Assembly: GCA_016200645.1 (NCBI GenBank)
Contig: JACQEJ010000096.1
Coordinates: 1 to 48,151, forward strand
Direction of reading: 5' to 3'
From: Deltaproteobacteria bacterium
GTDB taxonomy: Bacteria; Desulfobacterota; GWC2-55-46; UBA9637
Length of the DNA stretch: 48,151 nucleotides
Part shown: positions 1 through 48,151 of the stretch, in pieces
Layout of the letters: each line of letters begins with the position of its first letter
How positions within the stretch are numbered: position 1 is the first letter of the stretch
Translations under genes and position numbers: made by a program
Notes under the pieces: model-generated
Told to the model about the DNA's origin: nothing
The model's input: only the letters and a program-made list of their open reading frames with translations
Database searches by the model: none

Positions 1-1852
1 GCCGCGCGGGATGTGGCTTGCAGAGAGGATATGGGAGCCTCAACTTCCTGTTTGTCTGAAAGAAGCAGGGATGGAATATGCTGTTGTGGATGACTATCAT
101 TTTGTGAAGGCCGGGCTGAGAAAAGAGCAGTTGGCAGGTTATTACATTACAGAGGATATGGGAAATGTTTTGAAGATTTTTCCCGGAAGTGAGCGGCTCA
201 GATATATTATCCCGTTTCAGACATCGGATAAGTTTATGGAAAATATCCGATGGGTTGAAACTCTCGGAACAAACCCGGTGGCAATATTTGCTGATGACGG
301 CGAGAAATTTGGCACATGGCCGGGCACGCACCAGTGGGTTTATAAAGAAGGATGGCTTGAAAAATTCCTTGAGACCATTGTGAAAAATCCGGAACTGATA
401 AAGCCGGTAACCTTTTCTGAATATATGGACAATAACGAACCTCTCGGCAGGGTATATCTGCCGACCACATCCTACATGGAGATGGGGGAGTGGACGTTGC
501 CTGCCGAGGCATCGGAGACATATACGAATCTTCTGAATGAGGTTAAGACATGGCCTGACGGAGAGCGGATACGGAGATTTTTGCAAGGCGGATTCTGGAG
601 GAATTTATTTGCCAAGTATCCTGAGGCGAATTGGATGCACAAGAGGATGCTGATGGTGAGCGAAACGATTGCGGAATGCGGAATGCGGAATGCGGAATTA
701 GAATCTAAACTCCCAACCCCCAACTCCCAACTCCGAACTTATTTATACATGGCCCAGTGCAACGATGCATATTGGCACGGCGTGTTCGGAGGACTTTATC
801 TGCCGCATATCAGAAGGGCGGTTTATGAGAATCTGATTAAGGCGGAGAATCTTTTAGAAGAAAGGCTTAAGGCTGAAGAAAAACAGGCTGAGGGCAAATC
901 TTCTTCCTCTAACCTCCAGCCTGATAAAGAGGTCTTACGACCAGCCTTCAGCCTGATTAGAGATTTTGATGCTGATACCTTCGATGAAATATTAGTCAGG
1001 ACACCGGAACTTAATCTCTTTTTGAGTCCTCATAACGGAGGCTCTATCATAGAACTGGATTACAGGCCAAAGGCTGTAAATCTTTCCAATACGCTTTCAC
1101 GGTGGAAGGAAGGCTATCATCACAGGGTAAAGGCTCAGGGAGAGGGTGGCCATGCCGGCGGCACAAAGAGCATCCATGATTTAACCATGTCCAAGGAAGA
1201 AGGGCTGGAGAAGTATCTCTTCTTTGATAAAGAACAGAGACTTTCGCTGCGCGATCATTTTTTGAAAAAGGAAGAGACGCTGGATGCCTTCAGAAAATCT
1301 GCGCATGAGGAAATGGGGGATTTTGCTTACAGACCGTATGAAAATAATAAGGGGCAAGTGGCAAGGGGCAAGGGGCAGGTTATTTTTAGCAGAGATGGAA
1401 AGGTAAATGGCCAAGCGGTTTTGGTGGAGAAAAAAATATCGGTTAAGGATAATGGAATAATAATAGACTATTGTGTGAAGAGAAACTCTCAACTCCCAAC
1501 TCCCAGCTCCCAACTCCCTCTACGGTTCGGCATTGAATTTAATCTTATTTTGCCGTGCTGCGACGGCATGGACGGATTCTATGATATTTCCATAGAAGAC
1601 AAAGGGCTTGGTGGTTCCGGAGAGATTGTCGGCATAAGGCAAATAGGTTTAGTGGACAAATGGACAAAGATGAGGGTGGATTTCGGTTTTGACAGGGATA
1701 CCTCTTTGTGGAGATTTCCTGTAGAAACCGTTTCCATATCCGAGGCCGGATTTGAGAGAAATTTTCAGGGCTCATGTATTTTGTTTTTCTGGGATATATC
1801 AATGGACAAGAGTTTTGAAGTAGGTTTTAAAGTTAAGGTGGAAGCAATTTAA
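1..1852 (+). CDS. Glycoside hydrolase family 57 protein (alpha-amylase/4-alpha-glucanotransferase-like), 5' end outside window
   Basis: Frame open from nt 2. WLAERIWEP, DDGEKFGTWPG and CNDAYWHGVFGGLYLPHIR motifs are typical of GH57. Stop at 1850-1852. Carries four low-complexity repeat insertions. Confidence 0.8.
   Translation, partial: PRGMWLAERIWEPQLPVCLKEAGMEYAVVDDYHFVKAGLRKEQLAGYYITEDMGNVLKIFPGSERLRYIIPFQTSDKFMENIRWVETLGTNPVAIFADDGEKFGTWPGTHQWVYKEGWLEKFLETIVKNPELIKPVTFSEYMDNNEPLGRVYLPTTSYMEMGEWTLPAEASETYTNLLNEVKTWPDGERIRRFLQGGFWRNLFAKYPEANWMHKRMLMVSETIAECGMRNAELESKLPTPNSQLRTYLYMAQCNDAYWHGVFGGLYLPHIRRAVYENLIKAENLLEERLKAEEKQAEGKSSSSNLQPDKEVLRPAFSLIRDFDADTFDEILVRTPELNLFLSPHNGGSIIELDYRPKAVNLSNTLSRWKEGYHHRVKAQGEGGHAGGTKSIHDLTMSKEEGLEKYLFFDKEQRLSLRDHFLKKEETLDAFRKSAHEEMGDFAYRPYENNKGQVARGKGQVIFSRDGKVNGQAVLVEKKISVKDNGIIIDYCVKRNSQLPTPSSQLPLRFGIEFNLILPCCDGMDGFYDISIEDKGLGGSGEIVGIRQIGLVDKWTKMRVDFGFDRDTSLWRFPVETVSISEAGFERNFQGSCILFFWDISMDKSFEVGFKVKVEAI
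671..739. repeat. In-frame tandem heptamers (GCGGAAT)x4 then (CTCCCAA)x4 inside the GH57 CDS
   Basis: Read directly: gcggaatgcggaatgcggaatgcggaat..ctcccaacccccaactcccaactccgaact. Encodes AECGMRNAELESKLPTPNSQLRT. Confidence 0.9.
864..956. repeat. In-frame mirrored repeat (GGCTGAAGG words and their complements) inside the GH57 CDS
   Basis: ggcttaaggctgaag..caggctgaggg on the left, cagccttcagcctga on the right. Same word family as intergenic hairpin 25914-25987. Confidence 0.75.
1349..1379. repeat. In-frame AAGGGGC heptamer tract inside the GH57 CDS
   Basis: aaggggcaagtggcaaggggcaaggggcagg. Encodes KGQVARGKGQV. Confidence 0.9.
1486..1520. repeat. In-frame CTCCCAA heptamer tract inside the GH57 CDS
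   Basis: ctctcaactcccaactcccagctcccaactccctc. Encodes SQLPTPSSQLPL. Same word as 710-739. Confidence 0.9.
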
Positions 1853-1927
1853 GCGTCAGAGAGTCAAAGAATCAGAGTGTCAGAGAAAAAACTTTGACTC
1901 TATGACCCTGTGATACTTTGACTCTTC
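1853..1927. repeat. Intergenic imperfect hairpin built from GTCAGAG-type words and their complements
   Basis: Left arm gtcagagagtcaaagaatcagagtgtcagag, right arm ctttgactctatgaccctgtgatactttgactc. Lies between the GH57 gene and kdsC. Confidence 0.8.
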
Positions 1928-1936
1928 TATTAAGCT

Positions 1937-2476
1937 ATGACTAAAAAATTATCTCCAACTCTCATAAAAAAGATAAAGCCCATTAAACTCTTGTGCCTTG
2001 ATGTGGACGGGGTTATGACCGATGGCTGCATTATCTATGACGATGACGGCAAAGAAATAAAGGTGTTTGATGTTAAGGACGGACACGGCATAAAGCTCCT
2101 GATGCGTGCAGGCATAGATGTGGCGATCATCACGGCAAGAGAATCCAATGTGGTGCTTCACCGCGCGAAAAATCTCGGCATAGAAACTGTCTATCAGAAG
2201 GCAATGGATAAGGTGGCGGCCTTTGAGGATATAGTTAAGAAAAAACAATTATTGCCAAACGAGGCTTCATATATGGGAGACGAACTGGTGGATATACAGC
2301 TTTTGCGCAGGGTTGGCTTTGCCGTTGCGGTTAAGGATGCGGTAGCTGATGTAAAAAAATATGCGGATTATGTAACTGCCAGAAACGGCGGTTATGGCGC
2401 TGTGCGAGAGATTTGTGATTTGATACTTAAAGTGCAGGGGAAGTGGGAGGAAGTAACGGCAAGGTATTTTGAGTGA
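1937..2476 (+). CDS. kdsC: 3-deoxy-D-manno-octulosonate 8-phosphate phosphatase (HAD-IIIA)
   Basis: LDVDGVMTDG, ITARES, MGDELVDI and GGYGAVRE motifs; 179 aa. Confidence 0.85.
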   Translation: MTKKLSPTLIKKIKPIKLLCLDVDGVMTDGCIIYDDDGKEIKVFDVKDGHGIKLLMRAGIDVAIITARESNVVLHRAKNLGIETVYQKAMDKVAAFEDIVKKKQLLPNEASYMGDELVDIQLLRRVGFAVAVKDAVADVKKYADYVTARNGGYGAVREICDLILKVQGKWEEVTARYFE

Positions 2477-2489
2477 TACAAAATTAAGA

Positions 2490-3407
2490 TCAATCCCTCG
2501 GCGCCTCCAGCATCCTGTCTAATGCCCTCTTTGCCTGTATTCTTATATCCTCCGGCACCTTTACAATTCTATCCATTCCCTGCAATGCCTCCAGCACATC
2601 TTCCAGCGTGATGAGTTTCATGTTCGGACAGATCAGACTTTTGGATGCAAGAATGAAAGTTTTATCCGGGTTTTCCTTTTTAAGGCGATAGAGGATTCCC
2701 ATCTCCGTGCCCACGATAATGGTCTTTGCCATTGTCTCTTTTGCAAATGCATACATTCCTGATGTGGAGCGCACGGCATCCGCAAGGTCAATCACCTCGG
2801 GCCTGCATTCAGGGTGGCAGACAAAGACCGCATCCGGATATCTTTCCTTTGCCTTTAAAACTTCAGCGGCTTTCAACTTTTCATGCGTGGGGCAGAAACC
2901 ATCCCACCACTCCATCTTTTTCTTCGCTGTCCTTGCAACATACATGGAGAGATTTCTGTCAGGTATCATGTAAACTTTTTCTGACTGCACGGAATTTACA
3001 ACCCTCACTGCATTTGCGGATGTGCAGCAGATGTCGCTCAATGCCTTTACTTCAGCGGTTGTGTTCACATACGTCACAACCGGCACACCGGGTCTCTTTT
3101 CCTTTTCTTTTTTCAAATCCTCTGCCGTTATCATATCTGCCATAGGACAGCCCGCATCAAGTCTTGGCAGGATAACGGTTTTATCGGGACAGAGGATAGA
3201 TGCGCTCTCTGCCATAAAATGCACGCCGCAAAAAACGATCACTTCCGCGTCCGATTTTGCGGCAGCCTGACTTAAAGCCAGAGAATCTCCGCAGATATCC
3301 GCCGCAGCCTGCACCTCGTCCCGCTGGTAATTGTGCGCAAGCATAAGGGCGTTTTTTTGTTTCAATAAAGCCCGGATTTCTTTTTGGAGGTCTTTGGTTT
3401 CTTTCAT
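2490..3407 (-). CDS. nadA: Quinolinate synthase A
   Basis: [23 protein letters not shown] and CPNMK motifs; 305 aa. Confidence 0.9.
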
Positions 3408-3434
3408 AAAAACAGGCGCGGGGTCAAAGGTATT

Positions 3435-4949
3435 TTATTTGGCGAGCCTTTCCTTGACCAGCTTATTCAACACCTGCGGATTTGCCTGTCCCTTGGTCGC
3501 CTTCATGGTCTGACCGATAAAAAAGCTGAAGAGTTTTTCCTTTCCTCCCTTATATTCAGCGACCTCTTTGGGATTGGCGGCAATCACTTCGTCTATCGCC
3601 TTTATCAATGCGCCCTCGTTTGAAATCTGGACAAGCCCTTTCCCCTTTACTATCGCCTCCGGGTCCTTGCCTGTTTTATACACATCCTCAAACACTTCCT
3701 TTGCGGTTTTTAAATTGATACTCCCTGCATCAACCATCTTGAGAAGTTTTGCAAAGGCTGAAGGCTGAATGCTGAAAGTGGAAGGCTGTGTTATATCTTT
3801 GCCGTCCTCTTTGATCAGCCTCAACAACTCCCCCATGACCCAGTTGGACACATTTTTGCCAGCAGTTCCTTGCCCCTTGCCCCTTGCCCCTTGCCCCTCG
3901 TATTTTTGGACGCACTCTTCATAATAATTCGCCAATTCCTTGCTTGCGGTTAAAACACCTGCATCATAGGAAGGGATGCCATATTCTTTTATAAACCTTT
4001 GTCTCTTTTTTGCCGGAAGCTCCGGCAAGGTATTTTTTATCTCCTCTATCCATGCCTCATCAATATGCAAAGGAAGCAGATCGGGTTCAGGAAAATAGCG
4101 GTAATCGTGCGCCTCTTCCTTGCTCCGCATGGAAACGGTTATCCCTTTATCAGAATCAAAGAGCAGTGTTTCCTGAATAACCTTGCCGCCGTCCTCTATA
4201 ACCTCTATCTGTCGGTTTACCTCGTAATCAATTGCCTTTTGCACAAATCTGAATGAGTTCATATTTTTAAGCTCTGTCTTTGTGCCAAATTCTTTCCGGC
4301 CCACAGGCCTTATGGAGACATTTGCATCGCAGCGGAAACTCCCCTCTTCCATGTTGCCGTCGCAAATCTCAAGGTAAACCAGTATGTCCCGGAGCGCTTT
4401 GAGATATTCCACCGCCTCTTCTGAATTGCGAATATCCGGCTCGCTCACAATCTCAATCAGAGGAACGCCAGCCCTATTCAAATCAACAAAGCTAAAATCC
4501 GCATCCTCATAGCTCTCGCCGTGAAGGAGCTTTCCTGCGTCCTCTTCCATGTGTATCCTTGTTATGCCGATGCGCCTTTTTGCGCCGTTTACCCCCACAC
4601 CAAAATCTTTGGTGTGGGGGTTTACTTCAATATCAACATAACCCTTTTGTGTCAGGGGTTGGTCATACTGGGAAATCTGATACCCCTTTGGCAGGTCAGG
4701 ATAAAAATAGTTCTTCCGCGCAAAGATGCTTTTGTCGTTAACCTTGCAATGCGTTGCCAGAGCCATCTTTATGGCATATTCAACCGCTACCCTGTTTAAA
4801 ACAGGGAGCGTTCCGGGCATTCCAAGGCAGACCGGACAGACCTGCGTATTCGCCTCTGCGCCGAATTTTGTGGAACACCTGCAAAAGACCTTTGAGTTTG
4901 TCAAAAGCTGGGCGTGGACTTCAAGACCGATAACGGCTTCATATTGCAT
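3435..4949 (-). CDS. gatB: Asp-tRNA(Asn)/Glu-tRNA(Gln) amidotransferase subunit B
   Basis: [35 protein letters not shown] and a GatB/YqeY tail. 504 aa, longer than typical GatB because of two repeat insertions. Confidence 0.95.
3868..3898. repeat. In-frame AAGGGGC heptamer tract (coding strand) inside gatB
   Basis: Plus strand reads ccttgccccttgccccttgccccttgcccct. Encodes [12 protein letters not shown] in GatB. Confidence 0.9.
4592..4620. repeat. Palindromic element family P1 (CCCCCACACCAAA..TTTGGTGTGGGGG), in frame inside gatB
   Basis: cccccacaccaaaatctttggtgtggggg flanked by gtttac on both sides. Encodes [12 protein letters not shown] between IEV and [19 protein letters not shown]. Confidence 0.9.
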
Positions 4950-5076
4950 CTTAAAACCTCTGGCGTGAAATATTAATGCAGTGTAAAACTAACAGATATT
5001 ATATTTGAAATCAAGGGATGTTTTTGAGAAAATGAAACACCATGGCCGGAAATAAAAAGAATAAATTTATTTTTCT

Positions 5077-5226
5077 AAAACCCCAAAAATAGACTTTGAT
5101 TTTTGGGGGAACCTGCAAGTTGCCTGCCAGACGAGGCAGCGGACAATTTTTACGACGAGCCGTATGTTCACCGATACGGTGAGGAGTAAAAATTGTCCGA
5201 TAACGAAGTATGGCAGGCAAATCCTT
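5077..5226 (-). ncRNA. Candidate structured small RNA or leader: three-tier hairpin plus terminator-like hairpin
   Basis: Helices 5120-5129/5211-5220, 5140-5153/5186-5199 and 5160-5165/5174-5179. Then CCCCAAAAAT/ATTTTTGGGG (5081-5090/5099-5108), followed on the minus strand by TTTT. No family recognised; strand inferred from the T-run. Confidence 0.3.
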
Positions 5227-5252
5227 GACAAAATAATAGAGTCATTTACAAT
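5225..5252 (+). promoter_or_regulatory. Sigma70-like promoter for the HPF-CSD gene
   Basis: TTGACA 5225-5230, 16-nt spacer, TACAAT 5247-5252. GGAGG RBS 5275-5279 precedes the ATG at 5286. Confidence 0.45.
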
Positions 5253-5285
5253 CATTGCTTTAAGAATCTTCTACGGAGGTAGCAT

Positions 5286-5822
5286 ATGAAACTTCAATTA
5301 CAGATCACTGCCCGCAATTTTGAACTCACGGACCTTATGAGGGAACATATCCGGGAAAAGGCAGAAAAGCTGGACGGCTTTTACAGCGACATTATGCGCT
5401 GCAGGGTGGTGGTGGAGGTTCCGCACCGCCATAAGCATAAAGGCATATTGTATAATGTGCATATCTATATGACATTGCCAGGCGGAGAGGTGGTAATAAA
5501 ACGCGAACCCGGCGAAGATATATATGTGGCAATAAGAGATGCCTTTGATGCAGCGCGGCGCAAACTGGAGGACTATGCCAGACGGCAGCGCGGTGATATA
5601 AAACGGCACGAAGAAATCCCCCCTGCAAGAATAAGCGCTCTATTCCCGGATAAAGGCTACGGCTTTATAGCCACATCGGACGGCCGGGAAATCTATTTTC
5701 ACGAAAATAGCGTGCTGAATGATGACTTTAAGCATCTGAAGGTTGGGGCAGAGGTGCATTTTGCAGAAGAACAGGGAGAAAAAGGGCCTCAGGCCAGCAC
5801 AGTGAGGATGATAGGAAAATAG
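5286..5822 (+). CDS. hpf: Ribosome hibernation factor (HPF/RaiA family) fused to a C-terminal cold-shock domain
   Basis: The N-terminal ~100 aa resemble HPF/YfiA (ITARNFELTDLMREHIREKAEKL). The C-terminus has CSD RNP-like motifs KGYGFI and IYFHE, and ends GEKGPQASTV. Confidence 0.75.
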   Translation: MKLQLQITARNFELTDLMREHIREKAEKLDGFYSDIMRCRVVVEVPHRHKHKGILYNVHIYMTLPGGEVVIKREPGEDIYVAIRDAFDAARRKLEDYARRQRGDIKRHEEIPPARISALFPDKGYGFIATSDGREIYFHENSVLNDDFKHLKVGAEVHFAEEQGEKGPQASTVRMIGK

Positions 5823-5825
5823 AAA

Positions 5826-7076
5826 CTACTTTCCCTGAAATCCTTTGATATCCCCTACCCTTTCAAGGATAGGTGGATGGGAATAATAAAGGGTTACATA
5901 AAGCGGATGCGGGTAGAGATTGGACAGATTTTTCCTGGAGAGTTTTTTCAGGGCGCTTATCATACCTTCCGCATCTCCGGTCAGCGCATAAGAAACCCTG
6001 TCCGCCTCCCGTTCATGCCTCCTGATAAATGCGTTCATCAGCGGCTGTAGCGGAAGCGCGACTATTCCGGCAAGAAATGCCAGTATTGCCAGCTTTACAA
6101 AAATGGTGTCAGCGCTGATGTGAAAAAGTCTCATAAGATAATCGCCCAGGGTAAGTTTGAATGATATATAAACGGCAATGAGGGAGAAAGACTCCAATAC
6201 GGCAAGCATCTTCAAAAGATGTCTCCTCTTCCAATGTCCTATCTCGTGGGCCAGAACAGCCAGTGTCTCTTCATGGCTCATAGCCTTAAGAAGCGTATCG
6301 TAAAGCACTATCCTCTTTGTCCTTCCCAGGCCGGTAAAATATGCATTCGTATGCCTGCTCCTCTTTGACGCATTCATCTTCAGTATCCTGCTTATATGAA
6401 TACCAACCTTATCCGTAAGTCCCGTAATCTTTTCTTTTAAGATTTCATCCTCAAGGGGTGTGAATTTGTTAAACAGGGGCTCAATCACATACGGGGATAT
6501 ATACATGACAAAAATACTATAGGCAAAAAGAAAACACCAGACGAAGAACCACCAGTAATCAGGACTCCGCTGGATGAGCCAAAGCGCGGCGAATAGCAAT
6601 AAAGACATCATCACGGTTGACAGCATCAGTGATTTTATAAAGTCAGCTATCCAGAGCCTCCGGGTCATGGTATTGAATCCATACTTGCTCTCTATTTTGA
6701 ATGTGCTGTAAAGGCTGAAGGGAATGGAGAGGATATCTCCGGCATACGAGAGGAGTATAAAAAAGAGCCATCCTGAGATAATGAAGGAAAGGTTGAGCGA
6801 TGCAATCCATGAGTTGTATGCATTCAACAGGCCGCCGAACATAAACAGAATTATCATCACATTTCCCACAAGCGAAGAAATGATGCTGAGTCGGGCCTTA
6901 TCCGCCTCGTAATCCTGCGCCTTTTTAAAAAGCCCGGCATCCACCTCCCCTTCAAACTCAGGAGGCACAGCAGAGCCAAACTTCCTCATATACCTGAGAT
7001 TGAGATACAGGACCCAATATTCAAATGTCTCTTTGATGATGTAAAGACAGAGGATGAAAATAAGAAGGGTATTCAT
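5826..7076 (-). CDS. M48 family zinc metallopeptidase (Ste24/HtpX-like), membrane protein
   Basis: HEIGHWKRRH (HExxH) motif, multiple hydrophobic helices; 416 aa. Confidence 0.85.
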   Translation of the reverse strand: MNTLLIFILCLYIIKETFEYWVLYLNLRYMRKFGSAVPPEFEGEVDAGLFKKAQDYEADKARLSIISSLVGNVMIILFMFGGLLNAYNSWIASLNLSFIISGWLFFILLSYAGDILSIPFSLYSTFKIESKYGFNTMTRRLWIADFIKSLMLSTVMMSLLLFAALWLIQRSPDYWWFFVWCFLFAYSIFVMYISPYVIEPLFNKFTPLEDEILKEKITGLTDKVGIHISRILKMNASKRSRHTNAYFTGLGRTKRIVLYDTLLKAMSHEETLAVLAHEIGHWKRRHLLKMLAVLESFSLIAVYISFKLTLGDYLMRLFHISADTIFVKLAILAFLAGIVALPLQPLMNAFIRRHEREADRVSYALTGDAEGMISALKKLSRKNLSNLYPHPLYVTLYYSHPPILERVGDIKGFQGK

Positions 7077-7198
7077 GGAGGCTATATTCTATACCCTTTT
7101 TCAGGCAAATATACAAGCCGATGCCGCCGGAAAGGACGTTTGAATGTTCCCAATTGCCTCTTCCAAAATCAGATAAAGTATGTTAGGCTCTATCTTCT

Positions 7199-10100
7199 AT
7201 GCAGCACGCAAACTTTGTTCATCTGCACCTGCACACCCAGTACAGCCTTCTTGACGGCGCCATAAGGCATGACGATCTTTTCAAGCTCGCCAGGGAGTAT
7301 AAGATGCCTGCCCTTGCCATGACCGACCACGGCAATATGTTCGGCGCCATTGAATTCTATGAGAAGGCTTCGCATCATGGCATTAAGCCTATCATTGGGT
7401 GCGAGGTGTATGTTGCGCCGGGCAGCAGGTTTGACAGGACAGCAGGCCGCGGGAATAAAGAAGGGGCTGAATATGAGGGTTCCCATCATCTCATCCTTCT
7501 GGTAAAAAATATAAAGGGTTATAGGAATCTGTGCAGGCTGGCTACATCCGCCTATCTTGAGGGATTCTATTACAAGCCGAGGATAGATAAGGAGCTTCTC
7601 AAGGCAAATAGTGAGGGTCTTATTGCCCTCAGTTCCTGCCTCCACGGAGAAATCCCGCACCTTATCCTGAACGGCAACAAGGAAAAGGCGCTCAAAGCGG
7701 CGGATGAATACAAGGCAATTTTTAACAACAACAGATTTTATCTGGAGCTGCAGGATAATAAGCTCCCGGAACAAAAGAAGGTGAATGAGGGGCTTCTGGA
7801 GATCAGCAAAAAACTGGATGTCCCCATCGTTGCCACAAACGACTGCCATTATCTGAAGAGAGAAGAGGCAAAGGCGCACGATATTCTGATTTGCATACAG
7901 ACAGGAAAGACAGTAACTGCGACTGACAGGCTTAAGTTCAGGACAGATGAATTCTATTTTAAATCTCCGCAAGAGATGGAGACAGCCTTCAGCTCATATC
8001 CCGAGGCGATAAAGAACACCATCGAGATCGCCGAGAGATGCAATCTGGATTTCAAGCTTAAAGAGCATCACTTGCCTGTTTTTCCTGTGCCGGATGGCGA
8101 GGACATTGATATATTTTTTGAGAAACGGGCGCAGCACGGTTTGGAAAATAGATTAAGGGGTATGGAGCAAGCCGACCTGTCTGCCGAGACTCCGGCACAG
8201 GCAGGCCGTGTCGGCGTAAAAGATGACGGCAACACGGCTGCCTCGGTCCAAAAGTGGCGTTATTATGAAAGACTGGAAAAGGAGCTCAAGGTGATTAAGG
8301 CAATGGGGTTTTCAGGATACTTCCTCATTGTCGCCGATTTTATAGACTTTGCAAAAAAGGAAAACATACCGGTCGGCCCTGGAAGGGGCTCTGCAGCAGG
8401 CAGTCTTGTCGCCTATGCCCTCGGCATTACGAACCTTGACCCGATACAGCACAATCTCCTGTTTGAAAGATTTTTGAATCCTGACAGGATAAGCCTCCCT
8501 GATATTGATATAGATTTCTGCATTGAGGGGAGAGACGATGTCATACGATATGTTGCTGAGAAATACGGCAAGGATAATGTGAGCCAGATAATCACCTTCG
8601 GCCAGATGAAGGCAAAGGCGGTGATACGGGATGTGGGAAGGGCAATGGATATACCATACAGCGAGGTTGATAGGATTGCGAAGCTTGTCCCGAATATATT
8701 GAATATAACCATCGATGACGCCATGAGGCAGGAGCCCAGGCTGAAAGAGCTGAGCGATAAGGACGCAAGGATTAAGGAGCTGATGGATATTGCAAAAACC
8801 CTTGAAGGTCTTCCCCGTCACGCATCAACCCACGCCGCAGGCGTTGTGATATCTAATAAGCCTTTGATAGAATATCTGCCGCTTTACAAGGCCCCCAAGG
8901 AAGAAGTGGTGACAACCCAGTATGCCATGAAGGATGTGGAGAAGATAGGGCTTGTCAAATTTGACTTCCTCGGCTTGAAAACCTTGACTGTTATAGACAG
9001 GGTAGTAAAACTTTTAAAGCAGAAAGGCATAGAACTTGATATAGAAAATGTAAGGCTTGACGATACCGAGACATACAAGCTCTTGAGTTCCGGCAACACC
9101 AACGGCATATTCCAGCTTGAAAGCTCAGGCATAAAGGAGCTCCTCCGGAAGCTCAAGCCTTCAGACTTCGAAGACATTATGTCCGTTGTCGCCCTGTACA
9201 GGCCTGGCCCGCTGCAGAGCGGCATGGTGGATGATTTTATAAAGAGGAAGCACGGCAAGGCGGCCATTAAATATGAACTGCCGCAATTAAAAGAGATGCT
9301 GGCTAATACATACGGCGTTATTGTTTATCAGGAGCAGGTCATGGAAATCGCCAAGGTCCTCGCAGGCTTCAGCCCCGGCGACGCCGATGTGCTGCGAAAG
9401 GCGATGGGAAAAAAGCTTCCCGAAGAGATGGTTGTTCAGAGGGAGAGATTTATTGAAGGCGCCAAGAAAAACAAGGTGGAGCAGAAGAAGGCGGAAAAGA
9501 TTTTTGACCTCATGGCAAATTTTGCCGGCTATGGATTCAACAAATCCCACAGCGCGGCGTATGCGCTCATCGCGTATCAGACCGCGTATCTTAAGGCGCA
9601 TTATCCTGTGGAGTTTATGGCAGCGCTTTTAACTGCCGATATGGGCAATACGGATAATGTCATAAAATATATCGGCGAGTGCCGTGAAATGGCAATTGAG
9701 ATACTGCCGCCGGATGTCAATGAAAGCAGGATGGACTTTACGGTCACCTCCCCCTCTATCCCCCTCGTGGAGGGGGACAGGGGGAGGATACGATTCGGTC
9801 TGGCTGCGGTGAAGAATGTTGGAAGCGCTGCCATAGATGTGATATTAAAAGCAAGGAAAGATGGAGGGCCGTTTGCATCCATAGTGGATTTTTGCACAAA
9901 GGTTGACCTCCGAAAGGTAAACAGGCGGGTTATAGAAAGCCTTATCAAGTGCGGGGCGTTTGATTCTTTAGGCGCGAAAAGGGCCCGGCTTATGGCATCC
10001 ATAGATAAGGTGATGGATATATCGCAGGCGACGCAGAGAGAGAGGGAGAATGGCCAGATAAGCATTTTTCAAACAATCGGGGGCGGGAACAGCGGAACGG

Positions 10101-10774
10101 CAACCATAGAGCTTCCTCAAACAGAAGAATGGCACGATGCCCAGCTTTTGAGCTATGAGAAAGAAGCGCTCGGTTTTTATATCACCGGACATCCTCTGGA
10201 AAAATATGCGGAAGAGCTGAAGCATCTGGCAAACACCGACACTGATGGGATAAAAGAAAGGCAAGACGATGCAGAGGTGAGCATTGCCGGTATGGTAACG
10301 GCGGTGAAAGAGATAAATACAAAAAAAGGGGACCGGATGGCATTTATCACACTGGAAGATCTTAAGGGTTTTGTTGAGGTGATTGTATTTTCTGATGTGT
10401 ATAAAAATACCGCGCCCTATTTGAGCAGTGAGGCGCCTGTTGTCATAAAAGGCAAGATTGATAAAGGCGAGGAGGATGTAAAAATTATTGCACATACCGT
10501 CTATCCTCTGGAGCAGGCAAAGACAATGATTGTGAATGTTGCTCATATTAAAGCAGATGCGGCAAGACTCGAAACAGTTTCTCTGGAAAAGATAAAAGGG
10601 GTTCTGAGCGCGCATGCAGGCAGCTGTCCTGTATATATTCATCTTGTATGGAGCGACAGGGAAGTGGTGATTGCCGTCCCCGATAAACTCAGGGTTGCTC
10701 CTTCTGAAAAATTTATAAAGGATATCGAAATGCTTCTGGGGGACGGAAGCGTTGTTGTAAATGCAAAATTGTAA
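7199..10774 (+). CDS. dnaE: DNA polymerase III alpha subunit
   Basis: PHP motif FVHLHLHTQYSLLDG, pol III alpha core motifs, C-terminal OB region; 1191 aa. Confidence 0.95.
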   Translation: MQHANFVHLHLHTQYSLLDGAIRHDDLFKLAREYKMPALAMTDHGNMFGAIEFYEKASHHGIKPIIGCEVYVAPGSRFDRTAGRGNKEGAEYEGSHHLILLVKNIKGYRNLCRLATSAYLEGFYYKPRIDKELLKANSEGLIALSSCLHGEIPHLILNGNKEKALKAADEYKAIFNNNRFYLELQDNKLPEQKKVNEGLLEISKKLDVPIVATNDCHYLKREEAKAHDILICIQTGKTVTATDRLKFRTDEFYFKSPQEMETAFSSYPEAIKNTIEIAERCNLDFKLKEHHLPVFPVPDGEDIDIFFEKRAQHGLENRLRGMEQADLSAETPAQAGRVGVKDDGNTAASVQKWRYYERLEKELKVIKAMGFSGYFLIVADFIDFAKKENIPVGPGRGSAAGSLVAYALGITNLDPIQHNLLFERFLNPDRISLPDIDIDFCIEGRDDVIRYVAEKYGKDNVSQIITFGQMKAKAVIRDVGRAMDIPYSEVDRIAKLVPNILNITIDDAMRQEPRLKELSDKDARIKELMDIAKTLEGLPRHASTHAAGVVISNKPLIEYLPLYKAPKEEVVTTQYAMKDVEKIGLVKFDFLGLKTLTVIDRVVKLLKQKGIELDIENVRLDDTETYKLLSSGNTNGIFQLESSGIKELLRKLKPSDFEDIMSVVALYRPGPLQSGMVDDFIKRKHGKAAIKYELPQLKEMLANTYGVIVYQEQVMEIAKVLAGFSPGDADVLRKAMGKKLPEEMVVQRERFIEGAKKNKVEQKKAEKIFDLMANFAGYGFNKSHSAAYALIAYQTAYLKAHYPVEFMAALLTADMGNTDNVIKYIGECREMAIEILPPDVNESRMDFTVTSPSIPLVEGDRGRIRFGLAAVKNVGSAAIDVILKARKDGGPFASIVDFCTKVDLRKVNRRVIESLIKCGAFDSLGAKRARLMASIDKVMDISQATQRERENGQISIFQTIGGGNSGTATIELPQTEEWHDAQLLSYEKEALGFYITGHPLEKYAEELKHLANTDTDGIKERQDDAEVSIAGMVTAVKEINTKKGDRMAFITLEDLKGFVEVIVFSDVYKNTAPYLSSEAPVVIKGKIDKGEEDVKIIAHTVYPLEQAKTMIVNVAHIKADAARLETVSLEKIKGVLSAHAGSCPVYIHLVWSDREVVIAVPDKLRVAPSEKFIKDIEMLLGDGSVVVNAKL
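9747..9787. repeat. Palindromic element family P2 (CCCCCTCGTG core), in frame inside dnaE
   Basis: cctccccctctatccccctcgtggagggggacagggggagg. Encodes TSPSIPLVEGDRGR just before the conserved IRFGLAAVKNVG. Confidence 0.8.
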
Positions 10775-10775
10775 A

Positions 10776-10880
10776 CCCCCACACCTTGACCCCCACACCA
10801 AAGATTTTGGTGTGGGGGCAAGGAAGAAAAGAAGTAACCCTGCGCCAAGAGCGCAGGGCATTCCCAACAAGGTGTGGGGG
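10776..10880. repeat. Nested structured element after the dnaE stop: outer stem enclosing a P1 palindrome and a GC hairpin
   Basis: Outer arms cccccacaccttg (10776-10788) and caaggtgtggggg (10868-10880). Inner P1 palindrome 10790-10818. Hairpin ccctgcgc/gcgcaggg 10838-10858. Confidence 0.85.
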
Positions 10881-10892
10881 TAAATTGAATGG

Positions 10893-10968
10893 CAAAAAGG
10901 TAAAAAGACGAAAAGACGAAAAGGTGAAACCTGTTAGTCTGTTAACCTCTTAACCTTTTAACCTTCTT
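10893..10968. repeat. Intergenic word-repeat element (AAAAGACG/AAAAGGTG words, then GTTAACC/TTAACC words)
   Basis: aaaaaggtaaaaagacgaaaagacgaaaaggtgaaa..gttaacctcttaaccttttaacc. Shares words with 27419-27512 in inverted orientation. Confidence 0.7.
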
Positions 10969-10992
10969 TTGAACATGAAACGGAGTGACAAG

Positions 10993-11961
10993 ATGGCGCT
11001 TCAACAATTTTTGGAATTTGAAAAACCGGTGGTTGAGTTGGAAAAGAAGATAGAAGAGCTCAAGCAGGCAGCCTTGGATACAAAGGTTGATAACAGCCAT
11101 GAGATAGAAAGGCTGAGCCAAAATGCAATGCGGCTTCAGGAGGAGATATTCTCAAATCTTACGCCGTGGCAGATAACGCAGCTTGCCAGGCATCCGCTTA
11201 GGCCATATACGTTGGATTATACGCCGCGTCTGTTTAAAGATTTTATTGAACTGCATGGCGACAGAAATTTTCGGGACGACCCTGCTATAGTCGGCGGCCT
11301 TGCGATGCTTGAAAATGAGCCTGTCATGGTTATAGGCCACCAAAAGGGGAGAACGACAAAGGAAAAAGTCTTCAGAAATTTCGGCATGCCCAATCCCGAA
11401 GGTTACCGCAAGGCTGTCCGGCTTATGAGCATGGCGGAGCGTCTCAAAAAGCCGATAATAACATTCATAGACACACCTGGCGCATTTCCGGGCATAGGCG
11501 CAGAGGAGCGCGGCCAGGCAGAGGCGATTGCCAAAAATCTTATGGTTATGTCAAGGCTTAAGGTGCCTATAATTGTTGTTGTTATAGGCGAAGGCGGCAG
11601 CGGCGGCGCGCTGGCCATCGGTGTCGGAGACCGAATTTTAATGCTGGAATATGCCACCTATTCGGTGATATCACCTGAAGGGTGCGCTGCAATACTATGG
11701 AAAGACGTAAGCAAGGCGGATGTTGCGGCAAAAGCGCTCAAGATAACAGCGAAAGACCTTCATAAGCTTGGGATCATTGATGAGGTGGTGAAAGAACCCC
11801 TTGGCGGCGCGCATCAGAGTATAGATGCAATGGCAATAACCATGAAAGAGGCTCTTGTGAGGTCGCTTCAGGATTTAAAGAAGTTTTCTCAGGATGAATT
11901 GCTGGAAATGAGGTATAAGAAATATAGGGAGATAGGAAAGTTTCAGGAAATTAGCTCATAG
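10993..11961 (+). CDS. accA: Acetyl-CoA carboxylase carboxyltransferase alpha subunit
   Basis: [18 protein letters not shown]-terminus, IDTPGAFPG and [10 protein letters not shown] motifs. ATG at 10993 with GGAG 7 nt upstream is preferred over the TTG at 10969. Confidence 0.9.
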
Positions 11962-12026
11962 CTCATGGCTCATAGCTGATAGTTTATAGTTTTTTACTAT
12001 GAGCCACGAGCTATCAGCCATGAGCT
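11953..12026. repeat. Intergenic mirrored heptamer hairpin (GCTCATA words), overlaps the accA stop
   Basis: Left arm agctcatagctcatggctcatagctgatag, loop ttttt, right arm actatgagccacgagctatcagccatgagct. Confidence 0.85.
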
Positions 12027-12039
12027 GTTCTTAATAACT

Positions 12040-14211
12040 ATGGACGACTTAAAAAAAATAACAGAACTCAGGGCAAAGATAGATGTCATTGACGACAAGA
12101 TTCTGGACCTCCTGAATAAGAGAGCGCGTCTTGTCATTGAGGTTGGCAAGGAAAAGGTAGAGGGGAAAAGGGATTTTTATGCGCCTGAAAGAGAAAAGGA
12201 GATATACAAAAGGTTGACCGGGAAGAATCCCGGGCCTTTTCCCAATCAAGCGTTAAAGAATGTATTCAGGGAGATTATGTCCGCTTCCCTTTCCCTGGAA
12301 CGACCTTTAAAGGCTAGTTATTTCGGTCCAAAGGCCACCTTTACCCATCAGGCGTGTATGGAGTATTTTGGCCTTTCCGCAGAATTTGTCCCTGAAAAGG
12401 ATATTGCAGATGTGTTTGAAGATGTGGAGAGGGGGAAGACAGATTTTGGCGTGGTGCCTATAGAAAATACCATAGAAGGGGTTGTAAGCCATACCATTGA
12501 CATGTTCGTAACCTCTGATATAAAGATATGCGGGGAGATAATTATGGAGGTATCCCTTTCCCTTTTAAATAAAACCGGCAGGATTGAAGATGTAAAAAAG
12601 ATATGTTCCTACCCCCATGCCATCGCTGAGTGTAGAGAGTGGCTCAGGGAGCATGTTCCGGATATTCCGGTTTTTGATGTGTCTTCAACGGCAATGGCTG
12701 CACAGACCGCAAGCGAAGATCCGTCAGCCGCTGCCATTGCCAGTGAATTTGCGGCAGCCATCTATGATCTGCAGGTTGTTGAAAGAAAGATAGAAGACCA
12801 TACAAATAATTTTACGAGATTTCTTGTTATCGGGAAGAAAAGCCCTGAAAGAAGCGGCGATGACAAGACATCTATCATGTTTGCAGTAAAGGATGTCCCT
12901 GGCGCGCTGTACAGGATTCTTAAACCATTTGCAGAAAAAGGGATAAATCTTACCAAGATTGAATCCAGGCCGCAAAAGGGCAAGGCATGGGAATATATAT
13001 TCTTTGCGGATATGGACGGCCATGTCTCGGACAGCAAGGTGTCCGATGCGCTCAAGGAGCTTGAGGCGCAGTGTTCTTTTATGAAGATACTGGAGGCCTT
13101 AGTTCCATATCCGCCTGGCAAGCCTATGGAAGAGCTTGAGAGGGAGTTGGGGATAAAAAATTCCATCAAACTTGCGTCCAATGAAAACCCGCTTGGGCCT
13201 TCGCCTAAGGCTGTGGAGGCTGTGGCAAAGGCGCTCAAAAATCTCCACAGGTATCCTGATGGCGGATGTTATTATCTCAAGGAAAAGCTGGCTCAGCGTC
13301 TCAAGGTGAAGCCGGAGAATCTCATCATCGGCAACGGCTCCAATGAAATCATTGAGCTTGTCATCAGGACATTTTTAAGACCGGGCGATGAGGCGGTCAT
13401 GGGCAACCCGTCGTTTGCCGTATATCCGCTGGTTGTGCCTGCGGCAGGCGGAAAGAGCGTGCTCGTGCCTTTAAAAAATCTGACCCACGATTTGGATGCA
13501 ATGTTTGACGCGATAACGGAAAATACAAAATTGGTATTCATTGCAAACCCGAACAATCCCACAGGCACAATGAATACCAAGGCGCAGCTTGATAAATTTA
13601 TCGGCAGGTTGCGTAACGATATAATCCTTATTCTGGATGAGGCGTATTATGAATTTGTTACGGATAAGGATTTCCCCGCTTCTTTGGATTATTTAAACAG
13701 CGGCAAGAATATTGTGATACTCAGGACATTTTCAAAGATTTACGGCCTCGCAGGTTTGCGCGTAGGCTACGGCATTGCGCCTGAAAAGCTCAACTTTTAC
13801 ATGAATAAGGTGCGGCAGCCCTTTAATGTAAACAGCCTCGCCCAGATTGCTGCGATGGCTGCCTTGGATGATGACGAGCATCTAAAAAGGTCTCAGCGAA
13901 ATAACAGGGAAGGGCTTGCGTATCTCTTTGGAGAGTTAAAGGCAATGGGGCTTGAGTGCGTGCCTACGCAGGCGAATTTCTTTCTTATCAAGGTGGGCAA
14001 AGGCAAAGATGTTTACCCCCACACCAAAAATTTTGGTGTGGGGGTTTACGATGCGCTTTTAAGACAGGGCGTGATTGTCCGACCGATGGCAAGTTACGGC
14101 CTCGGCGAATACATCCGCGTTACCGTGGGACTGCCTGAGGAGAATAAGAGGTTTGTGGAGGCATTGAAAAAGACAGTAAACAGTAGACAGGAAAAAGATG
14201 GTAGAGGGTAG
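12040..14211 (+). CDS. pheA: Fusion protein: chorismate mutase / prephenate dehydratase / ACT domain + histidinol-phosphate/aromatic aminotransferase (HisC-like)
   Basis: CM helix LRAKIDVIDDKILDLLNKRA. PDT motif YFGPKATFTHQA. ACT motif TSIMFAVKDVPGALYRIL. Then LVPYPPGKP..KLASNENPLGPSP and FSKIYGLAGLRVGY (PLP-lysine motif) with no intervening stop; 723 aa. Confidence 0.85.
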   Translation: MDDLKKITELRAKIDVIDDKILDLLNKRARLVIEVGKEKVEGKRDFYAPEREKEIYKRLTGKNPGPFPNQALKNVFREIMSASLSLERPLKASYFGPKATFTHQACMEYFGLSAEFVPEKDIADVFEDVERGKTDFGVVPIENTIEGVVSHTIDMFVTSDIKICGEIIMEVSLSLLNKTGRIEDVKKICSYPHAIAECREWLREHVPDIPVFDVSSTAMAAQTASEDPSAAAIASEFAAAIYDLQVVERKIEDHTNNFTRFLVIGKKSPERSGDDKTSIMFAVKDVPGALYRILKPFAEKGINLTKIESRPQKGKAWEYIFFADMDGHVSDSKVSDALKELEAQCSFMKILEALVPYPPGKPMEELERELGIKNSIKLASNENPLGPSPKAVEAVAKALKNLHRYPDGGCYYLKEKLAQRLKVKPENLIIGNGSNEIIELVIRTFLRPGDEAVMGNPSFAVYPLVVPAAGGKSVLVPLKNLTHDLDAMFDAITENTKLVFIANPNNPTGTMNTKAQLDKFIGRLRNDIILILDEAYYEFVTDKDFPASLDYLNSGKNIVILRTFSKIYGLAGLRVGYGIAPEKLNFYMNKVRQPFNVNSLAQIAAMAALDDDEHLKRSQRNNREGLAYLFGELKAMGLECVPTQANFFLIKVGKGKDVYPHTKNFGVGVYDALLRQGVIVRPMASYGLGEYIRVTVGLPEENKRFVEALKKTVNSRQEKDGRG
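14016..14044. repeat. Palindromic element family P1, in frame inside the aminotransferase part of the fusion gene
   Basis: cccccacaccaaaaattttggtgtggggg, again flanked by gtttac on both sides. Encodes YPHTKNFGVGVY. Confidence 0.9.
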
Positions 14212-14291
14212 AAGGTAGATGGTAGAAAGAAAATCTTTTGTTTCTCCTGTCTACCTTCTACTACCTACTCTCTACTTCCTACTGCCTACTT
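14181..14291. repeat. Mirrored heptamer hairpin (GTAGAAG words), covers the fusion gene's 3' end and the spacer
   Basis: Left arm ggtagagggtagaaggtagatggtagaaag, right arm ctgtctaccttctactacctactctctacttcctactgcctac. Confidence 0.85.
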
Positions 14292-14309
14292 TCACTTAAG
14301 GGGGGGTTT

Positions 14310-15323
14310 ATGATTATCGTTTTAAGGCCGGATGCAACCAAGGAGCAGATTGACCATCTCATTGAAAAGATAAAAGACCTTGGCTTGTCAGTGCATATAT
14401 CAAAAGGAAAGGAAAGGACTATCATGGGCGTTATAGGCGATGAGTCGCTGTTGGAAGGCGCTCCGTTGGCAGTCTTGCCAGGCGTGGAAAATGTAATGCC
14501 CATATTAAAACCGTATAAGCTGGTCAGCAGAGAATTTCGAAAAGAGGATACTGTAATAGAAGTGGATGGAGTTAAGATTGGAGGGAAAGAGATCCAGGTA
14601 ATTGCAGGACCCTGCAGCATAGAAACGAGAGAACTTTTATTTGATGCTGCAAAAAAGGTAAAGAGGGCGGGGGCGAGGTTACTTCGGGGGGGCGCTTTTA
14701 AACCGAGGACATCTCCGTATGCATTTCAGGGGCTTGGGGAAGAGGGGTTGAAATACCTTGCAGAGGCAAGAAAAAAGACAGGAATGCCCGTTGTGACGGA
14801 ACTTATGGATCCGCGGGATATTGACATTATCTATGAGAATACCGACATAATTCAGATTGGCGCAAGAAATATGCAGAATTTCAGATTGCTGACAGAGGTG
14901 GGTAAATTGGATAAACCCGTGCTTCTAAAGAGGGGTTTGTCCGCAACAATAAAGGAGTTTTTGATGTCCGCAGAGTATATTGCGGCAGAGGGCAATCATA
15001 AAATAATACTTTGTGAAAGGGGCATAAGGACATTTGAAACAGCGGTTCGGAACACCCTTGATTTAAGCGCAGTGCCTGTGCTGAAAGAGGAAACACATCT
15101 TCCTGTTATTGTAGACCCGAGCCATGCTGTGGGAAGATGGGATCTTGTAGCTCCTCTGGCAAAGGCCGCAATAGCCGTGGGCGCGGACGGCCTCATGATA
15201 GAGGTTCATTCTGACCCTGAAAATGCCCTCTGCGACGGGGCGCAGTCTTTGAAGCCTGATAAATTCGCGAGCCTGATGAAAGAACTTAAAAAGGTGGCTG
15301 AGGCAATTGGAAGGACGATGTAG
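14310..15323 (+). CDS. aroF: 3-deoxy-7-phosphoheptulonate (DAHP) synthase, type I-beta with N-terminal ferredoxin-like regulatory domain
   Basis: [26 protein letters not shown]-domain, then [14 protein letters not shown] and DPSHA motifs. The ATG at 14310 is preferred because the longer ORF start (14238) lies inside the repeat hairpin. Confidence 0.85.
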
Positions 15324-16226
15324 ATGAAAGGGGCAAGGGGCAAGGGGCAAGGGGCAGGAGAAATACACTTTAATAAAGTTGCCATAATCGGCGTTGGTCT
15401 TATCGGCGGGTCCCTTGCGATTATTTTGAGAGAAAAGGGAATTGCAAAAAATATTGTCGGCATCGGCAGGGGGCTGAAAAATCTTGAGACTGCAAAAAAA
15501 CTCGGTGTTATTGATTCATACACGCAGGATGCAAGGGAGGGCGTCCGGGACGCAGACCTTGTTGTGGCTGCAATACCTGTTGCAGGTATTGCAAAGGTTA
15601 TAAAAGAAGCGCTGCCTTTGCTCAAGAAAGGCGCAATAGTCACAGATGTCGGGAGCGTCAAGAAAAACATTGTCGATGAAGTAGAAAAAATCCTTCCTGA
15701 TACAATTCATTTTGTCGGAGGCCATCCTATTGCGGGCACTGAGAATGCAGGCGTTGAGGCTGCATTTTCCACACTCTTCCAGAATAAGAGATGCATACTC
15801 ACACCTACCAAAAAAACGAATAAAGCCGCTTTGGGGAAGGTAAAAAAACTGTGGGAGATTGCAGGCTCTGAAGTAATCGTCATGGATGCGGAAAAGCACG
15901 ACAAAATCCTTGCCGCTGTAAGTCATCTGCCCCATGTTGTCGCCTATTCACTCGTGAACACCGTAAGCAACATAAATGATTTTAATGAAAGCATTATAAA
16001 ATATTCAGCAGGCGGTTTTAAGGATTTTACCCGCATTGCCTCAAGCCCGCCTGAGATGTGGCGGGACATCTGCCTTTTGAACAAAGACGCGATACTTGAT
16101 GTTGTCCTAAGATTTCAGAAGACGCTTAAAGGGCTGGAGGAGATGATAAAAGACAGCGATGGAGAGGGGCTTCAAAAGGAATTTGAAAAGGCAAAGGCAG
16201 TAAGGGATGGGTTGAAGAAGGGGTAG
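15324..16226 (+). CDS. tyrA: Prephenate dehydrogenase
   Basis: VAIIGVGLIGGS Rossmann motif and HPIAGTE motif. The N-terminal 11 codons are repeat-encoded. Confidence 0.85.
   Translation: MKGARGKGQGAGEIHFNKVAIIGVGLIGGSLAIILREKGIAKNIVGIGRGLKNLETAKKLGVIDSYTQDAREGVRDADLVVAAIPVAGIAKVIKEALPLLKKGAIVTDVGSVKKNIVDEVEKILPDTIHFVGGHPIAGTENAGVEAAFSTLFQNKRCILTPTKKTNKAALGKVKKLWEIAGSEVIVMDAEKHDKILAAVSHLPHVVAYSLVNTVSNINDFNESIIKYSAGGFKDFTRIASSPPEMWRDICLLNKDAILDVVLRFQKTLKGLEEMIKDSDGEGLQKEFEKAKAVRDGLKKG
15328..15358. repeat. In-frame AAGGGGC heptamer tract at the tyrA 5' end
   Basis: aaggggcaaggggcaaggggcaaggggcagg. Encodes [11 protein letters not shown] directly after the start codon. Confidence 0.9.
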
Positions 16227-16232
16227 GAGTTG
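16110..16232 (+). repeat. Direct repeat, left copy (authentic tyrA 3' end)
   Basis: 123 nt that recur at 17063-17185 with about 5 mismatches (aligned by eye). Confidence 0.9.
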
Positions 16233-16300
16233 CCTTCAGATTGATTAGCACGATAACGATGTGGTAATCTTTACTTTACCGGTATTTAAAAAGGTATCCT

Positions 16301-16624
16301 ATGTCATTAAAGCAATCAGAAAAAAATGCCATTGGGGAGCTAAAGAAGGTTTTAAGTGAAAAATATAGCCTCCTTGATTTTCGCGTATTCGGCTCAAAAG
16401 CAAGGGACGAGGATACTTCCGAATCTGATATAGATATAATGATTGAACTATCTGAATTAAACCCGAGTATTGAGGCTGGTATTGACAAAACCATATTCAA
16501 TATCAATTTACAACACGACTGTTTTATATCCGCAGTGCTTTTCAGCAAGAAGGAGTTGGAAGAAGGTCCGCTTGACCAATCGCCGTTATACAGGGTTATA
16601 GAAAAGGAGGGAGTCTCTCTTTGA
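16301..16624 (+). CDS. Nucleotidyltransferase-domain protein (MNT-type antitoxin)
   Basis: FGSKARDEDTSESDIDIMIE (GS..D.D minimal NTase motif). 107 aa. 4-nt TTGA overlap with the next gene. Confidence 0.85.
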   Translation: MSLKQSEKNAIGELKKVLSEKYSLLDFRVFGSKARDEDTSESDIDIMIELSELNPSIEAGIDKTIFNINLQHDCFISAVLFSKKELEEGPLDQSPLYRVIEKEGVSL

Positions 16625-17031
16625 CCTCCGCAGAAAAAAGGCGCGAACTGGCCATTTATCGCTTGAAACAAGCCTCAGAAACCATTGATGAGGCAAAATA
16701 TCTTTTATCCGGCGGAAAAAGTCCCAGGTCTGTAATAAATAGAGTTTACTATGCAATGTTTTATGCCATCCTTGGCCTGCTGATATTTGAGCCTTACACA
16801 TCATCAAAGCACAGCGGAGTTTTATCCTACTTTAACCGCAGATTTATCAAAAGCGGTCTATTGCCAAATGACATTGGCGAAACCGTGAATATTGCATTTG
16901 AGATGCGCCAAAGAGGGGACTATAGGGAATATGTCGAGCTTACTTATGAACAGGTAGAACCTTTCATAGATAAAGCTGAGGGATTTATCAAGGCCATTCG
17001 GAATTATTTGTCGGAGAGCAAACTGATTTGA
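16621..17031 (+). CDS. HEPN-domain protein (toxin partner of MNT)
   Basis: 136 aa, helical. The only R..H dipeptide (RFIKSGLLPNDIGETVNIAFEMRQRGDYREY region) does not match a clean Rx4-6H motif, so the call rests on the paired position with the NTase gene. TTG start at 16621. Confidence 0.8.
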   Translation: MTSAEKRRELAIYRLKQASETIDEAKYLLSGGKSPRSVINRVYYAMFYAILGLLIFEPYTSSKHSGVLSYFNRRFIKSGLLPNDIGETVNIAFEMRQRGDYREYVELTYEQVEPFIDKAEGFIKAIRNYLSESKLI

Positions 17032-17062
17032 ATAAACGGTCGCTGTCCCTATTTTCTCTCAG

Positions 17063-17179
17063 AGATTTCAGAACACGCTTAAAAGGCTGGAGGAGATGAT
17101 AAAAGACAGCGATGGAGAGGGGCTTCAAAAGGAATTTGAAAAGGCAAAAGGGGTAAGGGATGGGTTGAAGAAGGGGTAG
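17063..17179 (+). pseudogene. Orphan duplicate of the last ~38 codons of tyrA, including the stop
   Basis: Translates to RFQNTLKRLEEMIKDSDGEGLQKEFEKAKGVRDGLKKG*, which parallels the true TyrA C-terminus. No upstream body. Confidence 0.8.
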
Positions 17180-17185
17180 GAGTTG
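17063..17185 (+). repeat. Direct repeat, right copy
   Basis: Matches 16110-16232. Together the two copies bracket only the MNT/HEPN pair. Confidence 0.9.
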
Positions 17186-17201
17186 TTGTAAGAAATCAAT
17201 T

Positions 17202-18152
17202 ATGAAAAAACCGGCAAACAATAAAAAAAAGAAAAAAACATCCAGCCTGCTTAATAAGTCAAGAGGTTGTAGCCCTTCTGAACCGGGTGAATTTTATATA
17301 TCCGAAGCGACAGTCTCTTACGGAAATAACGTCAAAAAGCCCTTCACGGTTTACTATGACAATCCGGAGCCATCTATTAGACTTCTCAAAGGTGATTGCA
17401 TTGAGATTTTAAATCAGGCAAGAGAAAACAGCGTTGATATGATTTTTGCCGATCCGCCGTATTTCCTTTCTAACGGAGGAATTACCTGCCATGCGGGAAA
17501 GATGGTTTCTGTAAACAAGGGGGCGTGGGATAAATCCAAAGGCGTTATAGAAAATCATAAGTTTATCCTTGAGTGGCTGAAAGCGTGCCAGAGGGTTTTA
17601 AAGCCTAACGGCACTATTTGGGTTTCCGGCACGACACATATTATTTACTCCATAGGCTTCGCGATGCAGGAACTTGGCTATAAGATACTTAACGACATTG
17701 TCTGGTATAAGCGCAATGCCCCGCCGAATCTTTCTTGCAGATATTTTACTCACTCCACCGAGATAGTTTTATGGGCAGCAAAGAATCAAAAGAGCAAACA
17801 TTGTTTTAATTATCCATTGATGAAGGAAATGAATCAGGGGAAGCAAATGCGGAATGTTTGGGAAATTTCTGCGCCACAGTCGGAAGAAAAAAAGTTCGGC
17901 AAACACCCTACTCAAAAACCTGTTGATCTTTTAACCAGACTAATACTTGCCTCTACAAAAGAAGGGGATTTGGTTTTAGATCCTTTTTGTGGGAGTTCAA
18001 CAACAGGGGTGGCGGCGATTTCACTGAACAGGAAATATGTGGGAATTGATTTAGAAGAAGATTATCTCAAAGTTTCTGTCAAAAGATTGGAAGAAGCTGC
18101 CGCAAATAAAGAGGCTAAACTGTTTATTGCTGGAAAGGTTGCGGGCTTATGA
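17202..18152 (+). CDS. DNA methyltransferase, beta-class (motif IV before motif I), probably N6-adenine (N4-cytosine not excluded)
   Basis: IFADPPYF (motif IV) lies upstream of LDPFCGSSTTGVAA (motif I). Lys-rich N-terminus; 316 aa. Confidence 0.85.
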   Translation: MKKPANNKKKKKTSSLLNKSRGCSPSEPGEFYISEATVSYGNNVKKPFTVYYDNPEPSIRLLKGDCIEILNQARENSVDMIFADPPYFLSNGGITCHAGKMVSVNKGAWDKSKGVIENHKFILEWLKACQRVLKPNGTIWVSGTTHIIYSIGFAMQELGYKILNDIVWYKRNAPPNLSCRYFTHSTEIVLWAAKNQKSKHCFNYPLMKEMNQGKQMRNVWEISAPQSEEKKFGKHPTQKPVDLLTRLILASTKEGDLVLDPFCGSSTTGVAAISLNRKYVGIDLEEDYLKVSVKRLEEAAANKEAKLFIAGKVAGL

Positions 18153-19498
18153 ATACTTTTAACTCTTTTTTTAAAACATTGTTGGGCAATTCCAATATTT
18201 CATTATCACGAAATTTATCTATTGATGAAATTAGATTTGTTATATCTAAAATTAACGAGTATTTTTATACCAACTATGAAGGTATTGGTCATACAAATAT
18301 TTTAGATGACGATTTTGAGTATTTTTCTGAGTTTCACAAATTTTGGGAAAAGTATCATAAAGAAATATTAAATCCCCAGATCGATGACAGCCAATGCTCG
18401 CTTGTTGCGAATGTTTTGCACGATGTGTTTATCAAATATGGCAGACCGCCTTTTTATGAGTTGTATAATACCCACGCATTAACGGCTGAAGAAATATGCA
18501 AGATAAGATATTTCTCTGCCAATCAGGATTTTAGAGGTTCAAGGGATTTTGAGGATTTGTTTGAAATATATAAAGATGACCCCAGTGTTTTTGATAAGGA
18601 AAATATCAATCAAAATCCAGAGGATTTTTTGAAGAATATTGGGATAACAAGTCTTTCACAGAATGACAAACGTGTTAAGTATGCTATTACTGCGTCCAAA
18701 CTTGTAATTGACAATAAAATAGAGCCTTATGAACTCTTGTCATTTTGTCAAAATGATATTGAAAAGGTAAGAAATCTTTTGATAAGTAATCGCGGTTCTG
18801 GTTTCGGCAATAAGAAGACAGATATGTTTTTGAGAGATATGGTTGTGTTGGGAGTTTGGAGAAAGCCAAAAAACTTTGATAAAATTGATGTTGCCAGTGA
18901 TATAAATACAGTCAAGGTTGCATTAAGAAGCAGGATATTGAAAACAGATATTGTTTTGATTAGTAGTTTTTTGGATATTTTCTGTTATCAATATGGTTTG
19001 ATTGATGATATGAATGCGAAGGCATGGCGGAGGGTATGGGAAATATGGAAAAATAAATATCCAAAGGAATGTATAGAAAGCCCATGCCTAATTGATTATT
19101 TTGCTTACAGAGTGATAGGCAAAGATTTTTGTAAGGAATCGCTATGTATATTTAAGTGTGAATCAGAAAATCATACTTTTAAATGGCATTCAGGAAGAAA
19201 TAAAACTTGCCAAATATGTTTCAAAAATAAGACAAAAAATAAAGCATATGTGCTTAATAAAATATTGCCTTGTACAGATACTCAAGGATATATAGTAATT
19301 GAAAAATCTAATTTTGTTTCCGGTGATAATCCATTATTGCCAAATCTCAAAGAATGTCCTTTTGAAGTTGCATGCAAACCCAAAACTGATATTTTTAAAA
19401 AACTGAACCCACCAAAATCTATAAGTATACTTGGCCAGACTGGATGGGAAAGTGCAAAAACAAGAGGTAATGAAGGTGGCGGTGGCTTAATGTCGTAG
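18149..19498 (+). CDS. Uncharacterised 449-aa protein with an endonuclease-III-like helix-hairpin-helix signature and a Cys-rich C-terminal region
   Basis: ATGA overlap with the methyltransferase stop. LLISNRGSGFGNKKTDMFLRDM..KIDVASDINTVKVALRSRIL resembles HhH-GPD (LPGVGxKTA..VDxHxxRV). Eleven Cys between residues 307 and 409, including CX4CX3C and CX2C. Visibly A+T-rich. Confidence 0.7.
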   Translation: MNTFNSFFKTLLGNSNISLSRNLSIDEIRFVISKINEYFYTNYEGIGHTNILDDDFEYFSEFHKFWEKYHKEILNPQIDDSQCSLVANVLHDVFIKYGRPPFYELYNTHALTAEEICKIRYFSANQDFRGSRDFEDLFEIYKDDPSVFDKENINQNPEDFLKNIGITSLSQNDKRVKYAITASKLVIDNKIEPYELLSFCQNDIEKVRNLLISNRGSGFGNKKTDMFLRDMVVLGVWRKPKNFDKIDVASDINTVKVALRSRILKTDIVLISSFLDIFCYQYGLIDDMNAKAWRRVWEIWKNKYPKECIESPCLIDYFAYRVIGKDFCKESLCIFKCESENHTFKWHSGRNKTCQICFKNKTKNKAYVLNKILPCTDTQGYIVIEKSNFVSGDNPLLPNLKECPFEVACKPKTDIFKKLNPPKSISILGQTGWESAKTRGNEGGGGLMS

Positions 19499-19532
19499 TA
19501 TATAAAACATTCATTTAACTAAGGGAGGATTC

Positions 19533-19694
19533 GTGCCAAAATTTTGTGTAGACTTTGAATTCGCCGGACATGTTGAAGTTGAGGCTGAAAATGAGGAAGA
19601 GGCTAAAAAAATTGTGGAAGGCATGAATCTTGATAAACTTGCAGAGCATGTCCAAAACTTCAATGTCGGCAGACATTATGTTGAGGGAGTATGA
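19533..19694 (+). CDS. Small acidic hypothetical protein (53 aa), GTG start
   Basis: AAGGGAGG at 19521-19528 shortly before the GTG at 19533. Open to the TGA at 19692-19694. Not in the supplied ORF track (below its length cut-off). Confidence 0.4.
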   Translation: MPKFCVDFEFAGHVEVEAENEEEAKKIVEGMNLDKLAEHVQNFNVGRHYVEGV

Positions 19695-19743
19695 TTTTTG
19701 ATTGTTATAGAAAGAAAACTCTAAATAAGACAAAAACCATCTT

Positions 19744-21045
19744 ATGAAATCCATAACCATAAAAAAAGCCCAATCCCTCAGAGGCGAGATAACCGTTCCT
19801 GGCGATAAGAGCATCTCTCACAGGGCGATTATGCTTGGTTCCATTGCTGAAGGGGATACGACAATAAGAGGGCTTTTGAAGGGCGAAGATAATATGGCTA
19901 CCCTCAAGGCCTTCAGGCAGATGGGGGTTCGCATTGATGAGCATGAAAACGGTGTGGTTGCCATTCAGGGCAAGGGGCTTCACGGACTGAAAGAGCCGGA
20001 AGACTTTATAGATGCTGGAAATTCTGGAACCACCATGAGGCTTTTAACAGGGCTGCTTTCAGGCCAGGGGTTTTTTTCTGTCCTCACCGGAGACCAATAT
20101 CTGAGAAAAAGGCCCATGAAAAGGGTTGTTGAGCCATTGAGCCTGATGGGTGCAAGGATATTCGGAAGGGAAAATGGAAATAAGGCGCCTCTTGCTATTG
20201 TCGGCTCAAAACTGAAAGGAATAACTTATAACTCTCCTGTTGCGAGTGCGCAGGTAAAATCCGCCGTTCTCCTTGCGGGTCTATCTGCCGATGGAGTTAC
20301 AACAGTAACTGAGCCGATCATTTCAAGAGACCACACAGAACGAATGCTTGCGTATTTCGGCGCAGAGGTAAAACGTAGCGGAGCAACCGTCAGCATCAAG
20401 GGTGGACAGAAACTTGTAGGCAAGGAGATTGAAGTTCCGGGCGATATTTCCTCTGCCGCATTTTTTATGGTTGCCGCGCTTATCACAAAGGATTCGGAAC
20501 TGCTGATAAAGAATGTCGGCATAAACCCTACCAGAACCGGCGTTGTTGACATATTAAAGGCAATGGGTGGAGATTTGAAAATAGTAAATCAAAGAGAAAT
20601 TTCCGGTGAACCTGTCGGAGATATTCTGGTAAAATCAAGCAAACTCAAAAGCGTGGAGATAAAGGGAGATATAATTCCGAGAGCCATTGATGAATTGCCC
20701 GTTGTTGCTGTTGCCGCTGCATTTGCGGATGGAATTACTGAGATAAGGGATGCAAAGGAACTGCGGGTCAAAGAGAGCGATAGGATAGGAACTATGGCAA
20801 CGCATTTAAAGGAGTTGGGCATACAGGTAACTGAATTTGACGACGGCATGGATATTTTAGGAGGAAGGCCGAAACCGCCGCCGCAAGGGGCTATTTTTAA
20901 CAGCCACGGGGACCACAGGGTGGCTATGTCTATGCTTGTGGCTGGTTTGGCAACAGATAAAGCAGTGCAGGTTTTTGATACCGACTGCATAGATACCTCT
21001 TTCCCTGGTTTTATGGAATTATTGGAAGGTGTTAAAAAGACATGA
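19744..21045 (+). CDS. aroA: 3-phosphoshikimate 1-carboxyvinyltransferase (EPSP synthase)
   Basis: VPGDKSISHRA, GNSGTTMRLL, RVKESDR and DHRVAMS motifs; 433 aa. Confidence 0.95.
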   Translation: MKSITIKKAQSLRGEITVPGDKSISHRAIMLGSIAEGDTTIRGLLKGEDNMATLKAFRQMGVRIDEHENGVVAIQGKGLHGLKEPEDFIDAGNSGTTMRLLTGLLSGQGFFSVLTGDQYLRKRPMKRVVEPLSLMGARIFGRENGNKAPLAIVGSKLKGITYNSPVASAQVKSAVLLAGLSADGVTTVTEPIISRDHTERMLAYFGAEVKRSGATVSIKGGQKLVGKEIEVPGDISSAAFFMVAALITKDSELLIKNVGINPTRTGVVDILKAMGGDLKIVNQREISGEPVGDILVKSSKLKSVEIKGDIIPRAIDELPVVAVAAAFADGITEIRDAKELRVKESDRIGTMATHLKELGIQVTEFDDGMDILGGRPKPPPQGAIFNSHGDHRVAMSMLVAGLATDKAVQVFDTDCIDTSFPGFMELLEGVKKT

Positions 21046-21734
21046 AAAGAGGCCCTGTCATCGCCATAGACGGCCCCGCAGGTTCGGGCAAATCCACATT
21101 GGCAAAACTTCTGGCAAAGGAATTGGGGTTCGCCTATATTGACACCGGCGCCATGTATCGGGCTGTGGCGCTCAAGGCGCATGAGCAGAAGATTGATAGT
21201 GATGATGAGAATGCGTTAAAAGACCTTTGCTCAACGATAAATCTCTATTTTGAAGCAAAAGCCAACGCAAATAAAATATTCATTGACGGCAATGATTATT
21301 CTGAAAAGATAAGAACGCCGTTTGTCAGCCGGCTTTCATCAAAGGTTTCCTCGCAAAAGGCAGTCAGAGACGCAATGGTCAGGCTTCAACGTTTACTTGC
21401 GGCGAAAGGTTCTGTTATAATGGAAGGCAGAGATATTGGCACAGTTGTTTTTCCGGATGCAGATGTCAAGTTTTATATTGATGCCTCTCCGGAGGTTCGC
21501 GGCAGGAGAAGGTATGCGGAACTCAAGGAAAAAGGAGAAAATGTTTCTTTGGATACAATTATTGCAGAGGAGAAGGTGAGGGATCAAAGGGATTCTACCA
21601 GAGAACATGCGCCGTTAAAAAAGGCCGATGATGCGGTATGCATTGATACCAGCAATATGGAGTTGCAAGATGTTTTGGCTAAAATGCTTAAAATTGTTAA
21701 GGAGAAGCTGACAATTGGAAATACTCATTGCTAA
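21042..21734 (+). CDS. cmk: Cytidylate kinase
   Basis: IAIDGPAGSGKST P-loop and GRDIGTVVFPDA motif. Overlaps the aroA stop by 4 nt. Confidence 0.9.
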   Translation: MKRGPVIAIDGPAGSGKSTLAKLLAKELGFAYIDTGAMYRAVALKAHEQKIDSDDENALKDLCSTINLYFEAKANANKIFIDGNDYSEKIRTPFVSRLSSKVSSQKAVRDAMVRLQRLLAAKGSVIMEGRDIGTVVFPDADVKFYIDASPEVRGRRRYAELKEKGENVSLDTIIAEEKVRDQRDSTREHAPLKKADDAVCIDTSNMELQDVLAKMLKIVKEKLTIGNTHC

Positions 21735-22566
21735 ACATGCCGGTTTTTGTTTTGGCGTCAAAAGGGCGATAAATATGGCACAGGATTGCGTTAGAGAGGC
21801 TGCCGGCAATATTTATACACTTGGCCCGATTATCCATAATCCTCAGGTTGTTAAAGAGTTGGAGGAATCTGGCATATCCAAGGCAGACAAAGTTGAAGAA
21901 ATAAATAATGGGACTGTTATAGTGCGCTCTCACGGAGTTACATCACATGAAATAGAGACTATAAAAGAAAAGGGGCTCAAGGTTGTTGATGCAACATGTC
22001 CTTTTGTTAAAAAGACCCATGACTATGTAGAGCTATTAACCAGAGAAGGGTATTCCGTAATTGTTGTGGGGGAAAAAGAGCATCCTGAGGTCAGGGGTAT
22101 TTTGAGTTACGGCGCAAAGGATATAATTGCAGCCGCTTCGGTAGAGGACTTAAAAGCTATGCCGAGAAAGAAAAGAATCGGTATCGTGGCGCAGACAACT
22201 CAATCCATAGAGAACCTTCAAGCGGTAGTCGCCCACTGCCTCAAAAAGGCATCAGAGCTTAAGATATTTAACACAATATGCAATGCGACATCCGTGAGGC
22301 AGCAGGAATCGATAGAGCTTGCAAAACAGGTGGAGTGCATGATTGTGGTCGGCGGCAGGAACAGCGCCAATACCAACCGCCTGGCGGAAATTTGCAGAAA
22401 GATTCAGCCCAAAACCTATCATATAGAGGTGCCGGAGGAATTGAATCAAATACATTTTAGCGGCGCAAAAAATGTTGGCATAACAGCAGGAGCATCTACT
22501 CCGAACTGGATAATAGAAAAGGTGATAGAGGCGATACGGCTTAAAGCCGGCAATGCTTCAGGCTGA
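21715..22566 (+). CDS. ispH: 4-hydroxy-3-methylbut-2-enyl diphosphate reductase
   Basis: AGFCFGVKRAI, CPFV and NTICNAT motifs (the three cluster cysteines); 283 aa. Confidence 0.9.
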   Translation: MEILIAKHAGFCFGVKRAINMAQDCVREAAGNIYTLGPIIHNPQVVKELEESGISKADKVEEINNGTVIVRSHGVTSHEIETIKEKGLKVVDATCPFVKKTHDYVELLTREGYSVIVVGEKEHPEVRGILSYGAKDIIAAASVEDLKAMPRKKRIGIVAQTTQSIENLQAVVAHCLKKASELKIFNTICNATSVRQQESIELAKQVECMIVVGGRNSANTNRLAEICRKIQPKTYHIEVPEELNQIHFSGAKNVGITAGASTPNWIIEKVIEAIRLKAGNASG

Positions 22567-22637
22567 GTTGAATAATCTCTGCGGTGTGCTACTGGGATTT
22601 CTCCGTTCAATCAACGACCAATGCTGCCAATCAAGTA

Positions 22638-22714
22638 TGGTCGGGGCGGCGGGATTCGAACCCACGGCCACTTGCACCCCATGCAAGTGCGCTACCAGAC
22701 TGCGCTACGCCCCG
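22638..22714 (-). tRNA. tRNA-Pro (anticodon GGG)
   Basis: Cloverleaf folded by hand: CGGGGCG acceptor, GCGC D stem, CTTGC/GCAAG anticodon stem with loop ATGGGGT, GTGGG-TTCGAAT-CCCGC T arm, encoded CCA; 77 nt. Confidence 0.9.
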
Positions 22715-22728
22715 AATTGCTGCAAACT

Positions 22729-23127
22729 TTAGACCGTAGACTTCAGACTGGTGTCTGATGTCTCGTGTCTATCACCGGTTAAAATCTTTTTTATAGAATA
22801 TAACTCTTCTTTTATTATCTTCAACGCGCGCATAACCTTTGGATCGGGAAATTTTATATTCAACTGCATATTATTTCTTTCCCTCTGCCACTGTTTTATT
22901 TTAGCCTTTGCCCCGGGAAGCGTGTATCTTTCATCATATAAAAGTCTTTTTATTTCCAGAATAAGCTCTATGTCACCTTTTCTGTAAACCCGCTGGTTTG
23001 CTCTCGATTTATGCGGGTTAATTATCTTGAATTCCGTTTCCCAATACCTCAGGACATAAGGCTTCACACCGGTTATCCTGCCAACCTCGCCTATCTTGAA
23101 GTAAAGCTTATCAGGGATAGTAGCCAT
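22729..23127 (-). CDS. MerR-family transcriptional regulator
   Basis: N-terminal winged [28 protein letters not shown]; 132 aa. Lies downstream of ihfA, as in many pheST-ihfA clusters. Confidence 0.85.
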
Positions 23128-23133
23128 AAATAC

Positions 23134-23172
23134 AGTAGAAAGTAGAAGGTAGAAGGTAGAAGACTGTCTACT
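23134..23172. repeat. Intergenic GTAGAAG heptamer tract
   Basis: cagtagaaagtagaaggtagaaggtagaagactgtctact. Same word as 14181-14291. Confidence 0.85.
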
Positions 23173-23447
23173 TATTTGTTCACCGAATCTTTTAATATCT
23201 GACTGGCTTTAAATGTTAAAACCCTTCTTGCTGTTATTGTCAGGTCATTCCCTGTTTGCGGATTTCTTCCCCTCCTTGCCCTCTTTTGCCGTGCCATGAA
23301 ATTTCCAAAACCGGATATTTTGACATTCTCTCCTTGTTCAAGGGACTTTTTTATGGACTCAAATACAAGTTCCACTACATCTGTCACATCTTTTTTGGAG
23401 AAGCCGACTTTTTCAAAGATATTCTCTACAATGTCCGCCTTAGTCAT
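23172..23447 (-). CDS. ihfA: Integration host factor alpha subunit / HU-family DNA-binding protein
   Basis: MTKADIVE..GFGNFMARQKRARRGRNPQTG, the typical IHF-alpha arm; 91 aa. Confidence 0.85.
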   Translation of the reverse strand: MTKADIVENIFEKVGFSKKDVTDVVELVFESIKKSLEQGENVKISGFGNFMARQKRARRGRNPQTGNDLTITARRVLTFKASQILKDSVNK

Positions 23448-25903
23448 TTGATGCCTCCTTCCTCTCCTCTAATTTCTATGCCGAATTTATCTTTTAAGCC
23501 TTTTAATATTGCCAAGTGGGCGCTATTCACTTCCTCATCGGTCAATGTTCTATCCGGAGAACGATACAGAAAGCGAAGGGCGATGCTCACTTTGTCTTGC
23601 GGGATATGTTCACCGTAGTATACATCAAAAACATTAACTTCTTCAAGGAGTTTCATATCCAGCGCTTTGACAAAATGATAAACCTCCTGGAACGAAATCT
23701 CCTTATCTATTATCATTGCCGCATCCCTGACTATCGTAGGATATGTAGGGAGAGAAGCGTATCTTTTTTTTCTGTGGGAAGCTATGAGAATGGCATTCAT
23801 GCCAAGCTCAAATATATGCACAGGCTGTTTGATATCCAGCCGCTGCATGGCATCAGGATGAATTTCTCCTATTATTCCGAGTCTCCGGTTGGATACCTCA
23901 ATCACAGCGGCCTTGCCAGGGTGCAGGAACGGGATATCTCCCCTGGGGATAAAGGCATACCTGTCAATGCCCAGCCCTGTCAAAACCTGTTCCGCTGCGC
24001 CTTTTATATCGTAAAAATCCGCAGCCTCCCTGCCGGTATTCCATGCCTCGCCGTATCTGAGGCCGCTTATCAAACCGCTTACGAGCTCCCTCTCTTCGGT
24101 TTCCTTCCCCTTTGGGATAAATATCTTGCCGATCTCAAAAATCTTTATGTCGCGATTATTGTAATTCAAATTATACTGCAGGGTTTGCAAAAGACAGGGG
24201 ATAAGACTCTGCCTCATCACAGATTGTTCGTCTGTTAATGGATTTATCAGCGCCAATCCGCTTTTTATATCAGGTGTTGTAATCTCAAAAAACTTTGGTG
24301 ACAGAAAGCTATAATTGACAGCCTCGAGAAAACCATTGTTGATTAAAATATCCCTCGCCTTTTCTCTTAGCAAATCCGCCCCTTTTGTTTTACGGGTTGA
24401 TAATCCTGCTGCCGGAAGGATGGCGGGGATATTTTCATAGCCGTAGAGCCTTGCAATTTCTTCTATGATATCTATCTCTTTGAGCAAGTCCACCCTGAAC
24501 GCAGGCGGTATAACATTCCATGCCGTCTGCTGCCTGCTGCCTGTTGCCTTACAGGCGATGCTGAGTCTCTTCAAGCAATCCTCAACCTCTTTTTTCTTTA
24601 TATCAATGCCGAGGAGTTTATTTATTCGGGAAAGTCTTACTTTAATCGCTGCGGGTTTGTGCGGCCTGGGGTATTTATCAACGGCTCCATCTGCTATATT
24701 TCCGCCTGCCAGTGCAGCGATCATCCGGGCAGCCCTGTCCAATGCCTTTGCCACGCCCTCTATGTCGGCGCCCCGCTCAAATCTGTAAGATGACTCGGTA
24801 GAAATCCCCAATGCCTTTGATGTCCTCCGCACACAGGCAGGATCAAAATATGCGCTCTCCAGCAGGATATTTTTTGTTGTCTCCCGTATCTCCGATCCCT
24901 TTCCGCCCATAATCCCTGCCAGGGCAACAGGCCTCTCCTTATCAGCAATAACAAGCATATCCCTGGTAAGCGCCCTGTCAATGCCATCAAGGGTCTGAAG
25001 CCTTTCATTTTCTTTCGCCATTCTTACCACGATCTGTTTGCCGGAAATAAGGTCGTAGTCAAACGCATGCAAGGGGTGGCCGTATTCGAGCATCACATAA
25101 TTGGTCGCATCCACCACATTGTTTATTGCTCTGAAGCCGAGAAACTCAAGTCTCTGCTTAAGCCAGACCGGCGAAGGGCCGATTTGAACATTTTCAATAA
25201 TCTGCGCGGCATATCGTCTGCAAAGAGAAGGTTCAGCAATGGAAACGTACGGGAGTTTTGTGTGTTGCGTTTTGCGTTTTGCGTTTTTACTCCTGACTCC
25301 TGACTTCTGACTCCTGACCGTAGCGCCTGTTATCGCGGCTATTTCTCTGGCAATCCCAATAATGGATAAACAATCCGGCCTGTTCGGCGTGACATTTATA
25401 TTGAAGATAAAATCATTTAAACCGGTTGCCTCTGTAAAATTTTTGCCGATGGGAAAATCTTGCGGCAGAATCATTATGCCAACCCCCTCGTGCCCCCCTT
25501 TTTCTAAAGGGGGGACGTGGGGGGTTAGCCCCAACTCAGCTTCGGAACACATCATGCCTTCGGATTCCACGCCCCTTATCTTTGTCTTCTCTATTTTTAT
25601 GCCTTTGGGCAACGTTGCCCCGGGAAGCGCCAGAGCGACTTTGTCGCCTGCCTTCATATTTTTTGCGCCGCAGACAATGGAGTGGACCCCTTTATCGGTC
25701 TTTACCTTGCAGAATGAAAGCCTGTCGGCATTTGGATGTTTTTCTACAGAGAGGATTTGGGCTATCACAACACCTTTTATATCTTTACCCGGCGCCTCAA
25801 TGCCTTCCACCTCAAAACCAGCCATGGTTAATTGTTCAGCCAGTTGAACAGGTGAGGGAATCGCTCTTATATATTCTTTAAGCCAGTTGTAGCTTATCTT
25901 CAT
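23444..25903 (-). CDS. pheT: Phenylalanine--tRNA ligase beta subunit
   Basis: MKISYNWLKEY N-terminus, tRNA-binding, B3/4, B5 and FDX-ACB regions. 819 aa, including two repeat insertions. Confidence 0.95.
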   Translation of the reverse strand: MKISYNWLKEYIRAIPSPVQLAEQLTMAGFEVEGIEAPGKDIKGVVIAQILSVEKHPNADRLSFCKVKTDKGVHSIVCGAKNMKAGDKVALALPGATLPKGIKIEKTKIRGVESEGMMCSEAELGLTPHVPPLEKGGHEGVGIMILPQDFPIGKNFTEATGLNDFIFNINVTPNRPDCLSIIGIAREIAAITGATVRSQKSGVRSKNAKRKTQHTKLPYVSIAEPSLCRRYAAQIIENVQIGPSPVWLKQRLEFLGFRAINNVVDATNYVMLEYGHPLHAFDYDLISGKQIVVRMAKENERLQTLDGIDRALTRDMLVIADKERPVALAGIMGGKGSEIRETTKNILLESAYFDPACVRRTSKALGISTESSYRFERGADIEGVAKALDRAARMIAALAGGNIADGAVDKYPRPHKPAAIKVRLSRINKLLGIDIKKKEVEDCLKRLSIACKATGSRQQTAWNVIPPAFRVDLLKEIDIIEEIARLYGYENIPAILPAAGLSTRKTKGADLLREKARDILINNGFLEAVNYSFLSPKFFEITTPDIKSGLALINPLTDEQSVMRQSLIPCLLQTLQYNLNYNNRDIKIFEIGKIFIPKGKETEERELVSGLISGLRYGEAWNTGREAADFYDIKGAAEQVLTGLGIDRYAFIPRGDIPFLHPGKAAVIEVSNRRLGIIGEIHPDAMQRLDIKQPVHIFELGMNAILIASHRKKRYASLPTYPTIVRDAAMIIDKEISFQEVYHFVKALDMKLLEEVNVFDVYYGEHIPQDKVSIALRFLYRSPDRTLTDEEVNSAHLAILKGLKDKFGIEIRGEEGGIK
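25267..25318. repeat. In-frame tandem heptamers (GCGTTTT)x3 + (CTCCTGA)x4 inside pheT
   Basis: gcgttttgcgttttgcgtttttactcctgactcctgacttctgactcctgac. Encodes VRSQKSGVRSKNAKRKTQ on the minus strand. Confidence 0.9.
25481..25526. repeat. Palindromic element family P2, in frame inside pheT
   Basis: aaccccctcgtgcccccctttttctaaaggggggacgtggggggtt. Encodes TPHVPPLEKGGHEGVG after the conserved MCSEAELGL. Confidence 0.85.
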
Positions 25904-25913
25904 AGGAGAAATA

Positions 25914-25987
25914 GGCTGAGGGCTGATGGCTGAAGGAAGAATAATTTTTGCTTCTATCTACAGCCTAATTTTCTTCAGCCTTCAGTC
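25914..25987. repeat. Intergenic mirrored hairpin (GGCTGAAGG words) between pheS and pheT
   Basis: Left arm ggctgagggctgatggctgaagg, right arm cagcctaattttcttcagccttcagtc. Confidence 0.85.
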
Positions 25988-25990
25988 TTT

Positions 25991-27007
25991 CTAAAACTGC
26001 TTCAAAAACCTCACATCATTTTCAAAAAAGAGCCTTATATCGTCTATACCGAACTTAAGCATTGCAATGCGCTCAATGCCAAGACCGAATGCAAAACCGG
26101 TAAATTTTTCAGCGTCATATTCCACAGCCTTGAACACCATGGGATGAATCATACCTGCCCCCAGTATCTCCAGCCAGCCGCTTCCTTTGCATACCCTGCA
26201 TCCCTTGCCACTGCACATAACGCATTGAATATCCACCTCAGCGCTCGGCTCTGTAAAAGGGAAAAAGCTCGGCCTGAAACGGATGGCCATATCTTCTCTA
26301 AAGAGAGAATGCAGAAATGCGCTCAGAACACCTTTGAGGTCGCCAAAGGTAATCGCTTCATCCACCATGAATCCTTCCACCTGATGGAACATGGGGGTAT
26401 GAGTTACATCCGAATCTCTTCTGTATACCTTGCCGGGGGCAATTACCCTTAAAGGAGGTTTTTGTTCCTTCATTACCCTTATCTGCACAGGGGAGGTGTG
26501 GGTGCGGAGAAGCGCATCAGCGCTTATATAAAAGGTATCCTGCATGTCCCTTGCAGGATGATCTTTGGGCATGTTAAGGGCTTCAAAATTGTAATAATCG
26601 GTTTCAACCTCAGGGCCTTCTGCAATTTCAAACCCCATCCCGGAAAATATCCTTATCACCTCATCCATTACCTGTGTGACCGGGTGTCTTTTCCCTAAGG
26701 GGATATATCTTCCGGGCAGGGTTACATCAATTTTTTCAGCTTTGAGTTTTTCTTCTCGCTCGTTTTGCAGCAAGGCTGTTAGAAGGCTCTGTATTCTCTC
26801 CTCTATGCTGCCGCGTATCCTGTTTATTAATTCCCCGATAATTGGCCGTTCTTCCGGCGGGAATTTGCCCAATTCTTTGGTAAGCGCGGCCAACTCCCCT
26901 TTTCTTCCGAGGTATTTATTTTTAAGTTCAAGCACAGCCTCCTTGCCTTTAACAGAGGCAACCTCTTCAAAGGCAGCCTTTTCTAACTGGAGAAGCTTGT
27001 CCCTCAT
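25991..27007 (-). CDS. pheS: Phenylalanine--tRNA ligase alpha subunit
   Basis: [23 protein letters not shown] and [13 protein letters not shown] class II motifs; 338 aa. Confidence 0.95.
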
Positions 27008-27363
27008 GCGGATAGACTTGCCTTTGCCACGGAAACAATCTGGGAAAAACCGCGCGGGTCATTGAGCGCAAGATGGGCAAGATTTTTCCTGTCCACTCCT
27101 ATATTGGCTTTTTTCAGCCCCTGCATGAGCTTGCTGTAGGATATTTCATTTAATCTCGCCGCGGCGTTTATCCGGGCTATCCAGAGGTTTCTAAACTCTC
27201 TCTTCTTTGCCTTTCTGTCCCTGTATGCATAGGCAAGGGCGCGGTCAACCGCCTCTGTGGCAATGCGGTATAATCTGCCCCTGGCCCCCCTCATTCCCTT
27301 GGCGGCTTTCAGAATCTTTCTTCTCTTTTTCTTAGCATGAACGGCTCTTTTAACCCTCGGCAT
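27004..27363 (-). CDS. rplT: 50S ribosomal protein L20
   Basis: [25 protein letters not shown]; 119 aa. Overlaps the pheS start by 4 nt. Confidence 0.95.
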
Positions 27364-27418
27364 ATATTTGAAACTCCTTTCTGTATAATTTAGACTTTAG
27401 AGATTATATTTTAATACA

Positions 27419-27512
27419 GGTTGAGGTTAAGATTAAGGTTAAGAGGCTAAAAGATTAAGAGGTTTAAAACCTTTTCACCTTTTTGCCTTTTCATCTCTTA
27501 ACCTTAACCTGT
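27419..27512. repeat. Mirrored hairpin (GGTTAAG words) between rpmI and rplT
   Basis: Left arm ggttgaggttaagattaaggttaagaggctaaaagattaagagg, right arm aaccttttcacctttttgccttttcatctcttaaccttaacc. Confidence 0.85.
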
Positions 27513-27520
27513 TTTTTTTA

Positions 27521-27718
27521 CTACCCATACGGCAGCAGCTTTTTTATCTGGTCATGATTTGCCTTTTCAACATATACGGCCTTTCTCATAGTCCGCGATG
27601 TCCTTGCGGAATTGGACAATAAGAGATGCCTGCGGCCTGCCTTTGACCGCTTTAGCTTCCCTGTGCCAGTAATGCGGAACCTTTTTGCAGCGCCGCTGTT
27701 TGTCTTCATCTTTGGCAT
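27521..27718 (-). CDS. rpmI: 50S ribosomal protein L35
   Basis: MPKMKTNSGAAKRF. GGAGG RBS upstream of the ATG at 27718. The longer ORF start at 27751 is rejected. Confidence 0.9.
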   Translation of the reverse strand: MPKMKTNSGAAKRFRITGTGKLKRSKAGRRHLLLSNSARTSRTMRKAVYVEKANHDQIKKLLPYG

Positions 27719-27735
27719 AGTTTCCTCCCTTTTTA

Positions 27736-27802
27736 AAGTTTCAAGTTGCAAGATTCAAGTTTCAAGTCTTTACTTACAACTTGCAACTTGTGACTTGCAA
27801 CT
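27736..27802. repeat. Mirrored heptamer hairpin (AAGTTGC/TTCAAGT words) between infC and rpmI
   Basis: Left arm aagtttcaagttgcaagattcaagtttcaagtc, right arm acttacaacttgcaacttgtgacttgcaact. Confidence 0.85.
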
Positions 27803-27803
27803 A

Positions 27804-28316
27804 TTATTTCCCTGCCGGGGCGATCACCATAGTCAGGCTTTTCCCCTCCATGCGCGGGTGTTGTTCTACCACGCCTTTATCTTTGATTATATCTGCCACC
27901 CTTTTAAGCATTTCCCTTCCGAGATCAATATGGGCCATCTCTCTTCCCCTGAATACAATGGTAATCTTTGCCTTATCTCCGTCAGCCAAAAACCTTTCTA
28001 TATGCCGCATCTTAAATTGAAAATCATGTTCATCTGTTCCTGACCGCAGTTTGACTTCTTTCAGATGGATGACGGTCTGTTTCTTTTTTGCCTCGTGCGC
28101 CCGCTTGCTCATCTGGTATTTATATTTTCCATAATCCATGATCCTGCACACCGGAGGATTGGCATTGGGCGATATTTCCACCAGGTCTAAGCCCGCTTCT
28201 TCCGCCAGTTTTATACCATCCCGCGGCGCCATGATGCCCAACTGTTTTCCCTCCTGGTCAAGCACCCTTACCTGCGGCGCCCGTATCCATCTGTTTATTC
28301 GTGTATGATCTTTTAT
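27804..28316 (-). CDS. infC: Translation initiation factor IF-3, non-canonical ATA start
   Basis: Conserved IF-3 N-terminus IKDHTRINRWIRAPQVRVLDQEG lies upstream of the first GTG/ATG. GGAGG 28328-28324 is 7 nt before the ATA at 28316-28314, and no canonical start occurs in frame there. Confidence 0.8.
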   Translation of the reverse strand: MKDHTRINRWIRAPQVRVLDQEGKQLGIMAPRDGIKLAEEAGLDLVEISPNANPPVCRIMDYGKYKYQMSKRAHEAKKKQTVIHLKEVKLRSGTDEHDFQFKMRHIERFLADGDKAKITIVFRGREMAHIDLGREMLKRVADIIKDKGVVEQHPRMEGKSLTMVIAPAGK

Positions 28317-28340
28317 AACACCACCTCCGTTTTAGAAATA

Positions 28341-28383
28341 GTGAGCAGTAAAAACTGCTCACTGTTCACTGCTTACTGTTCAC
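28341..28383. repeat. Hairpin plus CACTGTT heptamer tract at the thrS 3' end
   Basis: gtgagcag-taaaaa-ctgctcac, then tgttcactgcttactgttcac. The last ThrS codons (VNSKQ*) are repeat-encoded. Confidence 0.8.
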
Positions 28384-30285
28384 GGTAGTATCCACAAGCC
28401 CTATAAACGCTTCCACCGTCATCGGCTCCAGCGTATTGCCGCTCCTTGCCCTTGGAGCAACCACCCTTTTTTCTTCTTCACTATTGCCTATTACAAGCAT
28501 ATACGGAATCTTTTTTAACTGCGCCTCTCTTATCTTGAGTCCAAGTTTTTCATTTCGTATATCCAGCTCTGCGCGTATATCATGGCCGCGCAGGGCATTA
28601 TACACCTGCTGAGCGTAATCGTTGTTTTTTTCAGTAACCGTCAGTATGACAGCCTGCACAGGGGCAAGCCATAAGGGAAATGCGCCTGCATAATGCTCTA
28701 TCAAAACACCAAAAAACCTTTCCAGAGAACCCATAAGGGCCCTGTGTATCATTATGGGCTGATGTTCTTTTCCATCCTCTCCGCGGCAGGTTACATTAAA
28801 TCTTTGAGGGAGATTGAAATCAACCTGGATGGTTGAACACTGCCACGCCCTGTCAAGCACGTCCTTTATTTTTATGTCTATCTTAGGGCCGTAGAAAACA
28901 CCCTCACCGGGGTCAACTTGAAATGGAATCCCTGTTTTTTCCAAGGCAGACCTTAACGCATCCTCTGCCTTCGCCCAGTTATCCAGAGTCCCGACAAATT
29001 TTTCAGGCCTTGTGGAAAGATATATATCGTAGGTATTAAACCCGAAACTCCTTAATATGTAAAGGGTAAAATTCAATACATTGCCAATCTCTTCTTCCAG
29101 TTGATCCGGCCTGCAGAATATATGGGCGTCATCCTGTGTGAACCCCCGTACACGCAGCAAACCGTGCAGTACACCTGATCGCTCAAATCTGTAAACTGTT
29201 CCAAGCTCTGCATAACGGATGGGCAAATCCCTGTAGCTTCGAAGCCGGCTCTGGTATATCTGTATATGAAACGGGCAGTTCATCGGCTTCACGATAAAAT
29301 CCTGGCCCTCGATATCCATCGGCGAATATAAATTTTCCCGGTAAAAATCCCAATGCCCGCTCGTCTTCCATAAATCCACTTTGGCGATATGCGGCGTATA
29401 GATAATTTGATAGCCGTGCTTGTAATGCTCCTTTTTCCAGAAATCCTCTATTATGCCTCTGACAATAGCGCCGCTCGGATGCCAGCACACAAGTCCGGCG
29501 CCCACATCATCGTTTATACTGAAGAGGTCCAACTCCTTTCCGAGCTTTCTGTGGTCTCTCTTTTTTGCCTCTTCTATCCTGTAAAGATAGTCGTCCAGTT
29601 CTTTCTTTGTTGGGAATGCTGTGCCGTATATCCTCTGAAGCATCTTGTTCTTTTCATTGCCGCGCCAATATGCGCCTGCAATGCTCGTTAATTTAAACGC
29701 CTTGATCCAACCGGTTGACGGCAGGTGCGACCCGCGGCACAAATCCGCAAAGCCGTCCTGCTTATACACGGAAACTTTGTCTTCCGGTATTTCGTTTATC
29801 AGCTCCTGTTTATAGCTCTCGCCCATGCTGCCGAAAAATTCCAACGCCTCTTTTTTACTGAGATCTCTCCGCTCTATTCGTATATCCTTTTTCACAATCT
29901 CCTGCATCCGCTTTTCTATCTTCTCCAAATCTTCGGGAATGAATGGCCGGGACGAATCAAAATCATAATAAAAGCCGTCTTCTATCGCCGGGCCGATGGC
30001 AACCTTTACATCGCCAAAAAGCTCCTTCACCGCCTGAGCCATGACATGGGACGCAGAGTGGCGGTAAATCTCAAGCCCTTCTTTTGAATCTACGGCGATG
30101 GGTTTTATAACGCTGTCCTCATGTAATGGAGATGAGAGGTCAACATATCTCCCATTAACCTCTGCTGCCACAGAAGTCTTCAGAAGTCCCTTGTCAAACT
30201 CCTTGATAATATCCCTTGCCGTAACATCTGCTGGATATTCTCTTTCTTTCCCGTCAGGGAAAATTATTTTGATTAAACTGCCCAT
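28366..30285 (-). CDS. thrS: Threonine--tRNA ligase
   Basis: TGS domain N-terminus, HRKLGKELDLF and RVRGFTQDDAHIFC motifs, anticodon-binding C-terminus; 639 aa. Confidence 0.95.
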   Translation of the reverse strand: MGSLIKIIFPDGKEREYPADVTARDIIKEFDKGLLKTSVAAEVNGRYVDLSSPLHEDSVIKPIAVDSKEGLEIYRHSASHVMAQAVKELFGDVKVAIGPAIEDGFYYDFDSSRPFIPEDLEKIEKRMQEIVKKDIRIERRDLSKKEALEFFGSMGESYKQELINEIPEDKVSVYKQDGFADLCRGSHLPSTGWIKAFKLTSIAGAYWRGNEKNKMLQRIYGTAFPTKKELDDYLYRIEEAKKRDHRKLGKELDLFSINDDVGAGLVCWHPSGAIVRGIIEDFWKKEHYKHGYQIIYTPHIAKVDLWKTSGHWDFYRENLYSPMDIEGQDFIVKPMNCPFHIQIYQSRLRSYRDLPIRYAELGTVYRFERSGVLHGLLRVRGFTQDDAHIFCRPDQLEEEIGNVLNFTLYILRSFGFNTYDIYLSTRPEKFVGTLDNWAKAEDALRSALEKTGIPFQVDPGEGVFYGPKIDIKIKDVLDRAWQCSTIQVDFNLPQRFNVTCRGEDGKEHQPIMIHRALMGSLERFFGVLIEHYAGAFPLWLAPVQAVILTVTEKNNDYAQQVYNALRGHDIRAELDIRNEKLGLKIREAQLKKIPYMLVIGNSEEEKRVVAPRARSGNTLEPMTVEAFIGLVDTTVNSKQ

Positions 30286-30348
30286 GTCAGTTGAAAAAGA
30301 TTGAGCTTACGCATAAAAATAACAAAAGGCATCAACCCTGTAGAAAAT

Positions 30349-30417
30349 GTAGCGTTGGGGTTTATCCCCAACGATTTCCGTTGCCGCGCCCAGAGGGCAC
30401 CCGGGGCAACGCTACTT
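30349..30417. repeat. GC-rich REP-like element (family P3) with alternative pairings in the tRNA-Val/thrS spacer
   Basis: gtagcgttg pairs with caacgctac. There are also an internal ttgggg/ccccaa hairpin and a gttgcc/ggcaac pairing. The core 20-mer 30384-30403 recurs inverted at 40272-40291. Confidence 0.75.
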
Positions 30418-30570
30418 TAAAATAGGGATGACACCTTTTGAATTTTAATCCTGCAAAATCCTTCTCCGTTGTTTAATGTAGCTGCCCAATCGGGGCGCCC
30501 ATTGCAGCGCAATGGGTCGGGCGTATTCAAAAACGCCGATAAATCGGCAAACTACCATGCTGTTTTGAAA

Positions 30571-30646
30571 TGGTAGGCACGGGCGGTCTCGAACCGCCGA
30601 CCTCTACCGTGTCAAGGTAGCGCTCTAACCCCTGAGCTACGCGCCT
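30571..30646 (-). tRNA. tRNA-Val (anticodon GAC)
   Basis: Hand-folded cloverleaf: AGGCGCG acceptor, GCTC/GAGC D stem, CTACC-TTGACAC-GGTAG anticodon arm, GGCGG-TTCGAGA-CCGCC T arm, encoded CCA; 76 nt. Confidence 0.9.
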
Positions 30647-30678
30647 GAAAACTATTAAGGCAAAAACAAGCAAAAAGA

Positions 30679-30706
30679 ATTTTATCACAAAGGACAAGAC
30701 TGTCAA
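30679..30706 (-). promoter_or_regulatory. Sigma70-like promoter upstream of tRNA-Val (and possibly thrS-infC-rpmI-rplT-pheST)
   Basis: On the minus strand: TTGACA (30706-30701), 16-nt spacer, TAAAAT (30684-30679). About 30 nt upstream of the tRNA 5' end. Confidence 0.45.
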
Positions 30707-30782
30707 GGAAATTATTGAAGAATATCAAAGAGATGTCTGGGGTTTGATTTTCCTGCGCTTATTTTTCAGGGAGAAGGAAATA

Positions 30783-33605
30783 TCACCCTGTATTTCTCAG
30801 TCCGGCTGCAACACAGTTTATGCTCATCATAAGGGCTGCAATTAATTTTTCTCTTTCATTGCCGCTTGTCCTTTCATGCCTCAGCCTTTCTAAAAGTATG
30901 ACCTGGATATAATTTACCGGGTCTATGCTCGGCCTTCTCATGTTTATTGACCTCTGAAGAAACGGGCTGTTATCCAGCATATTTTTCTGCCCGGTAATCT
31001 TTAAAAGCATTTTTATTGTCAGGTTAAACTCTCTATCGATCTTTTCATATATTCTGTCTCTTATCTTTTTATCCTTTACAAGCGAGGAATAAAGCCTTGC
31101 AATGGTCATATCGGATTTTGCGATGACCATCTGAATATTATCCACAAGGTTATTGAAAAACGGCCATTTCTCATACATCTCCTGAAGCATCCTTTCCCGT
31201 GACGCATCATTTTTTATAAATGCCTTCAGGCTGGAGCCGAACGGATACCATCCCGGTATGATGTGCCTGCTCTGGTTCCAGCTGAAAACCCACGGGATTG
31301 CGCGCAAATCCTCTACCCCGCCTTTCCCTTTTCTGTAGGTCGGTCTGGAGCCTATCTTCAGGTGCTCCAGTTCTTGTATTGGAGTGGCCTGATAAAAGTA
31401 TGTGAGGAAATCAGGGTCGTCAACCAGCTCCCTGTAGAGCCCGTATGATATTTCAGATATTTCCTTGAATGCCTCTTCAAATATATTTTCTTTCTTTGAC
31501 TGTTCACTGTTAACTGTTAACTGTTCACTGCCTAATGTCGCTTCCATAGCCCCGGCTACGAGCATATTTAAGTTATACAATGCCGTGCCGAGGTTTGCGT
31601 ATTTGGACGATATAACCTCGCCCTGCTCCGTTATTTTTATCAAGCCGTTCACTGTGCCGCGCGGCTGGGCAAGGATTGCCTTATGCGTCGGACCGCCGCC
31701 CCTGCCCACGGTGCCGCCCCTTCCGTGAAAGAATTTGAGTTTGATTTGATATTCTGCCGCCGTCTCGGTGATTATCTTCTGGGCATGGTAGAGCTCCCAG
31801 CTGGAGGTCAATATCCCGCCGTCCTTGCAGCTGTCCGAATAACCGAGCATAACCTCCTGGATATTATCCCTCTTTGCCAGATATCGTTTGTAGACCGGAT
31901 TTGAAAAGAGAGATTTTAATATTATCGGCGCCCTTCTTAAGTCATCTATGGTTTCAAAGAGCGGAACTATATCAAGCCGGTTAAACAGCTCATGGTCGTC
32001 GCTCGTTCCGCAAAGCCCTGCCTCTTTGGCCAAAAGCTGGACTGTCAGGATATCGCTGGCGTTGTGCGTCATGCTGACAATATAAGAGCCGATAGAATCC
32101 CAGCTTATCCTATCCTGGGCGTGCCTGATTACCCTGAATGTTTCCAGAACCTCCCGCGTTTCCGGAGAGAGGCGAACATAGTCCGGCACCAGAGGCCGCA
32201 GGGAGGTAAGCTCTCCGGAAAGAAGCCTCATCTTGTCCTGTTCCGACAAGGCAAGGTATCCTGATTTCACAACGTCGGCCTTTTCCAGAAGCTCTGCCGC
32301 AGCCATTCTGTGAACTTCGCTGTGCTGCCGTATATCCAGCTTCGCCAGATGAAATCCAAAGGTCAACGTCTGCCATATTAGGGGATATATCTCAAGACGC
32401 GCAATCCTTTCTCCTTTATGAGCCGATAAGCTTCTTTGAATGATGTTTAAATCCTCTATAAACTCCTCTCTGTCTCTGTAAGAAAACCCTTCCCTGTTTG
32501 CAGCGGTATTTTCAAGCTTTTTCTTGATAAGCGAAAGTTTCTGCCGGTACGGCTCATGCGGATTTCTCGCTATAATCTTTTCTCCCTCAACTCCCATATC
32601 TCTGGCATCTTTCTTGATAGAGATAAGGAGCTCCTTGCTCGGCAGGATAAGCTGCCGGGATATGCTGAGCCGGGATATCAGATGCGAGACGATTTCTCTA
32701 TACTGAGAAAGGACTAACTCCTTGTGGGAATTCAGGGTCCACCTCGTCTTCTCGCCGGTAACAAAGGGATTTCCATCCCTGTCGCCCCCTATCCAGCTGC
32801 CAAAGGATAATAAAGGTGGAATTGAAAAATTATAATTTGGATAGTATTTGCGGAGATAATACAAAAGTTCATCATGCAGCATAGGGAGAACTTCAAAAAA
32901 TGTCTTATTGAAATAAAAAAGGCCGTTTTGAACCTCCTCTTCCACCTTTGGACTTTCAAGCCTTATATCGCCTGTCTGCCAGAGTTTCTGAACCTCCCCG
33001 AGTATCTCTTCCCGTATGACCTCTTTTTCCCGGTTGGTCCAGATGGGGTTTTCTTTCCGGAATATCGCCAGATATATCCTTCTGTGTTTTTCCAGAACTG
33101 TTCTTCGTTTCACCTCCGTAGGATGGGCGGTTATTACCGGTGAAATCGCCAGTTGATTCAAAAGAAATTGTATCTTTTCAGGACGAATCCCTTTTTTCCT
33201 GAATGCCCTGATGCACTCATCCAGAGAGCCCGGCACAGGTTCCCCTTGCCGCTGAATCCTTCTCCTGTCCTGCATGCCGAAATTTTCCTCTGCCAGATTG
33301 ACAAGCTGAAAATTGATGGAATATGCCTGAATAATCTGAGCCGTTTCATCAAGCCTGAGGCCTTTTATCTTTTTAAAGAGTTTGGAGGATGTTGACGAAA
33401 CGGAGGGGGACGGGACTACGCCGTTCCCGGCAGATGCGCTCAGCTCTTCCATCACCTTGAGCAATCTTTTCCCAATCTGCTCAAGAAGGACATCAGAGAG
33501 GATTGCCTTTAGATATGCTATGTCATTAACAAGGGTGTTATCCTGATACATACCGTACGCAGCAAGCAAGGGGCGGCGCCCCTGTGCCCGCCCCAATAAG
33601 GGCAA
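30783..33605 (-). CDS. ppc: Phosphoenolpyruvate carboxylase
   Basis: VITAHPTEVKRRTV and FHGRGGTVGRGGGP motifs, C-terminal GLRNTG. The start is uncertain: TTG at 33605 lies in repeat-like sequence, and ATG at 33551 (MYQDNTL) is the alternative. Confidence 0.9.
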   Translation of the reverse strand: MPLLGRAQGRRPLLAAYGMYQDNTLVNDIAYLKAILSDVLLEQIGKRLLKVMEELSASAGNGVVPSPSVSSTSSKLFKKIKGLRLDETAQIIQAYSINFQLVNLAEENFGMQDRRRIQRQGEPVPGSLDECIRAFRKKGIRPEKIQFLLNQLAISPVITAHPTEVKRRTVLEKHRRIYLAIFRKENPIWTNREKEVIREEILGEVQKLWQTGDIRLESPKVEEEVQNGLFYFNKTFFEVLPMLHDELLYYLRKYYPNYNFSIPPLLSFGSWIGGDRDGNPFVTGEKTRWTLNSHKELVLSQYREIVSHLISRLSISRQLILPSKELLISIKKDARDMGVEGEKIIARNPHEPYRQKLSLIKKKLENTAANREGFSYRDREEFIEDLNIIQRSLSAHKGERIARLEIYPLIWQTLTFGFHLAKLDIRQHSEVHRMAAAELLEKADVVKSGYLALSEQDKMRLLSGELTSLRPLVPDYVRLSPETREVLETFRVIRHAQDRISWDSIGSYIVSMTHNASDILTVQLLAKEAGLCGTSDDHELFNRLDIVPLFETIDDLRRAPIILKSLFSNPVYKRYLAKRDNIQEVMLGYSDSCKDGGILTSSWELYHAQKIITETAAEYQIKLKFFHGRGGTVGRGGGPTHKAILAQPRGTVNGLIKITEQGEVISSKYANLGTALYNLNMLVAGAMEATLGSEQLTVNSEQSKKENIFEEAFKEISEISYGLYRELVDDPDFLTYFYQATPIQELEHLKIGSRPTYRKGKGGVEDLRAIPWVFSWNQSRHIIPGWYPFGSSLKAFIKNDASRERMLQEMYEKWPFFNNLVDNIQMVIAKSDMTIARLYSSLVKDKKIRDRIYEKIDREFNLTIKMLLKITGQKNMLDNSPFLQRSINMRRPSIDPVNYIQVILLERLRHERTSGNEREKLIAALMMSINCVAAGLRNTG
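31498..31532. repeat. In-frame CACTGTT/TTAACTG heptamer tract inside ppc
   Basis: tgactgttcactgttaactgttaactgttcactgcc. Encodes GSEQLTVNSEQS on the minus strand. Confidence 0.85.
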
Positions 33606-33619
33606 CCAGAGGGCTGCCC

Positions 33620-34009
33620 CTACTGTTCACAGTTTGAAGTTCTGTGCAGATGGTTTTCTATGGTCTGTAAAAATGACTTTATATTTATCGGCTTTGCAAT
33701 ATAATCATTAAATCCCTCCTTTAAAAAATCTTCCCGGTCGCCTTTCATCGCATGGGCTGTTAATGCAATGATGACAATATTATTTGCCGAGGAATGTTCC
33801 CGCACCCTGCGGGCAACTGTAACCCCGTCTATTTTAGGAAGCTGAATGTCAAGAAGCACCAGGTCCGGCGCCTCAGTCAGCGTTTTTGCAAGCCCCGTTT
33901 CGCCATCCATGGCCTCCATTACCGTATATCCTTGCGAGAGGAGGAGGTCGCGGAAAAGCTCCATATTCTGTTCATTGTCTTCGACTATTAAAACTTTTTT
34001 CCCGGCCAT
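33620..34009 (-). CDS. Single-domain response regulator (CheY-like receiver)
   Basis: KVLIVEDNEQN..DLVLLDIQLPKIDG..ALTAHAMKGD; 129 aa. Confidence 0.9.
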   Translation of the reverse strand: MAGKKVLIVEDNEQNMELFRDLLLSQGYTVMEAMDGETGLAKTLTEAPDLVLLDIQLPKIDGVTVARRVREHSSANNIVIIALTAHAMKGDREDFLKEGFNDYIAKPINIKSFLQTIENHLHRTSNCEQ

Positions 34010-34026
34010 TCTACACTCCTGAAAAT

Positions 34027-34079
34027 ACCGTAAGTCGTAAGTCGGAAGTAGTTACCACTTACTACTTACAACTTACTGT
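34027..34079. repeat. Mirrored heptamer hairpin (CGTAAGT words) between kinase and regulator genes
   Basis: Left arm cgtaagtcgtaagtcggaagtagt, right arm accacttactacttacaacttactg. Overlaps the kinase stop. Confidence 0.85.
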
Positions 34080-37000
34080 TTTTGTATGCCGCAACCCTGT
34101 CTCCGCCTATCCCCCTGGCTTCTGCCAGCGCCTTGCGGGCCGCTGTCATAAATCCTTCCAGGTTATGGGCATCATCAAGATATGTCGCCACCCCAACGCA
34201 CGCGCTTATCTTTCCTCCGGGCTGGTTTTCCGCATTGTAAAAAGGGTAACTCTCAATAATAGTTTTGAATCTCTTTGCCAGCTGCAGGGCAGGGGATTTT
34301 GGCGTATTGGGGAGGAGTATCGCCAGCTCATCCCTCCCGTATCTCACTGCCGTATCATAACCCCGGAGTGTCTTTTTTATCAGCTCCGCTGTCTTTCTCA
34401 GCACGGCATTGCCGTGAAACTCTCCATTTCTGCCGATATACCCAGGAAGGTCGTCTATAGCTATCATCAAGAGGGAGCATGATTGTTTGTATCTGTCCAC
34501 CCTCTTTATCTCCTGACCCAGCCTGATATTCAGATAACGGTGATTAAAAAGCCCGGTAATCTCATCCACCAGTCCCGCCCTTTTCGGGTAGAGGTATTCC
34601 AGCTCCCTTATCTGCTCTACCAGATATTCTTTTGAGAAAGAGCCCCGCTGGATAACCCGGTCAATGTATCCCATAACCTTAAGCCTTTCGTCAATCTCCA
34701 TCTCCTTTTCAGTCAGGAGAAATACAGGTATTCCATGGGTTGCCGGGGTGGTTTTTAATTTATGTATGATATCAAAACTGCTGATGCCGTCGTCCAGGCC
34801 GTTAAACATTATATCAATGATGATAATATCCGGTTTGGCAACCAGGGCAAGCTCAATGCCTTCCCCCCCGCTCTTCACGCTTGATACGGAAAACCCTTCG
34901 ACTTCTAATGTTGAGGTTAAAAGTTTTACCATCTCCTCATCTTTCTCTATCAGGAGGATGCTGGCGGGTTGTCTCGATTTTCTGAACATGGGTCTGAATT
35001 CATTGAGCCTTTGAATAAGCCTGGCGCCGTCCACAGGTTTTATGAGATAATCCGCCGCGCCGAGGACAAAACCAAGCTCTTTGTTATCTATGATTGAATT
35101 TATGATGACAGGAATATCTTTTGTCTCCTCGCCGCTCTTTAATGTCTGCAGCACCTCCCAGCCGTCTTTGTTGGGGAGCATGATATCAAGGGTTATGGCA
35201 AAGGGCTTTAACACCCGCGCCTTCTTAACGGCGTCATTTCCGTCAAAGGCATGGGCAACAGAGTAGCCTGCCTTTACCAGATGGATGGTGATAAGCTCGG
35301 ATGTGGGAGGGTCATCCTCCACCACCAGCACCAGAGGCGCATTTGCTTTACCATCACACCAACCAGGTTGGTGTGATGGTAAATCCTGCAAATGCCCCTC
35401 AACAACCGGCAGAGGATGGCTGATGGCAGAGGCTTTAGGCTGAGATCCTTGAAAAGCATCGGAGGCGGCCATCGGCAGGACAAAGCCGAAGGTAGAACCC
35501 TGACCGAACCGGCTTTCAGCCCATATCATCCCGCCGTGGAGCTCCACCAGTCTTTTGGTCAGCGCAAGGCCTAGTCCCAGCCCCTCGTGCCTTCTGGAAT
35601 AACTCCCGTCCACCTGTTCAAACTCCTCAAAGAGCCGTTCCATATCATTCGGTTTTATACCGATGCCGGTATCAATAACTGAAATCTTTAGCCATGAAGC
35701 CGGAAACGGCGGACTGGCTGCAGAAAAGGATTTTCCCGATCCTCCGCTTCCTGCTTCCCACATCCCGGCTTGAAGAATAACTTTGCCATTCTGAGGGGTA
35801 AATTTGATTGCATTGCTTAAAAGATTGTAGAGTATCTGCTTGAATTTTATCCCGTCTGCCGTTATCTCCGGCAGGTCCGGGTTTAATTGTAATTCAAGGG
35901 TTACCCCATGTTTATTAGCCAGCGGCTGCACAATGCCCAGCACTTCATTCACGATGGCTGAAAGGGGGAAAGTGGAATAATCCAGGGTCATCTTGCCCGC
36001 CTCTATTTTTGCGATATCCAGGATATTATTGATAAGCTGCAGGAGATGCCTGCCTGATGTCAGGACATTATTTATATATCTCGCCTGTTTATCATTCAGG
36101 CTGCCAAAGGTATCGGTCAAGAGAATCTCTGAAAAACCTAAGATAGAATTGAGCGGTGTTCTCAACTCATGGCTCATATTGGTGATAAACTGGTTTTTGA
36201 CCTTGTCCGACCTTTCCAGTTGTTTATTGGCCTTCTCCAACTCCATTGTCCTTTCCAGTATCCTCTCCTCGAGCCTGTCGTTAATCTCTTTCAGCTCCCT
36301 GTTCTTTTTATCTATTTCGAGCCGTATCTTTTTTTCTTCCGTTATATCCTTGCTGATGCCAACGGTTCCGATCACCTTTCCCGTCCAATTGCCCAGCTGG
36401 GAAAGGGTAAGGCTTATGTCAACGATCCTCCCGTCCTTTGCCACAAGCTGGGTTTCATAATTGGAGATACTATCTTCCTTTTCCAGCTTGCTCAGTATGT
36501 TATTCCTTTCATCCCTGTTGCGGTACAGTGTGGATACAGCTCTGCCGATGACCTCATCTCTCCTATATCCAAGAATTGTTTCTGCCCCCCGGTTAAATTC
36601 AACAATCTTTCCCTCGGTATCGGTAGTGATGATGACATCAGCCGAGTCATTTAAGACATTTTTCAGATAATCCTTTGCCTCAAGGAGGGCGTCGTTTTTA
36701 TCCTCCAATTCTTTCAGAAGCTGAAATTTTTCTATGGCAAAGGTGGCCTGGGCTCCGAGCAGACTCAGGAAAGATATTTCGTTTGAGGTAAACCTGCGTG
36801 GTTTAAAATCATCTATGTAGAGGATGCCGATGATGCGGCTGTTGGCAAGAAGCGGTATGGCGATGAGAGACCTTATGCCTTCATCAAGCATGAGCGGGTT
36901 ATTGAACAGAGGCTCTTTTTTTATATCAGATATGACAACGGGCTTTCTTGCGCCGAGGATGTGGCTGGTCATGCCGTTTGGCCTTGCCTTCCATCTGTCA

Positions 37001-37548
37001 ACCTCAAGAAATTTTTGAGAAAGGCCTTTGCTGGCCGCAATCCTTAACTCTCCGGAGCCTGCGTCGTACAGCGCAATGCTTCCTGCGGGCGCATTTACAA
37101 ACTCGGTGGATTTCTTTATTATGATATCCAATACATCTTCCAGATGGTGGGCGGAGGCAAGTATTACACCGATATTATATAGCTCCTTTAACTCATTTAC
37201 ATTTTTATTTAAATCTTCCTGATCCTTTTTAAGTCTGCTTAAAAGCTCCCATACAAGCTTTGCGCTCATCCCCTCTACAATTTCCGCCTTAAGCCTTCTC
37301 TTTTTTCTGATACCCTTTGAGACGGCATCGCTGCCGGTAACATTAATGACGATATCTATATCTTTTATCTTGAGAAGTTCGTTGTAATCTTTTGCGGCGG
37401 GTATATTGAAATGTCTTGCCAGTTTTATCCCTGGGGCCTTTTCATCTTTATCAGCGATGCCGATCACCTCAATATCAGGCATATCTTGTAAAAGGGCAAG
37501 CAATGCATAACCGCCCTTGCCTGCGCCTATGATAGCTATCTTTTTCAT
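34066..37548 (-). CDS. Multidomain sensor: Rossmann-like N-domain, GAF, PAS, HisKA, HATPase_c, two receiver domains, degenerate GGDEF
   Basis: IAIIGAGKGG N-terminus. H-box MSHELRTPLNS. DTGIGI and GLGLGLA ATPase boxes. Receiver domains LVVEDD..LDIMLPNKDG and ILLIEKDEE. C-terminal RGYDTAVRYGRDELAILL in place of GGDEF; 1160 aa. Confidence 0.85.
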   Translation of the reverse strand: MKKIAIIGAGKGGYALLALLQDMPDIEVIGIADKDEKAPGIKLARHFNIPAAKDYNELLKIKDIDIVINVTGSDAVSKGIRKKRRLKAEIVEGMSAKLVWELLSRLKKDQEDLNKNVNELKELYNIGVILASAHHLEDVLDIIIKKSTEFVNAPAGSIALYDAGSGELRIAASKGLSQKFLEVDRWKARPNGMTSHILGARKPVVISDIKKEPLFNNPLMLDEGIRSLIAIPLLANSRIIGILYIDDFKPRRFTSNEISFLSLLGAQATFAIEKFQLLKELEDKNDALLEAKDYLKNVLNDSADVIITTDTEGKIVEFNRGAETILGYRRDEVIGRAVSTLYRNRDERNNILSKLEKEDSISNYETQLVAKDGRIVDISLTLSQLGNWTGKVIGTVGISKDITEEKKIRLEIDKKNRELKEINDRLEERILERTMELEKANKQLERSDKVKNQFITNMSHELRTPLNSILGFSEILLTDTFGSLNDKQARYINNVLTSGRHLLQLINNILDIAKIEAGKMTLDYSTFPLSAIVNEVLGIVQPLANKHGVTLELQLNPDLPEITADGIKFKQILYNLLSNAIKFTPQNGKVILQAGMWEAGSGGSGKSFSAASPPFPASWLKISVIDTGIGIKPNDMERLFEEFEQVDGSYSRRHEGLGLGLALTKRLVELHGGMIWAESRFGQGSTFGFVLPMAASDAFQGSQPKASAISHPLPVVEGHLQDLPSHQPGWCDGKANAPLVLVVEDDPPTSELITIHLVKAGYSVAHAFDGNDAVKKARVLKPFAITLDIMLPNKDGWEVLQTLKSGEETKDIPVIINSIIDNKELGFVLGAADYLIKPVDGARLIQRLNEFRPMFRKSRQPASILLIEKDEEMVKLLTSTLEVEGFSVSSVKSGGEGIELALVAKPDIIIIDIMFNGLDDGISSFDIIHKLKTTPATHGIPVFLLTEKEMEIDERLKVMGYIDRVIQRGSFSKEYLVEQIRELEYLYPKRAGLVDEITGLFNHRYLNIRLGQEIKRVDRYKQSCSLLMIAIDDLPGYIGRNGEFHGNAVLRKTAELIKKTLRGYDTAVRYGRDELAILLPNTPKSPALQLAKRFKTIIESYPFYNAENQPGGKISACVGVATYLDDAHNLEGFMTAARKALAEARGIGGDRVAAYKNSKL
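35347..35383. repeat. Perfect palindrome related to family P1 (CACACCAA..TTGGTGTG core), in frame in the kinase linker
   Basis: tttaccatcacaccaaccaggttggtgtgatggtaaa. Encodes LPSHQPGWCDGK between the ATPase domain and the first receiver. Confidence 0.85.
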
Positions 37549-37551
37549 CCG

Positions 37552-37845
37552 TCAGGCCTCTTTTACCCCGTTGCGCTCGTCTATTCTCTGCTGGAAGAGA
37601 CGGGTTGCGAGTTGCCAGTTGCGAGTTCTTACCCGCAACCCGTAACCCGCAACTTTCAACCCCTTCTCGTTCAAAACAACCATATCGTTTGTGTCAGCAA
37701 GAAAATTTTTATGGCAAAACAAATTTTGCAGTGCTTCTTTACCCGACCCCAGTGCCTTCGTATTTTGCATTGCAAGGCAGGTTTCCAGAGACTTCATTGC
37801 AGCACGTTCAGTGGGGTCTTGGCTCAGGGAAATTTTGATCCACAC
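37552..37845 (-). CDS. Hypothetical protein (doubtful); partly encoded by a repeat hairpin
   Basis: 97-codon ORF ending 3 nt before the kinase start. No recognisable motif. Codons KVAGYGLRVRTRNWQLAT come from hairpin 37601-37654. Confidence 0.3.
   Translation of the reverse strand: MWIKISLSQDPTERAAMKSLETCLAMQNTKALGSGKEALQNLFCHKNFLADTNDMVVLNEKGLKVAGYGLRVRTRNWQLATRLFQQRIDERNGVKEA
37601..37654. repeat. Mirrored heptamer hairpin (GTTGCGA words)
   Basis: Left arm gggttgcgagttgccagttgcgagtt, right arm acccgcaacccgtaacccgcaact. Confidence 0.85.
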
Positions 37846-37936
37846 TGCCGTCCTAATGGTGCTGTGCTAATGTGTTTTGCCATAAAAATTTTCTTGCTGA
37901 CACAAAGGATTTATATTTCTCAAAAAATTTTAACAA

Positions 37937-38725
37937 TTATCCTCTATGGGTGTCAAGGTGAAATCTTTTCTTTAATTCACGGAGAATCATGTTTGCATCC
38001 TCGTTCAGTTTATTCGCCGATTTCAGATTTTCAGAATCGCCTTTGCCAAAAACATACGCTGCGTATAAGCGCGTAGCTTTTGATTTGAGCGATATAGCCT
38101 TTTTCAGCATTTGATGCCATTCTGCCCTTGCTTTTGGGGGTTCTATGGAATTGAGCATCTGAATCATTATTACATAATGCTGGCGAAGTTTCTTCAGTTT
38201 TTCAGGATTCAACCGCGCGGTTCTTTTCATGCTTATCATTTTCGATATATCGTTTGTCCTCTTGCTGATGAACATTGCCTCCCTTATTATTTCAGGAATT
38301 TTTGTTGTAAATTTTTGCTCGTCAAAAACTACCGGCGCTTGTTCTTTTGGATTGGATAAAAGCACGGCTGCCTGAAGCCTCACGCGGTAGAGCCTTTCCT
38401 TATCTTCCTTGCCTTCGTTTAATATCTTGTATGTCTTTACATAACCCTTGCATTTTGCGACTATCTCATCTTTTACCGCCGCGTAACTCTCCACTTCCGT
38501 CTCTGCATTTACAAATACCCCTTTTGCCTGCTCCACTGCAATCCTCAGTCCGTCATCAATAGCAGACCTCCTTGCATCGGCTACATCGCCTTTGATGGTT
38601 CCAACGCCGTCCGCTGTTACGGTAATGGCCTCATCTTCTCCGCTGCTTTCTTGCTCTACACCATAGACAGTCAATGAGCATAAATTCATAAACACAAATA
38701 AGGAAAAAACAAATAATCTTTTCAT
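37937..38725 (-). CDS. Secreted hypothetical protein with N-terminal signal peptide
   Basis: MKRLFVFSLFVFMNLCSLTVYG hydrophobic leader; 262 aa. No family confidently recognised. Confidence 0.65.
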   Translation of the reverse strand: MKRLFVFSLFVFMNLCSLTVYGVEQESSGEDEAITVTADGVGTIKGDVADARRSAIDDGLRIAVEQAKGVFVNAETEVESYAAVKDEIVAKCKGYVKTYKILNEGKEDKERLYRVRLQAAVLLSNPKEQAPVVFDEQKFTTKIPEIIREAMFISKRTNDISKMISMKRTARLNPEKLKKLRQHYVIMIQMLNSIEPPKARAEWHQMLKKAISLKSKATRLYAAYVFGKGDSENLKSANKLNEDANMILRELKKRFHLDTHRG

Positions 38726-39011
38726 ACATTACCCTCCCTGATTTTTTTATTAGCATTTTATCTCTTTTTCGGCAGTAATTGCCAGCGCTATTTTTGAGCG
38801 GCCTACAAACAGTATGCTCCTACGGAGCAAAAGACAAAAAGCCATATCAAAGCCTCGTAAGATGTTGAAAATTGAGAATTGTTTTTTTCTATGCTTATCA
38901 TTTCAACTTTTTTACGAAAGAGCCCTAATATCTTAATTATATTAGGCCTTTTTACTTATTTAATAATTGTTAAGTTTGCAAGTTAAGATATTTCTGTGGC
39001 AAACTTTTATC

Positions 39012-39040
39012 TTGACAAATATACTAAAGTATTATACAAG
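39012..39040 (+). promoter_or_regulatory. Possible promoter for the cysM block
   Basis: TTGACA 39012-39017. The -10 is ambiguous: TATACA with a 15-nt spacer, or TACAAG with 17 nt. Confidence 0.3.
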
Positions 39041-39061
39041 AGTAAAAGACTCAACTTTTCA

Positions 39062-39091
39062 CCCCCACACCAAAAGATTTTGGTGTGGGGG
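39062..39091. repeat. Palindromic element family P1 in the cysM 5' leader
   Basis: cccccacaccaaaagattttggtgtggggg, about 30 nt upstream of the cysM ATG. Confidence 0.9.
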
Positions 39092-39119
39092 ATTCGCTTA
39101 ATCCGGGAGATAAAAAAAT

Positions 39120-40073
39120 ATGGGCAGGCATCCTGCTTTTGATTCACAAAAAGTTATATGGGATTTAAGGCAGCCGCGGCAAACTATCGTTGAAATGGTC
39201 GGCAATACGCCGCTGGTTAAGATAAACAGGATTACCAAACACCTCCCGGAATCGGTAGAGATTTACGCAAAGGTTGAGGCGTATAATCCAGGCGGGTCTG
39301 TAAAAGACAGGGCTGCCAAGCGGATGATTGAGGATGCGGAAAAGAGCGGCAGGCTTACAAAGGATAAGATAATCCTTGATTCAACATCCGGCAACACCGG
39401 GATTGCATACGCATGGATCGGCGCGGTAAAGGGTTACGGCGTTGAGCTGGTGGTGCCTCAAAATGTGAGCGAAGAGAGGAAGAAGATACTCAGGGCATTC
39501 GGCGCAAAGGTGGTATTTTCAAATCCTCTGGAGGGTTCGGACGGCGCTATAAGGCTTGCATGGAAACTCTATGTAGACAATCCGGATAAATACTGCAAGC
39601 TTGACCAGTATAATAACCCATCCAACCCTCAGGCCCATTATGATACAACAGGCCCAGAAATCATAGAGCAGACGGACGGCAGAATCACCCATTTTGTGGC
39701 AAGCATTGGAACCAGCGGCACTATCATGGGCACGGGGAGGAGAATGAAGGAATATAATCCTGCCATACAGGTGATACAGGTGGAACCTGCAACCCCTCTC
39801 CACGGTCTGGAAGGATTAAAGCATATGGCTACCTCCATTGTCCCGGGCATATATCATCCGGAAAAATTGGACGGCAAGGTATCCGCGCCAACGGAAGAGT
39901 CGTATGACATGGCAAAGAGGCTTGCGCGGGAGGAAGGGCTTTTTGTGGGCCAGTCGTCCGGCGCCGCCATGTGGGGCGCCCTGGAGGCGGCAAAGAATCT
40001 GAAGGAGGGTCTTATCGTGGTTTTATTCCCCGACGGGGGAGACAGGTATCTTTCTACGAGGCTGTGGGAGTAA
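39120..40073 (+). CDS. cysM: Cysteine synthase, CysM-like PLP enzyme
   Basis: NPGGSVKDRAA (PLP lysine), STSGNTGIAYAW and GTSGTIMG motifs; 317 aa. Confidence 0.85.
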   Translation: MGRHPAFDSQKVIWDLRQPRQTIVEMVGNTPLVKINRITKHLPESVEIYAKVEAYNPGGSVKDRAAKRMIEDAEKSGRLTKDKIILDSTSGNTGIAYAWIGAVKGYGVELVVPQNVSEERKKILRAFGAKVVFSNPLEGSDGAIRLAWKLYVDNPDKYCKLDQYNNPSNPQAHYDTTGPEIIEQTDGRITHFVASIGTSGTIMGTGRRMKEYNPAIQVIQVEPATPLHGLEGLKHMATSIVPGIYHPEKLDGKVSAPTEESYDMAKRLAREEGLFVGQSSGAAMWGALEAAKNLKEGLIVVLFPDGGDRYLSTRLWE

Positions 40074-40153
40074 AACAGTCTAAAAGTTGTTAGTCTACAA
40101 GCCTACAAGTTTTAAAACTTTTAGTCTAACGACTTGTAGGCTCTTAGGCTGTA
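40072..40153. repeat. 82-nt structured element, copy 1 (upstream of the JAMM gene)
   Basis: aaaacagtctaaaagttgttagtctacaagcctacaagttttaaaacttttagtctaacgacttgtaggc... Near-identical to 40610-40692. Confidence 0.9.
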
Positions 40154-40160
40154 TTTAATT

Positions 40161-40622
40161 ATGCTTTCTTTTCCTCAAAATATTTACAACGAAATAATCA
40201 ACCATGCCAAAGAGACGTATCCCTACGAGGCGTGCGGCGCATTGGCGGGAAAACAAAAACAAGGGTCAGGGCGGGTGCCCTCTGGGCGCGGTCAAGGGTC
40301 AAGAACCGAAAAGGATGTTTTGAAATTTTATAGTATGGAGAATATCAACAAGGACAGGGCGAATGACCGGTATGAGATAAATCCTAAAGAATTATTGAAG
40401 ATTGAAAAAGAGGCAAAAGCAAACGGTCTGCAGGTAATTGGTTTCTATCATTCCCATCCCGATCACCCTGACAGGCCTTCGGCCTTGGACAAGGAAAGGG
40501 CATGGCCATTGTATTCGTATGTAATTATTGCCGTTCATAACGGAAGAGATGTTTCCGTAAAGTCCTGGACATTTGAAGATGAGAGAGAACCTTTTAGAGA
40601 AGAGGAGGTAAAAACAGTCTAA
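40161..40622 (+). CDS. mec: JAMM/MPN+ metallopeptidase (Mec-like)
   Basis: EACG..., HSHPDHPDRPSALD (JAMM HxHx7Sx2D motif). 153 aa, including a repeat-derived insertion. Confidence 0.8.
   Translation: MLSFPQNIYNEIINHAKETYPYEACGALAGKQKQGSGRVPSGRGQGSRTEKDVLKFYSMENINKDRANDRYEINPKELLKIEKEAKANGLQVIGFYHSHPDHPDRPSALDKERAWPLYSYVIIAVHNGRDVSVKSWTFEDEREPFREEEVKTV
40272..40291. repeat. Family P3 core 20-mer, in frame inside the JAMM gene
   Basis: cgggtgccctctgggcgcgg is the exact reverse complement of 30384-30403. It is flanked by GGTCAAG-type words. The insert encodes about QGSGRVPSGRGQGS. Confidence 0.9.
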
Positions 40623-40692
40623 AAGTTGTTAGTCTACAAGACTACGAGTTTTAAAACTTTTAGTCTAACGACTTGTAGACTTTTAGTCTGTA
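40610..40692. repeat. 82-nt structured element, copy 2 (downstream of the JAMM gene)
   Basis: About 6 differences from copy 1 by eye. Supplies the last JAMM codons and the stop (aaaacagtctaa). Confidence 0.9.
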
Positions 40693-40693
40693 G

Positions 40694-41521
40694 TTGGCTA
40701 TGAACTTCACCGAAGAACAGATAGAGCGATACTCAAGACATATAATTCTTCCGGAGGTGGGGGGCAAAGGCCAGGCGGAGCTTCTTAAGTCAAAGGTCTT
40801 TGTGCTGGGCGCTGGCGGGCTTGGCTCGCCGGCGCTCTTGTATCTTGCCGCTGCGGGCGTGGGAACCATCGGCATAGCCGATGGCGACTGCGTTGATTTA
40901 TCTAACCTGCAAAGGCAGATAATCCATGATACGGAAAAGGTCGGCACGCACAAGGCCGTATCTGCAAAAAAGTCCATTGAGGCCCTGAATCCTGATGTCA
41001 AGGTTGTAACCTACAAGGAGAGGCTTAATACAGATAACATAAGAGGCATCATAAGAGATTACGATGTGCTTCTGGACGGAAGCGACAATTTTCCTACACG
41101 ATATTTGATGAACGATGCGGCGTTTTTTGAAAAAAAGACGCTGATATCAGGGAGTATGTTCAGGTTTGACGGGCAGGCGACCATATTCAAACCGCATGAA
41201 GGCCAGCCGTGCTATCGGTGCCTTTATCCGGAGCCGCCGCCAAAAGGCCTTGTGCCAAGCTGTCAGGAGGCGGGGGTTTTAGGGGCCCTGGCAGGTGTGG
41301 TTGGAGTCATACAGGCAGTGGAAACGATAAAAGAACTTTTGGGGATTGGCAACACACTGGCAGGCCATCTTCTTATTTTTGACGCCCTGGGCATGAACTT
41401 CAGAAAGGTCAAGGTGAGGAGAGACCCGGAATGCGCCTTGTGCAGCGAAAAAGCAATCATTAAAGAGCTTATTGCTTACGAAGAGGCGTGTGAGATACAA
41501 GCGGCGAAGTGTGGGGCCTAA
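40694..41521 (+). CDS. moeB: MoeB/ThiF-family E1-like adenylyltransferase
   Basis: RYSRHIILPEVG, LGAGGLGSP nucleotide loop, CYRC and CALC zinc pairs. 275 aa, no rhodanese domain. Confidence 0.85.
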   Translation: MAMNFTEEQIERYSRHIILPEVGGKGQAELLKSKVFVLGAGGLGSPALLYLAAAGVGTIGIADGDCVDLSNLQRQIIHDTEKVGTHKAVSAKKSIEALNPDVKVVTYKERLNTDNIRGIIRDYDVLLDGSDNFPTRYLMNDAAFFEKKTLISGSMFRFDGQATIFKPHEGQPCYRCLYPEPPPKGLVPSCQEAGVLGALAGVVGVIQAVETIKELLGIGNTLAGHLLIFDALGMNFRKVKVRRDPECALCSEKAIIKELIAYEEACEIQAAKCGA

Positions 41522-41525
41522 GAAT

Positions 41526-41641
41526 ACAGGCAAGGGGCGATAGGCAAAGAAATTCTAAATTCTAAACTCAAAATTTTAAATTTGAAATTTGTAATTTGGA
41601 TATTAGAATTGCTAATCCTATAGCCCATAGCCTATAGCCTA
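41526..41641. repeat. Two-tier mirrored element: outer GGCAA(G/T)(G/A)GG / CCTATAGCC words, inner AATTCTA-type heptamers
   Basis: acaggcaaggggcgataggcaa..aattctaaattctaaactcaaaattttaaatttgaaatttgtaatttgg..ttagaatt..cctatagcccatagcctatagcc. Confidence 0.85.
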
Positions 41642-41652
41642 TTTTGATTTCT

Positions 41653-42891
41653 ATGAAACAAACAAAGACATACCTCCACAACCCCGGTTATTTGAAGATT
41701 GACCTTATGCTCAAAGGCATCAGGGTTGATAAAGAGGTTCTTAAAAAAGCAAACATGGATAAATGCCGCAATCTTTTTGATGTTGCGTGCGGTATAGATG
41801 TTATCCTGCCGCACAATACATGGGTAACAGTCCCGTATATTGAAGACTTTACCAAAGATTCGCCTTATGAGCTTATGGAAAGGGATGGAAGATTTTTTAT
41901 AACCCATGGCGATGAATCGGTTCAGGTATCAGTAGTTCCAACGCCGGAGTTCTATACATTGAAAACAACCACGGGCATTCAATTATCCAGGATAGGCCTT
42001 GTCCACGGCGGATATGTGGCGATAACACCCGCGACGCAGTGCGACTTCTTTAATAAGGCCATAGAATGCAGATATTGCGCGGGGAATCTTGATATCTATA
42101 GCAATAAAGGGAGGGTTTATAGCGTTGAAGATGTATTGGAGACCGTCGAGGCCGCGTATAAAGAAGGAAAGGCGGAGATTGTCTATATATCCATAGGTTT
42201 TTCAGATACCCCTGACGGCGGCATAGAGTTCTTGAAGCCGTATATACAGGCGATAAAAAAACACTTTAATACCCTTGTTGCCGTGGAAGCCCTCCCACCA
42301 AAGGAAAACAGATGGGTAGATGAAACTTACGCAGTAGGCGCTGATTCTGTCTTATATAACCTGGAGATATTCAATCCGAAATTATTTGATGAGATATGCC
42401 CCGGCAGGGCAACGCTTATTGGGAGGGAAAGGTATCTGGACGCCCTGCGATACGCAACAACCATATTCCCGAACGGCACCGTAGCATCCCATCTTATTGT
42501 CGGACTCGAACCGATAGAGTCAACCATGTCAGGCATAGATTATTTTACCAACATCGGTGTGGTGCCTATACTGCCTATATACAGGCCGTCCTTAGGGGCA
42601 AAACTTTCTCAATATAAGATGCCTGCCACTAAAGATATTGCCCCGCTGTATGGTCATCTCTACAGGGCGGTTACCGCAAATAAGATAAATACAACCTGGG
42701 TCAGGGATATAAGCATTGTGACAACGCCGCTGGAGGGAAGATTCTTTGTCGGCGACGAGGCCAGGATGAAGACATGGATGCAGAATTTTTATAAATCAAG
42801 GTTGGGATTAAAGGCAGCATGGAGTCTCGCAACCCTGCGAAGGAAGCTGAAGGTCAAGGTAGGGGAATCGTCAGCGCACCGGGACAAATAA
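41653..42891 (+). CDS. Radical-SAM-like TIM-barrel protein with non-canonical CX8CX2C motif and an N-terminal domain of unknown function
   Basis: CDFFNKAIECRYC (42040-42078). GADSVLYNLEIF and SHLIVGLEP resemble BioB/ThiH-type strands. ATG at 41653 is preferred over the TTG at 41644, which abuts the repeat. Confidence 0.6.
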   Translation: MKQTKTYLHNPGYLKIDLMLKGIRVDKEVLKKANMDKCRNLFDVACGIDVILPHNTWVTVPYIEDFTKDSPYELMERDGRFFITHGDESVQVSVVPTPEFYTLKTTTGIQLSRIGLVHGGYVAITPATQCDFFNKAIECRYCAGNLDIYSNKGRVYSVEDVLETVEAAYKEGKAEIVYISIGFSDTPDGGIEFLKPYIQAIKKHFNTLVAVEALPPKENRWVDETYAVGADSVLYNLEIFNPKLFDEICPGRATLIGRERYLDALRYATTIFPNGTVASHLIVGLEPIESTMSGIDYFTNIGVVPILPIYRPSLGAKLSQYKMPATKDIAPLYGHLYRAVTANKINTTWVRDISIVTTPLEGRFFVGDEARMKTWMQNFYKSRLGLKAAWSLATLRRKLKVKVGESSAHRDK

Positions 42892-42906
42892 GGATGGGGA
42901 TATGAG

Positions 42907-43010
42907 CCCCGTTAGACCTAAAAGCAAGAGGCTTTGCTTCAATCGATTGGTACGGAGAACAGTTTAAAAGTGAAGTGGGCAGCAATTATTTTAAAGGAGG
43001 TCTAACGGGG
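42907..43010 (+). promoter_or_regulatory. Long-range 13-bp helix sequestering the RBS/start of the permease gene
   Basis: ccccgttagacct (42907-42919) is perfectly complementary to aggtctaacgggg (42998-43010). The latter overlaps the GGAGG SD and the first base of the GTG start. Confidence 0.45.
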
Positions 43011-44437
43011 TGAGAATAGAGATAGACCGGCGCCCCATCTGGCTCATCATTATCTTAAGAAGTTTTAGGCCTATATTTTTTCTGACCATAGGGCTCATCT
43101 TCTTTTACCTGATCAACCTTCCTACACCGGACGGCTTGACAATCCAGGGACAGCGGGCAATTGCTCTGTTTACCGTATGCCTCATTTTATGGGTTACCGG
43201 CATGCTGCCGCTTGCCATAACCAGTCTTCTGGCGATTGTAACAGTTCCTCTGCTGGGGATACTGGATAAGAAAGAGACCTATGCGCTGTTCGGCAATGAG
43301 GCGGTCTTTTTTATCTTAGGGGCATTTATACTTTCCGGCGCCGTGATGCATTCGGGGCTGTCCGGCCGCATAGCTCTGGCGATAATGAACAGATTTGGAG
43401 GCACCCCGAAGGGGCTGCTTGCTTCCATATTCCTCCTGGCTTCGGCTTTGTCATTTTTCATGTCAGAACATGCGGTAGCGGCTATGCTCTTTCCCATTGT
43501 GCTGGACATTGCAAAGGGTTTGAATCTGAGGCCCGGCAGATCAAATTATGCAAAGTCTCTTTTTCTTGCCCTCGCGTGGGGGTGTATTATCGGAGGCGTT
43601 GCGACATTTCTCGGAGGGGCGCGGGTTCCGCTTGCCGTCGGTATGCTGAAGGAGGCAACAGGCATAACCATTGATTTCCTGGAATATACCGTCATCGTGT
43701 TCCCGACTGTGGTGATGCTGCTCGTGATAGGTTATCTTGGGCTGACAAGATTTTTCCCCCCGGATATAGAAGACATGCATCTGGCAAAAACCGTATTTGA
43801 AAGAAAGATGAAAGAGATGGGAAAGATAGGATATCTGGAATATGCAGTAGGCGCTGTCATGGCGGCAACAATACTTTTCTGGCTGTTTTTCGGCAGAAGC
43901 CTGGGCATAGCGAATATAGCCATTGTCTCGGTGGTCGGGCTTTTCATATTAAAGCTGGTTAGATGGAAGGACATTGAGGAGTATGTGAACTGGGGCATAA
44001 TCCTGATGTACGGCGGCGCAATAACATTGGGCGCGGCAATGGAAAAGTCCGGGGCGGCGGCATGGATGGCCAATGCGGCAATCGGAAATGGCATAAGCAG
44101 CCCTCTTGTAGTTATAGCAATATTTTCTCTTTTGACAATTCTCTTAACGGAAGGCATGAGCAACGCCGCTGTCATAGCAATCCTGCTGCCCGTCGGCATT
44201 GGCATGGCCTCCCGATTCAATATGGAGCCGAGGCTTATTACCTATGCCATAGCAGTTCCGGCAGGACTGGCATTTTGTTTTCCAATGTCAACGCCTGCAA
44301 ATGCCATTGCTGTATCATCAGGTTACATAACGACAAAGGATATGGCAAAGGCAGGCATTGTCATGATGATTTTGGCATGGCTTGTATTTAATCTGACGGC
44401 GCGATTTTATTGGCCGATAATAGGCATCAGGCTATAG
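43010..44437 (+). CDS. DASS/SLC13-type anion permease (ArsB/NhaD superfamily), putative sulfate/anion symporter
   Basis: 475 aa, about 12 hydrophobic segments. GTG start 9 nt after GGAGG. The sulfate role is inferred only from neighbours. Confidence 0.75.
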   Translation: MRIEIDRRPIWLIIILRSFRPIFFLTIGLIFFYLINLPTPDGLTIQGQRAIALFTVCLILWVTGMLPLAITSLLAIVTVPLLGILDKKETYALFGNEAVFFILGAFILSGAVMHSGLSGRIALAIMNRFGGTPKGLLASIFLLASALSFFMSEHAVAAMLFPIVLDIAKGLNLRPGRSNYAKSLFLALAWGCIIGGVATFLGGARVPLAVGMLKEATGITIDFLEYTVIVFPTVVMLLVIGYLGLTRFFPPDIEDMHLAKTVFERKMKEMGKIGYLEYAVGAVMAATILFWLFFGRSLGIANIAIVSVVGLFILKLVRWKDIEEYVNWGIILMYGGAITLGAAMEKSGAAAWMANAAIGNGISSPLVVIAIFSLLTILLTEGMSNAAVIAILLPVGIGMASRFNMEPRLITYAIAVPAGLAFCFPMSTPANAIAVSSGYITTKDMAKAGIVMMILAWLVFNLTARFYWPIIGIRL

Positions 44438-44493
44438 GCAATAGGCGATGGGCAATAGGAAAACCCATAGCCTATAGCCCATTGCCAATAGCC
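44417..44493. repeat. Mirrored heptamer hairpin (GGCAATA / CCTATAG words), overlaps the permease stop
   Basis: Left arm ggctataggcaataggcgatgggcaatagg, right arm cccatagcctatagcccattgccaatagcc. Confidence 0.9.
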
Positions 44494-44505
44494 AATTCTT
44501 TTATT

Positions 44506-44970
44506 ATGAAAAACATACTTCTCATACTCTCAACCTCAAGAACCTCGCAGGATGCGATTGAGTATGCCGTGGGTCTCGCAAAAAAGGAGAAGGCAAAGCT
44601 TGTCGTCCTCTACATAATCGAGACCGAGCTTACCAATGAGGTCTTTGATAAATTTACCGACATTGGCTTTATCGGCGACAAACCGTCAACAGAGCTTACC
44701 GAGGCCATTATGCGGGAATACCGCCAGCGCGGCTACGAGGAGATGGGAAAGGTTCAGATAAGGGCAATGGAAGAAAATGTTGATTTCGACGCAGTTACAA
44801 CGCAGGGGGATTTTGTTGAAAAGGCCGTAGAGACAATTGAGCGGTATAAGATTGATACTGCCGTTGCGATTAAACGGAAGCGCTCCGCATTCTGGAAGTA
44901 TTTCTCAAAATCCATGGTTGATGAACTCATAGAGCAAGCGCCGTGCAAGGTGGAGGTGTTTGAGGAATAA
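44506..44970 (+). CDS. Universal stress protein family
   Basis: MKNILLILSTSRTSQDAIEYAVGLAKKEKAKLVVLYIIE. The ATG at 44506 is preferred because the longer ORF start (44410) lies in the repeat. Confidence 0.75.
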   Translation: MKNILLILSTSRTSQDAIEYAVGLAKKEKAKLVVLYIIETELTNEVFDKFTDIGFIGDKPSTELTEAIMREYRQRGYEEMGKVQIRAMEENVDFDAVTTQGDFVEKAVETIERYKIDTAVAIKRKRSAFWKYFSKSMVDELIEQAPCKVEVFEE

Positions 44971-44975
44971 AAAAT

Positions 44976-45053
44976 ACAGGCAATAGGCTATAGGCAATGG
45001 GTTAGAGACCAAAGTTTTTTTCCTATCACTTATAGCCTCTTGCCTATAGCCTG
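44976..45053. repeat. Mirrored heptamer hairpin (GGCAATA / CCTATAG words)
   Basis: Left arm acaggcaataggctataggcaatggg, right arm cctatcacttatagcctcttgcctatagcctg. Confidence 0.9.
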
Positions 45054-45070
45054 CATTTAAAGGAGACAAC

Positions 45071-45682
45071 ATGACCCAACAAAAAGCTACCAACATCAAA
45101 TGGCATCACGGAAAGATTACGAAAGAAGACAGGATAAAGCTGATGAAGCAGAAAGGAGTAACCATCTGGCTCACCGGTCTGTCCGGCTCAGGCAAATCAA
45201 CCATTGCGGTTGAACTTGAGCATGCCCTCCTGGAAAACGGTCATCAGGCGTATATACTGGATGGCGATAATATCCGCCACGGCCTGAATAAAAATCTCGG
45301 CTTTTCGCCGGAAAACCGCTCTGAAAATATACGGCGCATCGGCGAAGTGGCAAAGCTATTTACCGATGCAAATATCATTACTATAACAGCATTCATATCC
45401 CCATACAGACAGGACAGGGAAAATGCCAGGAAACTCCAGAAGGATGGTGAGTTTATAGAGATATATGTGAAGTGTCCGTTGGAAGTGTGCGAGCAGAGAG
45501 ATACGAAAGGGTTGTATAAAAAGGCGCGGGCTGGCGAAGTCAAAGAATTTACCGGCATATCAGCGCCGTATGAAGAGCCGTTAAATCCTGAAATAACCAT
45601 TGACACATCAAAGCTGTCTGTTGAGGAATCGACAAAGGAGATAATAGGCTATCTGGAGAAGAAGGGGTATGTGAAGTTTTAA
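45071..45682 (+). CDS. cysC: Adenylylsulfate (APS) kinase
   Basis: [15 protein letters not shown]-loop, [17 protein letters not shown] and FISPYR motifs; 203 aa. Confidence 0.95.
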
Positions 45683-45685
45683 GAC

Positions 45686-45755
45686 GGGTTAAGGTTGAGG
45701 TTAAGGTTAAGAAAAAATCTTTTACTCAACCTCAACCTTAACCTCAGCCTTTTTT
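45686..45755 (+). terminator. Mirrored hexamer hairpin (GGTTAA words) followed by a T-run; terminator-like
   Basis: Left arm gggttaaggttgaggttaaggttaag, right arm ctcaacctcaaccttaacctcagcc, then tttttt. Lies between cysC and cysH. Confidence 0.6.
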
Positions 45756-45759
45756 AATT

Positions 45760-46536
45760 ATGAAAATAGATGATATTACAAAGAACACACTTGACAAACT
45801 CAATGCCATGCCTGCTGAAGGGCTTATCACATGGGCATTTGAAAACTTTGGGGCAAGATGCGCCATCGGCACGAGTTTTCAGTTAACCGGCACGGTAATT
45901 GTAGACATAGCCGGCAGGCATTTTAAGAAATTCAGGGTGTTTACCATTGATACGCTTCGGCTCCATCCTGAAACATACGAGGCAATCAAGGCTTCGGAAA
46001 AAAAATATGGTTTGACTATTGAAAGATTTACGCCGAATGAGGGCACATTAAAGAGCATGATTGAAAGATTCGGCGAGTATCTCTTTTTCATGGATAAGGC
46101 AAAGCAGGAATACTGCTGCTTTGTGAGAAAGGTTGAGCCGAACAGGCGAGCGCTTAAAACCGTTGATGTCTGGATAACGGGTTTAAGAAAAGACCAGTCG
46201 GATTACAGAAAGACTGTGCCAAAGGCGTCTCTTATCGAAGAAGACGGAAGGAAGATTCTCAAGCTCGCTCCCCTGGCGGACTGGGGCATGGAAGAGATAT
46301 GGCGGCATATACGGGAGAACAATCTCCCCTATAACAAACTCTTTGACATGGATTACGACAGCATAGGCTGCGTCATATGCTCAACACCGCTGGTCAAGGG
46401 CGAACCGCCCCGCTCCGGCAGGTGGAGATGGTTCAGCAAGGTGGATGAAAAAAAGGAGTGCGGGATACATACAAATACAGGCAATAGGCAAGAGGCAATA
46501 GGCAATAGAAAATTAAAAAATCAAAAGTCAAAATGA
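45760..46536 (+). CDS. cysH: Phosphoadenosine/adenosine phosphosulfate reductase, Fe-S (APS-reductase-like) type
   Basis: CC pair (EYCCFVRKVEP), CxxC (GCVICS), SGRWRW and ECGIH motifs. The C-terminal 21 codons are repeat-encoded. Confidence 0.9.
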   Translation: MKIDDITKNTLDKLNAMPAEGLITWAFENFGARCAIGTSFQLTGTVIVDIAGRHFKKFRVFTIDTLRLHPETYEAIKASEKKYGLTIERFTPNEGTLKSMIERFGEYLFFMDKAKQEYCCFVRKVEPNRRALKTVDVWITGLRKDQSDYRKTVPKASLIEEDGRKILKLAPLADWGMEEIWRHIRENNLPYNKLFDMDYDSIGCVICSTPLVKGEPPRSGRWRWFSKVDEKKECGIHTNTGNRQEAIGNRKLKNQKSK

Positions 46537-46626
46537 CAAATTAAAATTTAAAAATAACATTCCTTAATTTTGATATTTGATTTTTCATCTTTGATTTTAC
46601 TTGCCTATAGCCCATAGCCTATCGCC
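46477..46626. repeat. Two-tier mirrored element (outer GGCAATA words, inner A/T-rich heptamers), then T-run and RBS of sat
   Basis: acaggcaataggcaagaggcaataggcaatag..aatcaaaagtcaaaatgacaaattaaaattt..ttaattttgatatttgatttttcatctttgatttt..cttgcctatagcccatagcctatcgcc. Confidence 0.9.
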
Positions 46627-46648
46627 ATTTTTTAAGGAGGCATAAAGA

Positions 46649-47809
46649 ATGGTAGGTTTAATCGAGCCGCATGGCGGCAAACTTGTCAACAGGATTCTGG
46701 AAGGAAAAGAAAGGGAAGATCTTGCGGAAAAGGCGCAAAAACTAAAAAAGGTGCATCTCAATGAGAGAGAGATCTCCGATATTGAGATGATCGCAATAGG
46801 CGCTTTCAGCCCGCTGGAAGGGTTCATGAAAAAGGATGACTACCACAGCGTCATGGACAATATGAAGCTGTCCGATGGCCTTCCATGGACAATACCGATA
46901 ACCTTATCGGTCACAAAGGATGAGGCAAAGAATCTCAAAGAAGGGGAAGAAGTAAGCCTCGTCAACAAGGAAGGCGAGATGCTGGCGGTTCTCCATATTG
47001 AAGAAAAATTCAGTCACGATAAAGAAAAAGAAGCTGTTCAGATCTACGGCACAAAGGATATGGCTCACCCCGGGGTGGCAAAGGTTTTTGAGATGGGCGA
47101 TACGCTTCTTGGAGGCAGTGTATCGGTCATACACAGGGTTAAGCAGGAAAACTTTTTAAAATATAGACTTGATCCAAAAGAAACCCGTCAGCTTTTTAAG
47201 GAAAAGGGATGGAAGAGGGTTGTCGGCTTTCAAACAAGAAACCCGATTCATAGGGCGCACGAATATATCCAGAAGTGCGCACTGGAGGTGGTAGACGGGC
47301 TGATGATTCATCCTATTGTCGGCGAAACAAAAGGAGACGATGTGCCTGCTGCTGTGCGTGTGAAGTGCTATGAGGTTTTGCTGGAAAATTATTATCCCAA
47401 AGACAGGACCGTGCTTGTTGTCAATCCTGCGGCCATGAGATACGCAGGCCCAAAAGAGGCGATATTCCATGCGCTCATAAGGAAAAACTACGGCTGCACC
47501 CACTTTATTGTCGGGAGAGACCATGCGGGCGTGGGCAACTACTACGGCACCTTTGATGCGCATTACATATTTGACGAGTTTGACCCTCTGGAGATCGGCA
47601 TAACACCGATGTTTTTCGACCACACCTTCTACTGTAAAAAATGCGAAGGCATGGCGTCGTATAAAAGCTGCCCGCACGATTCCAGCCACCATGTCACCCT
47701 TTCCGGCACAAAGGTAAGGGAGATGCTGCGGGCAGGAACGATGCCCCCGCACGAGTTTTCAAGGCCAGAAGTCGCAAAGGTTTTGATAGAGGCGATGAGG
47801 GCAACATAA
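46649..47809 (+). CDS. sat: Sulfate adenylyltransferase (ATP sulfurylase)
   Basis: [11 protein letters not shown] and GRDHAGVG motifs; 386 aa. Confidence 0.95.
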
Positions 47810-47894
47810 TGGCGGAGGGTGAGGGACTCGAACCCCCAAGGGCGTTAGCCCGCTGGTTTTCAAGACCAGTGACTTACCATTAGCCTAACCCTCC
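47810..47894 (-). tRNA. tRNA-Ser (anticodon UGA) with long variable arm
   Basis: Hand-folded: GGAGGGT acceptor, CTGGT-CTTGAAA-ACCAG anticodon arm, variable arm CGGGCTAACGCCCTT, GGGGG-TTCGAGT-CCCTC T arm, encoded CCA. 85 nt. Abuts the sat stop. Confidence 0.9.
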
Positions 47895-47928
47895 TGTGAG
47901 ACAGTTATTAGTGGTTAATTGTTAGTAA

Positions 47929-47958
47929 ACCCCGTTACTTGAGTTCAAGTAACGGGGT
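47929..47958. repeat. Near-perfect 14-bp palindromic hairpin
   Basis: accccgttacttga-gt-tcaagtaacggggt. Shares taacggggtg with the permease leader at 43003-43012. Confidence 0.7.
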
Positions 47959-48044
47959 GAAAAACGTTTTGTATATATAGGATTGTTCTAAGACTTTAAC
48001 AAAACATACAACTCTCTGTCAATACAATTACCTTCTCGCTCATA

Positions 48045-48073
48045 TTGACCCATGCCTGTTTTCTTGCTACTAT
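48045..48073 (+). promoter_or_regulatory. Sigma70-like promoter for a gene starting at the window edge
   Basis: TTGACC 48045-48050, 17-nt spacer, TACTAT 48068-48073. The leader ends with aaaggaggtctaacgagg (48134-48151), almost identical to the permease leader 42993-43010. Confidence 0.45.
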
Positions 48074-48151
48074 CCTTTCATTATCATGCAACGAGGTTCT
48101 TTAAAGAAAGTTTTTCAAGAATTCTAACAGACGAAAGGAGGTCTAACGAGG

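What the first reader, a model, noticed from the sequence alone, without database searches (positions are those of the whole stretch)
15328..15358. The same AAGGGGC heptamer tract is translated in three unrelated genes
The AAGGGGC x3-4 tract lies at the tyrA 5' end (15328-15358, [12 protein letters not shown]), inside gatB (3868-3898, [12 protein letters not shown]) and inside GH57 (1349-1379, KGQVARGKGQV). A degenerate copy starts the intergenic element at 41528. Identical nucleotide words in different genes and strands argue for spread by copying, not local slippage alone. In tyrA the tract sits between the start codon and the Rossmann motif, where length changes would alter or abolish translation.
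Basis: seen in the sequence. Interest (0 to 1): 0.6.

Follow-up and report, generated by a model that had tools for sequence, protein, structure and literature searches.

The report
In-frame AAGGGGC heptamer repeat family
The AAGGGGC runs in tyrA, gatB and a glycosidase gene are three of about 24 copies of one family of short seven-base tandem repeats that litter this uncultured bacterium and its close relatives; this kind of repeat is already known, it is tolerated as floppy protein loops or tails, and copies in unrelated genes change together, so sequence passes between sites.

Summary
(AAGGGGC)x4 lies at 15328-15356 (tyrA codons 2-11), 3868-3898 (gatB) and 1349-1377 (GH57). All three are read on the sense strand. 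The "degenerate copy" at 41528 is not a member.

These tracts are local examples of a genome-wide class. The genome has about 950 period-7 arrays against 36 in a shuffle, with a mode of four units plus 3 nt (31 nt). AAGGGGC has about 24 loci, and 21 of them lie in ORFs. This scan has reported the class before, in this genome and in several other phyla. The literature has it in Geobacter metallireducens, Xanthomonas, Nostoc and Beggiatoaceae.

Comparison with 12 related genomes shows the tracts are 27-33-nt in-frame insertions, present in some relatives and absent in others. Array sites persist while the unit is rewritten:
- Congener G002 has CAGGGGT at 6 of 8 sites where this genome has AAGGGGC, and its genome-wide counts are reversed (36 vs 1, against 5 vs 38 here).
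- GH57 and trpE share an identical 32-nt tract that includes a private G>T change.

So "spread by copying" is supported. The most likely route is short-tract recombination between arrays. No reverse transcriptase was found in the array-rich genomes.

This is a new member of a known kind.

The parts
15328..15356 (+). (AAGGGGC)x4.1 array, tyrA codons 2-11. It is a net 27-nt (9-codon) insertion compared with relatives that lack it.
15324..16226 (+). tyrA (prephenate dehydrogenase, 300 aa). Its ATG directly follows the aroF stop codon.
14238..15323 (+). DAHP synthase gene (aroF type). Its TAG stop at 15321-15323 closes the tyrA frame upstream of the ATG. Every relative in this order that was examined (7 genomes including this one) carries some small insert at or just after the aroF|tyrA junction.
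3868..3898 (-). (AAGGGGC)x4.4 array on the gatB sense strand. It encodes an 11-residue insertion (about residues 353-363) at the boundary between the GatB_N and GatB_Yqey domains.
3435..4949 (-). gatB (504 aa)
1349..1377 (+). AAGGGGC AAGTGGC AAGGGGC AAGGGGC array in a GH57 loop. Together with 3 nt of left flank (1346-1377) it is identical over 32 nt to the array in trpE on contig C28.
2..1852 (+). GH57 alpha-amylase/4-alpha-glucanotransferase gene, cut at its 5' end by the contig end
670..739 (+). Two adjacent arrays of other units (TGCGGAA x4, AACTCCC x4.6) in the same GH57 gene; same repeat class
1484..1518 (+). AACTCCC x5 array in GH57; same class, different family
3754..3788 (-). Degenerate AAGGCTG-type array in gatB, read on the sense strand as CAGCCTT; same class

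Best explanation
The three tracts belong to one family (about 24 loci) of a lineage-wide class of short heptamer arrays, typically four units plus 3 nt (about 31 nt). These are selfish or neutral DNA-level repeats, not gene-specific devices. An array enters a gene as a block of about 27-33 nt, or overwrites an older array already there. It survives only if it keeps the reading frame, has no stop codon in any of the three phases it cycles through, and lies in a dispensable tail or loop. AAGGGGC on the sense strand reads as Gly/Lys/Gln/Ala/Arg. Arrays of the same or a similar unit at unlinked loci then exchange sequence. The most likely route is short-tract ectopic recombination or template switching between tracts of about 28-31 nt. 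As a result a family stays internally uniform and drifts as a whole, differently in each lineage. Shown: the insertions, the families, the persistence of sites with rewritten units, and the reversal of the dominant family in a congener. Inferred: the recombination or template-switch mechanism, and neutrality. In tyrA the tract is a 9-residue N-terminal tail ahead of strand beta-1 of the Rossmann fold. It is a frameshift liability, not a regulated switch.
For: Class. There are 983 period-7 TRF arrays against 36 in a shuffled genome, and exact repeats of at least 3 units number 163 for period 7 against 0-29 for other periods. Array lengths follow 7k+3: intergenic 24:41, 31:50, 38:10; in ORFs 24:10, 31:47, 38:5. 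Four units is the mode both for units with a G3/C3 run (67 of 142) and for units without one (328 of 810).
Family. There are 24 AAGGGGC loci, 21 in ORFs, 18 of those sense. Among the 21 single-substitution neighbours only AAGGGTC (19) is common, and 13 have none.
Insertions. tyrA carries +27 nt compared with G004, G008, G010, G012 and all outgroups, and solved homologues align only from residue 15-18. gatB carries an 11-residue insertion compared with Aquifex GatB 3H0L and with G001, G002, G010 and G011. G011 C48 against G000 C171 shows +30 nt.
Sites persist while units change. Of 63 arrays from relatives with both flanks mapped, 48 have an array at the same site in G000, but only 7 have the same unit and 23 differ at 3 or more of 7 positions.
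Concerted change across loci. Window counts for AAGGGGC/CAGGGGT are 38/5 in G000 and 1/36 in congener G002. At G000's AAGGGGC sites, G002 has CAGGGGT-type arrays at 6 of 8 and AAGGGGC at 0 of 8, G009 keeps AAGGGGC at 5 of 5, and G011 at 3 of 5. AGGGGCC intermediates occur.
Whole-array copying. GH57 and trpE share an identical 32 nt that includes a G>T in unit 2. The trpE site in relatives carries other units at the same overall length, which points to overwriting rather than insertion.
No reverse transcriptase. RVT_1 was not found in G000, G002, G010 or G011.
Against: Ectopic recombination cannot by itself create an array at a site that had none (tyrA, gatB, G011 C48). It also does not easily explain replacement by unrelated units such as AAGGGGC versus AAGTCAA, where neither array nor flanks share homology. 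Tracts of 28-31 nt are at the lower limit for RecA-type exchange (my knowledge of E. coli minimal homology, not tested here). The shared private variant could be coincidence, at roughly 5-20% by my estimate. ORF calls were crude (longest ORFs), so the sense/antisense and position statistics are approximate. All genomes are metagenome-assembled genomes. Gains and losses at a site cannot be polarised with certainty.
Confidence: 0.55

Rival explanations
1. The tyrA tract is a phase-variation (contingency) switch. Slippage by one unit turns tyrosine biosynthesis off and on, as heptanucleotide or tetranucleotide repeats do in the 5' coding regions of surface genes.
For: The unit length is not a multiple of 3. 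The perfect array sits directly after the only usable start codon. A 94%-identical pair of sequences elsewhere in the assembly differs by one unit (4 vs 5) in a non-coding array.
Against: The array has only four units. tyrA is a single-copy housekeeping gene; the only other match is a 39-aa fragment. G000, G011 and G002 all carry in-frame arrays of the same length at this site. The same family sits in gatB, trpE, GH57 and about 17 other ORFs with no common theme. Only 1 of 402 contig ends falls in an array.
Confidence: 0.06
2. Purely local origin. Each array arose by slippage of a local seed and is homogenised only within itself. The shared unit reflects selection for benign peptides or G-rich sequence, with no transfer between loci.
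For: Lengths of 7k+3 are what slippage between two 3-nt microhomologies 7 nt apart would give. In ORFs the 4-unit class (net +21 nt, in frame) is favoured over the 3-unit and 5-unit classes compared with intergenic DNA. Partly converted arrays such as AAGGGGC AAGGTGC AAGGTGC AAGGGGC in G005 gatB show spread within an array. Several filled-versus-empty differences are about 20-21 nt.
Against: Measured net inserts are 27, 30 and 33 nt with no seed unit in the empty alleles. The unit spectrum is sharply peaked. The reversal of dominant family between congeners, followed by 6 of 8 orthologous loci, cannot arise locus by locus. Peptide selection would favour the same units in both congeners.
Confidence: 0.1
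3. The arrays are tiny non-autonomous mobile elements, or products of a dedicated trans-acting enzyme (transposase, integrase, or a polymerase that writes repeats from a template). This enzyme inserts ready-made cassettes of about 31 nt, preferably at or next to existing arrays.
For: Arrays are present in some relatives and absent in others at exactly the same positions, and this does not follow the gene trees. Perfect arrays show a discrete length mode at 29-33 nt. Arrays cluster: 220 neighbour gaps of 20 nt or less against 27 expected, and 112 of those pairs have unrelated units. Immediate flanks are A/T-rich. The class is patchy within the phylum: (AAGGGGC)x3 matched in 9 of 401 genomes. 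Inserts are not multiples of 7.
Against: Solitary arrays have no terminal inverted repeats, no hairpin and no clear target-site duplication. RVT_1 was not found in the most array-rich complete genomes. Y1 transposases occur in 12 of 13 genomes of the order but also in 20 of 28 outside it. No candidate gene was identified.
Confidence: 0.2
4. The tract is a selected functional element: an RNA or DNA G-quadruplex that tunes translation or transcription (four G4 runs directly after the tyrA start codon), or a functional Gly-rich peptide.
For: (GGGGCAA)x4 is a canonical G-quadruplex motif. With ViennaRNA's quadruplex model the tyrA 5' tract folds at -32.8 kcal/mol, against -3.0 without that model. 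G-runs are kept while the linker changes (AAGGGGC, CAGGGGT, AAGGGTC). Rehm et al. 2015 showed quadruplex formation and a four-unit preference for GGGAATC repeats (PMC4692102).
Against: The four-unit mode is the same for units without G-runs. The same sites carry non-G units in relatives, such as AAGTCAA and AGTTCAA. Close relatives lack the tract entirely (G004 tyrA, 93% identical). The tract has no consistent position relative to start codons across the family.
Confidence: 0.07

Closest known systems
Geobacter metallireducens multicopy 'four tandem heptanucleotide' elements (consensus GGACCGG; Gmet_H4##), Aklujkar et al. 2009, PMC2700814
   Same: [quoted passage not shown] The host is a Geobacter, which I place in the same broad phylum (my taxonomy knowledge, not checked here). 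This matches the AAGGGGC family here in unit number, dispersal and location inside genes.
   Different: The unit differs. That paper proposed a regulatory RNA role and made no comparison of orthologous sites. Here there are about 219 distinct units and several co-existing families, and the comparison with relatives shows rewriting and reversal of the dominant family.
G-quadruplex-forming GGGAATC / GGGGA(C/T)T heptamer repeats of Xanthomonas and Nostoc (Rehm et al. 2015, PMC4692102)
   Same: [quoted passage not shown] 83% are conserved in position between two species, with 'extensive length and sequence variation'. Inverted pairs also occur.
   Different: [quoted passage not shown] Here AAGGGGC is 21 of 24 in ORFs and mostly sense. 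Here the four-unit preference also holds for units without G-runs, so the quadruplex explanation does not generalise.
Cyanobacterial STRR heptamers (Mazel et al. 1990), with small dispersed repeats nested in them (Elhai et al. 2008); cited from my own knowledge, papers not held
   Same: Many families of tandem heptamers dispersed through a genome. Small palindromic elements nested inside arrays are also seen here: G004 gatB, and G000 contigs C130 and C201.
   Different: STRRs are described as mainly intergenic. The lineage here is an uncultured groundwater member of the Thermodesulfobacteriota/'Nitrospirae'-labelled group, judging from the titles of the closest records.
TAACTGA direct repeats of marine Beggiatoaceae, cyanobacteria and Bacteroidetes (MacGregor 2015, PMC4679880)
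   Same: One heptamer as direct repeats of 2-6 copies at 169 sites. The few copies inside ORFs lie at protein termini or outside domains, and mobility was suspected with 'no mechanism evident'.
   Different: Those repeats are mostly upstream of start codons and carry stop codons in all frames in one orientation. AAGGGGC is open in all six frames and mostly inside genes.
Heptanucleotide phase-variable genes such as E. coli K1 neuO (AAGACTC)n; from my own knowledge and earlier scan notes
   Same: A 7-nt repeat in the 5' coding region, whose copy number sets the reading frame.
   Different: neuO has long, polymorphic arrays in a surface-modification gene. Here there is a four-unit array of constant length in a housekeeping gene, and no polymorphism data.

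Membership tests
Heptameric long simple-sequence repeats / STRR-like class | Tandem direct repeats with a 7-nt unit, over-represented genome-wide compared with other periods and with shuffled sequence | tested here: met
   983 period-7 arrays against 36 in a shuffle; exact repeats of 3 or more units number 163 for period 7 against 0-29 for periods 4-12
Heptameric long simple-sequence repeats / STRR-like class | The same unit recurs at many dispersed loci (families) | tested here: met
   24-25 AAGGGGC loci, 19 AAGGGTC loci, and 219 distinct units in all
Heptameric long simple-sequence repeats / STRR-like class | Predominantly intergenic location | tested here: inconclusive
   The class as a whole is enriched about 5-8 fold in intergenic DNA: 419 of 952 arrays lie in about 9.5% of the genome. 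But 383 lie fully inside ORFs, and the AAGGGGC family is 21 of 24 in ORFs. ORF calls were crude.
Four-unit heptamer elements (G. metallireducens Gmet_H4; Rehm et al. four-unit preference) | Modal copy number of four | tested here: met
   The length mode is 31 nt both in ORFs and between genes, and perfect arrays peak at 29-33 nt
Four-unit heptamer elements (G. metallireducens Gmet_H4) | Copies both inside genes and between genes, sometimes several per gene | tested here: met
   GH57 carries 4 arrays and gatB 2; the ORF on contig C75 carries 2 AAGGGGC arrays
G-quadruplex-forming repeats (Rehm et al. 2015) | Four G-tracts able to fold into a quadruplex, shown biophysically | not testable with these tools
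   Prediction only: -32.8 kcal/mol with ViennaRNA's quadruplex model. CD spectroscopy or K+ dependence would be needed.
Phase-variable contingency locus | Repeat inside the reading frame whose unit is not a multiple of 3, near the 5' end | tested here: met
   tyrA codons 2-11
Phase-variable contingency locus | Copy-number polymorphism among cells or strains that gives on and off alleles | not testable with these tools
TyrA and GatB are the only members of their 90%-identity clusters. The metagenome scan for the junction gave 0 hits. Orthologues that have an array are all in frame and of equal length.
Phase-variable contingency locus | Gene class for which switching is useful (surface, restriction-modification, host interaction) | tested here: not met
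   Prephenate dehydrogenase, GatB, TrpE and GH57 are housekeeping or metabolic genes
Miniature mobile elements (MITE, Rickettsia palindromic element or small-dispersed-repeat type) | Terminal inverted repeats or palindromic structure, and a target-site duplication | tested here: not met
   Solitary arrays are direct repeats only. Flanks are A/T-rich with no conserved motif or clear duplication.
Miniature mobile elements (MITE, Rickettsia palindromic element or small-dispersed-repeat type) | Presence/absence differences at orthologous sites, and identical copies at unrelated loci | tested here: met
   tyrA and gatB are filled in some relatives and empty in others, against the gene phylogeny. 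GH57 and trpE share an identical 32 nt.

The most novel reading that the evidence does not exclude
Dispersed 31-nt heptamer arrays inside unlinked, essential genes are actively rewritten from a genome-wide pool of units. This would be concerted evolution across loci, with whole families replaced in one lineage (AAGGGGC to CAGGGGT at 6 of 8 orthologous sites). It would imply an undescribed short-tract copying process that targets existing array sites and sets a four-unit length regardless of sequence.
Probability: 0.3. Interest if true: 0.65.

Novelty: new member of a known kind. Interest (0 to 1): 0.4.

Why it matters
Heptamer arrays have been an unexplained feature of some bacterial genomes since 1990. 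This lineage offers a useful comparative set: 13 related genomes in which the same sites carry different units. That set shows that the arrays are not independent microsatellites. They form families that exchange sequence between unlinked genes, including essential ones, which constrains any model of their origin. For annotation, such tracts should be read as in-frame loop or tail insertions, not as frameshifts, phase switches or assembly errors. If the rewriting process proves to be a distinct mechanism, it would be a new source of rapid peptide-loop variation in otherwise conserved enzymes.

Tried and rejected
2. Near-identical strains: TyrA and GatB are the only members of their 90%-identity clusters among 15 billion proteins. 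A metagenome scan for the aroF|tyrA junction with a variable gap found nothing.
3. Model of a reverse transcriptase or telomerase-like enzyme that writes repeats: RVT_1 was not found in G000, G002, G010 or G011, three of which are listed as 100% complete. Rejected, with the caveat that very divergent enzymes could be missed.
4. IS200/RAYT-type Y1 transposase as mobiliser: present in 12 of 13 genomes of the order but also in 20 of 28 genomes outside it. Uninformative.
5. Four units explained by the need for four G-tracts in a quadruplex: rejected as a general cause, because units without G-runs have the same mode.
6. Conserved insertion target motif: only A/T-richness of about 8 nt on the left and 4 nt on the right.
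7. Arrays as a cause of assembly breaks: only 1 of 402 contig ends is an array.
8. Position relative to start codons: 27% of in-ORF arrays fall in the first tenth of the longest ORF. Stop-free arrays can extend an ORF upstream of the true start, so this cannot be interpreted without proper start-codon calls.
9. Elhai et al. 2008 could not be read because it is not held.

Full report
OBSERVATION. TRF finds (AAGGGGC)n at 15328-15356, at 3868-3898 (minus strand) and at 1349-1377, the last with one G>T in unit 2. A double-unit search gives 10 hits in the window against 0.66 expected, and no shuffle out of 100 reaches 10. The ORFs are prephenate dehydrogenase (tyrA), GatB and a 5'-truncated GH57 enzyme. 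In all three genes AAGGGGC is on the sense strand. tyrA has to start at ATG 15324: the aroF stop TAG (15321-15323) is in frame just upstream, and the next in-frame canonical start is codon 35, past the GxGxxG motif. The element at 41528 holds a single AAGGGGC unit inside an ATAGGC-type hairpin arm and is not a family member.

GENOME CONTEXT. The window is contig C113 of a 1.98-Mb genome in 201 contigs, 45.6% G+C. The closest named records are groundwater and sediment metagenome-assembled genomes labelled Thermodesulfobacteriota, Proteobacteria or Nitrospirae. Period 7 dominates:
- 163 exact arrays of at least 3 units, against 0-29 for periods 4-12.
- 983 TRF arrays, against 36 in a shuffled genome, with 219 distinct units.
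- Of 952 non-redundant arrays, 383 lie inside ORFs, 150 straddle an ORF end and 419 are intergenic. The ORF calls are crude longest-ORF calls.
- Arrays cluster: 220 neighbour gaps of 20 nt or less against 27 expected. Of these pairs, 99 are inverted (hairpins) and 112 have unrelated units.
- Lengths follow 7k+3 with the mode at 31 nt, both in ORFs and between genes. The 24-nt class is depleted in ORFs (10 against 41).
- Perfect arrays have a separate mode at 29-33 nt.
- Four units is the mode whether or not the unit contains a G3/C3 run.

THE AAGGGGC FAMILY. There are 24 loci: 21 in ORFs (18 sense) and 3 intergenic. The intergenic copies, and the two copies on contig C61, are paired with GACCCTT-type arms. 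Of the 21 single-substitution neighbours of the unit, only AAGGGTC is common (19 arrays), and 13 have none. The family occurs in the 13 genomes of this order that were sampled (families f1 and f2). It occurs in 1 of 28 other genomes of the class and in 9 of 401 genomes of the phylum, four of those nine belonging to this order. Regions sampled from two of the outlying genomes (G359, G095) also hold many heptamer arrays.

THE THREE SITES IN RELATIVES.
- tyrA. G000 and G011 (a different family, 76% amino-acid identity) both have an AAGGGGC array between ATG AAA and GAA ATA. Congener G002 has an array of the same length made of CAGGGGT/CAGGGGC units. G004 (93% identical), G008, G010, G012 and all outgroups have none and are 9 codons shorter. 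Solved prephenate dehydrogenases align only from residue 15-18. In G004, G010 and G012 the aroF|tyrA junction instead holds an element of about 140 nt; in G010 and G012 it is bounded by inverted ends. In G008 the junction holds a palindromic insert of about 70 nt.
- gatB. The tract is an 11-residue insertion compared with Aquifex GatB (3H0L). It is absent in G001, G002, G010, G011 and the outgroups. G009 has the same array. G005 has it half converted (AAGGTGC in two units). In G004 it is split by a 27-nt palindrome. In G008 it is replaced by CAGGGGT/CGGGGAT units, and in G012 by an 8-mer plus a palindrome.
- GH57. With identical flanks, G003 has (AAGGGTC)x4, G002 has (CAGGGGT)x4 and G007 has a CAGGGGT/CAGGGGC mixture. 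Other relatives have AAGTCAG-type arrays and nested palindromes.
Presence and absence at these sites do not follow the ranking of gene identities.

SITES PERSIST AND UNITS ARE REWRITTEN. I fetched the flanks of G-rich arrays from G002, G011, G009 and G004 and mapped them onto G000. Of 63 arrays with both flanks placed, 48 have an array at the same spot in G000. Only 7 of those have the same unit. 5 differ at 1 position, 13 at 2, and 23 at 3 or more, which is about what random heptamers would give. 15 sites have no array in G000. For example, G011 has GATAAT-(AAGGGGC)x4-TTTAAAG where G000 has GATAAT-(AAGTCAA)x4-TTTAAAG.

A FAMILY REPLACED ACROSS LOCI. Counts of 21-mer windows with at most 1 mismatch:
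- AAGGGGC: G000 38, G011 29, G009 23, G002 1.
- CAGGGGT: G002 36, G000 5.
At the sites that are AAGGGGC in G000:
- G002 has CAGGGGT-type arrays at 6 of 8 (tyrA, GH57, C201:5848, C28:1220, C75:8680, C130) and AAGGGGC at none.
- G009 keeps AAGGGGC at 5 of 5.
- G011 keeps it at 3 of 5.
AGGGGCC units, intermediate between the two, occur in the G002 tyrA array and the G007 GH57 array. Evolution locus by locus cannot produce this pattern.

DIRECT SIGN OF COPYING. The GH57 array and an array in trpE (contig C28) are identical over 32 nt (ATAAGGGGCAAGTGGCAAGGGGCAAGGGGCA). The identity includes the G>T in unit 2 and the reading phase, and the two proteins are otherwise unrelated. In relatives the trpE linker has the same overall length but carries other units (AGGAGTC, AAGGGTC, AAGTCAA, an 8-mer) or no visible repeat. 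The G000 array therefore overwrote earlier sequence rather than adding length. I put the chance of a coincidental shared variant at roughly 5-20%.

MECHANISM. Net inserts of 27, 30 and 33 nt with no seed unit in the empty alleles argue against simple expansion of a local seed, which would add multiples of 7. The 7k+3 lengths and the depletion of 3-unit arrays in ORFs show that slippage-type processes and selection on reading frame also shape the arrays. Reverse transcriptase was not found in G000, G002, G010 or G011. Y1 transposases are not specific to the order. My best reading is that arrays originate rarely, as blocks of about 30 nt. After that, arrays of similar unit exchange sequence by short-tract ectopic recombination or template switching, while selection only filters for frame, absence of stops and tolerant loops. 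This is an inference. It does not explain replacement by unrelated units, nor why the length is four units.

tyrA SPECIFICALLY. The tract adds a 9-residue tail ahead of strand beta-1. On the mRNA it is a canonical four-tract G-quadruplex motif, predicted at -32.8 kcal/mol against -3.0 without the quadruplex model, but a close relative does without it. Nothing indicates switching. A 94%-identical pair of sequences elsewhere in the assembly (the end of C108 and the start of C31) differs by one unit in a non-coding array, so slippage does happen. Variation at the level of reads or strains could not be tested.

COMPARISON WITH WHAT IS KNOWN. The closest description is the G. metallireducens element of four GGACCGG units at 49 sites between and inside genes. 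Xanthomonas and Nostoc GGGNATC repeats share the four-unit preference and conservation of position with sequence variation, but they avoid coding strands. Beggiatoaceae TAACTGA repeats inside ORFs also sit at protein termini or outside domains. Earlier agents of this scan described the same class in this genome and in Gottesmanbacteria, Paceibacteria, Omnitrophota, Acidobacteriota, a betaproteobacterium and Selenomonadaceae, including 'same site, different unit'. What this report adds is the quantified reversal of the dominant family between congeners, followed by orthologous sites, and the 32-nt identity between GH57 and trpE.

Noticed in passing
window 17060-17176 (+): A 39-aa stretch 90% identical to the C-terminus of TyrA (residues 262-300) lies about 830 nt downstream of tyrA. 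It is a partial duplicate of the gene's 3' end.
   Followed up: no
L086 (G012), L087 (G010) and L082 (G004), just upstream of tyrA: Between the aroF stop and tyrA, G010 and G012 carry an element of about 140 nt with terminal inverted repeats (AGTTCACGCTGAAAAAT ... ATTTTTGAGCGTGAACT), which looks like a MITE. G004 shows the matching right-hand part upstream of its tyrA. G008 has a palindromic insert of about 70 nt at the same junction. Every genome of the order that was examined has some small insert at or just after this junction.
   Followed up: partly
L103 (G004 gatB); G000 contigs C130:3568-3650 and C201:5258-5356: Small palindromic elements are nested inside heptamer arrays, for example CCTGCCCCTGCAGGCTTTAAGCAGGGG in G004 and GCCTGCCTGTGCGTGGCCGCACGCAGACAGG in G000. 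This recalls the small dispersed repeats inside cyanobacterial heptamer repeats, and probably the palindrome family reported earlier in this genome.
   Followed up: partly
G000 C108:4713-5212 and C31:3-500: Two contigs are 94% identical over 498 nt and differ by one unit (4 vs 5 GCCCCTT) in a hairpin-type array. They are either paralogues or co-assembled strains. C108 ends exactly in the array.
   Followed up: partly
G000 contig C150:38-901: A second copy of the GH57 N-terminal part, 82% identical to residues 1-283 of the window's GH57. It is either a paralogue or a strain-variant contig.
   Followed up: no
whole genome: Seven arrays have the unit ACTGGGG, the reverse complement of CCCCAGT. 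From memory that is the cyanobacterial STRR1 unit; probably a coincidence.
   Followed up: no
L108 (G012 gatB) and L206 (G012 trpE): G012 uses 8-nt units (AAGGGGTC, AAGGGTTC) at sites where its relatives have 7-nt units, so the period itself can change at a fixed site.
   Followed up: no
L189 (G359:C3:78500-86500): A genome from a different family of the same phylum has eight heptamer arrays within 8 kb. They include AAGGGGC-type arrays of 4-7 units and a 19-unit CCTTGCA array.
   Followed up: partly

Follow-up and report, generated by a model that had tools for sequence, protein, structure and literature searches.

Almost all restriction enzymes are phosphodiesterases, and a 2023 review lists the PabI superfamily as the only ones that are not; this family, the sole known exception, is a structural oddity. 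R.PabI excises unmethylated adenine from the 4-bp palindrome GTAC and has AP-lyase activity; the partner N6-adenine methyltransferase blocks its action, and it was found through the co-mobility of R and M genes (PMC10273834, PMC7229829). DpnII-type cassettes directed at GATC have the dpnM–dpnA–dpnB (dpnMAB) organisation, and their DpnA methylates single-stranded DNA during transformation (PMC3812788). A further point of reference is QNG1, which has a mononucleotide substrate: a beta-hairpin insertion inside its helix-hairpin-helix (HhH) closes the DNA cleft, and its C-terminal tail enters the active site (PMC9881137). In the literature we found nothing relevant on an HhH-GPD restriction enzyme or on a glycosylase in DpnII cassettes.

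Here we compare with these systems a protein, X449, that is encoded beside a DNA methyltransferase gene in the window (the whole 48,151-nucleotide stretch of DNA that was analysed), and we present it as a candidate restriction glycosylase.

The methyltransferase–X449 module of the window

The locus comprises three open reading frames:

17202-18152, + strand: methyltransferase ORF, 316 aa, a predicted beta-class N6-adenine (N6/N4) DNA methyltransferase of the DpnA/CcrM/HinfI type (PF01555, MTase_II and CcrM matches)
18149-19498, + strand: X449 ORF, 449 aa
19533-19694, + strand: s53, a 53-aa acidic ORF (GTG start at 19533, pI 4.7, AGGGAGG Shine–Dalgarno/ribosome-binding site)

The first two genes overlap through an ATGA (...ttATGAat..., 18149-18152), and the G+C content is 0.32–0.33 over 18–19.5 kb against 0.45–0.47 on either side (about 32% for the module and about 46% for the flanks). 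The first-pass annotation, made from the letters alone, had reported the overlap, the acidic 53-codon ORF with its strong ribosome-binding site and, judged by eye, the A+T richness of the 449-aa gene, and was correct in each. The NCBI annotation of X449 begins 16 codons later; since the N-terminus is conserved among homologues, the 449-aa start is supported. The 48-kb window contains no DpnII or D12 gene, and the module consists of an N6_N4 methyltransferase and X449.

The methyltransferase matches PF01555 (N6_N4_Mtase; E 4e-61) and the PADLOC MTase_II family (E 3e-100), and its DPPY motif (nt 17451-17462) precedes a C-terminal FxGxG region, as in beta-class enzymes; the earlier assignment to this class stands. 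The enzyme is 51–62% identical to the methyltransferases inside cassettes that combine D12, DpnII and X449 genes, and its best PDB match is CcrM (1e-61). Since CcrM, its best solved relative, recognises GANTC, GATC specificity is a property that we infer for the window enzyme from other evidence, considered below.

Predicted fold and catalytic residues of X449

X449 has no credible match in Pfam, NCBIfam, PADLOC or PHROGs, gives chance-level matches only against PDB sequences (phmmer and profile), and retrieved its own family alone in an exhaustive phmmer search of 1.8 billion representatives. The window protein does not match PF00730 even at E 10. When 25 members of the family were compared with Pfam, the related matches were all sub-threshold, namely DUF2400 (E 9e-5 for divergent members, on the HhH region), Q_salvage and Ogg-HhH; PF10343 matched two of the 25, at E 0.007–0.04, below the cut-off.

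Two AlphaFold models were analysed, one of the full-length protein (pLDDT 85.7) and one of the core (pLDDT 91.7, pTM 0.88; m04cc9a4e65f9). With both, every Foldseek match of probability above 0.2 belonged to the HhH-GPD superfamily. The best was QNG1/DUF2419 (E 1.8e-4 to 7e-4, probability 1.0, TM 0.54–0.60; for the core against 7ugk, E 1.8e-4 and TM 0.55–0.57), followed by OGG1, MjOgg, AGOG, MutY, EndoIII and NTHL1. As modelled, X449 therefore has a mainly alpha-helical, two-lobe glycosylase fold of the HhH-GPD superfamily with a central HhH. The HhH-GPD layout that had been read from the sequence was borne out by these matches to HhH-GPD glycosylases and by the hhalign comparison with EndoIII given below. 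The features of this part of the protein are:

18149-19138, + strand: two-lobe glycosylase domain, residues 1-330 (about 306–322 columns aligned with QNG1/DUF2419)
18758-18847, + strand: helix-hairpin-helix, residues 204-233 (helix, GSGFGNKK hairpin, helix; DSSP of both models)
18812-18814, + strand: codon of the invariant K222 (hhalign: K222 on EndoIII K120)
18899-18901, + strand: codon of the invariant D251, the predicted catalytic Asp, within VASDINTVKVALR (hhalign: D251 on EndoIII D138)

In the hhalign comparison of the X449 profile with EndoIII of E. coli, whose sequence was confirmed as that of 2abk, GxG-N-K222 superposes on GVGR-K120 (P 7.5e-4 for the alignment). The stretch GSGFGNKKTDMFLRDM...DVASDINTVKVALRS, quoted in the first-pass annotation, corresponds to residues 216-261. 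G218, K222, R229 and D230 do not vary among 25 diverse members, and D251 does not vary among either 25 or 38 (alignments A2 and A4); K222 and D251 are unchanged down to 23% identity. K222 occupies the position of the Schiff-base lysine of bifunctional glycosylase/AP lyases (EndoIII K120, OGG1 K249), from which lyase chemistry is predicted. Of the likeness to EndoIII and MutY that had been put forward, the motif alignment holds, whereas in structure X449 lies nearest to QNG1/DUF2419, OGG1 and AGOG.

Pfam, NCBIfam, PADLOC and the significant Foldseek matches connect X449 with no known nuclease family. PD-(D/E)xK, HNH and GIY-YIG motifs are absent from the ORF, as had been noted, and PLD was likewise without a match.

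The Cys/His-rich region and the C-terminal tail

Two further features follow the glycosylase domain:

19130-19375, + strand: Cys/His-rich region, residues 328-409 (alignments A1, A2 and A4)
19394-19495, + strand: C-terminal tail FKKLNPPKSISILGQTGW...GGGGLMS, to the last residue (with little or no variation in A1 and A2)

Cysteines shared across the family are C328, C337 (approximately), C403 and C409, with a variable insert of about 65 residues between them. C-X4-C-X3-C corresponds to C328/C333/C337 and C-X2-C to C354/C357; the insert, which is zinc-ribbon-like, contains H342, H347, C354, C357 and C375, and homologues show Zn_ribbon, DUF7129 and HypA Pfam matches on the Cys/His-rich stretch. 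The resulting pattern (C-X8-C ... 65 residues ... C-X5-C) differs from the C-X6-C-X2-C-X5-C of EndoIII/MutY, and hhalign with EndoIII aligned the HhH region only, not the cysteines with the iron-sulfur loop. An EndoIII-like Fe-S site had been suggested here: the two cysteine motifs are indeed present, but much of the region is variable insert, and in this comparison the cysteines did not align with the EndoIII loop.

The zinc-ribbon and tail region is basic (pI 9–9.5). The tail has low pLDDT in the model and could, by analogy with QNG1, gate the active site as a plug; this idea forms part of the joint reading in which X449 represents a class of GATC adenine glycosylases.

QNG1, the closest structural relative, has a mononucleotide and not DNA as its substrate and uses its C-terminal tail in the active site, and X449 too has an invariant C-terminus; these observations go against the reading favoured here. 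X449 might accordingly be a QNG1-like nucleotide or metabolite hydrolase (acting, for example, on N6-methyl-dAMP from DNA turnover or on S-adenosylhomocysteine) with the C-terminal tail in the active site, as the QNG1/DUF2419 match over the whole 330-residue domain and the invariance of X449 to its last residues would suggest. We consider this very improbable. In both models, DSSP shows helices 204-213 and 221-233 of X449 joined by a short, canonical hairpin; the beta-hairpin insertion with which QNG1 obstructs its DNA cleft is lacking, and a basic zinc ribbon and tail are appended. Furthermore, X449 is tied to GATC-type cassettes, to three unrelated kinds of methyltransferase and to GATC-depleted hosts (see below), which argues for a role at the level of DNA sequence rather than a generic metabolic one.

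Gene neighbourhood and spread of the family

The family comprises 879 homologue clusters (58–88% identity) from bacteria and archaea. Eighty genomic copies were checked, and all are intact, free of internal stop codons. Carriers include bacteria of the human and animal gut (Segatella/Prevotella, with the cultured Segatella copri HDD04, Akkermansia, Treponema, Clostridia) and archaea, Heimdallarchaeota among them; the plasmid, phage and IMG/VR collections hold no copies.

Gene context was surveyed at 89 X449 loci. A methyltransferase gene is adjacent in 81, and the layouts are D12+DpnII+N6_N4 (41 loci), D12+N6_N4 (18), N6_N4 only (16) and D12 only (6). The linkage extends to the most divergent members, down to 23% identity, so that the pairing seen in the window is conserved across the family. 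In seven of the eight loci without a methyltransferase, X449 lies by the end of its contig or the contig is shorter than 4 kb, and the partner could be off the contig; in the other, L086, the contig measures 6.4 kb and no methyltransferase is within reach. Three unrelated kinds of methyltransferase occur as neighbours (D12, beta-class N6_N4 and permuted N6_N4), all belonging to PF01555 (N6_N4) or PF02086 (D12), with no C5-cytosine enzyme among them, and the two-gene D12+X449 modules are bordered by housekeeping genes.

Because a DpnII endonuclease gene lies beside X449 in about half of the loci, X449 belongs to GATC-type restriction-modification cassettes. This membership in DpnII/MboI-type cassettes could not be seen from the window, where the D12 gene and the PF04556 endonuclease that accompany X449 in 41 related loci are both missing.

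The presence of DpnII, directed at the same site, in about half of the cassettes speaks against the favoured reading, since X449 could then play an accessory part and not that of a restriction enzyme. It might be an auxiliary DNA-processing factor of DpnII-type systems, working with the DpnA-like methyltransferase on single-stranded or hemimethylated GATC (in transformation or replication) or on the ends made by DpnII. X449 does most often adjoin a DpnA-like N6_N4 methyltransferase, the enzyme that acts on single strands in transformation (PMC3812788), and an intact DpnII accompanies it in 41 loci. Against this, 40 loci, including the window, combine X449 and one or more methyltransferases with no nearby DpnII gene, and six pair it with a D12 methyltransferase only. 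We judge a role of this kind to be distinctly unlikely.

Within the same cassettes, median identity is 56% for X449, 48% for D12 and 42% for DpnII; the slower evolution of X449 than of DpnII and D12 is atypical for restriction enzymes. Both this conservation and the lone X449 gene of L086 count against the favoured reading.

GATC in the window and in host flanks

GATC is found at 0.28 of expectation in the window, where other 4-mer palindromes are depleted too, while GANTC is at about 0.8. In host flanks, the observed/expected ratio of GATC is 0.44 pooled (0.31 median) for 34 loci without DpnII and 0.39 pooled (0.35 median) for 32 loci with DpnII, as compared with 0.8–0.96 for control palindromes. 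Host GATC is thus depleted about threefold whether DpnII is present or not, although GATC restriction systems elsewhere in the genomes could contribute. This possibility, the depletion of other 4-mer palindromes in the window and the likeness of the window methyltransferase to CcrM all tell against the favoured reading.

GANTC was rejected as the site: it is near expectation while GATC is threefold down, and orthologous methyltransferases occur in DpnII cassettes. An m6A-dependent (type IV-like) or m6A-erasing activity of X449 was also rejected; since X449 co-occurs with GATC methyltransferases, such an enzyme would attack its own genome.

These data also bear on the main rival to a restriction function, in which X449 would be a repair accessory like Vsr or Mig.MthI: a context-specific glycosylase for a lesion or mismatch at or near methylated GATC (e.g. 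a deaminated or aberrantly alkylated base, by-product of the adenine methyltransferase), harmless to unmethylated DNA. HhH-GPD enzymes are classically repair enzymes. In dcm-vsr, the repair gene overlaps the 3' end of the methyltransferase gene, and the overlap of X449 with the 3' end of its partner resembles this arrangement. X449 moreover stays with methyltransferases whether DpnII is present or not, occurs in cassettes that already have a restriction enzyme, and is more conserved than DpnII. However, its partners are of the N6-adenine type (PF01555, PF02086) and not C5-cytosine enzymes, and we know of no m6A-specific mutagenic lesion that calls for a dedicated glycosylase. The invariant lysine at the lyase position is a further point against repair. 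Finally, GATC avoidance in hosts with methyltransferase and X449 only is as strong as in carriers of DpnII. An orphan methyltransferase accompanied by a repair enzyme would not be expected to bring this about, although other GATC systems elsewhere in the genomes might. We therefore hold a repair role to be unlikely. The first-pass annotation had left a restriction glycosylase and a Mig/Vsr-like repair protein side by side; the adenine-type partners, the two-gene modules and the host GATC avoidance favour the former as the probable function.

Mobility of the module

The segment 17340-19685 alone is common to the window and to another metagenome-assembled genome (82% nucleotide identity), the flanks being unrelated. 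In L024 the gene order is rearranged, and in the sister genome L097 the methyltransferase and codons 1-366 of X449 have been lost together. As judged from these sequence comparisons, the methyltransferase–X449–s53 unit moves as a block.

The s53 product matches phrog_14649 (E 1e-7) and, weakly, DpnD/PcfM (E 0.0014), and homologues accompany the modules of the closest relatives (L010, L011). The homologues in L097 and L099 are each found downstream of an NmeDI_C gene, and an N6_N4 methyltransferase adjoins in L099 only. A role as dedicated partner of X449 was rejected because s53 homologues follow these other restriction-modification genes; on this genomic evidence, s53 is not specific to X449.

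Proposed function

We put at slightly better than even the chance that X449 is a methylation-blocked, GATC-directed restriction glycosylase/AP lyase, the first with the HhH-GPD fold. The analysis shows the fold, the conserved Lys/Asp pair, the linkage and co-mobility of the genes and the avoidance of GATC; the DNA substrate, the GATC site, adenine as the excised base, the block by methylation and toxicity are all properties that we infer. The overlapping genes would form a compact, horizontally mobile restriction-modification module whose restriction part is a glycosylase/AP lyase and not a phosphodiesterase. The methyltransferase would add an N6-methyl group to the adenine of GATC, a site suggested by orthology and context. 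X449 would grip DNA via the helix-hairpin-helix and the basic Cys-rich/C-terminal part and flip a base of unmethylated GATC, most simply adenine, into its pocket, where D251 would break the N-glycosidic bond; K222 would then form a Schiff base, leading to strand cleavage at the abasic site by beta-elimination. Since GATC is palindromic, both strands could be hit, at adjacent base pairs, resulting in a double-strand break with unligatable ends, whereas an N6-methyl group would block the pocket. Inside the DpnII-type cassettes of many other genomes, X449 would add to the endonuclease a different chemistry directed at the same site.

A broader proposal, to which we give somewhat less than an even chance, is that base-excision restriction has a second class, of independent origin, with X449 as its founder: an adenine glycosylase/AP lyase on the HhH-GPD fold, specific for GATC and blocked by methylation, able to serve as sole partner of any GATC adenine methyltransferase and acting with DpnII as a dual-chemistry system in many gut and environmental prokaryotes. 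If a repair fold has been recruited in this way as the toxic half of a restriction-modification system, restriction by base excision would have arisen at least twice, a repair enzyme family would have been turned into a sequence-specific weapon, and a fourth component would have been overlooked in the well-studied DpnII/MboI-type GATC cassettes. A glycosylase specific for GATC might, in addition, find use as a reagent for mapping adenine methylation.

Comparison with known systems

R.PabI, R.HpyAXII and R.CcoLI (HALFPIPE superfamily) are alike in the function proposed for X449, but their fold is unrelated to its all-alpha, two-lobe HhH architecture, and the site (GTAC for R.PabI) differs from the probable GATC; for neither model do the 50 best Foldseek matches include a PabI, HpyAXII or CcoLI structure. 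By contrast, QNG1/DUF2419 (PF10343), AGOG and OGG1 match X449 over about 300 residues and share an HhH with invariant Lys and Asp (spaced by 29 in X449 and by 32 in QNG1), albeit at 8–16% identity and with no Pfam match at threshold. X449 differs from the QNG1 branch by its added Cys-rich zinc-ribbon region and 80-residue C-terminal part, and by a context of methyltransferases as opposed to queuosine salvage or oxidative repair. EndoIII and MutY, the latter an adenine glycosylase, resemble X449 in having cysteines C-terminal to the catalytic domain and an alignable HhH-GPD motif, but X449 has no PF00730 match and the Foldseek E-value is about 1.

Mig is itself an HhH-GPD protein, and in the Mig.MthI and Vsr systems a repair-type gene is tightly linked to a methyltransferase gene, as X449 is (in its case with an overlap). 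Those methyltransferases, however, are C5-cytosine enzymes and the substrates are T:G mismatches from 5mC deamination, whereas the partners of X449 are of the adenine type.

Some GATC cassettes may carry two endonucleases. Cassettes of the DpnII/MboI/LlaDCHI type house X449 homologues beside D12, the DpnA-like N6_N4 methyltransferase and the PF04556 endonuclease; such systems have been described without a fourth gene, which X449 is. The window and 39 other loci differ from them in turn, since they lack the DpnII gene and have X449 as the sole non-methyltransferase partner.

The methyltransferase-X449 module and its surroundings

The module is hosted by an aromatic-amino-acid operon and comprises a methyltransferase gene, the gene of the 449-residue protein X449 and a short acidic ORF.

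Features of the module and its flanks
Upstream of the module: genes resembling pheA/hisC, DAHP synthase and prephenate dehydrogenase
16301-17031: nucleotidyltransferase/HEPN pair, immediately 5' of the module
17202-18152, + strand: methyltransferase ORF, 316 aa (ORF table; PF01555)
18149-19498, + strand: X449 ORF, 449 aa (ORF table)
19533-19694, + strand: 53-codon ORF, GTG start, pI 4.7, AGGGAGG Shine-Dalgarno sequence 5 nt upstream
Downstream of the module: genes resembling EPSP synthase, cmk and ispH

The methyltransferase matches PF01555 (E 4e-61) and PADLOC MTase_II (E 3e-100), and its DPPY motif (nt 17451-17462) precedes the C-terminal FxGxG region, in agreement with the beta class assigned by the first-pass annotation. 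Its best relative of solved structure is CcrM (1e-61), followed by H. pylori 'DpnA' (1.5e-31). The proposed overlap with the X449 gene is real, the ATGA at 18149-18152 being common to both ORFs, and so is the A+T richness noticed by eye: G+C content is 0.32-0.33 at 18-19.5 kb versus 0.45-0.47 on either side. The public annotation (HY266_06455, 433 aa) starts 16 codons 3' of the ATGA-overlapping start (window 18149-18196); the longer, 449-aa form is supported because the N-terminus is conserved in homologues.

Note that a 123-bp direct repeat (16110-16232 and 17063-17185, 96% identical) flanks the nucleotidyltransferase/HEPN pair. It contains the 3' end of the prephenate-dehydrogenase-like gene and sequence downstream of that gene, and looks like a duplication that arose with the insertion of the pair. 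A 723-aa ORF (12040-14211) appears, from its translation, to be a fusion of two halves, one resembling chorismate mutase/prephenate dehydratase and the other an aminotransferase.

Fold and catalytic residues of X449

Searches of Pfam, NCBIfam, PADLOC, PHROGs and the PDB sequence set gave nothing credible for X449, and no curated family covers it in Pfam 2025, NCBIfam 2026 or PADLOC. When phmmer was run exhaustively against 1.8 billion representatives, it matched 135, all from the X449 family, and a word-indexed search returned 879 clusters, the best 120 of which come from very different phyla, are 57-88% identical (the window's own entry aside) and are annotated as hypothetical throughout. The family is present in 170 of 185,579 species genomes, bacterial and archaeal, and was not found in the plasmid, phage and IMG/VR collections. 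Cultured carriers include Segatella copri HDD04, Acetivibrio straminisolvens JCM 21531 and Lachnospiraceae bacterium RM5; two Heimdallarchaeum chromosomes are among the complete genomes in which methyltransferase and X449 genes occur without DpnII. Divergent members gave sub-threshold Pfam matches to DUF2400 on the HhH region (E 9e-5, 23.1 bits versus a cut-off of 25), to Q_salvage and to Ogg-HhH.

AlphaFold models of full-length X449 (residues 1-449; pLDDT 85.7, pTM 0.84) and of its core (residues 1-330; pLDDT 91.7, pTM 0.88) were both searched against the PDB with Foldseek. Whichever model was used, the top 11 matches were QNG1/DUF2419, the queuine-salvage glycosylase (E 1.8e-4 to 7e-4, probability 1.0, TM 0.52-0.60, ~306-322 aligned columns); OGG1, M. 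jannaschii Ogg, archaeal AGOG enzymes, MutY, endonuclease III and NTHL1 came next, and the 50 best matches included neither a nuclease nor a PabI-family protein. We also aligned a profile of 24-25 diverse X449 members with E. coli endonuclease III (EndoIII; full-length 2abk chain), which yielded a single match (P ~8e-4), located exactly on the HhH-GPD motif: G218-x-G220-N-K222 of X449 aligns with G116-V-G118-R-K120 of EndoIII, and D251 with D138. The HhH-GPD layout initially read from the sequence is thus borne out by both approaches. K222 and D251 are invariant in alignments reaching 23% identity, as are R120, Q126, R175, G218, R229, D230, W237, D276, Q281 and Y282. The lysine and aspartate of the HhH motif are the sole residues invariant between QNG1 and DNA glycosylases (PMC9881137). 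Residues 1-330 of X449 very probably form a HhH-GPD-superfamily glycosylase domain that has kept both catalytic residues, its lysine occupying the position used by bifunctional glycosylase/lyases.

The structural closeness of X449 to a mononucleotide hydrolase counts against a restriction function, and X449 might instead be a QNG1-like metabolite hydrolase. However, its HhH hairpin is canonical, it carries basic, DNA-binding-like appendages, and its context is exclusively that of GATC systems, which makes such an activity very improbable.

The C-terminal third of X449

The first-pass annotation had also likened a Cys-rich tail to the Fe-S loop of EndoIII. The cysteines are indeed there (residues 328-409); the profile alignment leaves the cysteine stretch and the EndoIII loop unaligned. 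C328, a second cysteine 5-8 residues further on, C403 and C409 are conserved family-wide (C-X5-8-C ... C-X5-C). The intervening stretch (H342, H347, C354-X2-C357, C375) is variable in length and missing from some members; in homologues it matches zinc-ribbon models. X449 may carry an Fe-S cluster. No such cluster is present in QNG1, OGG1 and AGOG, its closest structural relatives. At the C-terminus, 35 residues (NPPKSISILGxTGW...GGGGLM[S/A]) are invariant up to the last one and modelled with low confidence; in QNG1, the C-terminal carboxylate is inserted into the protein's own active site (PMC9881137).

X449 in DpnII/MboI-type cassettes

A total of 99 loci were looked up or scanned, and the layout was classified for 89 of them with respect to D12 (Dam/DpnM-like; PF02086) methyltransferases, N6_N4 (PF01555) methyltransferases and DpnII (PF04556) endonucleases.

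Genes found beside X449
D12, DpnII and N6_N4: 41 loci
D12 and N6_N4 without DpnII: 18 loci
N6_N4 alone (layout of the window): 16 loci
D12 alone: 6 loci
DpnII and N6_N4: 2 loci
DpnII alone: 2 loci
None of these genes: 4 loci

Among the methyltransferase-less loci ('DpnII only' and 'None'; n = 8), seven are at a contig edge or on a contig shorter than 4 kb, and their partner methyltransferase could lie off the contig; the eighth is on a 6.4-kb contig (L086). The four-gene cassettes differ in gene order. Two classes can be told apart among the N6_N4 partners: beta-class enzymes, which are 51-62% identical to the window methyltransferase, copies from DpnII cassettes included, and a permuted class that has the FxGxG region alone in common with it. 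Two-gene D12-X449 modules have housekeeping genes directly on their flanks at four loci (L043, L054, L060 and L088). The most divergent X449 members (23-33% identity) also adjoin an N6_N4 or D12 methyltransferase gene, with a 4-bp overlap in L091 and an intervening HTH gene in L093. From this survey, we therefore consider X449 a conserved part of DpnII/MboI-type GATC cassettes, whose organisation is dpnM-dpnA-dpnB (PMC3812788). X449 seems to require methylation rather than any particular methyltransferase protein.

The gene lying between D12 and X449 in L093 (1412-1678, opposite orientation) is of the ArsR winged-helix type and could control X449 expression. In Kuenenia stuttgartiensis (L001), a 148-aa ORF without family match (5401-5847) separates the N6_N4 methyltransferase and X449 genes; a 47%-identical relative occurs in a Goldiibacteriota cassette (L025, 8603-9193). 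In Acetivibrio straminisolvens JCM 21531 (L017), two overlapping ORFs (4047-4978) make up the DpnII-like gene, which is probably a pseudogene; the neighbouring genes for X449 and the two methyltransferases are intact.

GATC as the likely target site

GATC is depleted in the window (57 observed versus 203 expected under a maximal-order Markov model, observed/expected 0.28); for GANTC the counts are 117 observed and 142 expected. In host flanks, the GATC ratio is 0.44 pooled (median 0.31) at 34 loci with no DpnII gene nearby and 0.39 pooled (median 0.35) at 32 loci with one, control palindromes giving 0.80-0.96 (CATG, TGCA, AGCT) and 0.69-0.84 (GTAC). Several hosts with D12 and X449 only have no GATC at all across 6-10 kb of flank, and GATC is not depleted at about a quarter of the loci. 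Because of this depletion and of the DpnII and Dam-like neighbours, GATC is the likely family-wide site of X449 cassettes. Other palindromes are strongly under-represented in the window, namely CTAG (2 observed/40 expected), GTAC (13/68), ACGT (18/62) and TCGA (35/73), which suggests pressure from several restriction systems.

A Vsr/Mig-like repair accessory, the second reading of the first-pass annotation, is unlikely, given that the partners are adenine-type methyltransferases and that the hosts avoid GATC. X449 might also assist DpnII systems as an auxiliary factor, with single-stranded or hemimethylated DNA as its substrate, which we regard as slightly less likely still. About half of the cassettes already have DpnII, and X449 evolves more slowly (median pairwise identity 56%, versus 42% for DpnII and 48% for the D12 methyltransferase); both observations argue against a restriction role. 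In hosts whose X449 cassette has no DpnII, the flank analysis reveals a pressure on GATC like that of restriction, although genes for other GATC endonucleases may lie elsewhere in these genomes.

Mobility of the module

Another Deltaproteobacteria MAG (L010) has only window 17340-19685 in common with our sequence (82% nucleotide identity), i.e. the methyltransferase, X449 and the 53-aa ORF, between unrelated flanks; in L024, the methyltransferase and X449 genes are in reversed order. The sister MAG GCA_016219285.1 (L097) has this operon hotspot as well, together with the nucleotidyltransferase/HEPN pair (82-88% identity), and its segment 2420-3978 is the counterpart of window 17056-19498. There, window 17056-19256 (methyltransferase and X449 codons 1-366) is swapped for 1.3 kb coding for an ORF of 100 aa and an NmeDI_C-domain protein of 244 aa, and the neighbourhood contains no methyltransferase. 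What remains of the module, at 90% identity, is the 53-aa ORF and the final 83 codons of X449, which survive as an ORF. The loss therefore took the catalytic part of X449 along with the methyltransferase.

The 53-aa ORF family comprises 13 clusters, with a match to the phage family phrog_14649 (E 1e-7) and a weak one to DpnD/PcfM. A homologue in a Nitrospirota MAG (L099, 4001-4165) lies downstream of an N6_N4 methyltransferase and an NmeDI_C gene, which rules out a dedicated X449 partner; the ORF may accompany restriction-modification modules in general.

Proposed function and comparison with known systems

We prefer, with modest confidence, to read X449 as the restriction part of a module protected by its methyltransferase; it would work by base excision, in line with the first reading of the first-pass annotation. 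The HhH would anchor the DNA, a base of unmethylated GATC (adenine being the simplest choice) would be flipped out, D251 would break the glycosidic bond and K222 would process the abasic site by beta-elimination. With both strands of the palindrome attacked, the outcome would be a non-ligatable double-strand break, and N6-methylation would block the reaction.

In the literature covered (mostly non-subscription, REBASE not included), neither a restriction enzyme of the HhH-GPD type nor a DpnII cassette with a glycosylase gene was found described. According to a 2023 review, the PabI superfamily contains the only non-phosphodiesterase restriction enzymes. R.PabI acts at GTAC by the scheme proposed here for X449 (PMC7229829, PMC10273834), but its fold is unrelated. 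Restriction-modification with a base-excision restriction enzyme is a known kind of system, and the novelty of X449, if our reading is true, would lie in its different and unexpected fold.

Follow-up and report, generated by a model that had tools for sequence, protein, structure and literature searches.

The 39.0–47.8 kb segment of the window, which is a complete MAG contig of 48151 bp, very probably forms one of two transcription units of a protein-thiocarboxylate system leading from sulfate to cysteine and homocysteine. The locus belongs to the CysO/CysM/Mec/E1 and MetM/MetO thiocarboxylate systems, both already known. Since the carrier protein and the sulfite reductase (SIR) are encoded on another contig, and lie next to the same genes in relatives, the gap in the window reflects a quirk of gene order and not a new pathway.

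All gene calls of the preliminary description were reproduced with unchanged coordinates, and a family or domain was assigned to each of the nine genes of the unit. The elements of the region, all on the plus strand, are:

39012–39040, plus strand: promoter-like element, TTGACA at 39012–39017 followed by an A/T-rich -10-like TATTATAC
39062–39091, plus strand: hairpin (13-bp stem) in the 5' leader of cysM, 29 nt upstream of its start codon
39120–40073, plus strand: cysM, CysM-type PLP-dependent cysteine synthase, 317 aa, MBI3753685.1 (PALP, TIGR01136, TIGR01138)
40161–40622, plus strand: Mec-like JAMM/MPN+ metallopeptidase, 153 aa (Prok-JAB, 87 bits)
40694–41521, plus strand: ThiF/MoeB/UbaA-type E1 adenylyltransferase, 275 aa, lacking a rhodanese domain (ThiF, 267 bits)
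41653–42891 (start also given as 41644), plus strand: radical-SAM-like TIM-barrel protein, 412 aa, MBI3753688.1 (NF045502, Pfam Radical_SAM)
43010–44437, plus strand: DASS-family Na+/anion symporter, presumed sulfate permease (Na_sulph_symp, 204 bits; TIGR00785, 257 bits)
44506–44970, plus strand: Usp (universal stress protein) domain protein (Usp, 46 bits)
45071–45682, plus strand: cysC, adenylyl-sulfate kinase, MBI3753691.1 (APS_kinase, 245 bits)
45760–46536, plus strand: cysH, (P)APS reductase (PAPS_reduct, 130 bits; CC...CxxC and ECGIH motifs)
46649–47809, plus strand: sat, sulfate adenylyltransferase, MBI3753693.1 (ATP-sulfurylase, 339 bits, and PUA_2)

These profiles agree with the earlier naming of CysM, JAMM peptidase and E1, of the radical-SAM-like gene after this triad, and of the permease, cysC, cysH and sat downstream; the Usp gene is an addition. 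Its start was set at 44506, where the alignment of relatives begins, the longest ORF running from 44410. A tRNA follows sat, and the Pfam content of 20 further large ORFs (1–33.6 kb) is that of housekeeping genes. The earlier assignment to protein-thiocarboxylate-dependent cysteine synthesis is likewise sound.

In the JAMM peptidase, the motif HSHPDHPDRPSALD is intact, with E..HSH-x7-S-x2-D readable in the sequence, E23 included, and among PDB entries the protein best matches prokaryotic Mov34/MPN proteins and archaeal JAMM1. The E1 matches MoeB/ThiF crystal structures with E-values of about 1e-54. Its ThiF domain occupies residues 13–248 of 275, which leaves too few residues for a rhodanese or beta-grasp domain, in line with the previous observation that no beta-grasp is fused to it. 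A rhodanese domain in the MoeZ/MoeZR architecture was not found on the E1, rhodanese-containing models aligning over their C-terminal part only.

The preliminary description had reported neither a ThiS/MoaD/CysO-like ORF nor a sulfite reductase in the 48-kb window, and had called for a six-frame HMM search including small ORFs and for an analysis of the neighbourhoods of similar triads. Both were run. Four independent screens of the window detected no carrier: no credible GG-terminated stop-to-stop ORF of at least 25 aa was present in the 48 kb; an HMM of 120 CysO-like ThiS proteins reached a best E-value of 0.055 in 1343 six-frame segments of at least 20 aa; Pfam identified no ThiS, MoaD, Urm1 or ubiquitin family in 91 small ORFs between 38.6 and 43.1 kb; and tblastn of the window with the ThiS, TusA, NIL, SIR and MetM proteins of relatives gave nothing significant. 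The sole tblastn match at E<0.01 was that of the MetM query to cysM, as both are PALP-family enzymes. Nor was a sulfite reductase found, by Pfam among the nine genes of the unit and the 20 further large ORFs (1–33.6 kb), or by tblastn in the remaining ORFs.

A conventional carrier is encoded on a different contig of 10657 bp, where the genes for a MetM-like ThrC homologue (P0278, MBI3753376.1; thrC, 302 bits), a SIR (MBI3753377.1) and a ThiS protein (P0142, MBI3753379.1) occur together, the first being three accession numbers from the carrier. The carrier has 93 aa, scores 68 bits against ThiS and ends in AGG-VN, two residues past the GG. It aligns over its full length with Mycobacterium tuberculosis CysO (3DWG chain C, from the CysM-CysO complex) at 51% identity and E 2e-23. 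The genes of the MAG bear HY266_ locus tags; the window proteins have the consecutive accessions MBI3753682–693, MBI3753684.1 is HY266_06550, roughly the 1310th gene, and the partner genes (MBI3753376/77/79) precede cysM (MBI3753685) by 306–309 accession numbers. The window proteins and the three partner proteins are all closest to the sister MAG JACRNJ01, in which both halves likewise lie on different contigs, and after it to GWC2_42_11. Accession order, locus-tag count and these congruent identities place the partner contig almost certainly in the same genome as the window, with the reservation that a MAG bin may be chimeric. Another SIR (MBI3755160.1), 1475 accessions downstream, may belong to the next MAG of the submission or to a strain mixture within the bin.

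In 22 related genomes, with about 80% identity to the window in both CysM and E1, the genes directly 5' of cysM encode a MetM-like ThrC homologue, a small sulfite reductase, TusA, a CysO-like ThiS of 93 aa and a NIL-domain protein; most relatives have the two units side by side in this way. The contiguous order (MetM-like, SIR, TusA, ThiS, NIL, CysM, JAMM, E1, radical-SAM-like, DASS, Usp, CysH, Sat) was seen in L004–L007 and in 20 GTDB species representatives. Among relatives, cysC was present only in L003, L024 and L036; the contiguous loci L024 and L036 have cysC and cysH of the window type, and the window cysH is 72–79% identical to theirs versus about 35% to that of most relatives. Three further lineages (Acidulodesulfobacterium-like, Nitrospirales and the L043 group) also have CysM, JAMM, E1 and ThiS together, in shuffled orders. 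The ThrC homologue, whose N-terminus bears a Cys4 zinc-ribbon-like segment (a weak match to NinF), adjoins a ThiS-like carrier in 80 of the 80 related loci fetched with sequence downstream of it, and translation of the NIL-domain protein is coupled to that of the carrier, the two being fused in one lineage. Three explanations had been offered for the missing carrier: a gene elsewhere, a gene too small or divergent to see, or a variant pathway in this lineage. The first holds, with MBI3753379.1 on the other contig; the second is very unlikely, and the proposal of a novel variant is contradicted by a CysO-like ThiS and a sulfite reductase on that contig and, in relatives, beside the triad itself.

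The chemistry that we propose is drawn, in every catalytic step, by analogy with CysO/CysM/Mec/MoeZ of M. tuberculosis and MetM/MetO of Streptomyces, the MetM/MetO/Mec/MoeZ pathway having been described by Hasebe et al. 2024, as cited in bioRxiv 10.1101/2024.10.14.618325. The window unit would supply sulfate uptake (DASS), activation and reduction to sulfite (Sat, CysC, CysH), together with the E1 adenylating the C-terminal glycine of the carrier, the JAMM peptidase and CysM, while the partner unit would contribute the MetM-like ThrC homologue, the small AsrC-like sulfite reductase, TusA, the CysO-like ThiS and NIL. Mechanistically, the JAMM peptidase would first trim the two residues past the GG, and the E1 would form carrier-GG-AMP. 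Sulfide from the sulfite reductase would then convert the adenylate to carrier-COSH, possibly via TusA, which might relay the sulfide given that the E1 has no rhodanese domain. The thiocarboxylate would subsequently attack the PLP-aminoacrylate of CysM, formed from O-phosphoserine or O-acetylserine, and, after an S-to-N acyl shift, JAMM hydrolysis of carrier-Cys would release cysteine and recycle the carrier. The MetM-like enzyme would carry out the same reaction with O-phosphohomoserine, leading to homocysteine.

The substrate of CysM is the step at which another reading has most room. The window enzyme passes TIGR01136 cysKM (353 bits, cutoff 344), falls just short of TIGR01138 cysM (386 bits, cutoff 394) and scores 231 bits against PALP. 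Its best PDB similarity is to E. coli/Salmonella CysM (248 bits, versus 200 bits for M. tuberculosis CysM), yet it is 80–88% identical to the CysMs of relatives that adjoin a CysO-like ThiS. Compared with M. tuberculosis CysM, it shows 38% identity over 301 aa; in the alignment the C-terminal tail of the mycobacterial enzyme is missing and Lys233 takes the position of Arg220, a residue which we take to be linked to O-phosphoserine specificity. Because of its closeness to E. coli CysM, the missing tail and the lysine in place of Arg220, use of a thiocarboxylate by this enzyme is only putative. It could instead be an ordinary sulfide- or thiosulfate-user, merely co-transcribed with an E1 and a JAMM peptidase whose only role is in the MetM-like/ThiS homocysteine branch or in other functions of ThiS/MoaD/SAMP type. 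The PDB ranking and the nearly reached TIGR01138 fit this reading, as does the fact that the core kept most widely across phyla is MetM-like, ThiS and NIL, often with CysM not adjacent. We nevertheless consider it unlikely: in four lineages of differing gene order CysM keeps its linkage with JAMM, E1 and ThiS, this linkage mirrors the mec-cysO-cysM arrangement of M. tuberculosis, and the carrier has its 51% identity to the protein that was crystallised bound to CysM.

The conserved 12-mer box TACTAAAGTATT (39022–39033) lies inside the promoter-like element, and TTGACA...TAcTAAGGTATT is found upstream of cysM in L003, L004, L006, L009, L014, L022, L024, L025, L027 and L031. Most contiguous loci have a second copy of the box 28–38 bp downstream (28 bp in five), whereas no copy turned up upstream of the MetM-like gene. 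The element is a putative promoter or operator. The leader hairpin has an MFE of -28.7 kcal/mol (z = -4.2 versus shuffles), and a search of Rfam returned no matching family. Even in contiguous loci a terminator follows NIL and the conserved promoter-like box precedes cysM, so the two halves are parted even when adjacent, and this accounts for the tolerance of a split. It is highly improbable that the split is an assembly or binning artefact, with the carrier block really adjoining cysM in the chromosome: contigs of relatives do end right at the block (L026, L028, L029, L030 and L032), suggesting that the region is hard to assemble, but the window cysM follows 39 kb of unbroken sequence carrying unrelated genes, JACRNJ01 independently has ispH upstream of cysM, and the carrier block of GWF2_42_12 leads into membrane-protein genes, not into cysM. 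As for a carrier-less variant or a cryptic, divergent micro-ORF carrier, compatible as it is with the four negative screens, it is effectively refuted by the CysO-like carrier whose accession in the same submission is only 306 numbers off and by the 22 relatives with a carrier beside the triad; moreover, no role is known for an E1 and a JAMM peptidase that lack a beta-grasp substrate.

The radical-SAM-like gene is the one part of the locus that the known systems do not account for. Its product passes Pfam Radical_SAM (37.7 bits, cutoff 29.5) and NF045502 variant_rSAM (208 bits, cutoff 125). It has no CX3CX2C cluster-binding motif but a CX8CX2C motif instead (C130, C139 and C142, invariant across 118 homologues); spacings other than CX3CX2C occur in the radical SAM superfamily. 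In an AF2 model (pLDDT 80), the protein is predicted to share a partial TIM-barrel core with the sulfur-insertion enzymes LipA and BioB, the nearest PDB folds by Foldseek being LipA, BioB and LIAS at E 2e-6 to 2e-5, with RlmN and NifB also found. However, identity to LipA/BioB is only 15–18% with a query-normalised TM of about 0.4, and sequence matches to LipS2/LipA are weak. Unlike lipoyl and biotin synthases, with their CX3CX2C, the protein has no cysteines to spare for an auxiliary cluster, and it has an orphan N-terminal domain (about 125 aa) for which no PDB analogue was found. In all loci of relatives that cover the interval, the gene is located between those for E1 and the DASS permease, always directly 5' of the permease and following E1 or the sulfur-relay genes of E1. 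In another lineage (L043, L089 and L090), the position is kept by homologues that lack all three cluster cysteines, a further departure from lipoyl and biotin synthases, so the function common to both lineages may not be radical chemistry. As a low-confidence guess, the protein might assist sulfur delivery or the DASS transporter, outside the core catalytic steps.

Compared with known systems, the locus has in common with the CysO/CysM/Mec+/MoeZ pathway of M. tuberculosis a CysM-type PLP enzyme, a JAMM peptidase, a ThiF-family E1, a carrier similar to CysO over its full length, and linkage to sulfate assimilation genes. It differs in the E1, which unlike MoeZ has no rhodanese domain, a stand-alone TusA adjoining the carrier; in the two residues after the GG of the carrier; in a tailless CysM nearer to that of E. 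coli; in a carrier gene that, in this MAG, does not adjoin cysM (or mec) on the 48-kb contig; and in additional conserved genes for the radical-SAM-like protein, NIL and a small ferredoxin-domain sulfite reductase.

Wolinella succinogenes reportedly uses HcyS/HcyD/HcyF/MetY with Sir, a system attributed to Krishnamoorthy and Begley (2011). As here, its sulfate-assimilation cluster is said to encode a sulfite reductase, together with an E1, a JAMM peptidase and a carrier whose post-GG residues must be trimmed. Sulfide is reportedly taken directly onto the carrier adenylate, as we propose for this system, whereas the PLP enzymes here are of CysM and ThrC type rather than MetY.

With the Streptomyces MetM/MetO route (with Mec and MoeZ; O-phosphohomoserine to homocysteine), the locus shares a threonine-synthase homologue immediately beside a ThiS-like carrier. 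Among the differences, the ThrC homologue here bears the Cys4 segment, the NIL-domain protein is coupled or fused to the carrier, and one carrier appears to serve both CysM and the MetM-like enzyme within a single neighbourhood.

The ORF map and profile searches reproduced exactly the gene calls of the preliminary description, and PDB sequence searches were consistent with these assignments. The window is the entire contig (48151 bp) of an NCBI MAG labelled "Deltaproteobacteria bacterium", and the genes of interest within it are the following:

39120-40073, cysM: PALP 231 bits, TIGR01136 above cutoff, TIGR01138 (cysM) 386 against a cutoff of 394
40161-40622, Prok-JAB/JAMM peptidase: HSH-x7-S-x2-D motif intact
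40694-41521, E1 of the ThiF/MoeB/UbaA type, 275 aa: one domain, residues 13-248
41644-42891, radical-SAM-like gene: NF045502 "variant_rSAM", 208 bits
3' of the radical-SAM-like gene, in order: DASS Na+/anion symporter, Usp protein, cysC, cysH, sat
after sat, on the opposite strand: a tRNA

The single domain of the E1 leaves no space for a rhodanese or beta-grasp domain. Immediately upstream of cysM lie a histidine kinase/diguanylate cyclase (NCBI name) and a hypothetical lipoprotein-like protein. A Pfam scan of 20 further large ORFs in window 1-33.6 kb returned housekeeping genes (dnaE, accA, pheA/tyrA/aroA, cmk, ispH, pheST, thrS, ppc) and no sulfite reductase.

Two local peculiarities were seen in the window. 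Of the proteins in the unit, the JAMM peptidase evolves fastest (47% identity to its L004 and L006 counterparts in related genomes, versus ~80% for CysM and E1) and carries a Gly/Arg/Ser-rich insertion (QKQGSGRVPSGRGQGSRTEKD) past the active-site glutamate region. Between tyrA and aroA, a low-GC insert (16200-19600, GC 0.35 versus ~0.46) holds an N6/N4 DNA methylase (17202-18152) next to an ORF of 449 aa that has no annotation (18149-19498), and is probably a restriction-modification system; the sister locus L003, from MAG JACRNJ01, has NTP_transf_2/HEPN and other small genes at this site.

That the window lacks a carrier ORF, as the preliminary description had stated, was confirmed by four independent tests. 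No plausible GG-ending ORF is present anywhere in the window. When the relatives' ThiS, TusA, NIL, sulfite reductase and ThrC-like proteins served as tblastn queries, the only significant match was that of the ThrC-like query to cysM, explained by the membership of both in the PALP family. An HMM of 120 CysO-like ThiS proteins detected no carrier among 1343 six-frame segments of the window (>=20 aa, including ORFs below 60 aa), the best E being only 0.055, and 91 small ORFs surrounding the triad of cysM, JAMM peptidase and E1 gave no Pfam hit to the ThiS, MoaD, Urm1 or ubiquitin families. One weak ThiS-like tblastn match, running antisense within the radical-SAM-like gene (42105-41920, E 0.03), was dismissed, because it opposes a gene conserved at 58-82% identity and was missed by the HMM.

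The carrier was located on another contig. Cluster look-ups placed a "threonine synthase" (MBI3753376.1), a "4Fe-4S binding protein" (MBI3753377.1; NIR_SIR and Fer4 domains, AsrC-like) and a "MoaD/ThiS family protein" (MBI3753379.1) on one shared contig of 10657 bp, where MBI3753378 and MBI3753380 are presumed from synteny to be TusA and NIL. Accessions in the window's MAG track gene order (MBI3753682 to MBI3753693), and MBI3753684.1 corresponds to locus tag HY266_06550, about the 1310th gene. The three proteins precede cysM by 306-309 accession numbers, while the genome starts more than 1000 proteins earlier. From accession order and locus-tag logic, we strongly infer that carrier block and window belong to the same genome. 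Block and window proteins also share one identity ranking, with JACRNJ01 first, GWC2_42_11 second and the rest behind. Along its full length the carrier itself shares 51% identity with M. tuberculosis CysO (3DWG chain C, CysM-CysO complex) and ends in ...IIPAIAGG-VN.

A second small sulfite reductase (MBI3755160.1), 98% identical to that of L032 (JACPZB01), lies outside the window on a 3561-bp contig, 1475 accession numbers past the window's genes. It comes either from the next MAG in the submission or from a co-binned strain, and calls for caution in assigning block and window to one genome.

Homologues of the radical-SAM-like protein gave access to long contigs of related MAGs, in which the complete order is ThrC-like PLP enzyme (417 aa), NIR_SIR plus ferredoxin sulfite reductase (~318 aa), TusA, ThiS (93 aa) and NIL (78 aa), followed by CysM, JAMM, E1, radical-SAM-like protein, DASS, Usp, CysH and Sat. 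The ThrC-like protein was then used as query against GTDB, each species being represented by a single genome, and every protein of the operon was mapped to the 80 loci obtained. The contiguous arrangement of carrier block and cysM recurs in 20 further species of the window's clade; in two of them, L024 and L036 (GWC2_42_11), cysC and cysH are of the window type. A far wider distribution is seen for the pair of ThrC-like enzyme and ThiS, which NIL usually accompanies (Nitrospirales, Verrucomicrobia, Brocadiales, Acidulodesulfobacterium). That CysM, JAMM and E1 accompany this core in no fewer than four gene orders speaks for functional coupling. A thiocarboxylate route from O-phosphohomoserine to homocysteine has recently been described (Hasebe et al. 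2024, summarised in bioRxiv 10.1101/2024.10.14.618325), and the ThrC-like enzyme and the carrier correspond to its MetM and MetO, respectively.

The preliminary description had also entertained a variant pathway dispensing with the carrier. This idea finds no support: a conventional ThiS carrier and a sulfite reductase are encoded on another contig of what we infer to be the same MAG, and beside the triad in relatives. The practical lesson is that, when a carrier seems to be "missing" next to CysM-JAMM-E1 in a MAG contig, the whole genome and its relatives should be searched for it before any new pathway is put forward; in the present case it was found on a different contig, and adjoining the triad in sister species. 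The closest relative of the window, L003 (CysM 88% and E1 93% identical), is likewise without a carrier block upstream of cysM, and its MAG has the MetM-like gene on another contig (L030) and ThiS (MBI5327399) on a third, all in one accession run.

The sulfate-reduction genes (window 45071-46536, cysC and cysH) vary within the clade. A gain of cysC is common to the window, L003, L024 and L036. The cysH of the window, L024 and L036 is only ~35% identical to that of other relatives such as L004 and L006, and the L003 locus is without cysH. Both cysH types retain the CC...CxxC and ECG(I/L)H motifs, and the pattern looks like a swap of the sulfate-reduction module inside the clade.

How the carrier block could be separated from the triad is suggested by the intergenic regions. 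Where the loci are contiguous, a GC-rich hairpin with a T-run, resembling a terminator, comes after NIL, and upstream of cysM lies a conserved promoter-like element (TTGACA...TATTATA) containing the 12-mer TACTAAGGTATT. A second copy follows 28-38 bp further downstream in most contiguous loci (at 28 bp in five; for example L006 at 7353 and 7381, L004 at 7496 and 7524, L022 at 13724 and 13752). The window (element 39012-39040, box 39022-39033) and L003 retain the element with a single copy bearing one mismatch. No such box was found upstream of the MetM-like gene, and the 12-mer is probably an operator for a regulator. Terminator and promoter-like element together indicate that the two halves would be separate transcription units even where adjacent, so that their split would be tolerated. 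In GWF2_42_12 (L034), the carrier block is followed by unrelated membrane-protein genes.

Further features mark the region upstream of cysM. Its 5' leader in the window contains a hairpin with a 13-bp stem (39062-39091, -28.7 kcal/mol, z = -4.2), for which, as for the rest of the upstream region, Rfam returned no riboswitch, leader or family match; the counterpart in relatives is a shorter CCCC/GGGG hairpin abutting the Shine-Dalgarno sequence. In L003 (7141-7528), ispH is followed by cysM after 387 bp, and in the window the two are separated by 16.4 kb of exclusively minus-strand genes (22600-38950; tRNA, pheT, pheS, thrS, tRNA, ppc, histidine kinase/diguanylate cyclase, lipoprotein-like gene). 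Both genomes keep a common hairpin, GCCCTAATAT...ATATTAGGC (window ~38921-38950), upstream of cysM. A simple excision of the carrier block from between ispH and cysM was rejected, since the ispH linkage is common only to the window and L003 and is not seen in contiguous relatives.

New leads in the locus are confined to two conserved proteins, the radical-SAM-like protein and NIL, both inexpensive to follow up biochemically; literature searches found no report of CysO/JAMM clusters with a component of either kind. The radical-SAM-like protein belongs to a family of ~1466 representative clusters at 50% identity (E <=1e-3), and its C130, C139 and C142 (CX8CX2C) are invariant in 118 homologues, with C249 conserved in 97%. 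The nearest structures to its AF2 model (pLDDT 80, pTM 0.81) are those of lipoyl synthase, biotin synthase and LIAS, at a query-normalised TM of only ~0.4 and 15-18% identity. Modelled separately (pLDDT 80), the N-terminal domain (~125 aa) had no PDB analogue (best E 0.34) and did not show a beta-grasp fold.

The gene sits between E1 and DASS in every clade locus spanning that interval. In a second, very distant lineage (L043, L089, L090), the genes run Rrf2, MetM-like, CysM, JAMM, ThiS::NIL fusion, E1, DsrE/F/H-like, radical-SAM-like, DASS, Usp, DsrE2, TusA, Sat, with neither sulfite reductase nor cysH in the clusters. Across the two lineages (only ~22-31% identity), the homologue thus lies in every locus between E1, or DsrEFH-like relay genes, and DASS; in several loci 1-20 bp separate its stop codon from the start of DASS. 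The second-lineage homologues (L043 5569-6684; L089 10001-11080; L090 5740-6819) keep this position just before DASS-Usp but have lost all three cysteines: CX8CX2C is kept where the cluster has a sulfite reductase, and lost where DsrEFH, DsrE2 and TusA relays, together with the Rrf2 regulator, occur instead. The function common to both lineages is therefore probably not radical chemistry and may, speculatively, lie in sulfur hand-over or with the transporter. On one reading, by analogy with TtuA-type enzymes, a three-cysteine [4Fe-4S] cluster with an open iron site would capture the sulfide made by the sulfite reductase and supply it to the carrier adenylate; on another, the protein would be a subunit or regulator of the sulfate transporter. 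We consider it possible, though rather doubtful, that it is a so far undescribed, dedicated component of thiocarboxylate-based sulfur assimilation.

As for NIL, its ORF overlaps the stop codon of the carrier gene in the window's clade, and in the second lineage the two are fused into ThiS::NIL proteins of 175-176 aa (L043 3326-3856; L089 7741-8268; L090 3461-3988). Overlap and fusion suggest that the JAMM peptidase may free the carrier from a precursor in the manner of ubiquitin fusions, and that NIL may act together with the carrier.

Taken globally, the gene content agrees with a route whose steps are all modelled on the M. tuberculosis, Streptomyces and Wolinella systems. The DASS permease would import sulfate, which Sat, CysC and CysH would convert to sulfite and the small sulfite reductase to sulfide. 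The E1 would adenylate the carrier, and thiolysis of the adenylate would yield carrier-COSH, with TusA as the likely sulfur relay since the E1 has no rhodanese domain. CysM would then form carrier-cysteine and the MetM-like enzyme carrier-homocysteine, from which the JAMM peptidase would release the amino acids; it would also have to trim the two carrier residues after GG.

The locus belongs to the known CysO/CysM/Mec/E1 (plus MetM/MetO) thiocarboxylate systems, with its carrier unit relocated. Bearing on its preference for carrier-COSH or sulfide, the window CysM matches E. coli CysM (248 bits) better than M. tuberculosis CysM (200 bits); it lacks the C-terminal tail of the latter, and has a lysine at the position of M. 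tuberculosis Arg220, a residue linked to O-phosphoserine specificity (alignment coordinates matching the PDB search). In this clade of "Deltaproteobacteria"/Thermodesulfobacteriota MAGs from groundwater and sediment, a single CysO/MetO-like carrier appears to channel all the sulfur assimilated from sulfate into both cysteine and homocysteine, which would merge two pathways characterised separately in actinomycetes.

Follow-up and report, generated by a model that had tools for sequence, protein, structure and literature searches.

What does a radical-SAM-like gene contribute to a bacterial sulfur-assimilation cluster, in which it lies between an E1-like enzyme and a permease? Radical SAM proteins are usually viewed as enzymes, and the route of sulfate assimilation is considered to be completely mapped. 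We analyzed such a gene on a 48,151-nucleotide stretch of a Deltaproteobacteria bacterium genome (contig C113, hereafter the window), for which the original prediction had proposed a sulfur-related radical reaction outside the standard pathway.

A variant radical SAM protein with an N-terminal domain

The open reading frame at 41653-42891 on the + strand translates into 412 amino acids with no internal stop. Its homologues start at the ATG at 41653 (MKxTKTYLHNPGYLK), and the cysteines of the cluster motif are then C130, C139, and C142. The residue numbers first given for this motif (133-145) had been counted from an upstream TTG at 41644 and do not hold, while the underlying nucleotides (42040-42078) were correctly located and read exactly CDFFNKAIECRYC. 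The features of the protein are as follows.

41653..42891, + strand: variant radical-SAM-fold protein, 412 aa, of the DASS-linked subfamily of NF045502 (translation, PF04055, NF045502, AF2, Foldseek)
41653..42030, + strand: N-terminal alpha+beta domain (residues 1-126), included in the NF045502 profile (alignment, AF2, Foldseek)
42040..42078, + strand: cluster motif C130-X8-C139-R-Y141-C142 (CDFFNKAIECRYC), with an aromatic residue preceding the third Cys
42175..42513, + strand: barrel core with conserved motifs (motif positions, AF2 strands, three-clade conservation comparison)
42835..42855, + strand: C-terminal basic motif LRRKLKV (consensus LRRxLRV), residues 395-401, the DASS-linked subfamily signature

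We scored the protein against profile collections and found that it exceeded both the gathering cut-off of PF04055 (Radical_SAM; 37.7 bits vs 29.5) and that of the curated NCBIfam model NF045502, “variant_rSAM” (208.3 bits vs 125). The NF045502 match spans residues 10-335 (profile positions 3-350 of 357) and covers the N-terminal domain. The AF2 model (pLDDT 81) has the partial (beta/alpha) TIM-barrel fold of the superfamily; its top Foldseek matches were HydE, HydG, ThiH, LipA, and BioB, with a probability of 1.00 to these and to RlmN and NifB, all radical SAM barrels. A three-cysteine loop follows beta1, spaced CX8CX2C as against the canonical CX3CX2C, and the residue before the third cysteine is aromatic, Y141 being invariant and the wider family having either Y or F there. 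A profile search of PDB sequences returned noise only (transketolase, E 0.4), hhalign of the family against one BioB sequence aligned the CxxC stretch alone (probability 15%), and NCBIfam matches to LipS2, MqnC, CofH, and MqnE were weak and sub-threshold. The predicted radical-SAM-like character is therefore borne out by both profiles and fold: the product of the gene has a radical SAM fold and belongs to the variant_rSAM family NF045502, which is catalogued but uncharacterised, and these comparisons returned no well-characterised family with a claim on it.

Because the CX8CX2C motif was kept in 120 of the 120 closest homologues (identity at least 54%), and because C130, C139, Y141, and C142 were invariant in a 41-sequence alignment, the motif is not a product of chance. 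The protein has six cysteines in total, only four of which are conserved (C130, C139, C142, and C249). Spacing in the wider variant_rSAM family is mostly X8, with X9-X14 in some members. The expanded spacer is thus present as first described, but it is not new, since CX8CX2C groups are catalogued at RadicalSAM.org as a recognised variant (Megaclusters 4-6-1, -3, -5, and -6; PMC9477430).

The barrel motifs are IVYISIGF in beta2, DGG at 188-190, GADSVLYNLE in beta4, ICPGR at 248-252, which holds the fourth conserved cysteine (C249), and SHLIVGLEP in beta5. Three segments previously read as barrel strands, EIVYISIGF (175-183), GADSVLYNLEIF (229-240), and SHLIVGLEP (279-287), are all present and coincide with predicted beta2, beta4, and beta5.

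The N-terminal domain has invariant residues at K15, L18, L20, G22, Y72, and H118, and when modelled alone by AF2 it gave a confident fold (pLDDT 83.6). Foldseek found no structural relative of it in the PDB (best match E 0.13). The domain, originally called novel, indeed has no detectable relative of solved structure, but it is not new in itself, as NF045502 already includes it. We also considered whether it could be a hidden ThiS-like beta-grasp carrier with a GG site, “VHGG” (117-120), cleaved by the JAMM protease. This candidate was rejected: the second glycine is serine in most homologues (consensus VHGSY), Foldseek returned neither a beta-grasp nor any other match, and a separate ThiS-like carrier is encoded on a second contig of the genome (C114).

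The sulfate-assimilation cluster and the adjacent transporter

The genes around the radical SAM gene in the window are listed below.

39120..40073, + strand: CysM-type PLP cysteine synthase (PF00291; TIGR01138, TIGR01136)
40161..40622, + strand: JAMM/JAB metalloprotease, Mec-like (PF14464, 87 bits)
40694..41521, + strand: E1-like adenylyltransferase of ThiF/MoeB type, 275 aa, without a rhodanese domain (PF00899, 267 bits, residues 13-248)
43010..44437, + strand: DASS-family anion symporter, probably for sulfate (PF00939, 204 bits; TIGR00785, 257 bits)
44410..44970, + strand: universal stress protein (USP) gene, start codon uncertain (PF00582, synteny)
45071..47809, + strand: block of sulfate activation and reduction genes (Pfam/NCBIfam), made up of
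45071-45682, + strand: cysC
45760-46536, + strand: cysH
46649-47809, + strand: sat

The CysM-type gene scored slightly below the cut-off of TIGR01138 cysM (386 vs 394.2 bits) and above that of TIGR01136 cysKM (353.2 bits). The placement of the radical SAM gene between an E1 and a permease was confirmed, with the DASS gene starting 118 nt downstream, and so was the sulfur-assimilation setting, which is kept across lineages (synteny in Desulfobacterota families and Zetaproteobacteria). A USP gene follows the transporter in most loci.

The setting is a Cys/Hcy-type sulfate-assimilation cluster on a ThiS-like carrier. In the source genome this cluster is split over two contigs, with cysM, JAB, E1, sat, cysC, and cysH in the window and a SAM riboswitch, a ThrC-like gene, Sir, TusA, ThiS (ending AGGVN), and NIL on C114; the two halves are contiguous in most relatives. 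Clusters with a DASS-linked radical SAM gene encode a ThiS/CysO-like carrier together with CysM and ThrC-like PLP enzymes, a combination also seen in known thiocarboxylate routes that lead to cysteine and to homocysteine. The idea that the radical SAM protein substitutes for sulfite reductase was dropped, as the cluster has its own small Sir of the sirohaem type. An Rfam scan of the window and the region upstream of cysM found no riboswitch. A SAM riboswitch (RF00162, 80-98 bits) precedes the cluster in 9 loci (6/7 and 3/8), namely in the other half-cluster on C114 and in contiguous clusters of relatives. A search of the 94%-complete genome found no SulP and only one strong DASS match, the gene next to the radical SAM gene, which is the only strong sulfate-transporter candidate found there.

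We then determined which neighbors are conserved. DASS lies directly downstream of the radical SAM gene in 68 of 69 close loci and in every distant subfamily member examined. The two genes stay together as identity falls from 81% to 38%, in several families of the phylum as well as in Zetaproteobacteria. E1 is directly upstream in 62/62 close loci but not in distant members: at 38-49% identity, in other families of the phylum, the upstream neighbor is E1, NIL, or TusA, while it is ThiS in a clade lacking the cluster cysteines (described below) and Sir::TusA in Zetaproteobacteria.

The two proteins also occur as one polypeptide. For example, P0164 (881 aa) carries PF04055 followed by PF00939, and at least 165 protein clusters are fusions of this kind, of about 880 aa. 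Their cultured hosts include Mariprofundus ferrooxydans, M. erugo, M. micogutta, and Ghiorsea bivora; the Zetaproteobacteria that carry them are iron-oxidising. The radical SAM part of these fusions passes NF045502 (167-178 bits), has a CX9CX2C cluster motif, and forms the N-terminus of the transporter, an end that is cytoplasmic in VcINDY structures. Public annotation names the fusions only as “DASS family sodium-coupled anion symporter.” Other fusions are a single JAB::rSAM case (P0135) and, among more distant variant_rSAM family members, fusions to ATP-grasp enzymes.

We defined a DASS-linked subfamily by a DASS gene directly downstream or fused, the LRRxLRV motif, and placement in a clade with 100/98 support in the maximum-likelihood tree. 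The LRRxLRV-bearing, DASS-linked members form this one clade, apart from variant radical SAM proteins in other contexts, and the motif is kept in both the Zetaproteobacterial fusions and the cysteine-lacking clade. With DASS 118 nt downstream, LRRKLKV at 395-401, and its position in the tree, the window protein belongs to this distinct DASS-linked, LRRxLRV-marked subfamily. A conserved radical-SAM-fold protein is tied to a probable sulfate importer across at least two phyla, and the cultured Mariprofundus and Ghiorsea make both as one fused protein. A search for an unfused orthologue in a cultured or tractable organism gave only MAGs (including Candidatus Binatia). Our literature searches found no description of the pairing with DASS and no functional study of such a protein with CysO/JAMM, in Nit1C, or in Mariprofundus with DASS.

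Candidate roles of the DASS-linked protein

A set of 27 clusters within the subfamily has the cluster loop deleted. In the tree, these Cys-less sequences form a single clade (100/100) that branches within the DASS-linked one (100/98). Its members occupy the slot X in the order ThiS-X-DASS-USP, with overlapping stop and start codons, and their loci retain the carrier genes. Beyond the loop, the clade has lost G182, N236, E238, CPGR, and GLE; the corresponding residues (G182, N236, E238, C249-P-G, and G284-L-E) are common to the window's clade and the Zetaproteobacterial fusions. It keeps the N-terminal domain, DGG, YAxGxDS, H280, and LRRxLRV. Further cysteine losses are scattered (P0128, P0129, P0138, and P0180). 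The triad, whose conservation among homologues the original prediction relied on, is therefore kept throughout the window's clade, while some relatives lack it. Because orthologues in the same slot have lost the cluster loop and barrel motifs, the pattern points to a transporter-linked role that does not strictly need radical chemistry.

We tentatively propose, at a confidence just short of an even chance, that the protein is a cytoplasmic accessory to the sulfate importer, a module that binds Fe-S and SAM. The constant DASS partner and the fusion in Zetaproteobacteria suggest that it probably acts at the transporter and not in sulfur insertion. It would dock on the cytoplasmic face of the DASS importer; in the window's clade, C130, C139, and C142 would bind a [4Fe-4S] cluster with SAM at the open iron, and this site could couple sulfate uptake to cellular SAM, Fe-S, or redox status. 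The entry step would then be under end-product control, in parallel with the operon's control by a SAM riboswitch in relatives, and the protein itself would insert no sulfur into a metabolite. A scaffold or partner-binding function would be the ancestral constant, and the Fe-S/SAM site a module that some lineages may have discarded.

In support of an accessory module, DASS adjacency is invariant while the upstream neighbor varies, natural rSAM::DASS fusions exist, the Cys-less clade keeps the gene slot, and the neighboring DASS is the strongest candidate for sulfate transport in the genome. SAM is already a regulatory signal here, given RF00162 in 9 loci, and a sulfur relay is already in the pathway in the form of TusA, which fills the role proposed by Iyer et al. 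for E1s without a rhodanese domain (PMC1779556). Against it, the cysteine triad, the aromatic residue, the barrel motifs, and C249 are invariant in the window's clade and the fusions, spanning two phyla; such invariance looks like purifying selection on a working active site, and would fit catalysis equally well. The P0135 fusion and the strict E1 adjacency also tie the protein to the carrier machinery. We know of no radical SAM domain that serves as an allosteric sensor on a transporter, and the rSAM::DASS fusion is ambiguous, as an enzyme that works on the imported substrate could be fused in the same way.

A more specific version, which we regard as possible but doubtful, is that a secondary-active sulfate importer recruited a radical SAM domain as its cytoplasmic gate, one that senses Fe-S/SAM, with the Cys-less clade as a docking-only pseudoenzyme. 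The free-standing form occurs in uncultured Desulfobacterota and Binatia-type bacteria and the fused form in Zetaproteobacteria. If true, this would mean post-translational control of sulfur entry by end product (SAM) or Fe-S status, and would extend the known range of the radical SAM fold with its first use as an allosteric transporter subunit.

Alternatively, the protein may be a genuine radical SAM enzyme for an undescribed step of carrier-protein sulfur assimilation, placed beside or fused to the transporter for channelling; we judge this unlikely, though well worth weighing. Its target could be, for example, the ThiS/CysO carrier, a partner enzyme, the imported anion, or an early intermediate. 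The invariance of the triad, Y141, the barrel motifs, and C249 across two phyla is what an enzyme would predict, as are a PF04055 score above cut-off and a fold closest to HydE, ThiH, LipA, and BioB; the JAB::rSAM fusion and the E1 gene upstream in every close locus point the same way, and the ATP-grasp fusions of distant members suggest that the wider family is catalytic. However, the gene inventory of the cluster has no unfilled step that needs radical chemistry, nor, to our knowledge, has the known thiocarboxylate route (M. tuberculosis CysO/CysM/Mec, Wolinella HcyS). Orthologues in the same slot have lost both the cluster and conserved barrel motifs, the DASS partner is conserved where the upstream neighbor is not, and auxiliary-cluster cysteines that could act as sulfur donor are absent. 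The radical reaction first envisaged for this locus thus survives as one option only, set beside an unchanging DASS partner and a Cys-less clade in the same slot. If it is correct, there is an unrecognised step in thiocarboxylate-dependent Cys/Met synthesis. Either an enzyme or a sensor would be new, and the natural fusion and the Cys-less clade are ready experimental handles.

We consider it improbable that the protein is an Fe-S sulfur relay, in which the open cluster iron would bind hydrosulfide or persulfide and deliver it to the adenylated carrier, much as TtuA, NcsA, or LarE would, with no role for SAM. The E1 that adjoins the gene in the close clade has no rhodanese domain, three cysteine ligands would leave one open iron site, and C249 could carry a persulfide. 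But the aromatic residue before the third cysteine and the BioB/LipA-like barrel motifs, which contact SAM in known radical SAM enzymes, are conserved, and a relay leaves both the DASS fusion and the retention of carrier genes by the Cys-less clade unexplained. Moreover, TusA, the proposed rhodanese substitute (PMC1779556), is already in the cluster. Finally, the gene could be a hitch-hiker that has nothing to do with sulfur or transport, for instance one for cofactor biosynthesis (BioB/ThiH/HydE/MqnC group), with a linkage that reflects operon history only. This reading would fit the weak matches to LipS2, MqnC, CofH, and MqnE but is very improbable given adjacency kept down to 38% identity across several families and Zetaproteobacteria, the widespread DASS fusion, and the grouping of DASS-linked members in one clade apart from those in other contexts.

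Comparison with known systems

The window protein shares with NF045502 a whole-protein score well above threshold (208 vs 125 bits), the N-terminal domain, and CX8CX2C. It is not a prototype of that family, whose prototypes score about 370-430 bits in other contexts (e.g., beside MetK or nitrogenase-like genes), and it differs in its separate clade, its LRRxLRV motif, and its obligate DASS neighbor. The nearest named relative is the TIGR04043 MSMEG_0568 family, the radical SAM protein of the Nit1C nitrilase cluster (114.5 bits, residues 57-347), itself uncharacterised with a conserved multi-gene context (PMC1199592). The window protein falls outside that family (114.5 vs 303.7 bits); its neighbors are sulfur-assimilation genes, and the nitrilase, GNAT, and AIRS-like neighbors of Nit1C are absent from the window locus.

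In structure the window protein is most similar to HydE, HydG, ThiH, BioB, and LipA (E 6e-8 to 1e-6; barrel TM about 0.45), with which it shares 14-20% sequence identity. We take the beta4 YNLE...PG and beta5 IVGLE stretches to resemble BioB and LipA motifs. Unlike BioB-like barrels, the window protein has extra N- and C-terminal domains, CX8 spacing, and no auxiliary-cluster cysteines. It does not qualify as a LipA/BioB-type sulfur insertase, lacking the conserved cysteines of an auxiliary, sulfur-donating Fe-S cluster and scoring far below their family cut-offs (lipA 15.7 vs 310 bits; LipS2 28 vs 270).

The NIL/C2 domain of MetN, which binds methionine, is a functional analogy only: there, an importer-attached cytoplasmic module senses the end product and throttles uptake. 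The folds are unrelated, and transport control by the radical SAM protein would be a proposed parallel.

In gene content the host cluster matches class 4e ThiS/MoaD-JAB-E1-SirA neighborhoods and CysO/CysM/Mec and HcyS-type pathways: a ThiS-like carrier ending AGG-VN, JAB, a rhodanese-less E1, TusA/SirA, sulfite reductase, sat, cysC, and cysH, all found genome-wide over the two contigs. The description of class 4e by Iyer, Burroughs and Aravind (2006) names ABC transporters, not DASS, and includes no radical SAM protein (PMC1779556). The rSAM-DASS(-USP) module is an addition to the class 4e gene set.

A variant radical SAM protein

The radical SAM (rSAM) protein was delimited by comparison with its homologues. 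A TTG at 41644 offers an alternative start three residues longer; because homologues begin at the ATG (MKxTKTYLHNPGYLK), the residue numbers in the original prediction run three above those used here.

41653-42891, + strand: rSAM open reading frame, 412 codons
42040-42078, + strand: cluster motif, CDFFNKAIECRYC, C130-X8-C139-X2-C142

The CX8CX2C motif is present exactly as first proposed and occurred once, and only once, in each of the 120 best homologues (54-82% identity); C130, C139, Y141 and C142 were invariant in a 41-sequence alignment. Judged by this conservation, the motif is no chance pattern. Its spacing has been catalogued before (RadicalSAM.org Megaclusters 4-6-1, -3, -5, -6; PMC9477430), and motif and family are both already known as catalogue entries.

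To assign the family, we searched Pfam, where Radical_SAM matched residues 139-285 (37.7 bits; gathering score 29.5), and NCBIfam, where NF045502 "variant_rSAM" matched residues 10-335 (208 bits; cut-off 125). The next-best family, TIGR04043 (MSMEG_0568/Nit1C-cluster rSAM), reached 114 of the 304 bits needed, and the LipS2, MqnC, CofH, MqnE and LipA models all fell well under threshold. We built an AlphaFold2 model from the family alignment (pLDDT 81, pTM 0.82). Its top PDB neighbours were all radical SAM barrels (HydE, HydG, ThiH, LipA, BioB, RlmN and NifB), with E values as low as 6e-8 and a TM of only about 0.45, since the termini lie outside the aligned region; a profile search of PDB sequences with the family returned no match. 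Three further segments that had been read as barrel strands (residues 175-183, 229-240 and 279-287) correspond to strands beta2, beta4 and beta5 of the model. The protein thus has a radical SAM fold, as originally proposed, and belongs to the catalogued variant_rSAM family. The N-terminal domain, which had been called novel, gave a confident model on its own (pLDDT 83.6), for which Foldseek returned nothing similar from the PDB (best E 0.13, TM ≤0.27), but it is covered by the NF045502 model and is therefore not new as a sequence family.

A profile search over 1.8 billion representatives yielded 298 proteins with E < 1e-30, and the spacer in the best 150 of these was mostly X8, with some X9-X14 and a few X3. 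Other NF045502 members are 21-26% identical to the window protein and occupy unrelated genomic contexts. One contig of another genome (G068:C14; L120:7334-18024) shows a different, likewise uncharacterised context of the family: its two prototype paralogues, which score ~430 and ~210 bits against NF045502, are grouped with the SAM synthetase MetK, an SDR and a porin, two proteins resembling nitrogenase component 1 (PF00148), an MFS transporter and an NMT1/THI5-like binding protein. Two more distant members from the representative search, P0265 and P0237, are ATP-grasp::variant-rSAM fusions. After LRRxLRV, many members of the window protein's subfamily (e.g. L116, L112, L110; P0017) end in xVx(D/E)S(F/L)(D/E)SSxL-COOH, of which the window protein's tail, VGESSAHRDK, is a degenerate version; the conserved tail may be a docking peptide.

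A sulfur-assimilation cluster on two contigs

In the window, cysM, a JAMM/JAB protease, a ThiF-type E1 that lacks a rhodanese domain, rSAM, a DASS anion symporter, a universal stress protein (USP), cysC, cysH and sat form a cluster, all on the + strand. The carrier and sulfite reductase, seemingly absent from the window, are encoded on C114, another contig of the same genome, in the following order.

L130:1021-4581 and L078: remaining half of the sulfur cluster, on C114
L130:1021-1136: SAM riboswitch RF00162, 98 bits
C114: ThrC-like PLP enzyme with a zinc-ribbon-like N-terminal segment
C114: sulfite reductase, 324 aa, sirohaem-type, with a ferredoxin insert
C114: TusA gene
C114: ThiS-family carrier, 93 aa, C-terminus AGG-VN
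C114: NIL-domain protein gene

A carrier ending in AGG-VN must be trimmed, which accounts for the JAMM protease. No riboswitch was found within the window. Three tRNA genes lie in the window on the - strand (47813-47894, 30574-30646 and 22641-22714), one of them just past the end of sat and on the strand opposite to it.

We compared 77 loci (L001-L077) from other genomes, all uncultured "Deltaproteobacteria"/Thermodesulfobacteriota MAGs. The order cysM-JAMM-E1-rSAM-DASS-USP-(cysC)-cysH-sat was conserved, with a Sir-TusA-ThiS-NIL block immediately upstream in about 40-45 of the 77. A SAM riboswitch headed the cluster in 6 of 7 loci in one test and 3 of 8 in another, C114 being among these nine. 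Within the close clade, E1 lay directly upstream of rSAM in 62/62 loci and DASS directly downstream in 68/69 (median gap about 25 nt), counts drawn from related genomes and hence from non-independent samples. L016 (JACRNL010000009.1) is the sole close locus with about 1.4 kb past rSAM yet no DASS match; a contig edge ends it.

The downstream block occurs in two versions. Where cysC stands between USP and cysH, CysH shares 61-81% identity with that of the window; where cysC is not adjacent, the figure is just 33-42% in most loci (L001 being an exception), and some of these carry sat (~40% identical) and cysC farther downstream. The two versions are probably PAPS-type and APS-type reductase variants. 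An additional CysM-like PLP paralogue, which shares ~40% identity with the window CysM and is absent from the window, occurs in L007:6623-7501, L039:6844-7743, L110-L112 and L129, directly adjoining the CysM orthologue in most of these clusters.

The DASS partner and the Cys-less clade

Beyond the close clade, the two flanks of the rSAM gene diverge in conservation.

Other families within the phylum, Candidatus Binatia among them (38-49% identity to the window protein): upstream E1, NIL or TusA; downstream DASS
Zetaproteobacteria (29-31% identity to the window protein): upstream Sir::TusA; fused to DASS
Cys-less clade (35-37% identity to the window protein): upstream ThiS; downstream DASS

The representative search returned P0164 (881 aa), in which the rSAM domain is N-terminal to a complete DASS domain. 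With that rSAM part as query against long proteins, at least 165 clusters of such ~880-aa fusions came up. Those named are all Zetaproteobacteria (Mariprofundus ferrooxydans, M. erugo, M. micogutta, Ghiorsea bivora and many MAGs), and public annotation calls them only "DASS family sodium-coupled anion symporter"; every unfused member of the subfamily is MAG-derived. The fused domain passes NF045502 (167-178 bits) with CX9CX2C spacing, and in M. ferrooxydans PV-1 and G. bivora the order is ThrC-like - ThiS - NIL - CysM - ThiF - Sir::TusA - [rSAM::DASS] - cysH - cysD - cysN. P0135 (575 aa), which belongs to the DASS-linked clade, is a JAB::variant-rSAM fusion but carries little weight because it is a single cluster. 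Across the sequences compared, a specific subfamily is invariantly, and sometimes covalently, tied to DASS within thiocarboxylate-type sulfate-assimilation clusters.

Several full-length relatives in the wider-family search had no cysteine motif, and a search seeded with them recovered about 25 clusters that form a coherent group (P0161, P0270-P0292). These had no Pfam match and only a sub-threshold NF045502 or TIGR04043 match over the N-terminal region. An alignment of the group with window-clade proteins and the fusions from Zetaproteobacteria shows that it is without ICPGR, the motif that holds the fourth conserved Cys (C249), and without the beta5 GLE, and has G182 replaced by W, N236 by H and E238 by G. 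It keeps N-terminal residues K15, L18, G22, H118 and G119; DGG 188-190, Y197, K202, E212, YAxGxDS, H280, P305, W349 and P359/E361; and the C-terminal LRRxLRV. Conservation of the Cys triad among homologues therefore holds for the 120 best but fails in this clade, where the entire cluster loop is deleted.

Three Cys-less genes could be placed on contigs, as X in (PALP -) ThrC-like - NIL - CysM - JAB - ThiS - [X] - DASS - USP, with Sat after USP in one of the three (L131); in the two loci whose DNA was retrieved, X overlaps or adjoins both of its neighbours at the start and stop codons. A maximum-likelihood tree, with its root inferred from the outgroup, places the LRRxLRV/DASS-linked proteins in a single clade (100/98) separate from other variant rSAMs; nested within that clade on a long stem is the Cys-less group, itself monophyletic (100/100). 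Partial or complete Cys losses are also scattered elsewhere in the DASS-linked clade (P0128, P0129, P0138, P0180). Alignment and tree indicate that the predicted Fe-S/SAM site is strongly constrained in two clades and that at least one nested clade has lost it while keeping its genomic position.

Possible roles and known systems

We tentatively prefer a regulatory or coupling role for the rSAM protein, because SAM is already the operon's signal, the known pathway shows no gap requiring radical chemistry, TusA already hands sulfur on to the E1, which has no rhodanese domain, the same gene slot is still occupied by a pseudoenzyme clade, and no strong candidate for a sulfate transporter other than the adjoining DASS was found in the genome (94% complete). 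The fusions attach the rSAM domain to the N-terminus of the transporter, the end that is cytoplasmic in the VcINDY structures, and the constant function would be a protein-protein role at the transporter's cytoplasmic face; in the window clade, the predicted Fe-S/SAM site would add sensing or catalysis.

The main rival, a true radical enzyme, draws on the invariant active-site-like residues, C249 among them, and on the links to E1 and JAB. The sulfur-related radical reaction originally proposed keeps its setting, a sulfur-assimilation cluster conserved in 77 loci, but we consider such an enzyme somewhat less likely than a regulatory or coupling role. A TtuA-like sulfide relay seems improbable, and an unrelated hitch-hiker gene highly so.

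Our literature search turned up nothing published on the rSAM-DASS pairing, on the fusion of the two or on the Cys-less clade. The cluster type itself has been known since 2006, when Iyer, Burroughs and Aravind described the sulfur-assimilation neighbourhood of class 4e, with ThiS, JAB, E1 and SirA (PMC1779556). That description names neither a radical SAM protein nor a DASS transporter, whereas the window cluster has both.

Follow-up and report, generated by a model that had tools for sequence, protein, structure and literature searches.

The short spacers between co-directional genes in a contig of 48,151 nucleotides (JACQEJ010000096.1 of GCA_016200645.1, the whole stretch being referred to below as the window) are mostly filled by hairpins of one architecture, in which tandem copies of a 6-8-nt word are followed by a loop and by tandem copies of the complementary word. 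These hairpins form a real and fast-evolving class of repeats: their arrays differ by single units within a population, and whole elements are shown to appear, vanish or be replaced at given junctions among related genomes. In our judgement the chances are about even that the elements are slippage-prone palindromic simple-sequence DNA, copied between loci and tolerated in operons since the insert folds away, in the manner of REP sequences. The novelty that the initial annotation of this DNA implied for a mirrored form of the heptanucleotide repeats (STRR) of cyanobacteria does not hold, there being precedents in Xanthomonas (PMC4692102) and Geobacter metallireducens (PMC2700814), while its view that the host is not a cyanobacterium agrees with the label of the MAG, Deltaproteobacteria.

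Census and position of the word hairpins

TRF returned 41 rows of period 6-8 in the window, against a mean of 2.1 (maximum 8) in 50 dinucleotide shuffles. Period 7 is the commonest, with 28 of 51 non-overlapping arrays, and the TRF rows mostly hold about 3-5 copies per array, the arms of the hairpins having 3-8 units. Counted over the window, 19 hairpins consist of a word array, a loop and a complementary array (Table 1). The density of arrays with a complementary partner at ≤150 nt is 3.1 per 10 kb in the window, compared with 0.06-0.09 per 10 kb in 1.08 Mb of control loci from unrelated lineages. The Brocadiales, to which a cysC search had at first pointed before synteny and the source record placed the contig in a MAG lineage labelled Deltaproteobacteria, were used as controls for this density, and their loci contain no such elements. 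The units are highly degenerate and at least 12 unrelated words are found within 48 kb, and the recurrence of a limited vocabulary was borne out. The pattern extends beyond the window: MAGs and metagenomes of other projects contain hairpins of this architecture, and contigs with GC contents of 36-68% carry the words GGTTRA and GGCAATA. Besides the word hairpins, the window holds other discrete families of palindromic insertions.

When spacers of at least 40 nt are counted, a hairpin is present in 18 of the 23 co-directional ones, as the initial annotation had claimed for most of them, and in none of the three divergent spacers or the single convergent spacer of the window (co-directional versus other spacers, hypergeometric P ~0.007). 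The elements extend almost exactly from a stop codon to the next start codon in transcribed intra-operon junctions: the stop codon lies 0-5 nt ahead of the 5' arm, or in the arm, at 14 of 17 elements, and the distance between the 3' edge and the following start codon is 0-18 nt at 14 of 18. They do separate genes of operons, being found within thrS-infC-rpmI-rplT-pheST and within the run usp, cysC, cysH and sat; in relatives, the genes at these junctions overlap or are closely coupled. A Shine-Dalgarno sequence is absent in 10 of the 15 genes after hairpins versus 9 of 22 in the comparison, a trend that is not significant, and a loss of this signal after hairpins was not retained as a property of the class. 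Two hairpins occupy the region 44417-45053, one on each side of the universal-stress-protein gene usp (44506-44970); the stop codon of the sulfate symporter (44435-44437) falls within the 5' arm of the first, and the usp start codon follows 8 nt past its 3' arm. Further downstream, the reading frame of cysH extends 64 nt into the nested element at 46473-46633, inside which an AT-rich word hairpin spans 46509-46598.

Every locus listed in the initial annotation exists where it was placed, but several descriptions had to be corrected. The hairpin at 864-960 and the solo array at 31499-31530, both taken for spacer elements, lie within ORFs. What was read as a GGTTAAG heptamer at 45686 has period 6 (GGTTRA), and at 10893 the same word is replaced by an imperfect 8-nt version. 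The GTAGAAG array at 23134 is present but has essentially one arm only, and the GGCAATA arms seen at 41526 and 46477 are indeed there but belong to nested elements, beginning at 41525 and 46473, with AT-rich word hairpins inside.

Table 1. Word hairpins and solo word arrays of the window, in order of position.
Position	Strand	Element	Detail
670-739	+	Two solo arrays in GH57	TGCGGAA x4, AACTCCC x4.6
864-960	+	GGCTGAAG-word hairpin within GH57 frame	~30-aa insert separating two domains
1349-1518	+	Solo arrays in GH57	AAGGGGC x4 (1349-1377), AACTCCC x5 (1484-1518)
1853-1925		8-nt-word hairpin, GTCAGAGA x4 / complement	Begins right after GH57 stop codon
3754-3898	-	Solo arrays in gatB	CAGCCTT x5 (3754-3788), GGGGCAA x4.4 (3868-3898)
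10893-10965		Imperfect 8-nt-word hairpin, AAAAGACG / TTAACCTY	Upstream of accA
11952-12026		Hairpin, GCTCATA x4 / TATGAGC-type x4	accA stop codon in 5' arm
14173-14297		Hairpin, ACAGTAA x3 + GGTAGAN x4 / CTACYTN x6-7	Overlaps 3' end, pheA-aminotransferase gene
15328-15356	+	AAGGGGC x4	Codons 2-11 of prephenate-dehydrogenase gene
23128-23171		GTAGAAG x4 array and short complementary segment only	Entire spacer, IHF/HU gene to MerR gene
25255-25318	-	Adjacent solo arrays, GTCAGGA x4 + AAAACGC x4	Variable loop of pheT
25913-25990		Hairpin, GGCTGAG x3 / CAGCCTT-type	pheS/pheT
27413-27515		Composite hairpin, rpmI/rplT	GGTTRAG words outside, 8-nt AAAGGNNA types inside
27732-27802		Hairpin, AAGTTGC-type x5 / GCAACTT-type x4	infC/rpmI
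28340-28383		Short hairpin, GTGAGCAGT / ACTGCTCAC, running on as ACTGYTC x4 array	Overlaps thrS 3' end
31499-31530	-	Solo CAGTKAA x4.6 array	In PEP-carboxylase gene
34027-34076		Hairpin, CGTAAGT x3 / ACTTAC-type x3	Histidine-kinase/GGDEF gene to response-regulator gene
37600-37653		Hairpin, GTTGCGA x3 / ACCCGCA x3	
40092-40150		Hairpin of AGTCTACAAG-type words, upstream of JAB gene	Paralogue of 40625-40690
40625-40690		Second copy of AGTCTACAAG-type hairpin, downstream of JAB gene	
41525-41640		Nested element, thiF/radical-SAM gene	GGCAATA arms outside, AAATTCT/AAATTTG words inside
44420-44497		GGCAATA-family hairpin, symporter/usp	~5 ATAGGCA-type units, loop GGAAAACC, ~4 CCTATAG-type units
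44975-45052		GGCAATA-family hairpin, usp/cysC	AGGCAAT x3, loop, TATAGCC x3
45686-45751		GGTTRA (hexamer) hairpin, cysC/cysH	Followed by T6
46473-46633		Nested element after cysH	Outer GGCAATA arms 46479-46508 and 46601-46628

Arrays are also carried inside reading frames. The in-frame hairpin of GH57 is common to several orthologues, in which its length varies, and the two arrays at 670-739 together make up a 15-aa insert relative to PDB 1K1W. The array-forming process may well be the same within genes, where the survivors would be only solo arrays that keep the frame or hairpins situated in surface loops.

Unit slippage, turnover and copying

Eight independently assembled Logan contigs from six sequencing runs, with a total of 15.6 kb matching the window, agree with the elements at every base except for two indels, the only ones over this length, each of exactly 7 nt, located in an array and restricted to one arm. 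One contig has an extra ATAGGCT unit in the 5' arm only of the hairpin at 44975-45052, and another lacks one 7-nt unit of the nested element at 46473-46633, the CysH tail changing from 258 to 244 aa. One-unit slippage thus segregates within a population, and the gain or loss of whole units, one arm at a time, points to replication slippage. Population look-ups for usp and the JAB gene gave no entries, owing to differing gene calls. Several of the contigs start or stop exactly in hairpin loops and breaks also occur in the rpmI/rplT composite; palindromes do break short-read assemblies, but that low-complexity sequence was misassembled or collapsed, the objection raised at the outset, is hardly credible when eight assemblies from six runs agree save for two unit indels and when MAGs and metagenomes from other projects show the same architecture.

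The comparison with close relatives that had been proposed revealed empty, filled and re-worded junctions. Where the window has hairpins, L086, L087 and L088, whose cysC products are 94-96% identical to that of the window, have junctions of 3-28 nt or overlapping genes; the cysC/cysH spacer, for instance, which holds the hairpin 45686-45751 in the window, is only 3 nt long in L086. Two of the hairpin junctions are empty in L012, one of them being usp/cysC, which is empty in L087 as well. In L089 and L090 other words stand at the hairpin junctions of the window, and unrelated palindromes are also found there in sister genomes. The empty sites of L086 and L087 hold single word-like units. At the 3' end of the symporter gene, the native ATGATAGGGATTAAGATATGA of L088 corresponds to ATAATAGGCATCAGGCTATAG in the window, with equal length and stop position; the differences around codons 3-7 re-create the unit AGGCTATAG of the array.

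In related MAGs, members of these word families are found at other junctions and have irregular units and loops in common with those of the window. The stretch 44417-44500 of the window is identical at 58 of 73 positions to L090 6140-6235, situated after sat, the loop GGAAAAC and the irregular 3' arm being part of the match, and the 5' end of the nested thiF element (41520-41545) matches L090 6140-6165 at 25 of 26. Similarly, 45683-45760 matches L089 4785-4865 at 61 of 76, the latter being at a PALP/JAB junction different from that in the window. The inner words of the element 41525-41640 are orthologous to L089 6290-6385, in a thiF/radical-SAM spacer that is itself orthologous in the two genomes and in which arm lengths differ. 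The JAB gene of the window is flanked by near-identical hairpin copies (67/73), and so, independently, is that of L012 (106/113). The sharing of an idiosyncratic unit order and loop by members of one family at non-orthologous junctions indicates that elements are copied between loci.

As to how such copying proceeds, it may be aided by word-level homology at the target, via template switching or gene conversion, or, equally possibly, be performed by some transposase; the mode of spread is inferred, neither a transposase or other copying machinery nor a target-site duplication having been seen. A more specific version of the latter, that the elements are of MITE, REP or REPIN type and are moved in trans by a RAYT or IS200-IS605-type HUH enzyme encoded elsewhere in the genome and acting on hairpin DNA, or are targeted by an IS, is considered unlikely. 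It would account for the dispersed families with shared idiosyncratic sequence at non-orthologous sites and for the differences in presence among relatives, and is in line with the recurrent termini (A)CAGG...CCTG(T), the AATACAG flank at five elements, the other palindromic insertion families that coexist in the window and the fixed-distance insertion of ISGme8 and ISGme9 near the Geobacter sites (PMC2700814). However, no transposase domain is found in the genes of the window or among the Pfam families listed for the genes called in L086-L091, more than 12 words would demand many specificities or recognition of structure only, and the ends of the elements merge into word-like native sequence. 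In flanks as A/T-rich and word-like as these, no target-site duplication can be recognised when filled and empty sites are compared. The enrichment of AATACAG, the only recurrent flank, is weak (12 matches versus 4.9 expected, with 1 of 100 shuffles reaching 12); the motif in part simply represents the stem base, and it was dropped as a conserved insertion motif.

That GGTTRA and GGCAATA occur in contigs of such different base composition counts against our main reading, as it is difficult to account for unless there is horizontal spread or a word preference in common. In viral contigs the GGTTRA pattern gave 113 matches and no hairpin, and GGCAATA seven hairpins among 117 matches; these are too few to argue for phage transfer of the elements.

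Arm matching, polarity and structure in RNA and DNA

Matching between the two arms concerns the word only and does not extend to individual units, and the unit variants follow no mirror order. When the units of arm 2 were permuted, the complementarity of the actual arms proved no better (mean z 0.20, Fisher P 0.81), while synthetic mirror arms, serving as power control, gave z ~3. Compensatory changes between arms, which the initial annotation had suggested as a test, are rejected on this result, as are arms copied as mirror images. The G/purine-rich arm is the 5' one in 25 of 30 hairpins, across more than 12 words, and in outside data the complementary arm was downstream in 32 cases and upstream in none. 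This strict polarity is not predicted by purely neutral slippage and points to some selective or mechanistic constraint.

A rival view sees the hairpins as selected intercistronic RNA stem-loops that act as stabilisers of upstream mRNA segments, in differential expression within operons, or as attenuators or terminators, the tandem words being no more than a means of making a register-tolerant stem. The location in transcribed junctions of conserved operons, the absence from the three divergent (promoter) spacers, the high stability of the isolated elements (~-15 to -50 kcal/mol), the folding that is retained by the unit-number variants and the transcription of most Xanthomonas counterparts (PMC4692102) are all compatible with this. 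Against it stands the lack of any bias towards the transcribed strand, with sense versus antisense stability at 9 of 18 and G-U pairs at 26 versus 36 (P = 0.25), and selection on the transcript strand was set aside on these two measures. The arms show no position-specific compensation, the same operons of close relatives have junctions of 0-28 nt and no hairpin, a given junction is taken by different words or unrelated palindromes in sister genomes, and the same arrays occur in ORFs. Moreover, a consensus terminator scan of 30000-48151 flagged no element and found no excess over shuffles. At least five T within the first 8 nt past the stem follow three of 18 elements; these T-rich tails favour an RNA role at those three, and their rarity agrees with the early remark that a T-run is usually absent. 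Canonical intrinsic terminators are unsupported on both counts. Searches with the Rfam 15 covariance models at the gathering threshold yielded three tRNAs only, no element matching a known structured RNA family. Taken together, a selected RNA function appears rather unlikely.

Convergent blocks of direct repeats with variable spacing are also typical of protein-binding site arrays, and strict convergent polarity would be expected from a dimeric or oligomeric DNA-binding protein. The elements could accordingly be two convergent, iteron-like sets of sites for a nucleoid-associated or regulatory protein, comparable to the IHF/HU suggestion made for Geobacter, and an IHF/HU-family gene is present in the window (23172-23447). 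Yet at least 12 unrelated words in 48 kb leave no common consensus for one protein, the units are highly degenerate, the arrays enter coding sequence and occur in ORFs, and relatives swap words at the same junction, all of which makes this explanation improbable. Even less probable are G-quadruplex repeats of the kind offered for the GGGNATC arrays of Xanthomonas and Nostoc. The 5' arms are rich in G, which recurs in periodic doublets, and the in-ORF word AAGGGGC has G4-capable runs, but most words contain only GG or a lone G (GGCAATA, GGTTAAG, GTAGAAG, GCTCATA, AAGTTGC, CGTAAGT) so that the four runs of three or more G required for a canonical quadruplex are missing, and a duplex with the complementary arm is far more stable.

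The reading that we prefer, tolerated palindromic simple-sequence DNA, treats the hairpins as probable DNA-level elements of fast turnover rather than conserved structured RNAs. Each would consist of opposed arrays of a 6-8-nt word, usually of 7 nt and with 3-5 units per arm, the G/purine-rich array being 5'. Such elements would persist because a self-complementary insert is a form that operons tolerate: judging by the geometry of the junctions, the insert may fold away in the mRNA and hold the upstream stop codon near the downstream start codon, and the purine-rich arm may provide stop codons. As with REP and BIME sequences, a barrier to 3' exonucleases and occasional partial termination could arise as side effects.

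Relation to known repeat systems

That heptamer repeats are over-represented in bacterial genomes has been on record since 2007. The STRR of heterocystous cyanobacteria, reportedly described by Mazel and co-workers in 1990, are said to be direct heptanucleotide arrays, mostly intergenic and with several words per genome; the words of STRR1-3 are CCCCAGT, TTGGTCA and CAACAGT. Dispersed heptanucleotide tandem arrays are thus common to both cases, whereas host and words differ, and only ACTGTTA/ACTGTTC (complement NAACAGT) resembles STRR3. REP, BIME and REPIN sequences are short extragenic palindromes of transcribed intra-operon junctions and of sites after stop codons, present in hundreds per genome and turning over between relatives, with protection of mRNA 3' ends and partial termination as side effects. 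Each REP family consists of a single conserved imperfect palindrome, devoid of tandem words and tied to a RAYT transposase. The elements of the window are likewise extragenic imperfect palindromes in transcribed inter-cistronic DNA, but with at least 12 unrelated words and unit-number slippage in place of one family per RAYT with a conserved 5' tetranucleotide cleavage motif, and no RAYT (Y1 HUH transposase) is found among the genes of the window. A published treatment of such elements is that of Bertels & Rainey (2011, PMC3116915). Rickettsia palindromic elements, according to what Ogata and co-workers are said to have reported in 2000, lie in-frame in genes at surface-exposed positions and also between genes, a distribution that is shared here; they are discrete elements of ~100-150 bp in few sequence families, as opposed to the tandem-word arrays of the window.

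The TAACTGA heptamers of marine Beggiatoaceae and some cyanobacteria are abundant in intergenic regions beside translation signals, and this in distant lineages (MacGregor 2015, PMC4679880). They represent a single word in sets that are almost always direct (one inverted in 170) and stand immediately before start codons (PMC4679880), in contrast to the many words and inverted pairs of the window.

The architecture itself is already known in two systems. In Xanthomonas, 70-75 convergent, stem-loop-capable pairs of GGGAATC heptamer arrays are present per genome (Rehm et al. 2015, PLoS One 10:e0144275, PMC4692102); in X. campestris and X. axonopodis the pairs lie between aligned ORFs, beside stop codons, with a mode of ~4 units, array length varies among close species, and most arrays are transcribed (PMC4692102). 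The heptamer is G4-capable and was interpreted by the authors as a quadruplex, and only few STRR of Nostoc PCC 7120 are paired as inverted repeats (PMC4692102). The likeness to the window comprises heptamer arrays, convergent pairing, spacers of aligned ORFs next to stop codons and variation in unit number, and also polarity, since in Xanthomonas it is the antisense strand that is G-rich in the array preceding the next ORF. There, however, one G4-capable word dominates, as against the mostly non-G4 words of the window, and nested composites, a much higher local density and hairpins in-frame in genes are found in the window only.

In Geobacter metallireducens, tandem 7-9-nt words come in 53 opposite-strand pairs (Aklujkar et al. 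2009, BMC Microbiol 9:109, PMC2700814), called 'global regulator sites' and divided into classes 1-3 (4x GTTGCTYN, 3x TCTCCGTS[Y] and 5x MTYCTGA, with 24, 21 and 8 pairs respectively, at variable distance; PMC2700814). Some of the pairs are within operons, e.g. proB/proA, and a further repeat, Gmet_H4, places 4x the heptanucleotide GGGACCG at 49 intergenic and intragenic positions (PMC2700814). Insertions of ISGme8 and ISGme9 keep a fixed distance to the word sites; these sites and Gmet_H4 are all lacking in the sister species G. sulfurreducens, and they are given only in supplementary alignments, with IHF/HU binding as the guess of the authors (PMC2700814). Several word classes per genome, opposite-strand pairs, some of them intra-operon, and a heptamer that is also intragenic recur in the window; the words are others, and polarity, slippage and turnover were not analysed in Geobacter.

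Neither published guess, quadruplexes or IHF/HU sites, fits the window, with its many words that are not G4-capable. The contig is an unusually dense, many-word example for which comparison genomes exist, and slippage, gain and loss at junctions, copying between loci, polarity and word-level matching of the arms are constraints on any mechanism. Essential operons and essential genes tolerate such inserts, which bear on operon annotation because the repeats set stop codons, C-terminal tails and start sites, and on metagenome assembly, the loops being points at which contigs break. A broader and rather doubtful proposal is that a word-agnostic process, either an enzyme or a behaviour of replication or repair, builds and spreads palindromes of 6-8-nt words with the G-rich arm 5' in many unrelated bacteria, in operons as well as in-frame in essential genes, translational coupling being kept by self-removal at the RNA level. 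If this is true, the heptamer repeats of Xanthomonas, Geobacter and cyanobacteria would be facets of one unrecognised class of genome-shaping elements.

Paired short-word arrays at 44417-45053 and across the window

Two hairpins flank a 154-aa universal-stress-protein (usp) gene (44506-44970) within 44417-45053, each with a tandem array of a short word, a loop and a complementary array (Table). All loci listed in the initial annotation were recovered with Tandem Repeats Finder (TRF) and an inverted-repeat scan, and its structural description stands, with corrections at individual loci. The GH57 hairpin and the array at 31499-31530 (-), both listed as spacers, lie within ORFs; the GGTTAAG family at 45686, taken to be heptameric, is built from the hexamer GGTTRA; locus 10893 is an imperfect version with an 8-nt word; 23134 is essentially a single arm; and 41525 and 46473 are nested, a second hairpin of AT-rich words lying within the outer GGCAATA arms.

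TRF returned 41 rows of period 6-8 in the window, against a mean of 2.1 (maximum 8) in 50 dinucleotide shuffles, and period 7 accounts for 28 of the 51 non-overlapping arrays. The density of arrays that have a complementary array no more than 150 nt away is 3.1 per 10 kb, compared to 0.06 in Brocadiales (334 kb) and 0.09 in other phyla (747 kb), the control loci being fetched using the same protein. On a Pfam-based gene map, such hairpins occupy 18 of the 23 co-directional spacers measuring 40 nt or more; the three divergent spacers and the single convergent one are unoccupied (hypergeometric P about 0.007). The repeat pattern is real, strongly non-random and lineage-wide.

Eight independently assembled Logan contigs from six sequencing runs (SRR12113409-14) span 15.6 kb of the window, itself a whole NCBI contig (48,151 nt) of a MAG labelled Deltaproteobacteria, and depart from it in a few substitutions and two indels, each of exactly 7 nt and confined to a single arm of a single array: one contig (L005) has an additional ATAGGCT in the 44975 element, another (L002) one unit fewer in the 46473 element, and both variants still fold. 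Several Logan contigs start or end precisely in hairpin loops (44457, 45716, 27464/27484), as de Bruijn assemblers are expected to break at true palindromes. The elements are not an assembly artefact, an explanation that retains virtually no probability.

The arms hold 3-5 degenerate units each (up to about 8 in the longest), the elements measure 44-161 nt, and, folded in isolation, they reach about -15 to -50 kcal/mol. In 14 of 17 cases the stop codon of the preceding gene either falls within the 5' arm or precedes it by 0-5 nt, and four genes terminate within an array. On the other side, 14 of 18 elements have their 3' edge 0-18 nt away from the following start codon. The cysH frame extends 64 nt into element 46473, and the 7-nt variant therefore alters its C-terminal tail (258 to 244 aa). 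A Shine-Dalgarno sequence is absent between element and following gene in 10 of 15 cases versus 9 of 22 other genes, which is not a significant difference.

The motif AATACAG stands directly 5' of five elements with three different words (window 23129, 27413, 41523, 44973 and 46474) and is only weakly enriched overall (12 versus 4.9 expected). Many GGTTRA hairpins in metagenomes are likewise closed by CAGG...CCTG. Window-wide, the multi-locus 5'-arm words (GGTTRAG, GGCTGAAGG, GGTAGAAGG, ATAGGCA) carry Shine-Dalgarno-like AAGG, GAGG or TAGG motifs, and their 3'-arm complements resemble the 16S 3' tail (ACCTC, CCTTA). A stop triplet is present in many words (8 of 14 on a rough count), and with period 7 three units then suffice to put a stop in each reading frame.

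Repeat features of the window and of syntenic loci in related MAGs (L012, L087, L089, L090)
Feature	Location	Coordinates	Sequence or words
Hairpin	window	44420-44497	ATAGGCA TCAGGCT ATAGGCA ATAGGCG ATGGGCA ATAGG / aaaa / CCCATAG CCTATAG CCCATTG CCAATAG CC
Hairpin	window	44975-45052	AGGCAAT AGGCTAT AGGCAAT GGG ... CCTATCA CTTATAG CCTCTTG CCTATAG CCT
Full hairpin	GH57	864-960	GGCTGAAG words
Solo arrays	GH57		TGCGGAA, AACTCCC (twice), AAGGGGC
Solo arrays	gatB		CAGCCTT, GGGGCAA
Solo array	tyrA		AAGGGGC
Solo arrays	pheT		GTCAGGA, AAAACGC
Solo array	ppc		
Long imperfect palindrome, non-tandem	L012	12470-12600	
Long imperfect palindromes, non-tandem	L089	9190-9310; 9775-9990	
Palindrome family, about 39 nt	window	4592-4620; 10776-10818 (+10871-10880); 14016-14044; 39062-39091	(TTTA)CCCCCACACC-AAAAnnTTT-GGTGTGGGGG(TTTAC)
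Palindrome	pheT ORF	25478-25529	CCAACCCCCTCGTGCCCCCC-TTTTTCTAAA-GGGGGGACGTGGGGGGTTAG
CCCCGTTAGA family	window	42907-43013; 48142-48151; 47931-47960	CCCCGTTAGA ... AAGGAGG-TCTAACGGGG-TGA
CCCCGTTAGA family	L087	1695-1778	
CCCCGTTAGA family	L090	around 1444	

Strand, arm order and polarity

Very stable hairpins in transcribed operon junctions would suit a selected RNA stabiliser or attenuator. In 9 of 18 elements the sense strand folds more stably than its antisense, G-U pairs number 26 versus 36 in the two strands (18 elements, P = 0.25), and at least five T within 8 nt 3' of the stem are found in just 3 of 18. A consensus terminator scan of 30000-48151 flagged no element there, and an Rfam search of the window returned three tRNAs and nothing else. 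Compensatory changes between arms, expected in the initial annotation, failed to appear in a unit-permutation test, since the observed unit order gives the arms no higher complementarity than permuted arm-2 units do (mean z 0.20, Fisher P 0.81, 21 hairpins). Synthetic exact-mirror arms with 0-20% mutation, used as a power control, gave a mean z of about 3 and significance in 18-20 of 21. With this power, the null result shows that the arms are two arrays of one word with variant types in common; base-for-base mirror copying and a compensatory signature are ruled out by the same test. The elements bear no signature of strand-specific or position-specific RNA structure, and a selected RNA function is rather unlikely, a REP-like effect on mRNA 3' ends being plausible as a by-product.

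Among 30 hairpins, which together use more than 12 words, 25 have more G than C in the 5' arm (P = 3e-4); most of the remainder are AT-rich inner words. Among 113 hits of a metagenome scan with the single-arm seed AGGTTGAGGTTAAG, the complementary array lay downstream in 25 and upstream in none, and for AGGCAATAGGCAAT in IMG/VR contigs the figures were 7 and 0. Since either strand of a palindrome reads identically, the polarity belongs to the element itself and is independent of transcription or replication direction. Protein-binding arrays, which the strict convergent polarity might suggest, are very unlikely as an account of so many different words, and G-quadruplexes, to which the G-rich arm could point, are an exceedingly improbable account of arms paired with complementary arrays. 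The 5'-purine polarity may reflect translational hygiene: the purine-rich arm, with its stop triplets (UAA/UAG/UGA, that is U plus purines) and Shine-Dalgarno-like AGG motifs, would be set apart from the next start, next to which the pyrimidine arm would be inert.

Contigs bearing GGTTRA hairpins range from 36 to 68% GC; 12 of 18 resolvable cases lie between co-directional ORFs, and many of the loci carry further word arrays. A GC-rich contig of 43.6 kb classed as viral (IMGVR_UViG_3300041809_002110; loci L344, L402 and L343) holds seven or more arrays of GGCAATA, of which several form hairpins in the window's polarity, and this word is therefore reused far outside the window's lineage.

Turnover, copying and arrays within genes

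The window is syntenic at 39.1-47.8 kb with loci of related MAGs, namely L012 (GWC2_42_11), L086, L087 and L088 (the latter two GCA_041643075), L089 (GCA_016219285), and L090 and L091 (RIFCSPLOWO2_02_44_9); nucleotide identity to L012 is 70-80% over aligned blocks. No hairpins are present in L086, L087 and L088 at the symporter/usp and cysH/sat junctions, which overlap (ATGA), or at usp/cysC and cysC/cysH, which measure 3-28 nt, and in L012 both junctions corresponding to the 44417-45053 hairpins are empty (e.g. GAGTAAAAAAAGGAGATGATATG). L086 and L087 look free of such elements. L089 and L090 have tandem-word hairpins, yet different ones or in other places than the window: L089 has a GGTTRA element at PALP/JAB, and L090 has one at cysH/sat, a GGCAATA element 3' of sat and a GAAAATG-word hairpin at the cysC/cysH junction. 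Window 44417-44500 is identical to L090 6140-6235 at 58 of 73 positions, a match that takes in the loop GGAAAAC as well as the irregular 3' arm ATAGCCTATAGCCCATTGCC, window 41520-41545 to L090 6140-6165 at 25 of 26, and window 45683-45760 to L089 4785-4865 at 61 of 76. The JAB gene is flanked by near-identical copies in the window (67/73) and, independently and with a different word, in L012 (106/113). Such idiosyncrasies, common to non-orthologous copies, would not be recreated by independent slippage; the elements turn over quickly and are copied between loci. A MITE or REPIN mobilised by a transposase would also yield dispersed copies; no transposase domain was found among the window genes, and we regard this origin as unlikely.

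The window and L089 have orthologous inner AAATTTG words at the thiF/radical-SAM junction and differ in the outer GGCAATA arms, with 3-4 units in the former and 1-2 degenerate units in the latter. The native symporter 3' end ATGATAGGGATTAAGATATGA (L088) corresponds to ATAATAGGCATCAGGCTATAG in the window, with equal length and stop position, and in the window substitutions around codons 3-7 reproduce the array unit AGGCTATAG. It follows that the array either begins in native sequence resembling the word or homogenises such sequence. Lone word-like units at the empty sites of L086 (ACAGGCTATA) and L087 (AAGGTCAA) are only suggestive of word-like targets. Junctions with tandem-word hairpins in the window hold long imperfect palindromes without tandem structure in relatives, which makes these operon junctions look like general landing sites for palindromic DNA.

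Solo arrays of about 4-5 units each are found within genes. Compared to solved homologues, the GH57 arrays and hairpin are insertions of 15 aa and about 30 aa, and the PheT arrays sit in a variable loop. Alignment of GH57 (window 11-1852) with orthologues of 70-78% identity reveals four hypervariable hotspots common across the clade and of widely varying length, the peptides being translated arrays followed by translated complements (e.g. KQEARSKKQEE...LASCLLPLAS and LKAEEKQAEGK...LQPSAFSLI), which suggests long-lived in-frame repeat 'cassettes' in surface loops. One unit plus three, a gain of 21 nt, would account for the preference for about four copies within ORFs.

Other repeats share this DNA. 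A discrete palindrome family of about 39 nt, C-rich arm first, has two intergenic copies and two in-frame within essential genes, gatB and a pheA-aminotransferase fusion (YPHTKNFGVGV), in the manner of Rickettsia palindromic elements, with a related copy around 1368-1400 in L090. The pheT palindrome is a 10-aa insertion (TPHVPPLEKGG...) versus PheT of PDB 4p71. The CCCCGTTAGA family (about 105 nt in the window, about 80 nt in L087) brings its own Shine-Dalgarno sequence and supplies the symporter GTG start region in the window and the usp start in L087; the L087 copy is missing from L088, a contig of the same species, and its presence is thus polymorphic within that species. The APS kinase encoded by cysC (45071-45682) is 85-92% identical to that of anammox Planctomycetota (Brocadia, Kuenenia, Scalindua), while synteny of the flanking genes extends only to 'Deltaproteobacteria'/Thermodesulfobacteriota MAGs. 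Horizontal transfer of cysC between the two groups could explain this, as could extreme conservation. The longest stretch without a period-6-to-8 array (15357-23134, 7.8 kb) holds the overlapping aroA-cmk-ispH genes and, at 16301-19498, an NTase/HEPN pair, an N6/N4 DNA methylase and an unannotated 449-aa ORF, probably an acquired island.

Nature of the elements and published counterparts

The elements are inverted pairs of slippage-prone short-unit arrays in operon junctions. We see about an even chance that they are essentially selfish or neutral DNA-level elements filtered by selection, spreading perhaps by homology-assisted copying or an unseen enzyme. Between coupled cistrons only a self-complementary insert would be tolerated, as it would fold away and leave stop and start adjacent, and within genes only in-frame arrays in loops.

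The initial annotation had implied that such mirrored repeats were novel. Xanthomonas genomes carry about 185 GGGAATC arrays and 70-75 convergent opposite-strand pairs each, with a modal unit number of four, a preference for aligned ORFs, array lengths that differ among species, and most arrays transcribed (Rehm et al. 2015, PMC4692102). Geobacter metallireducens, like Xanthomonas a culturable carrier of this architecture, has three classes of paired opposite-strand tandem 7-9-nt words (53 pairs, including one that separates proB from proA). IS elements lie at a constant distance from one of these classes, a fourfold heptamer occupies 49 inter- and intragenic sites, and G. sulfurreducens lacks all of this (Aklujkar et al. 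2009, PMC2700814). Heptamers are, according to Mrazek as quoted in later papers (PMC4692102, PMC4679880), the commonest long simple sequence repeats and attributed to polymerase slippage. The architecture was therefore already known from Xanthomonas and Geobacter, and the window repeats are an unusually dense, multi-word case of the class described there.
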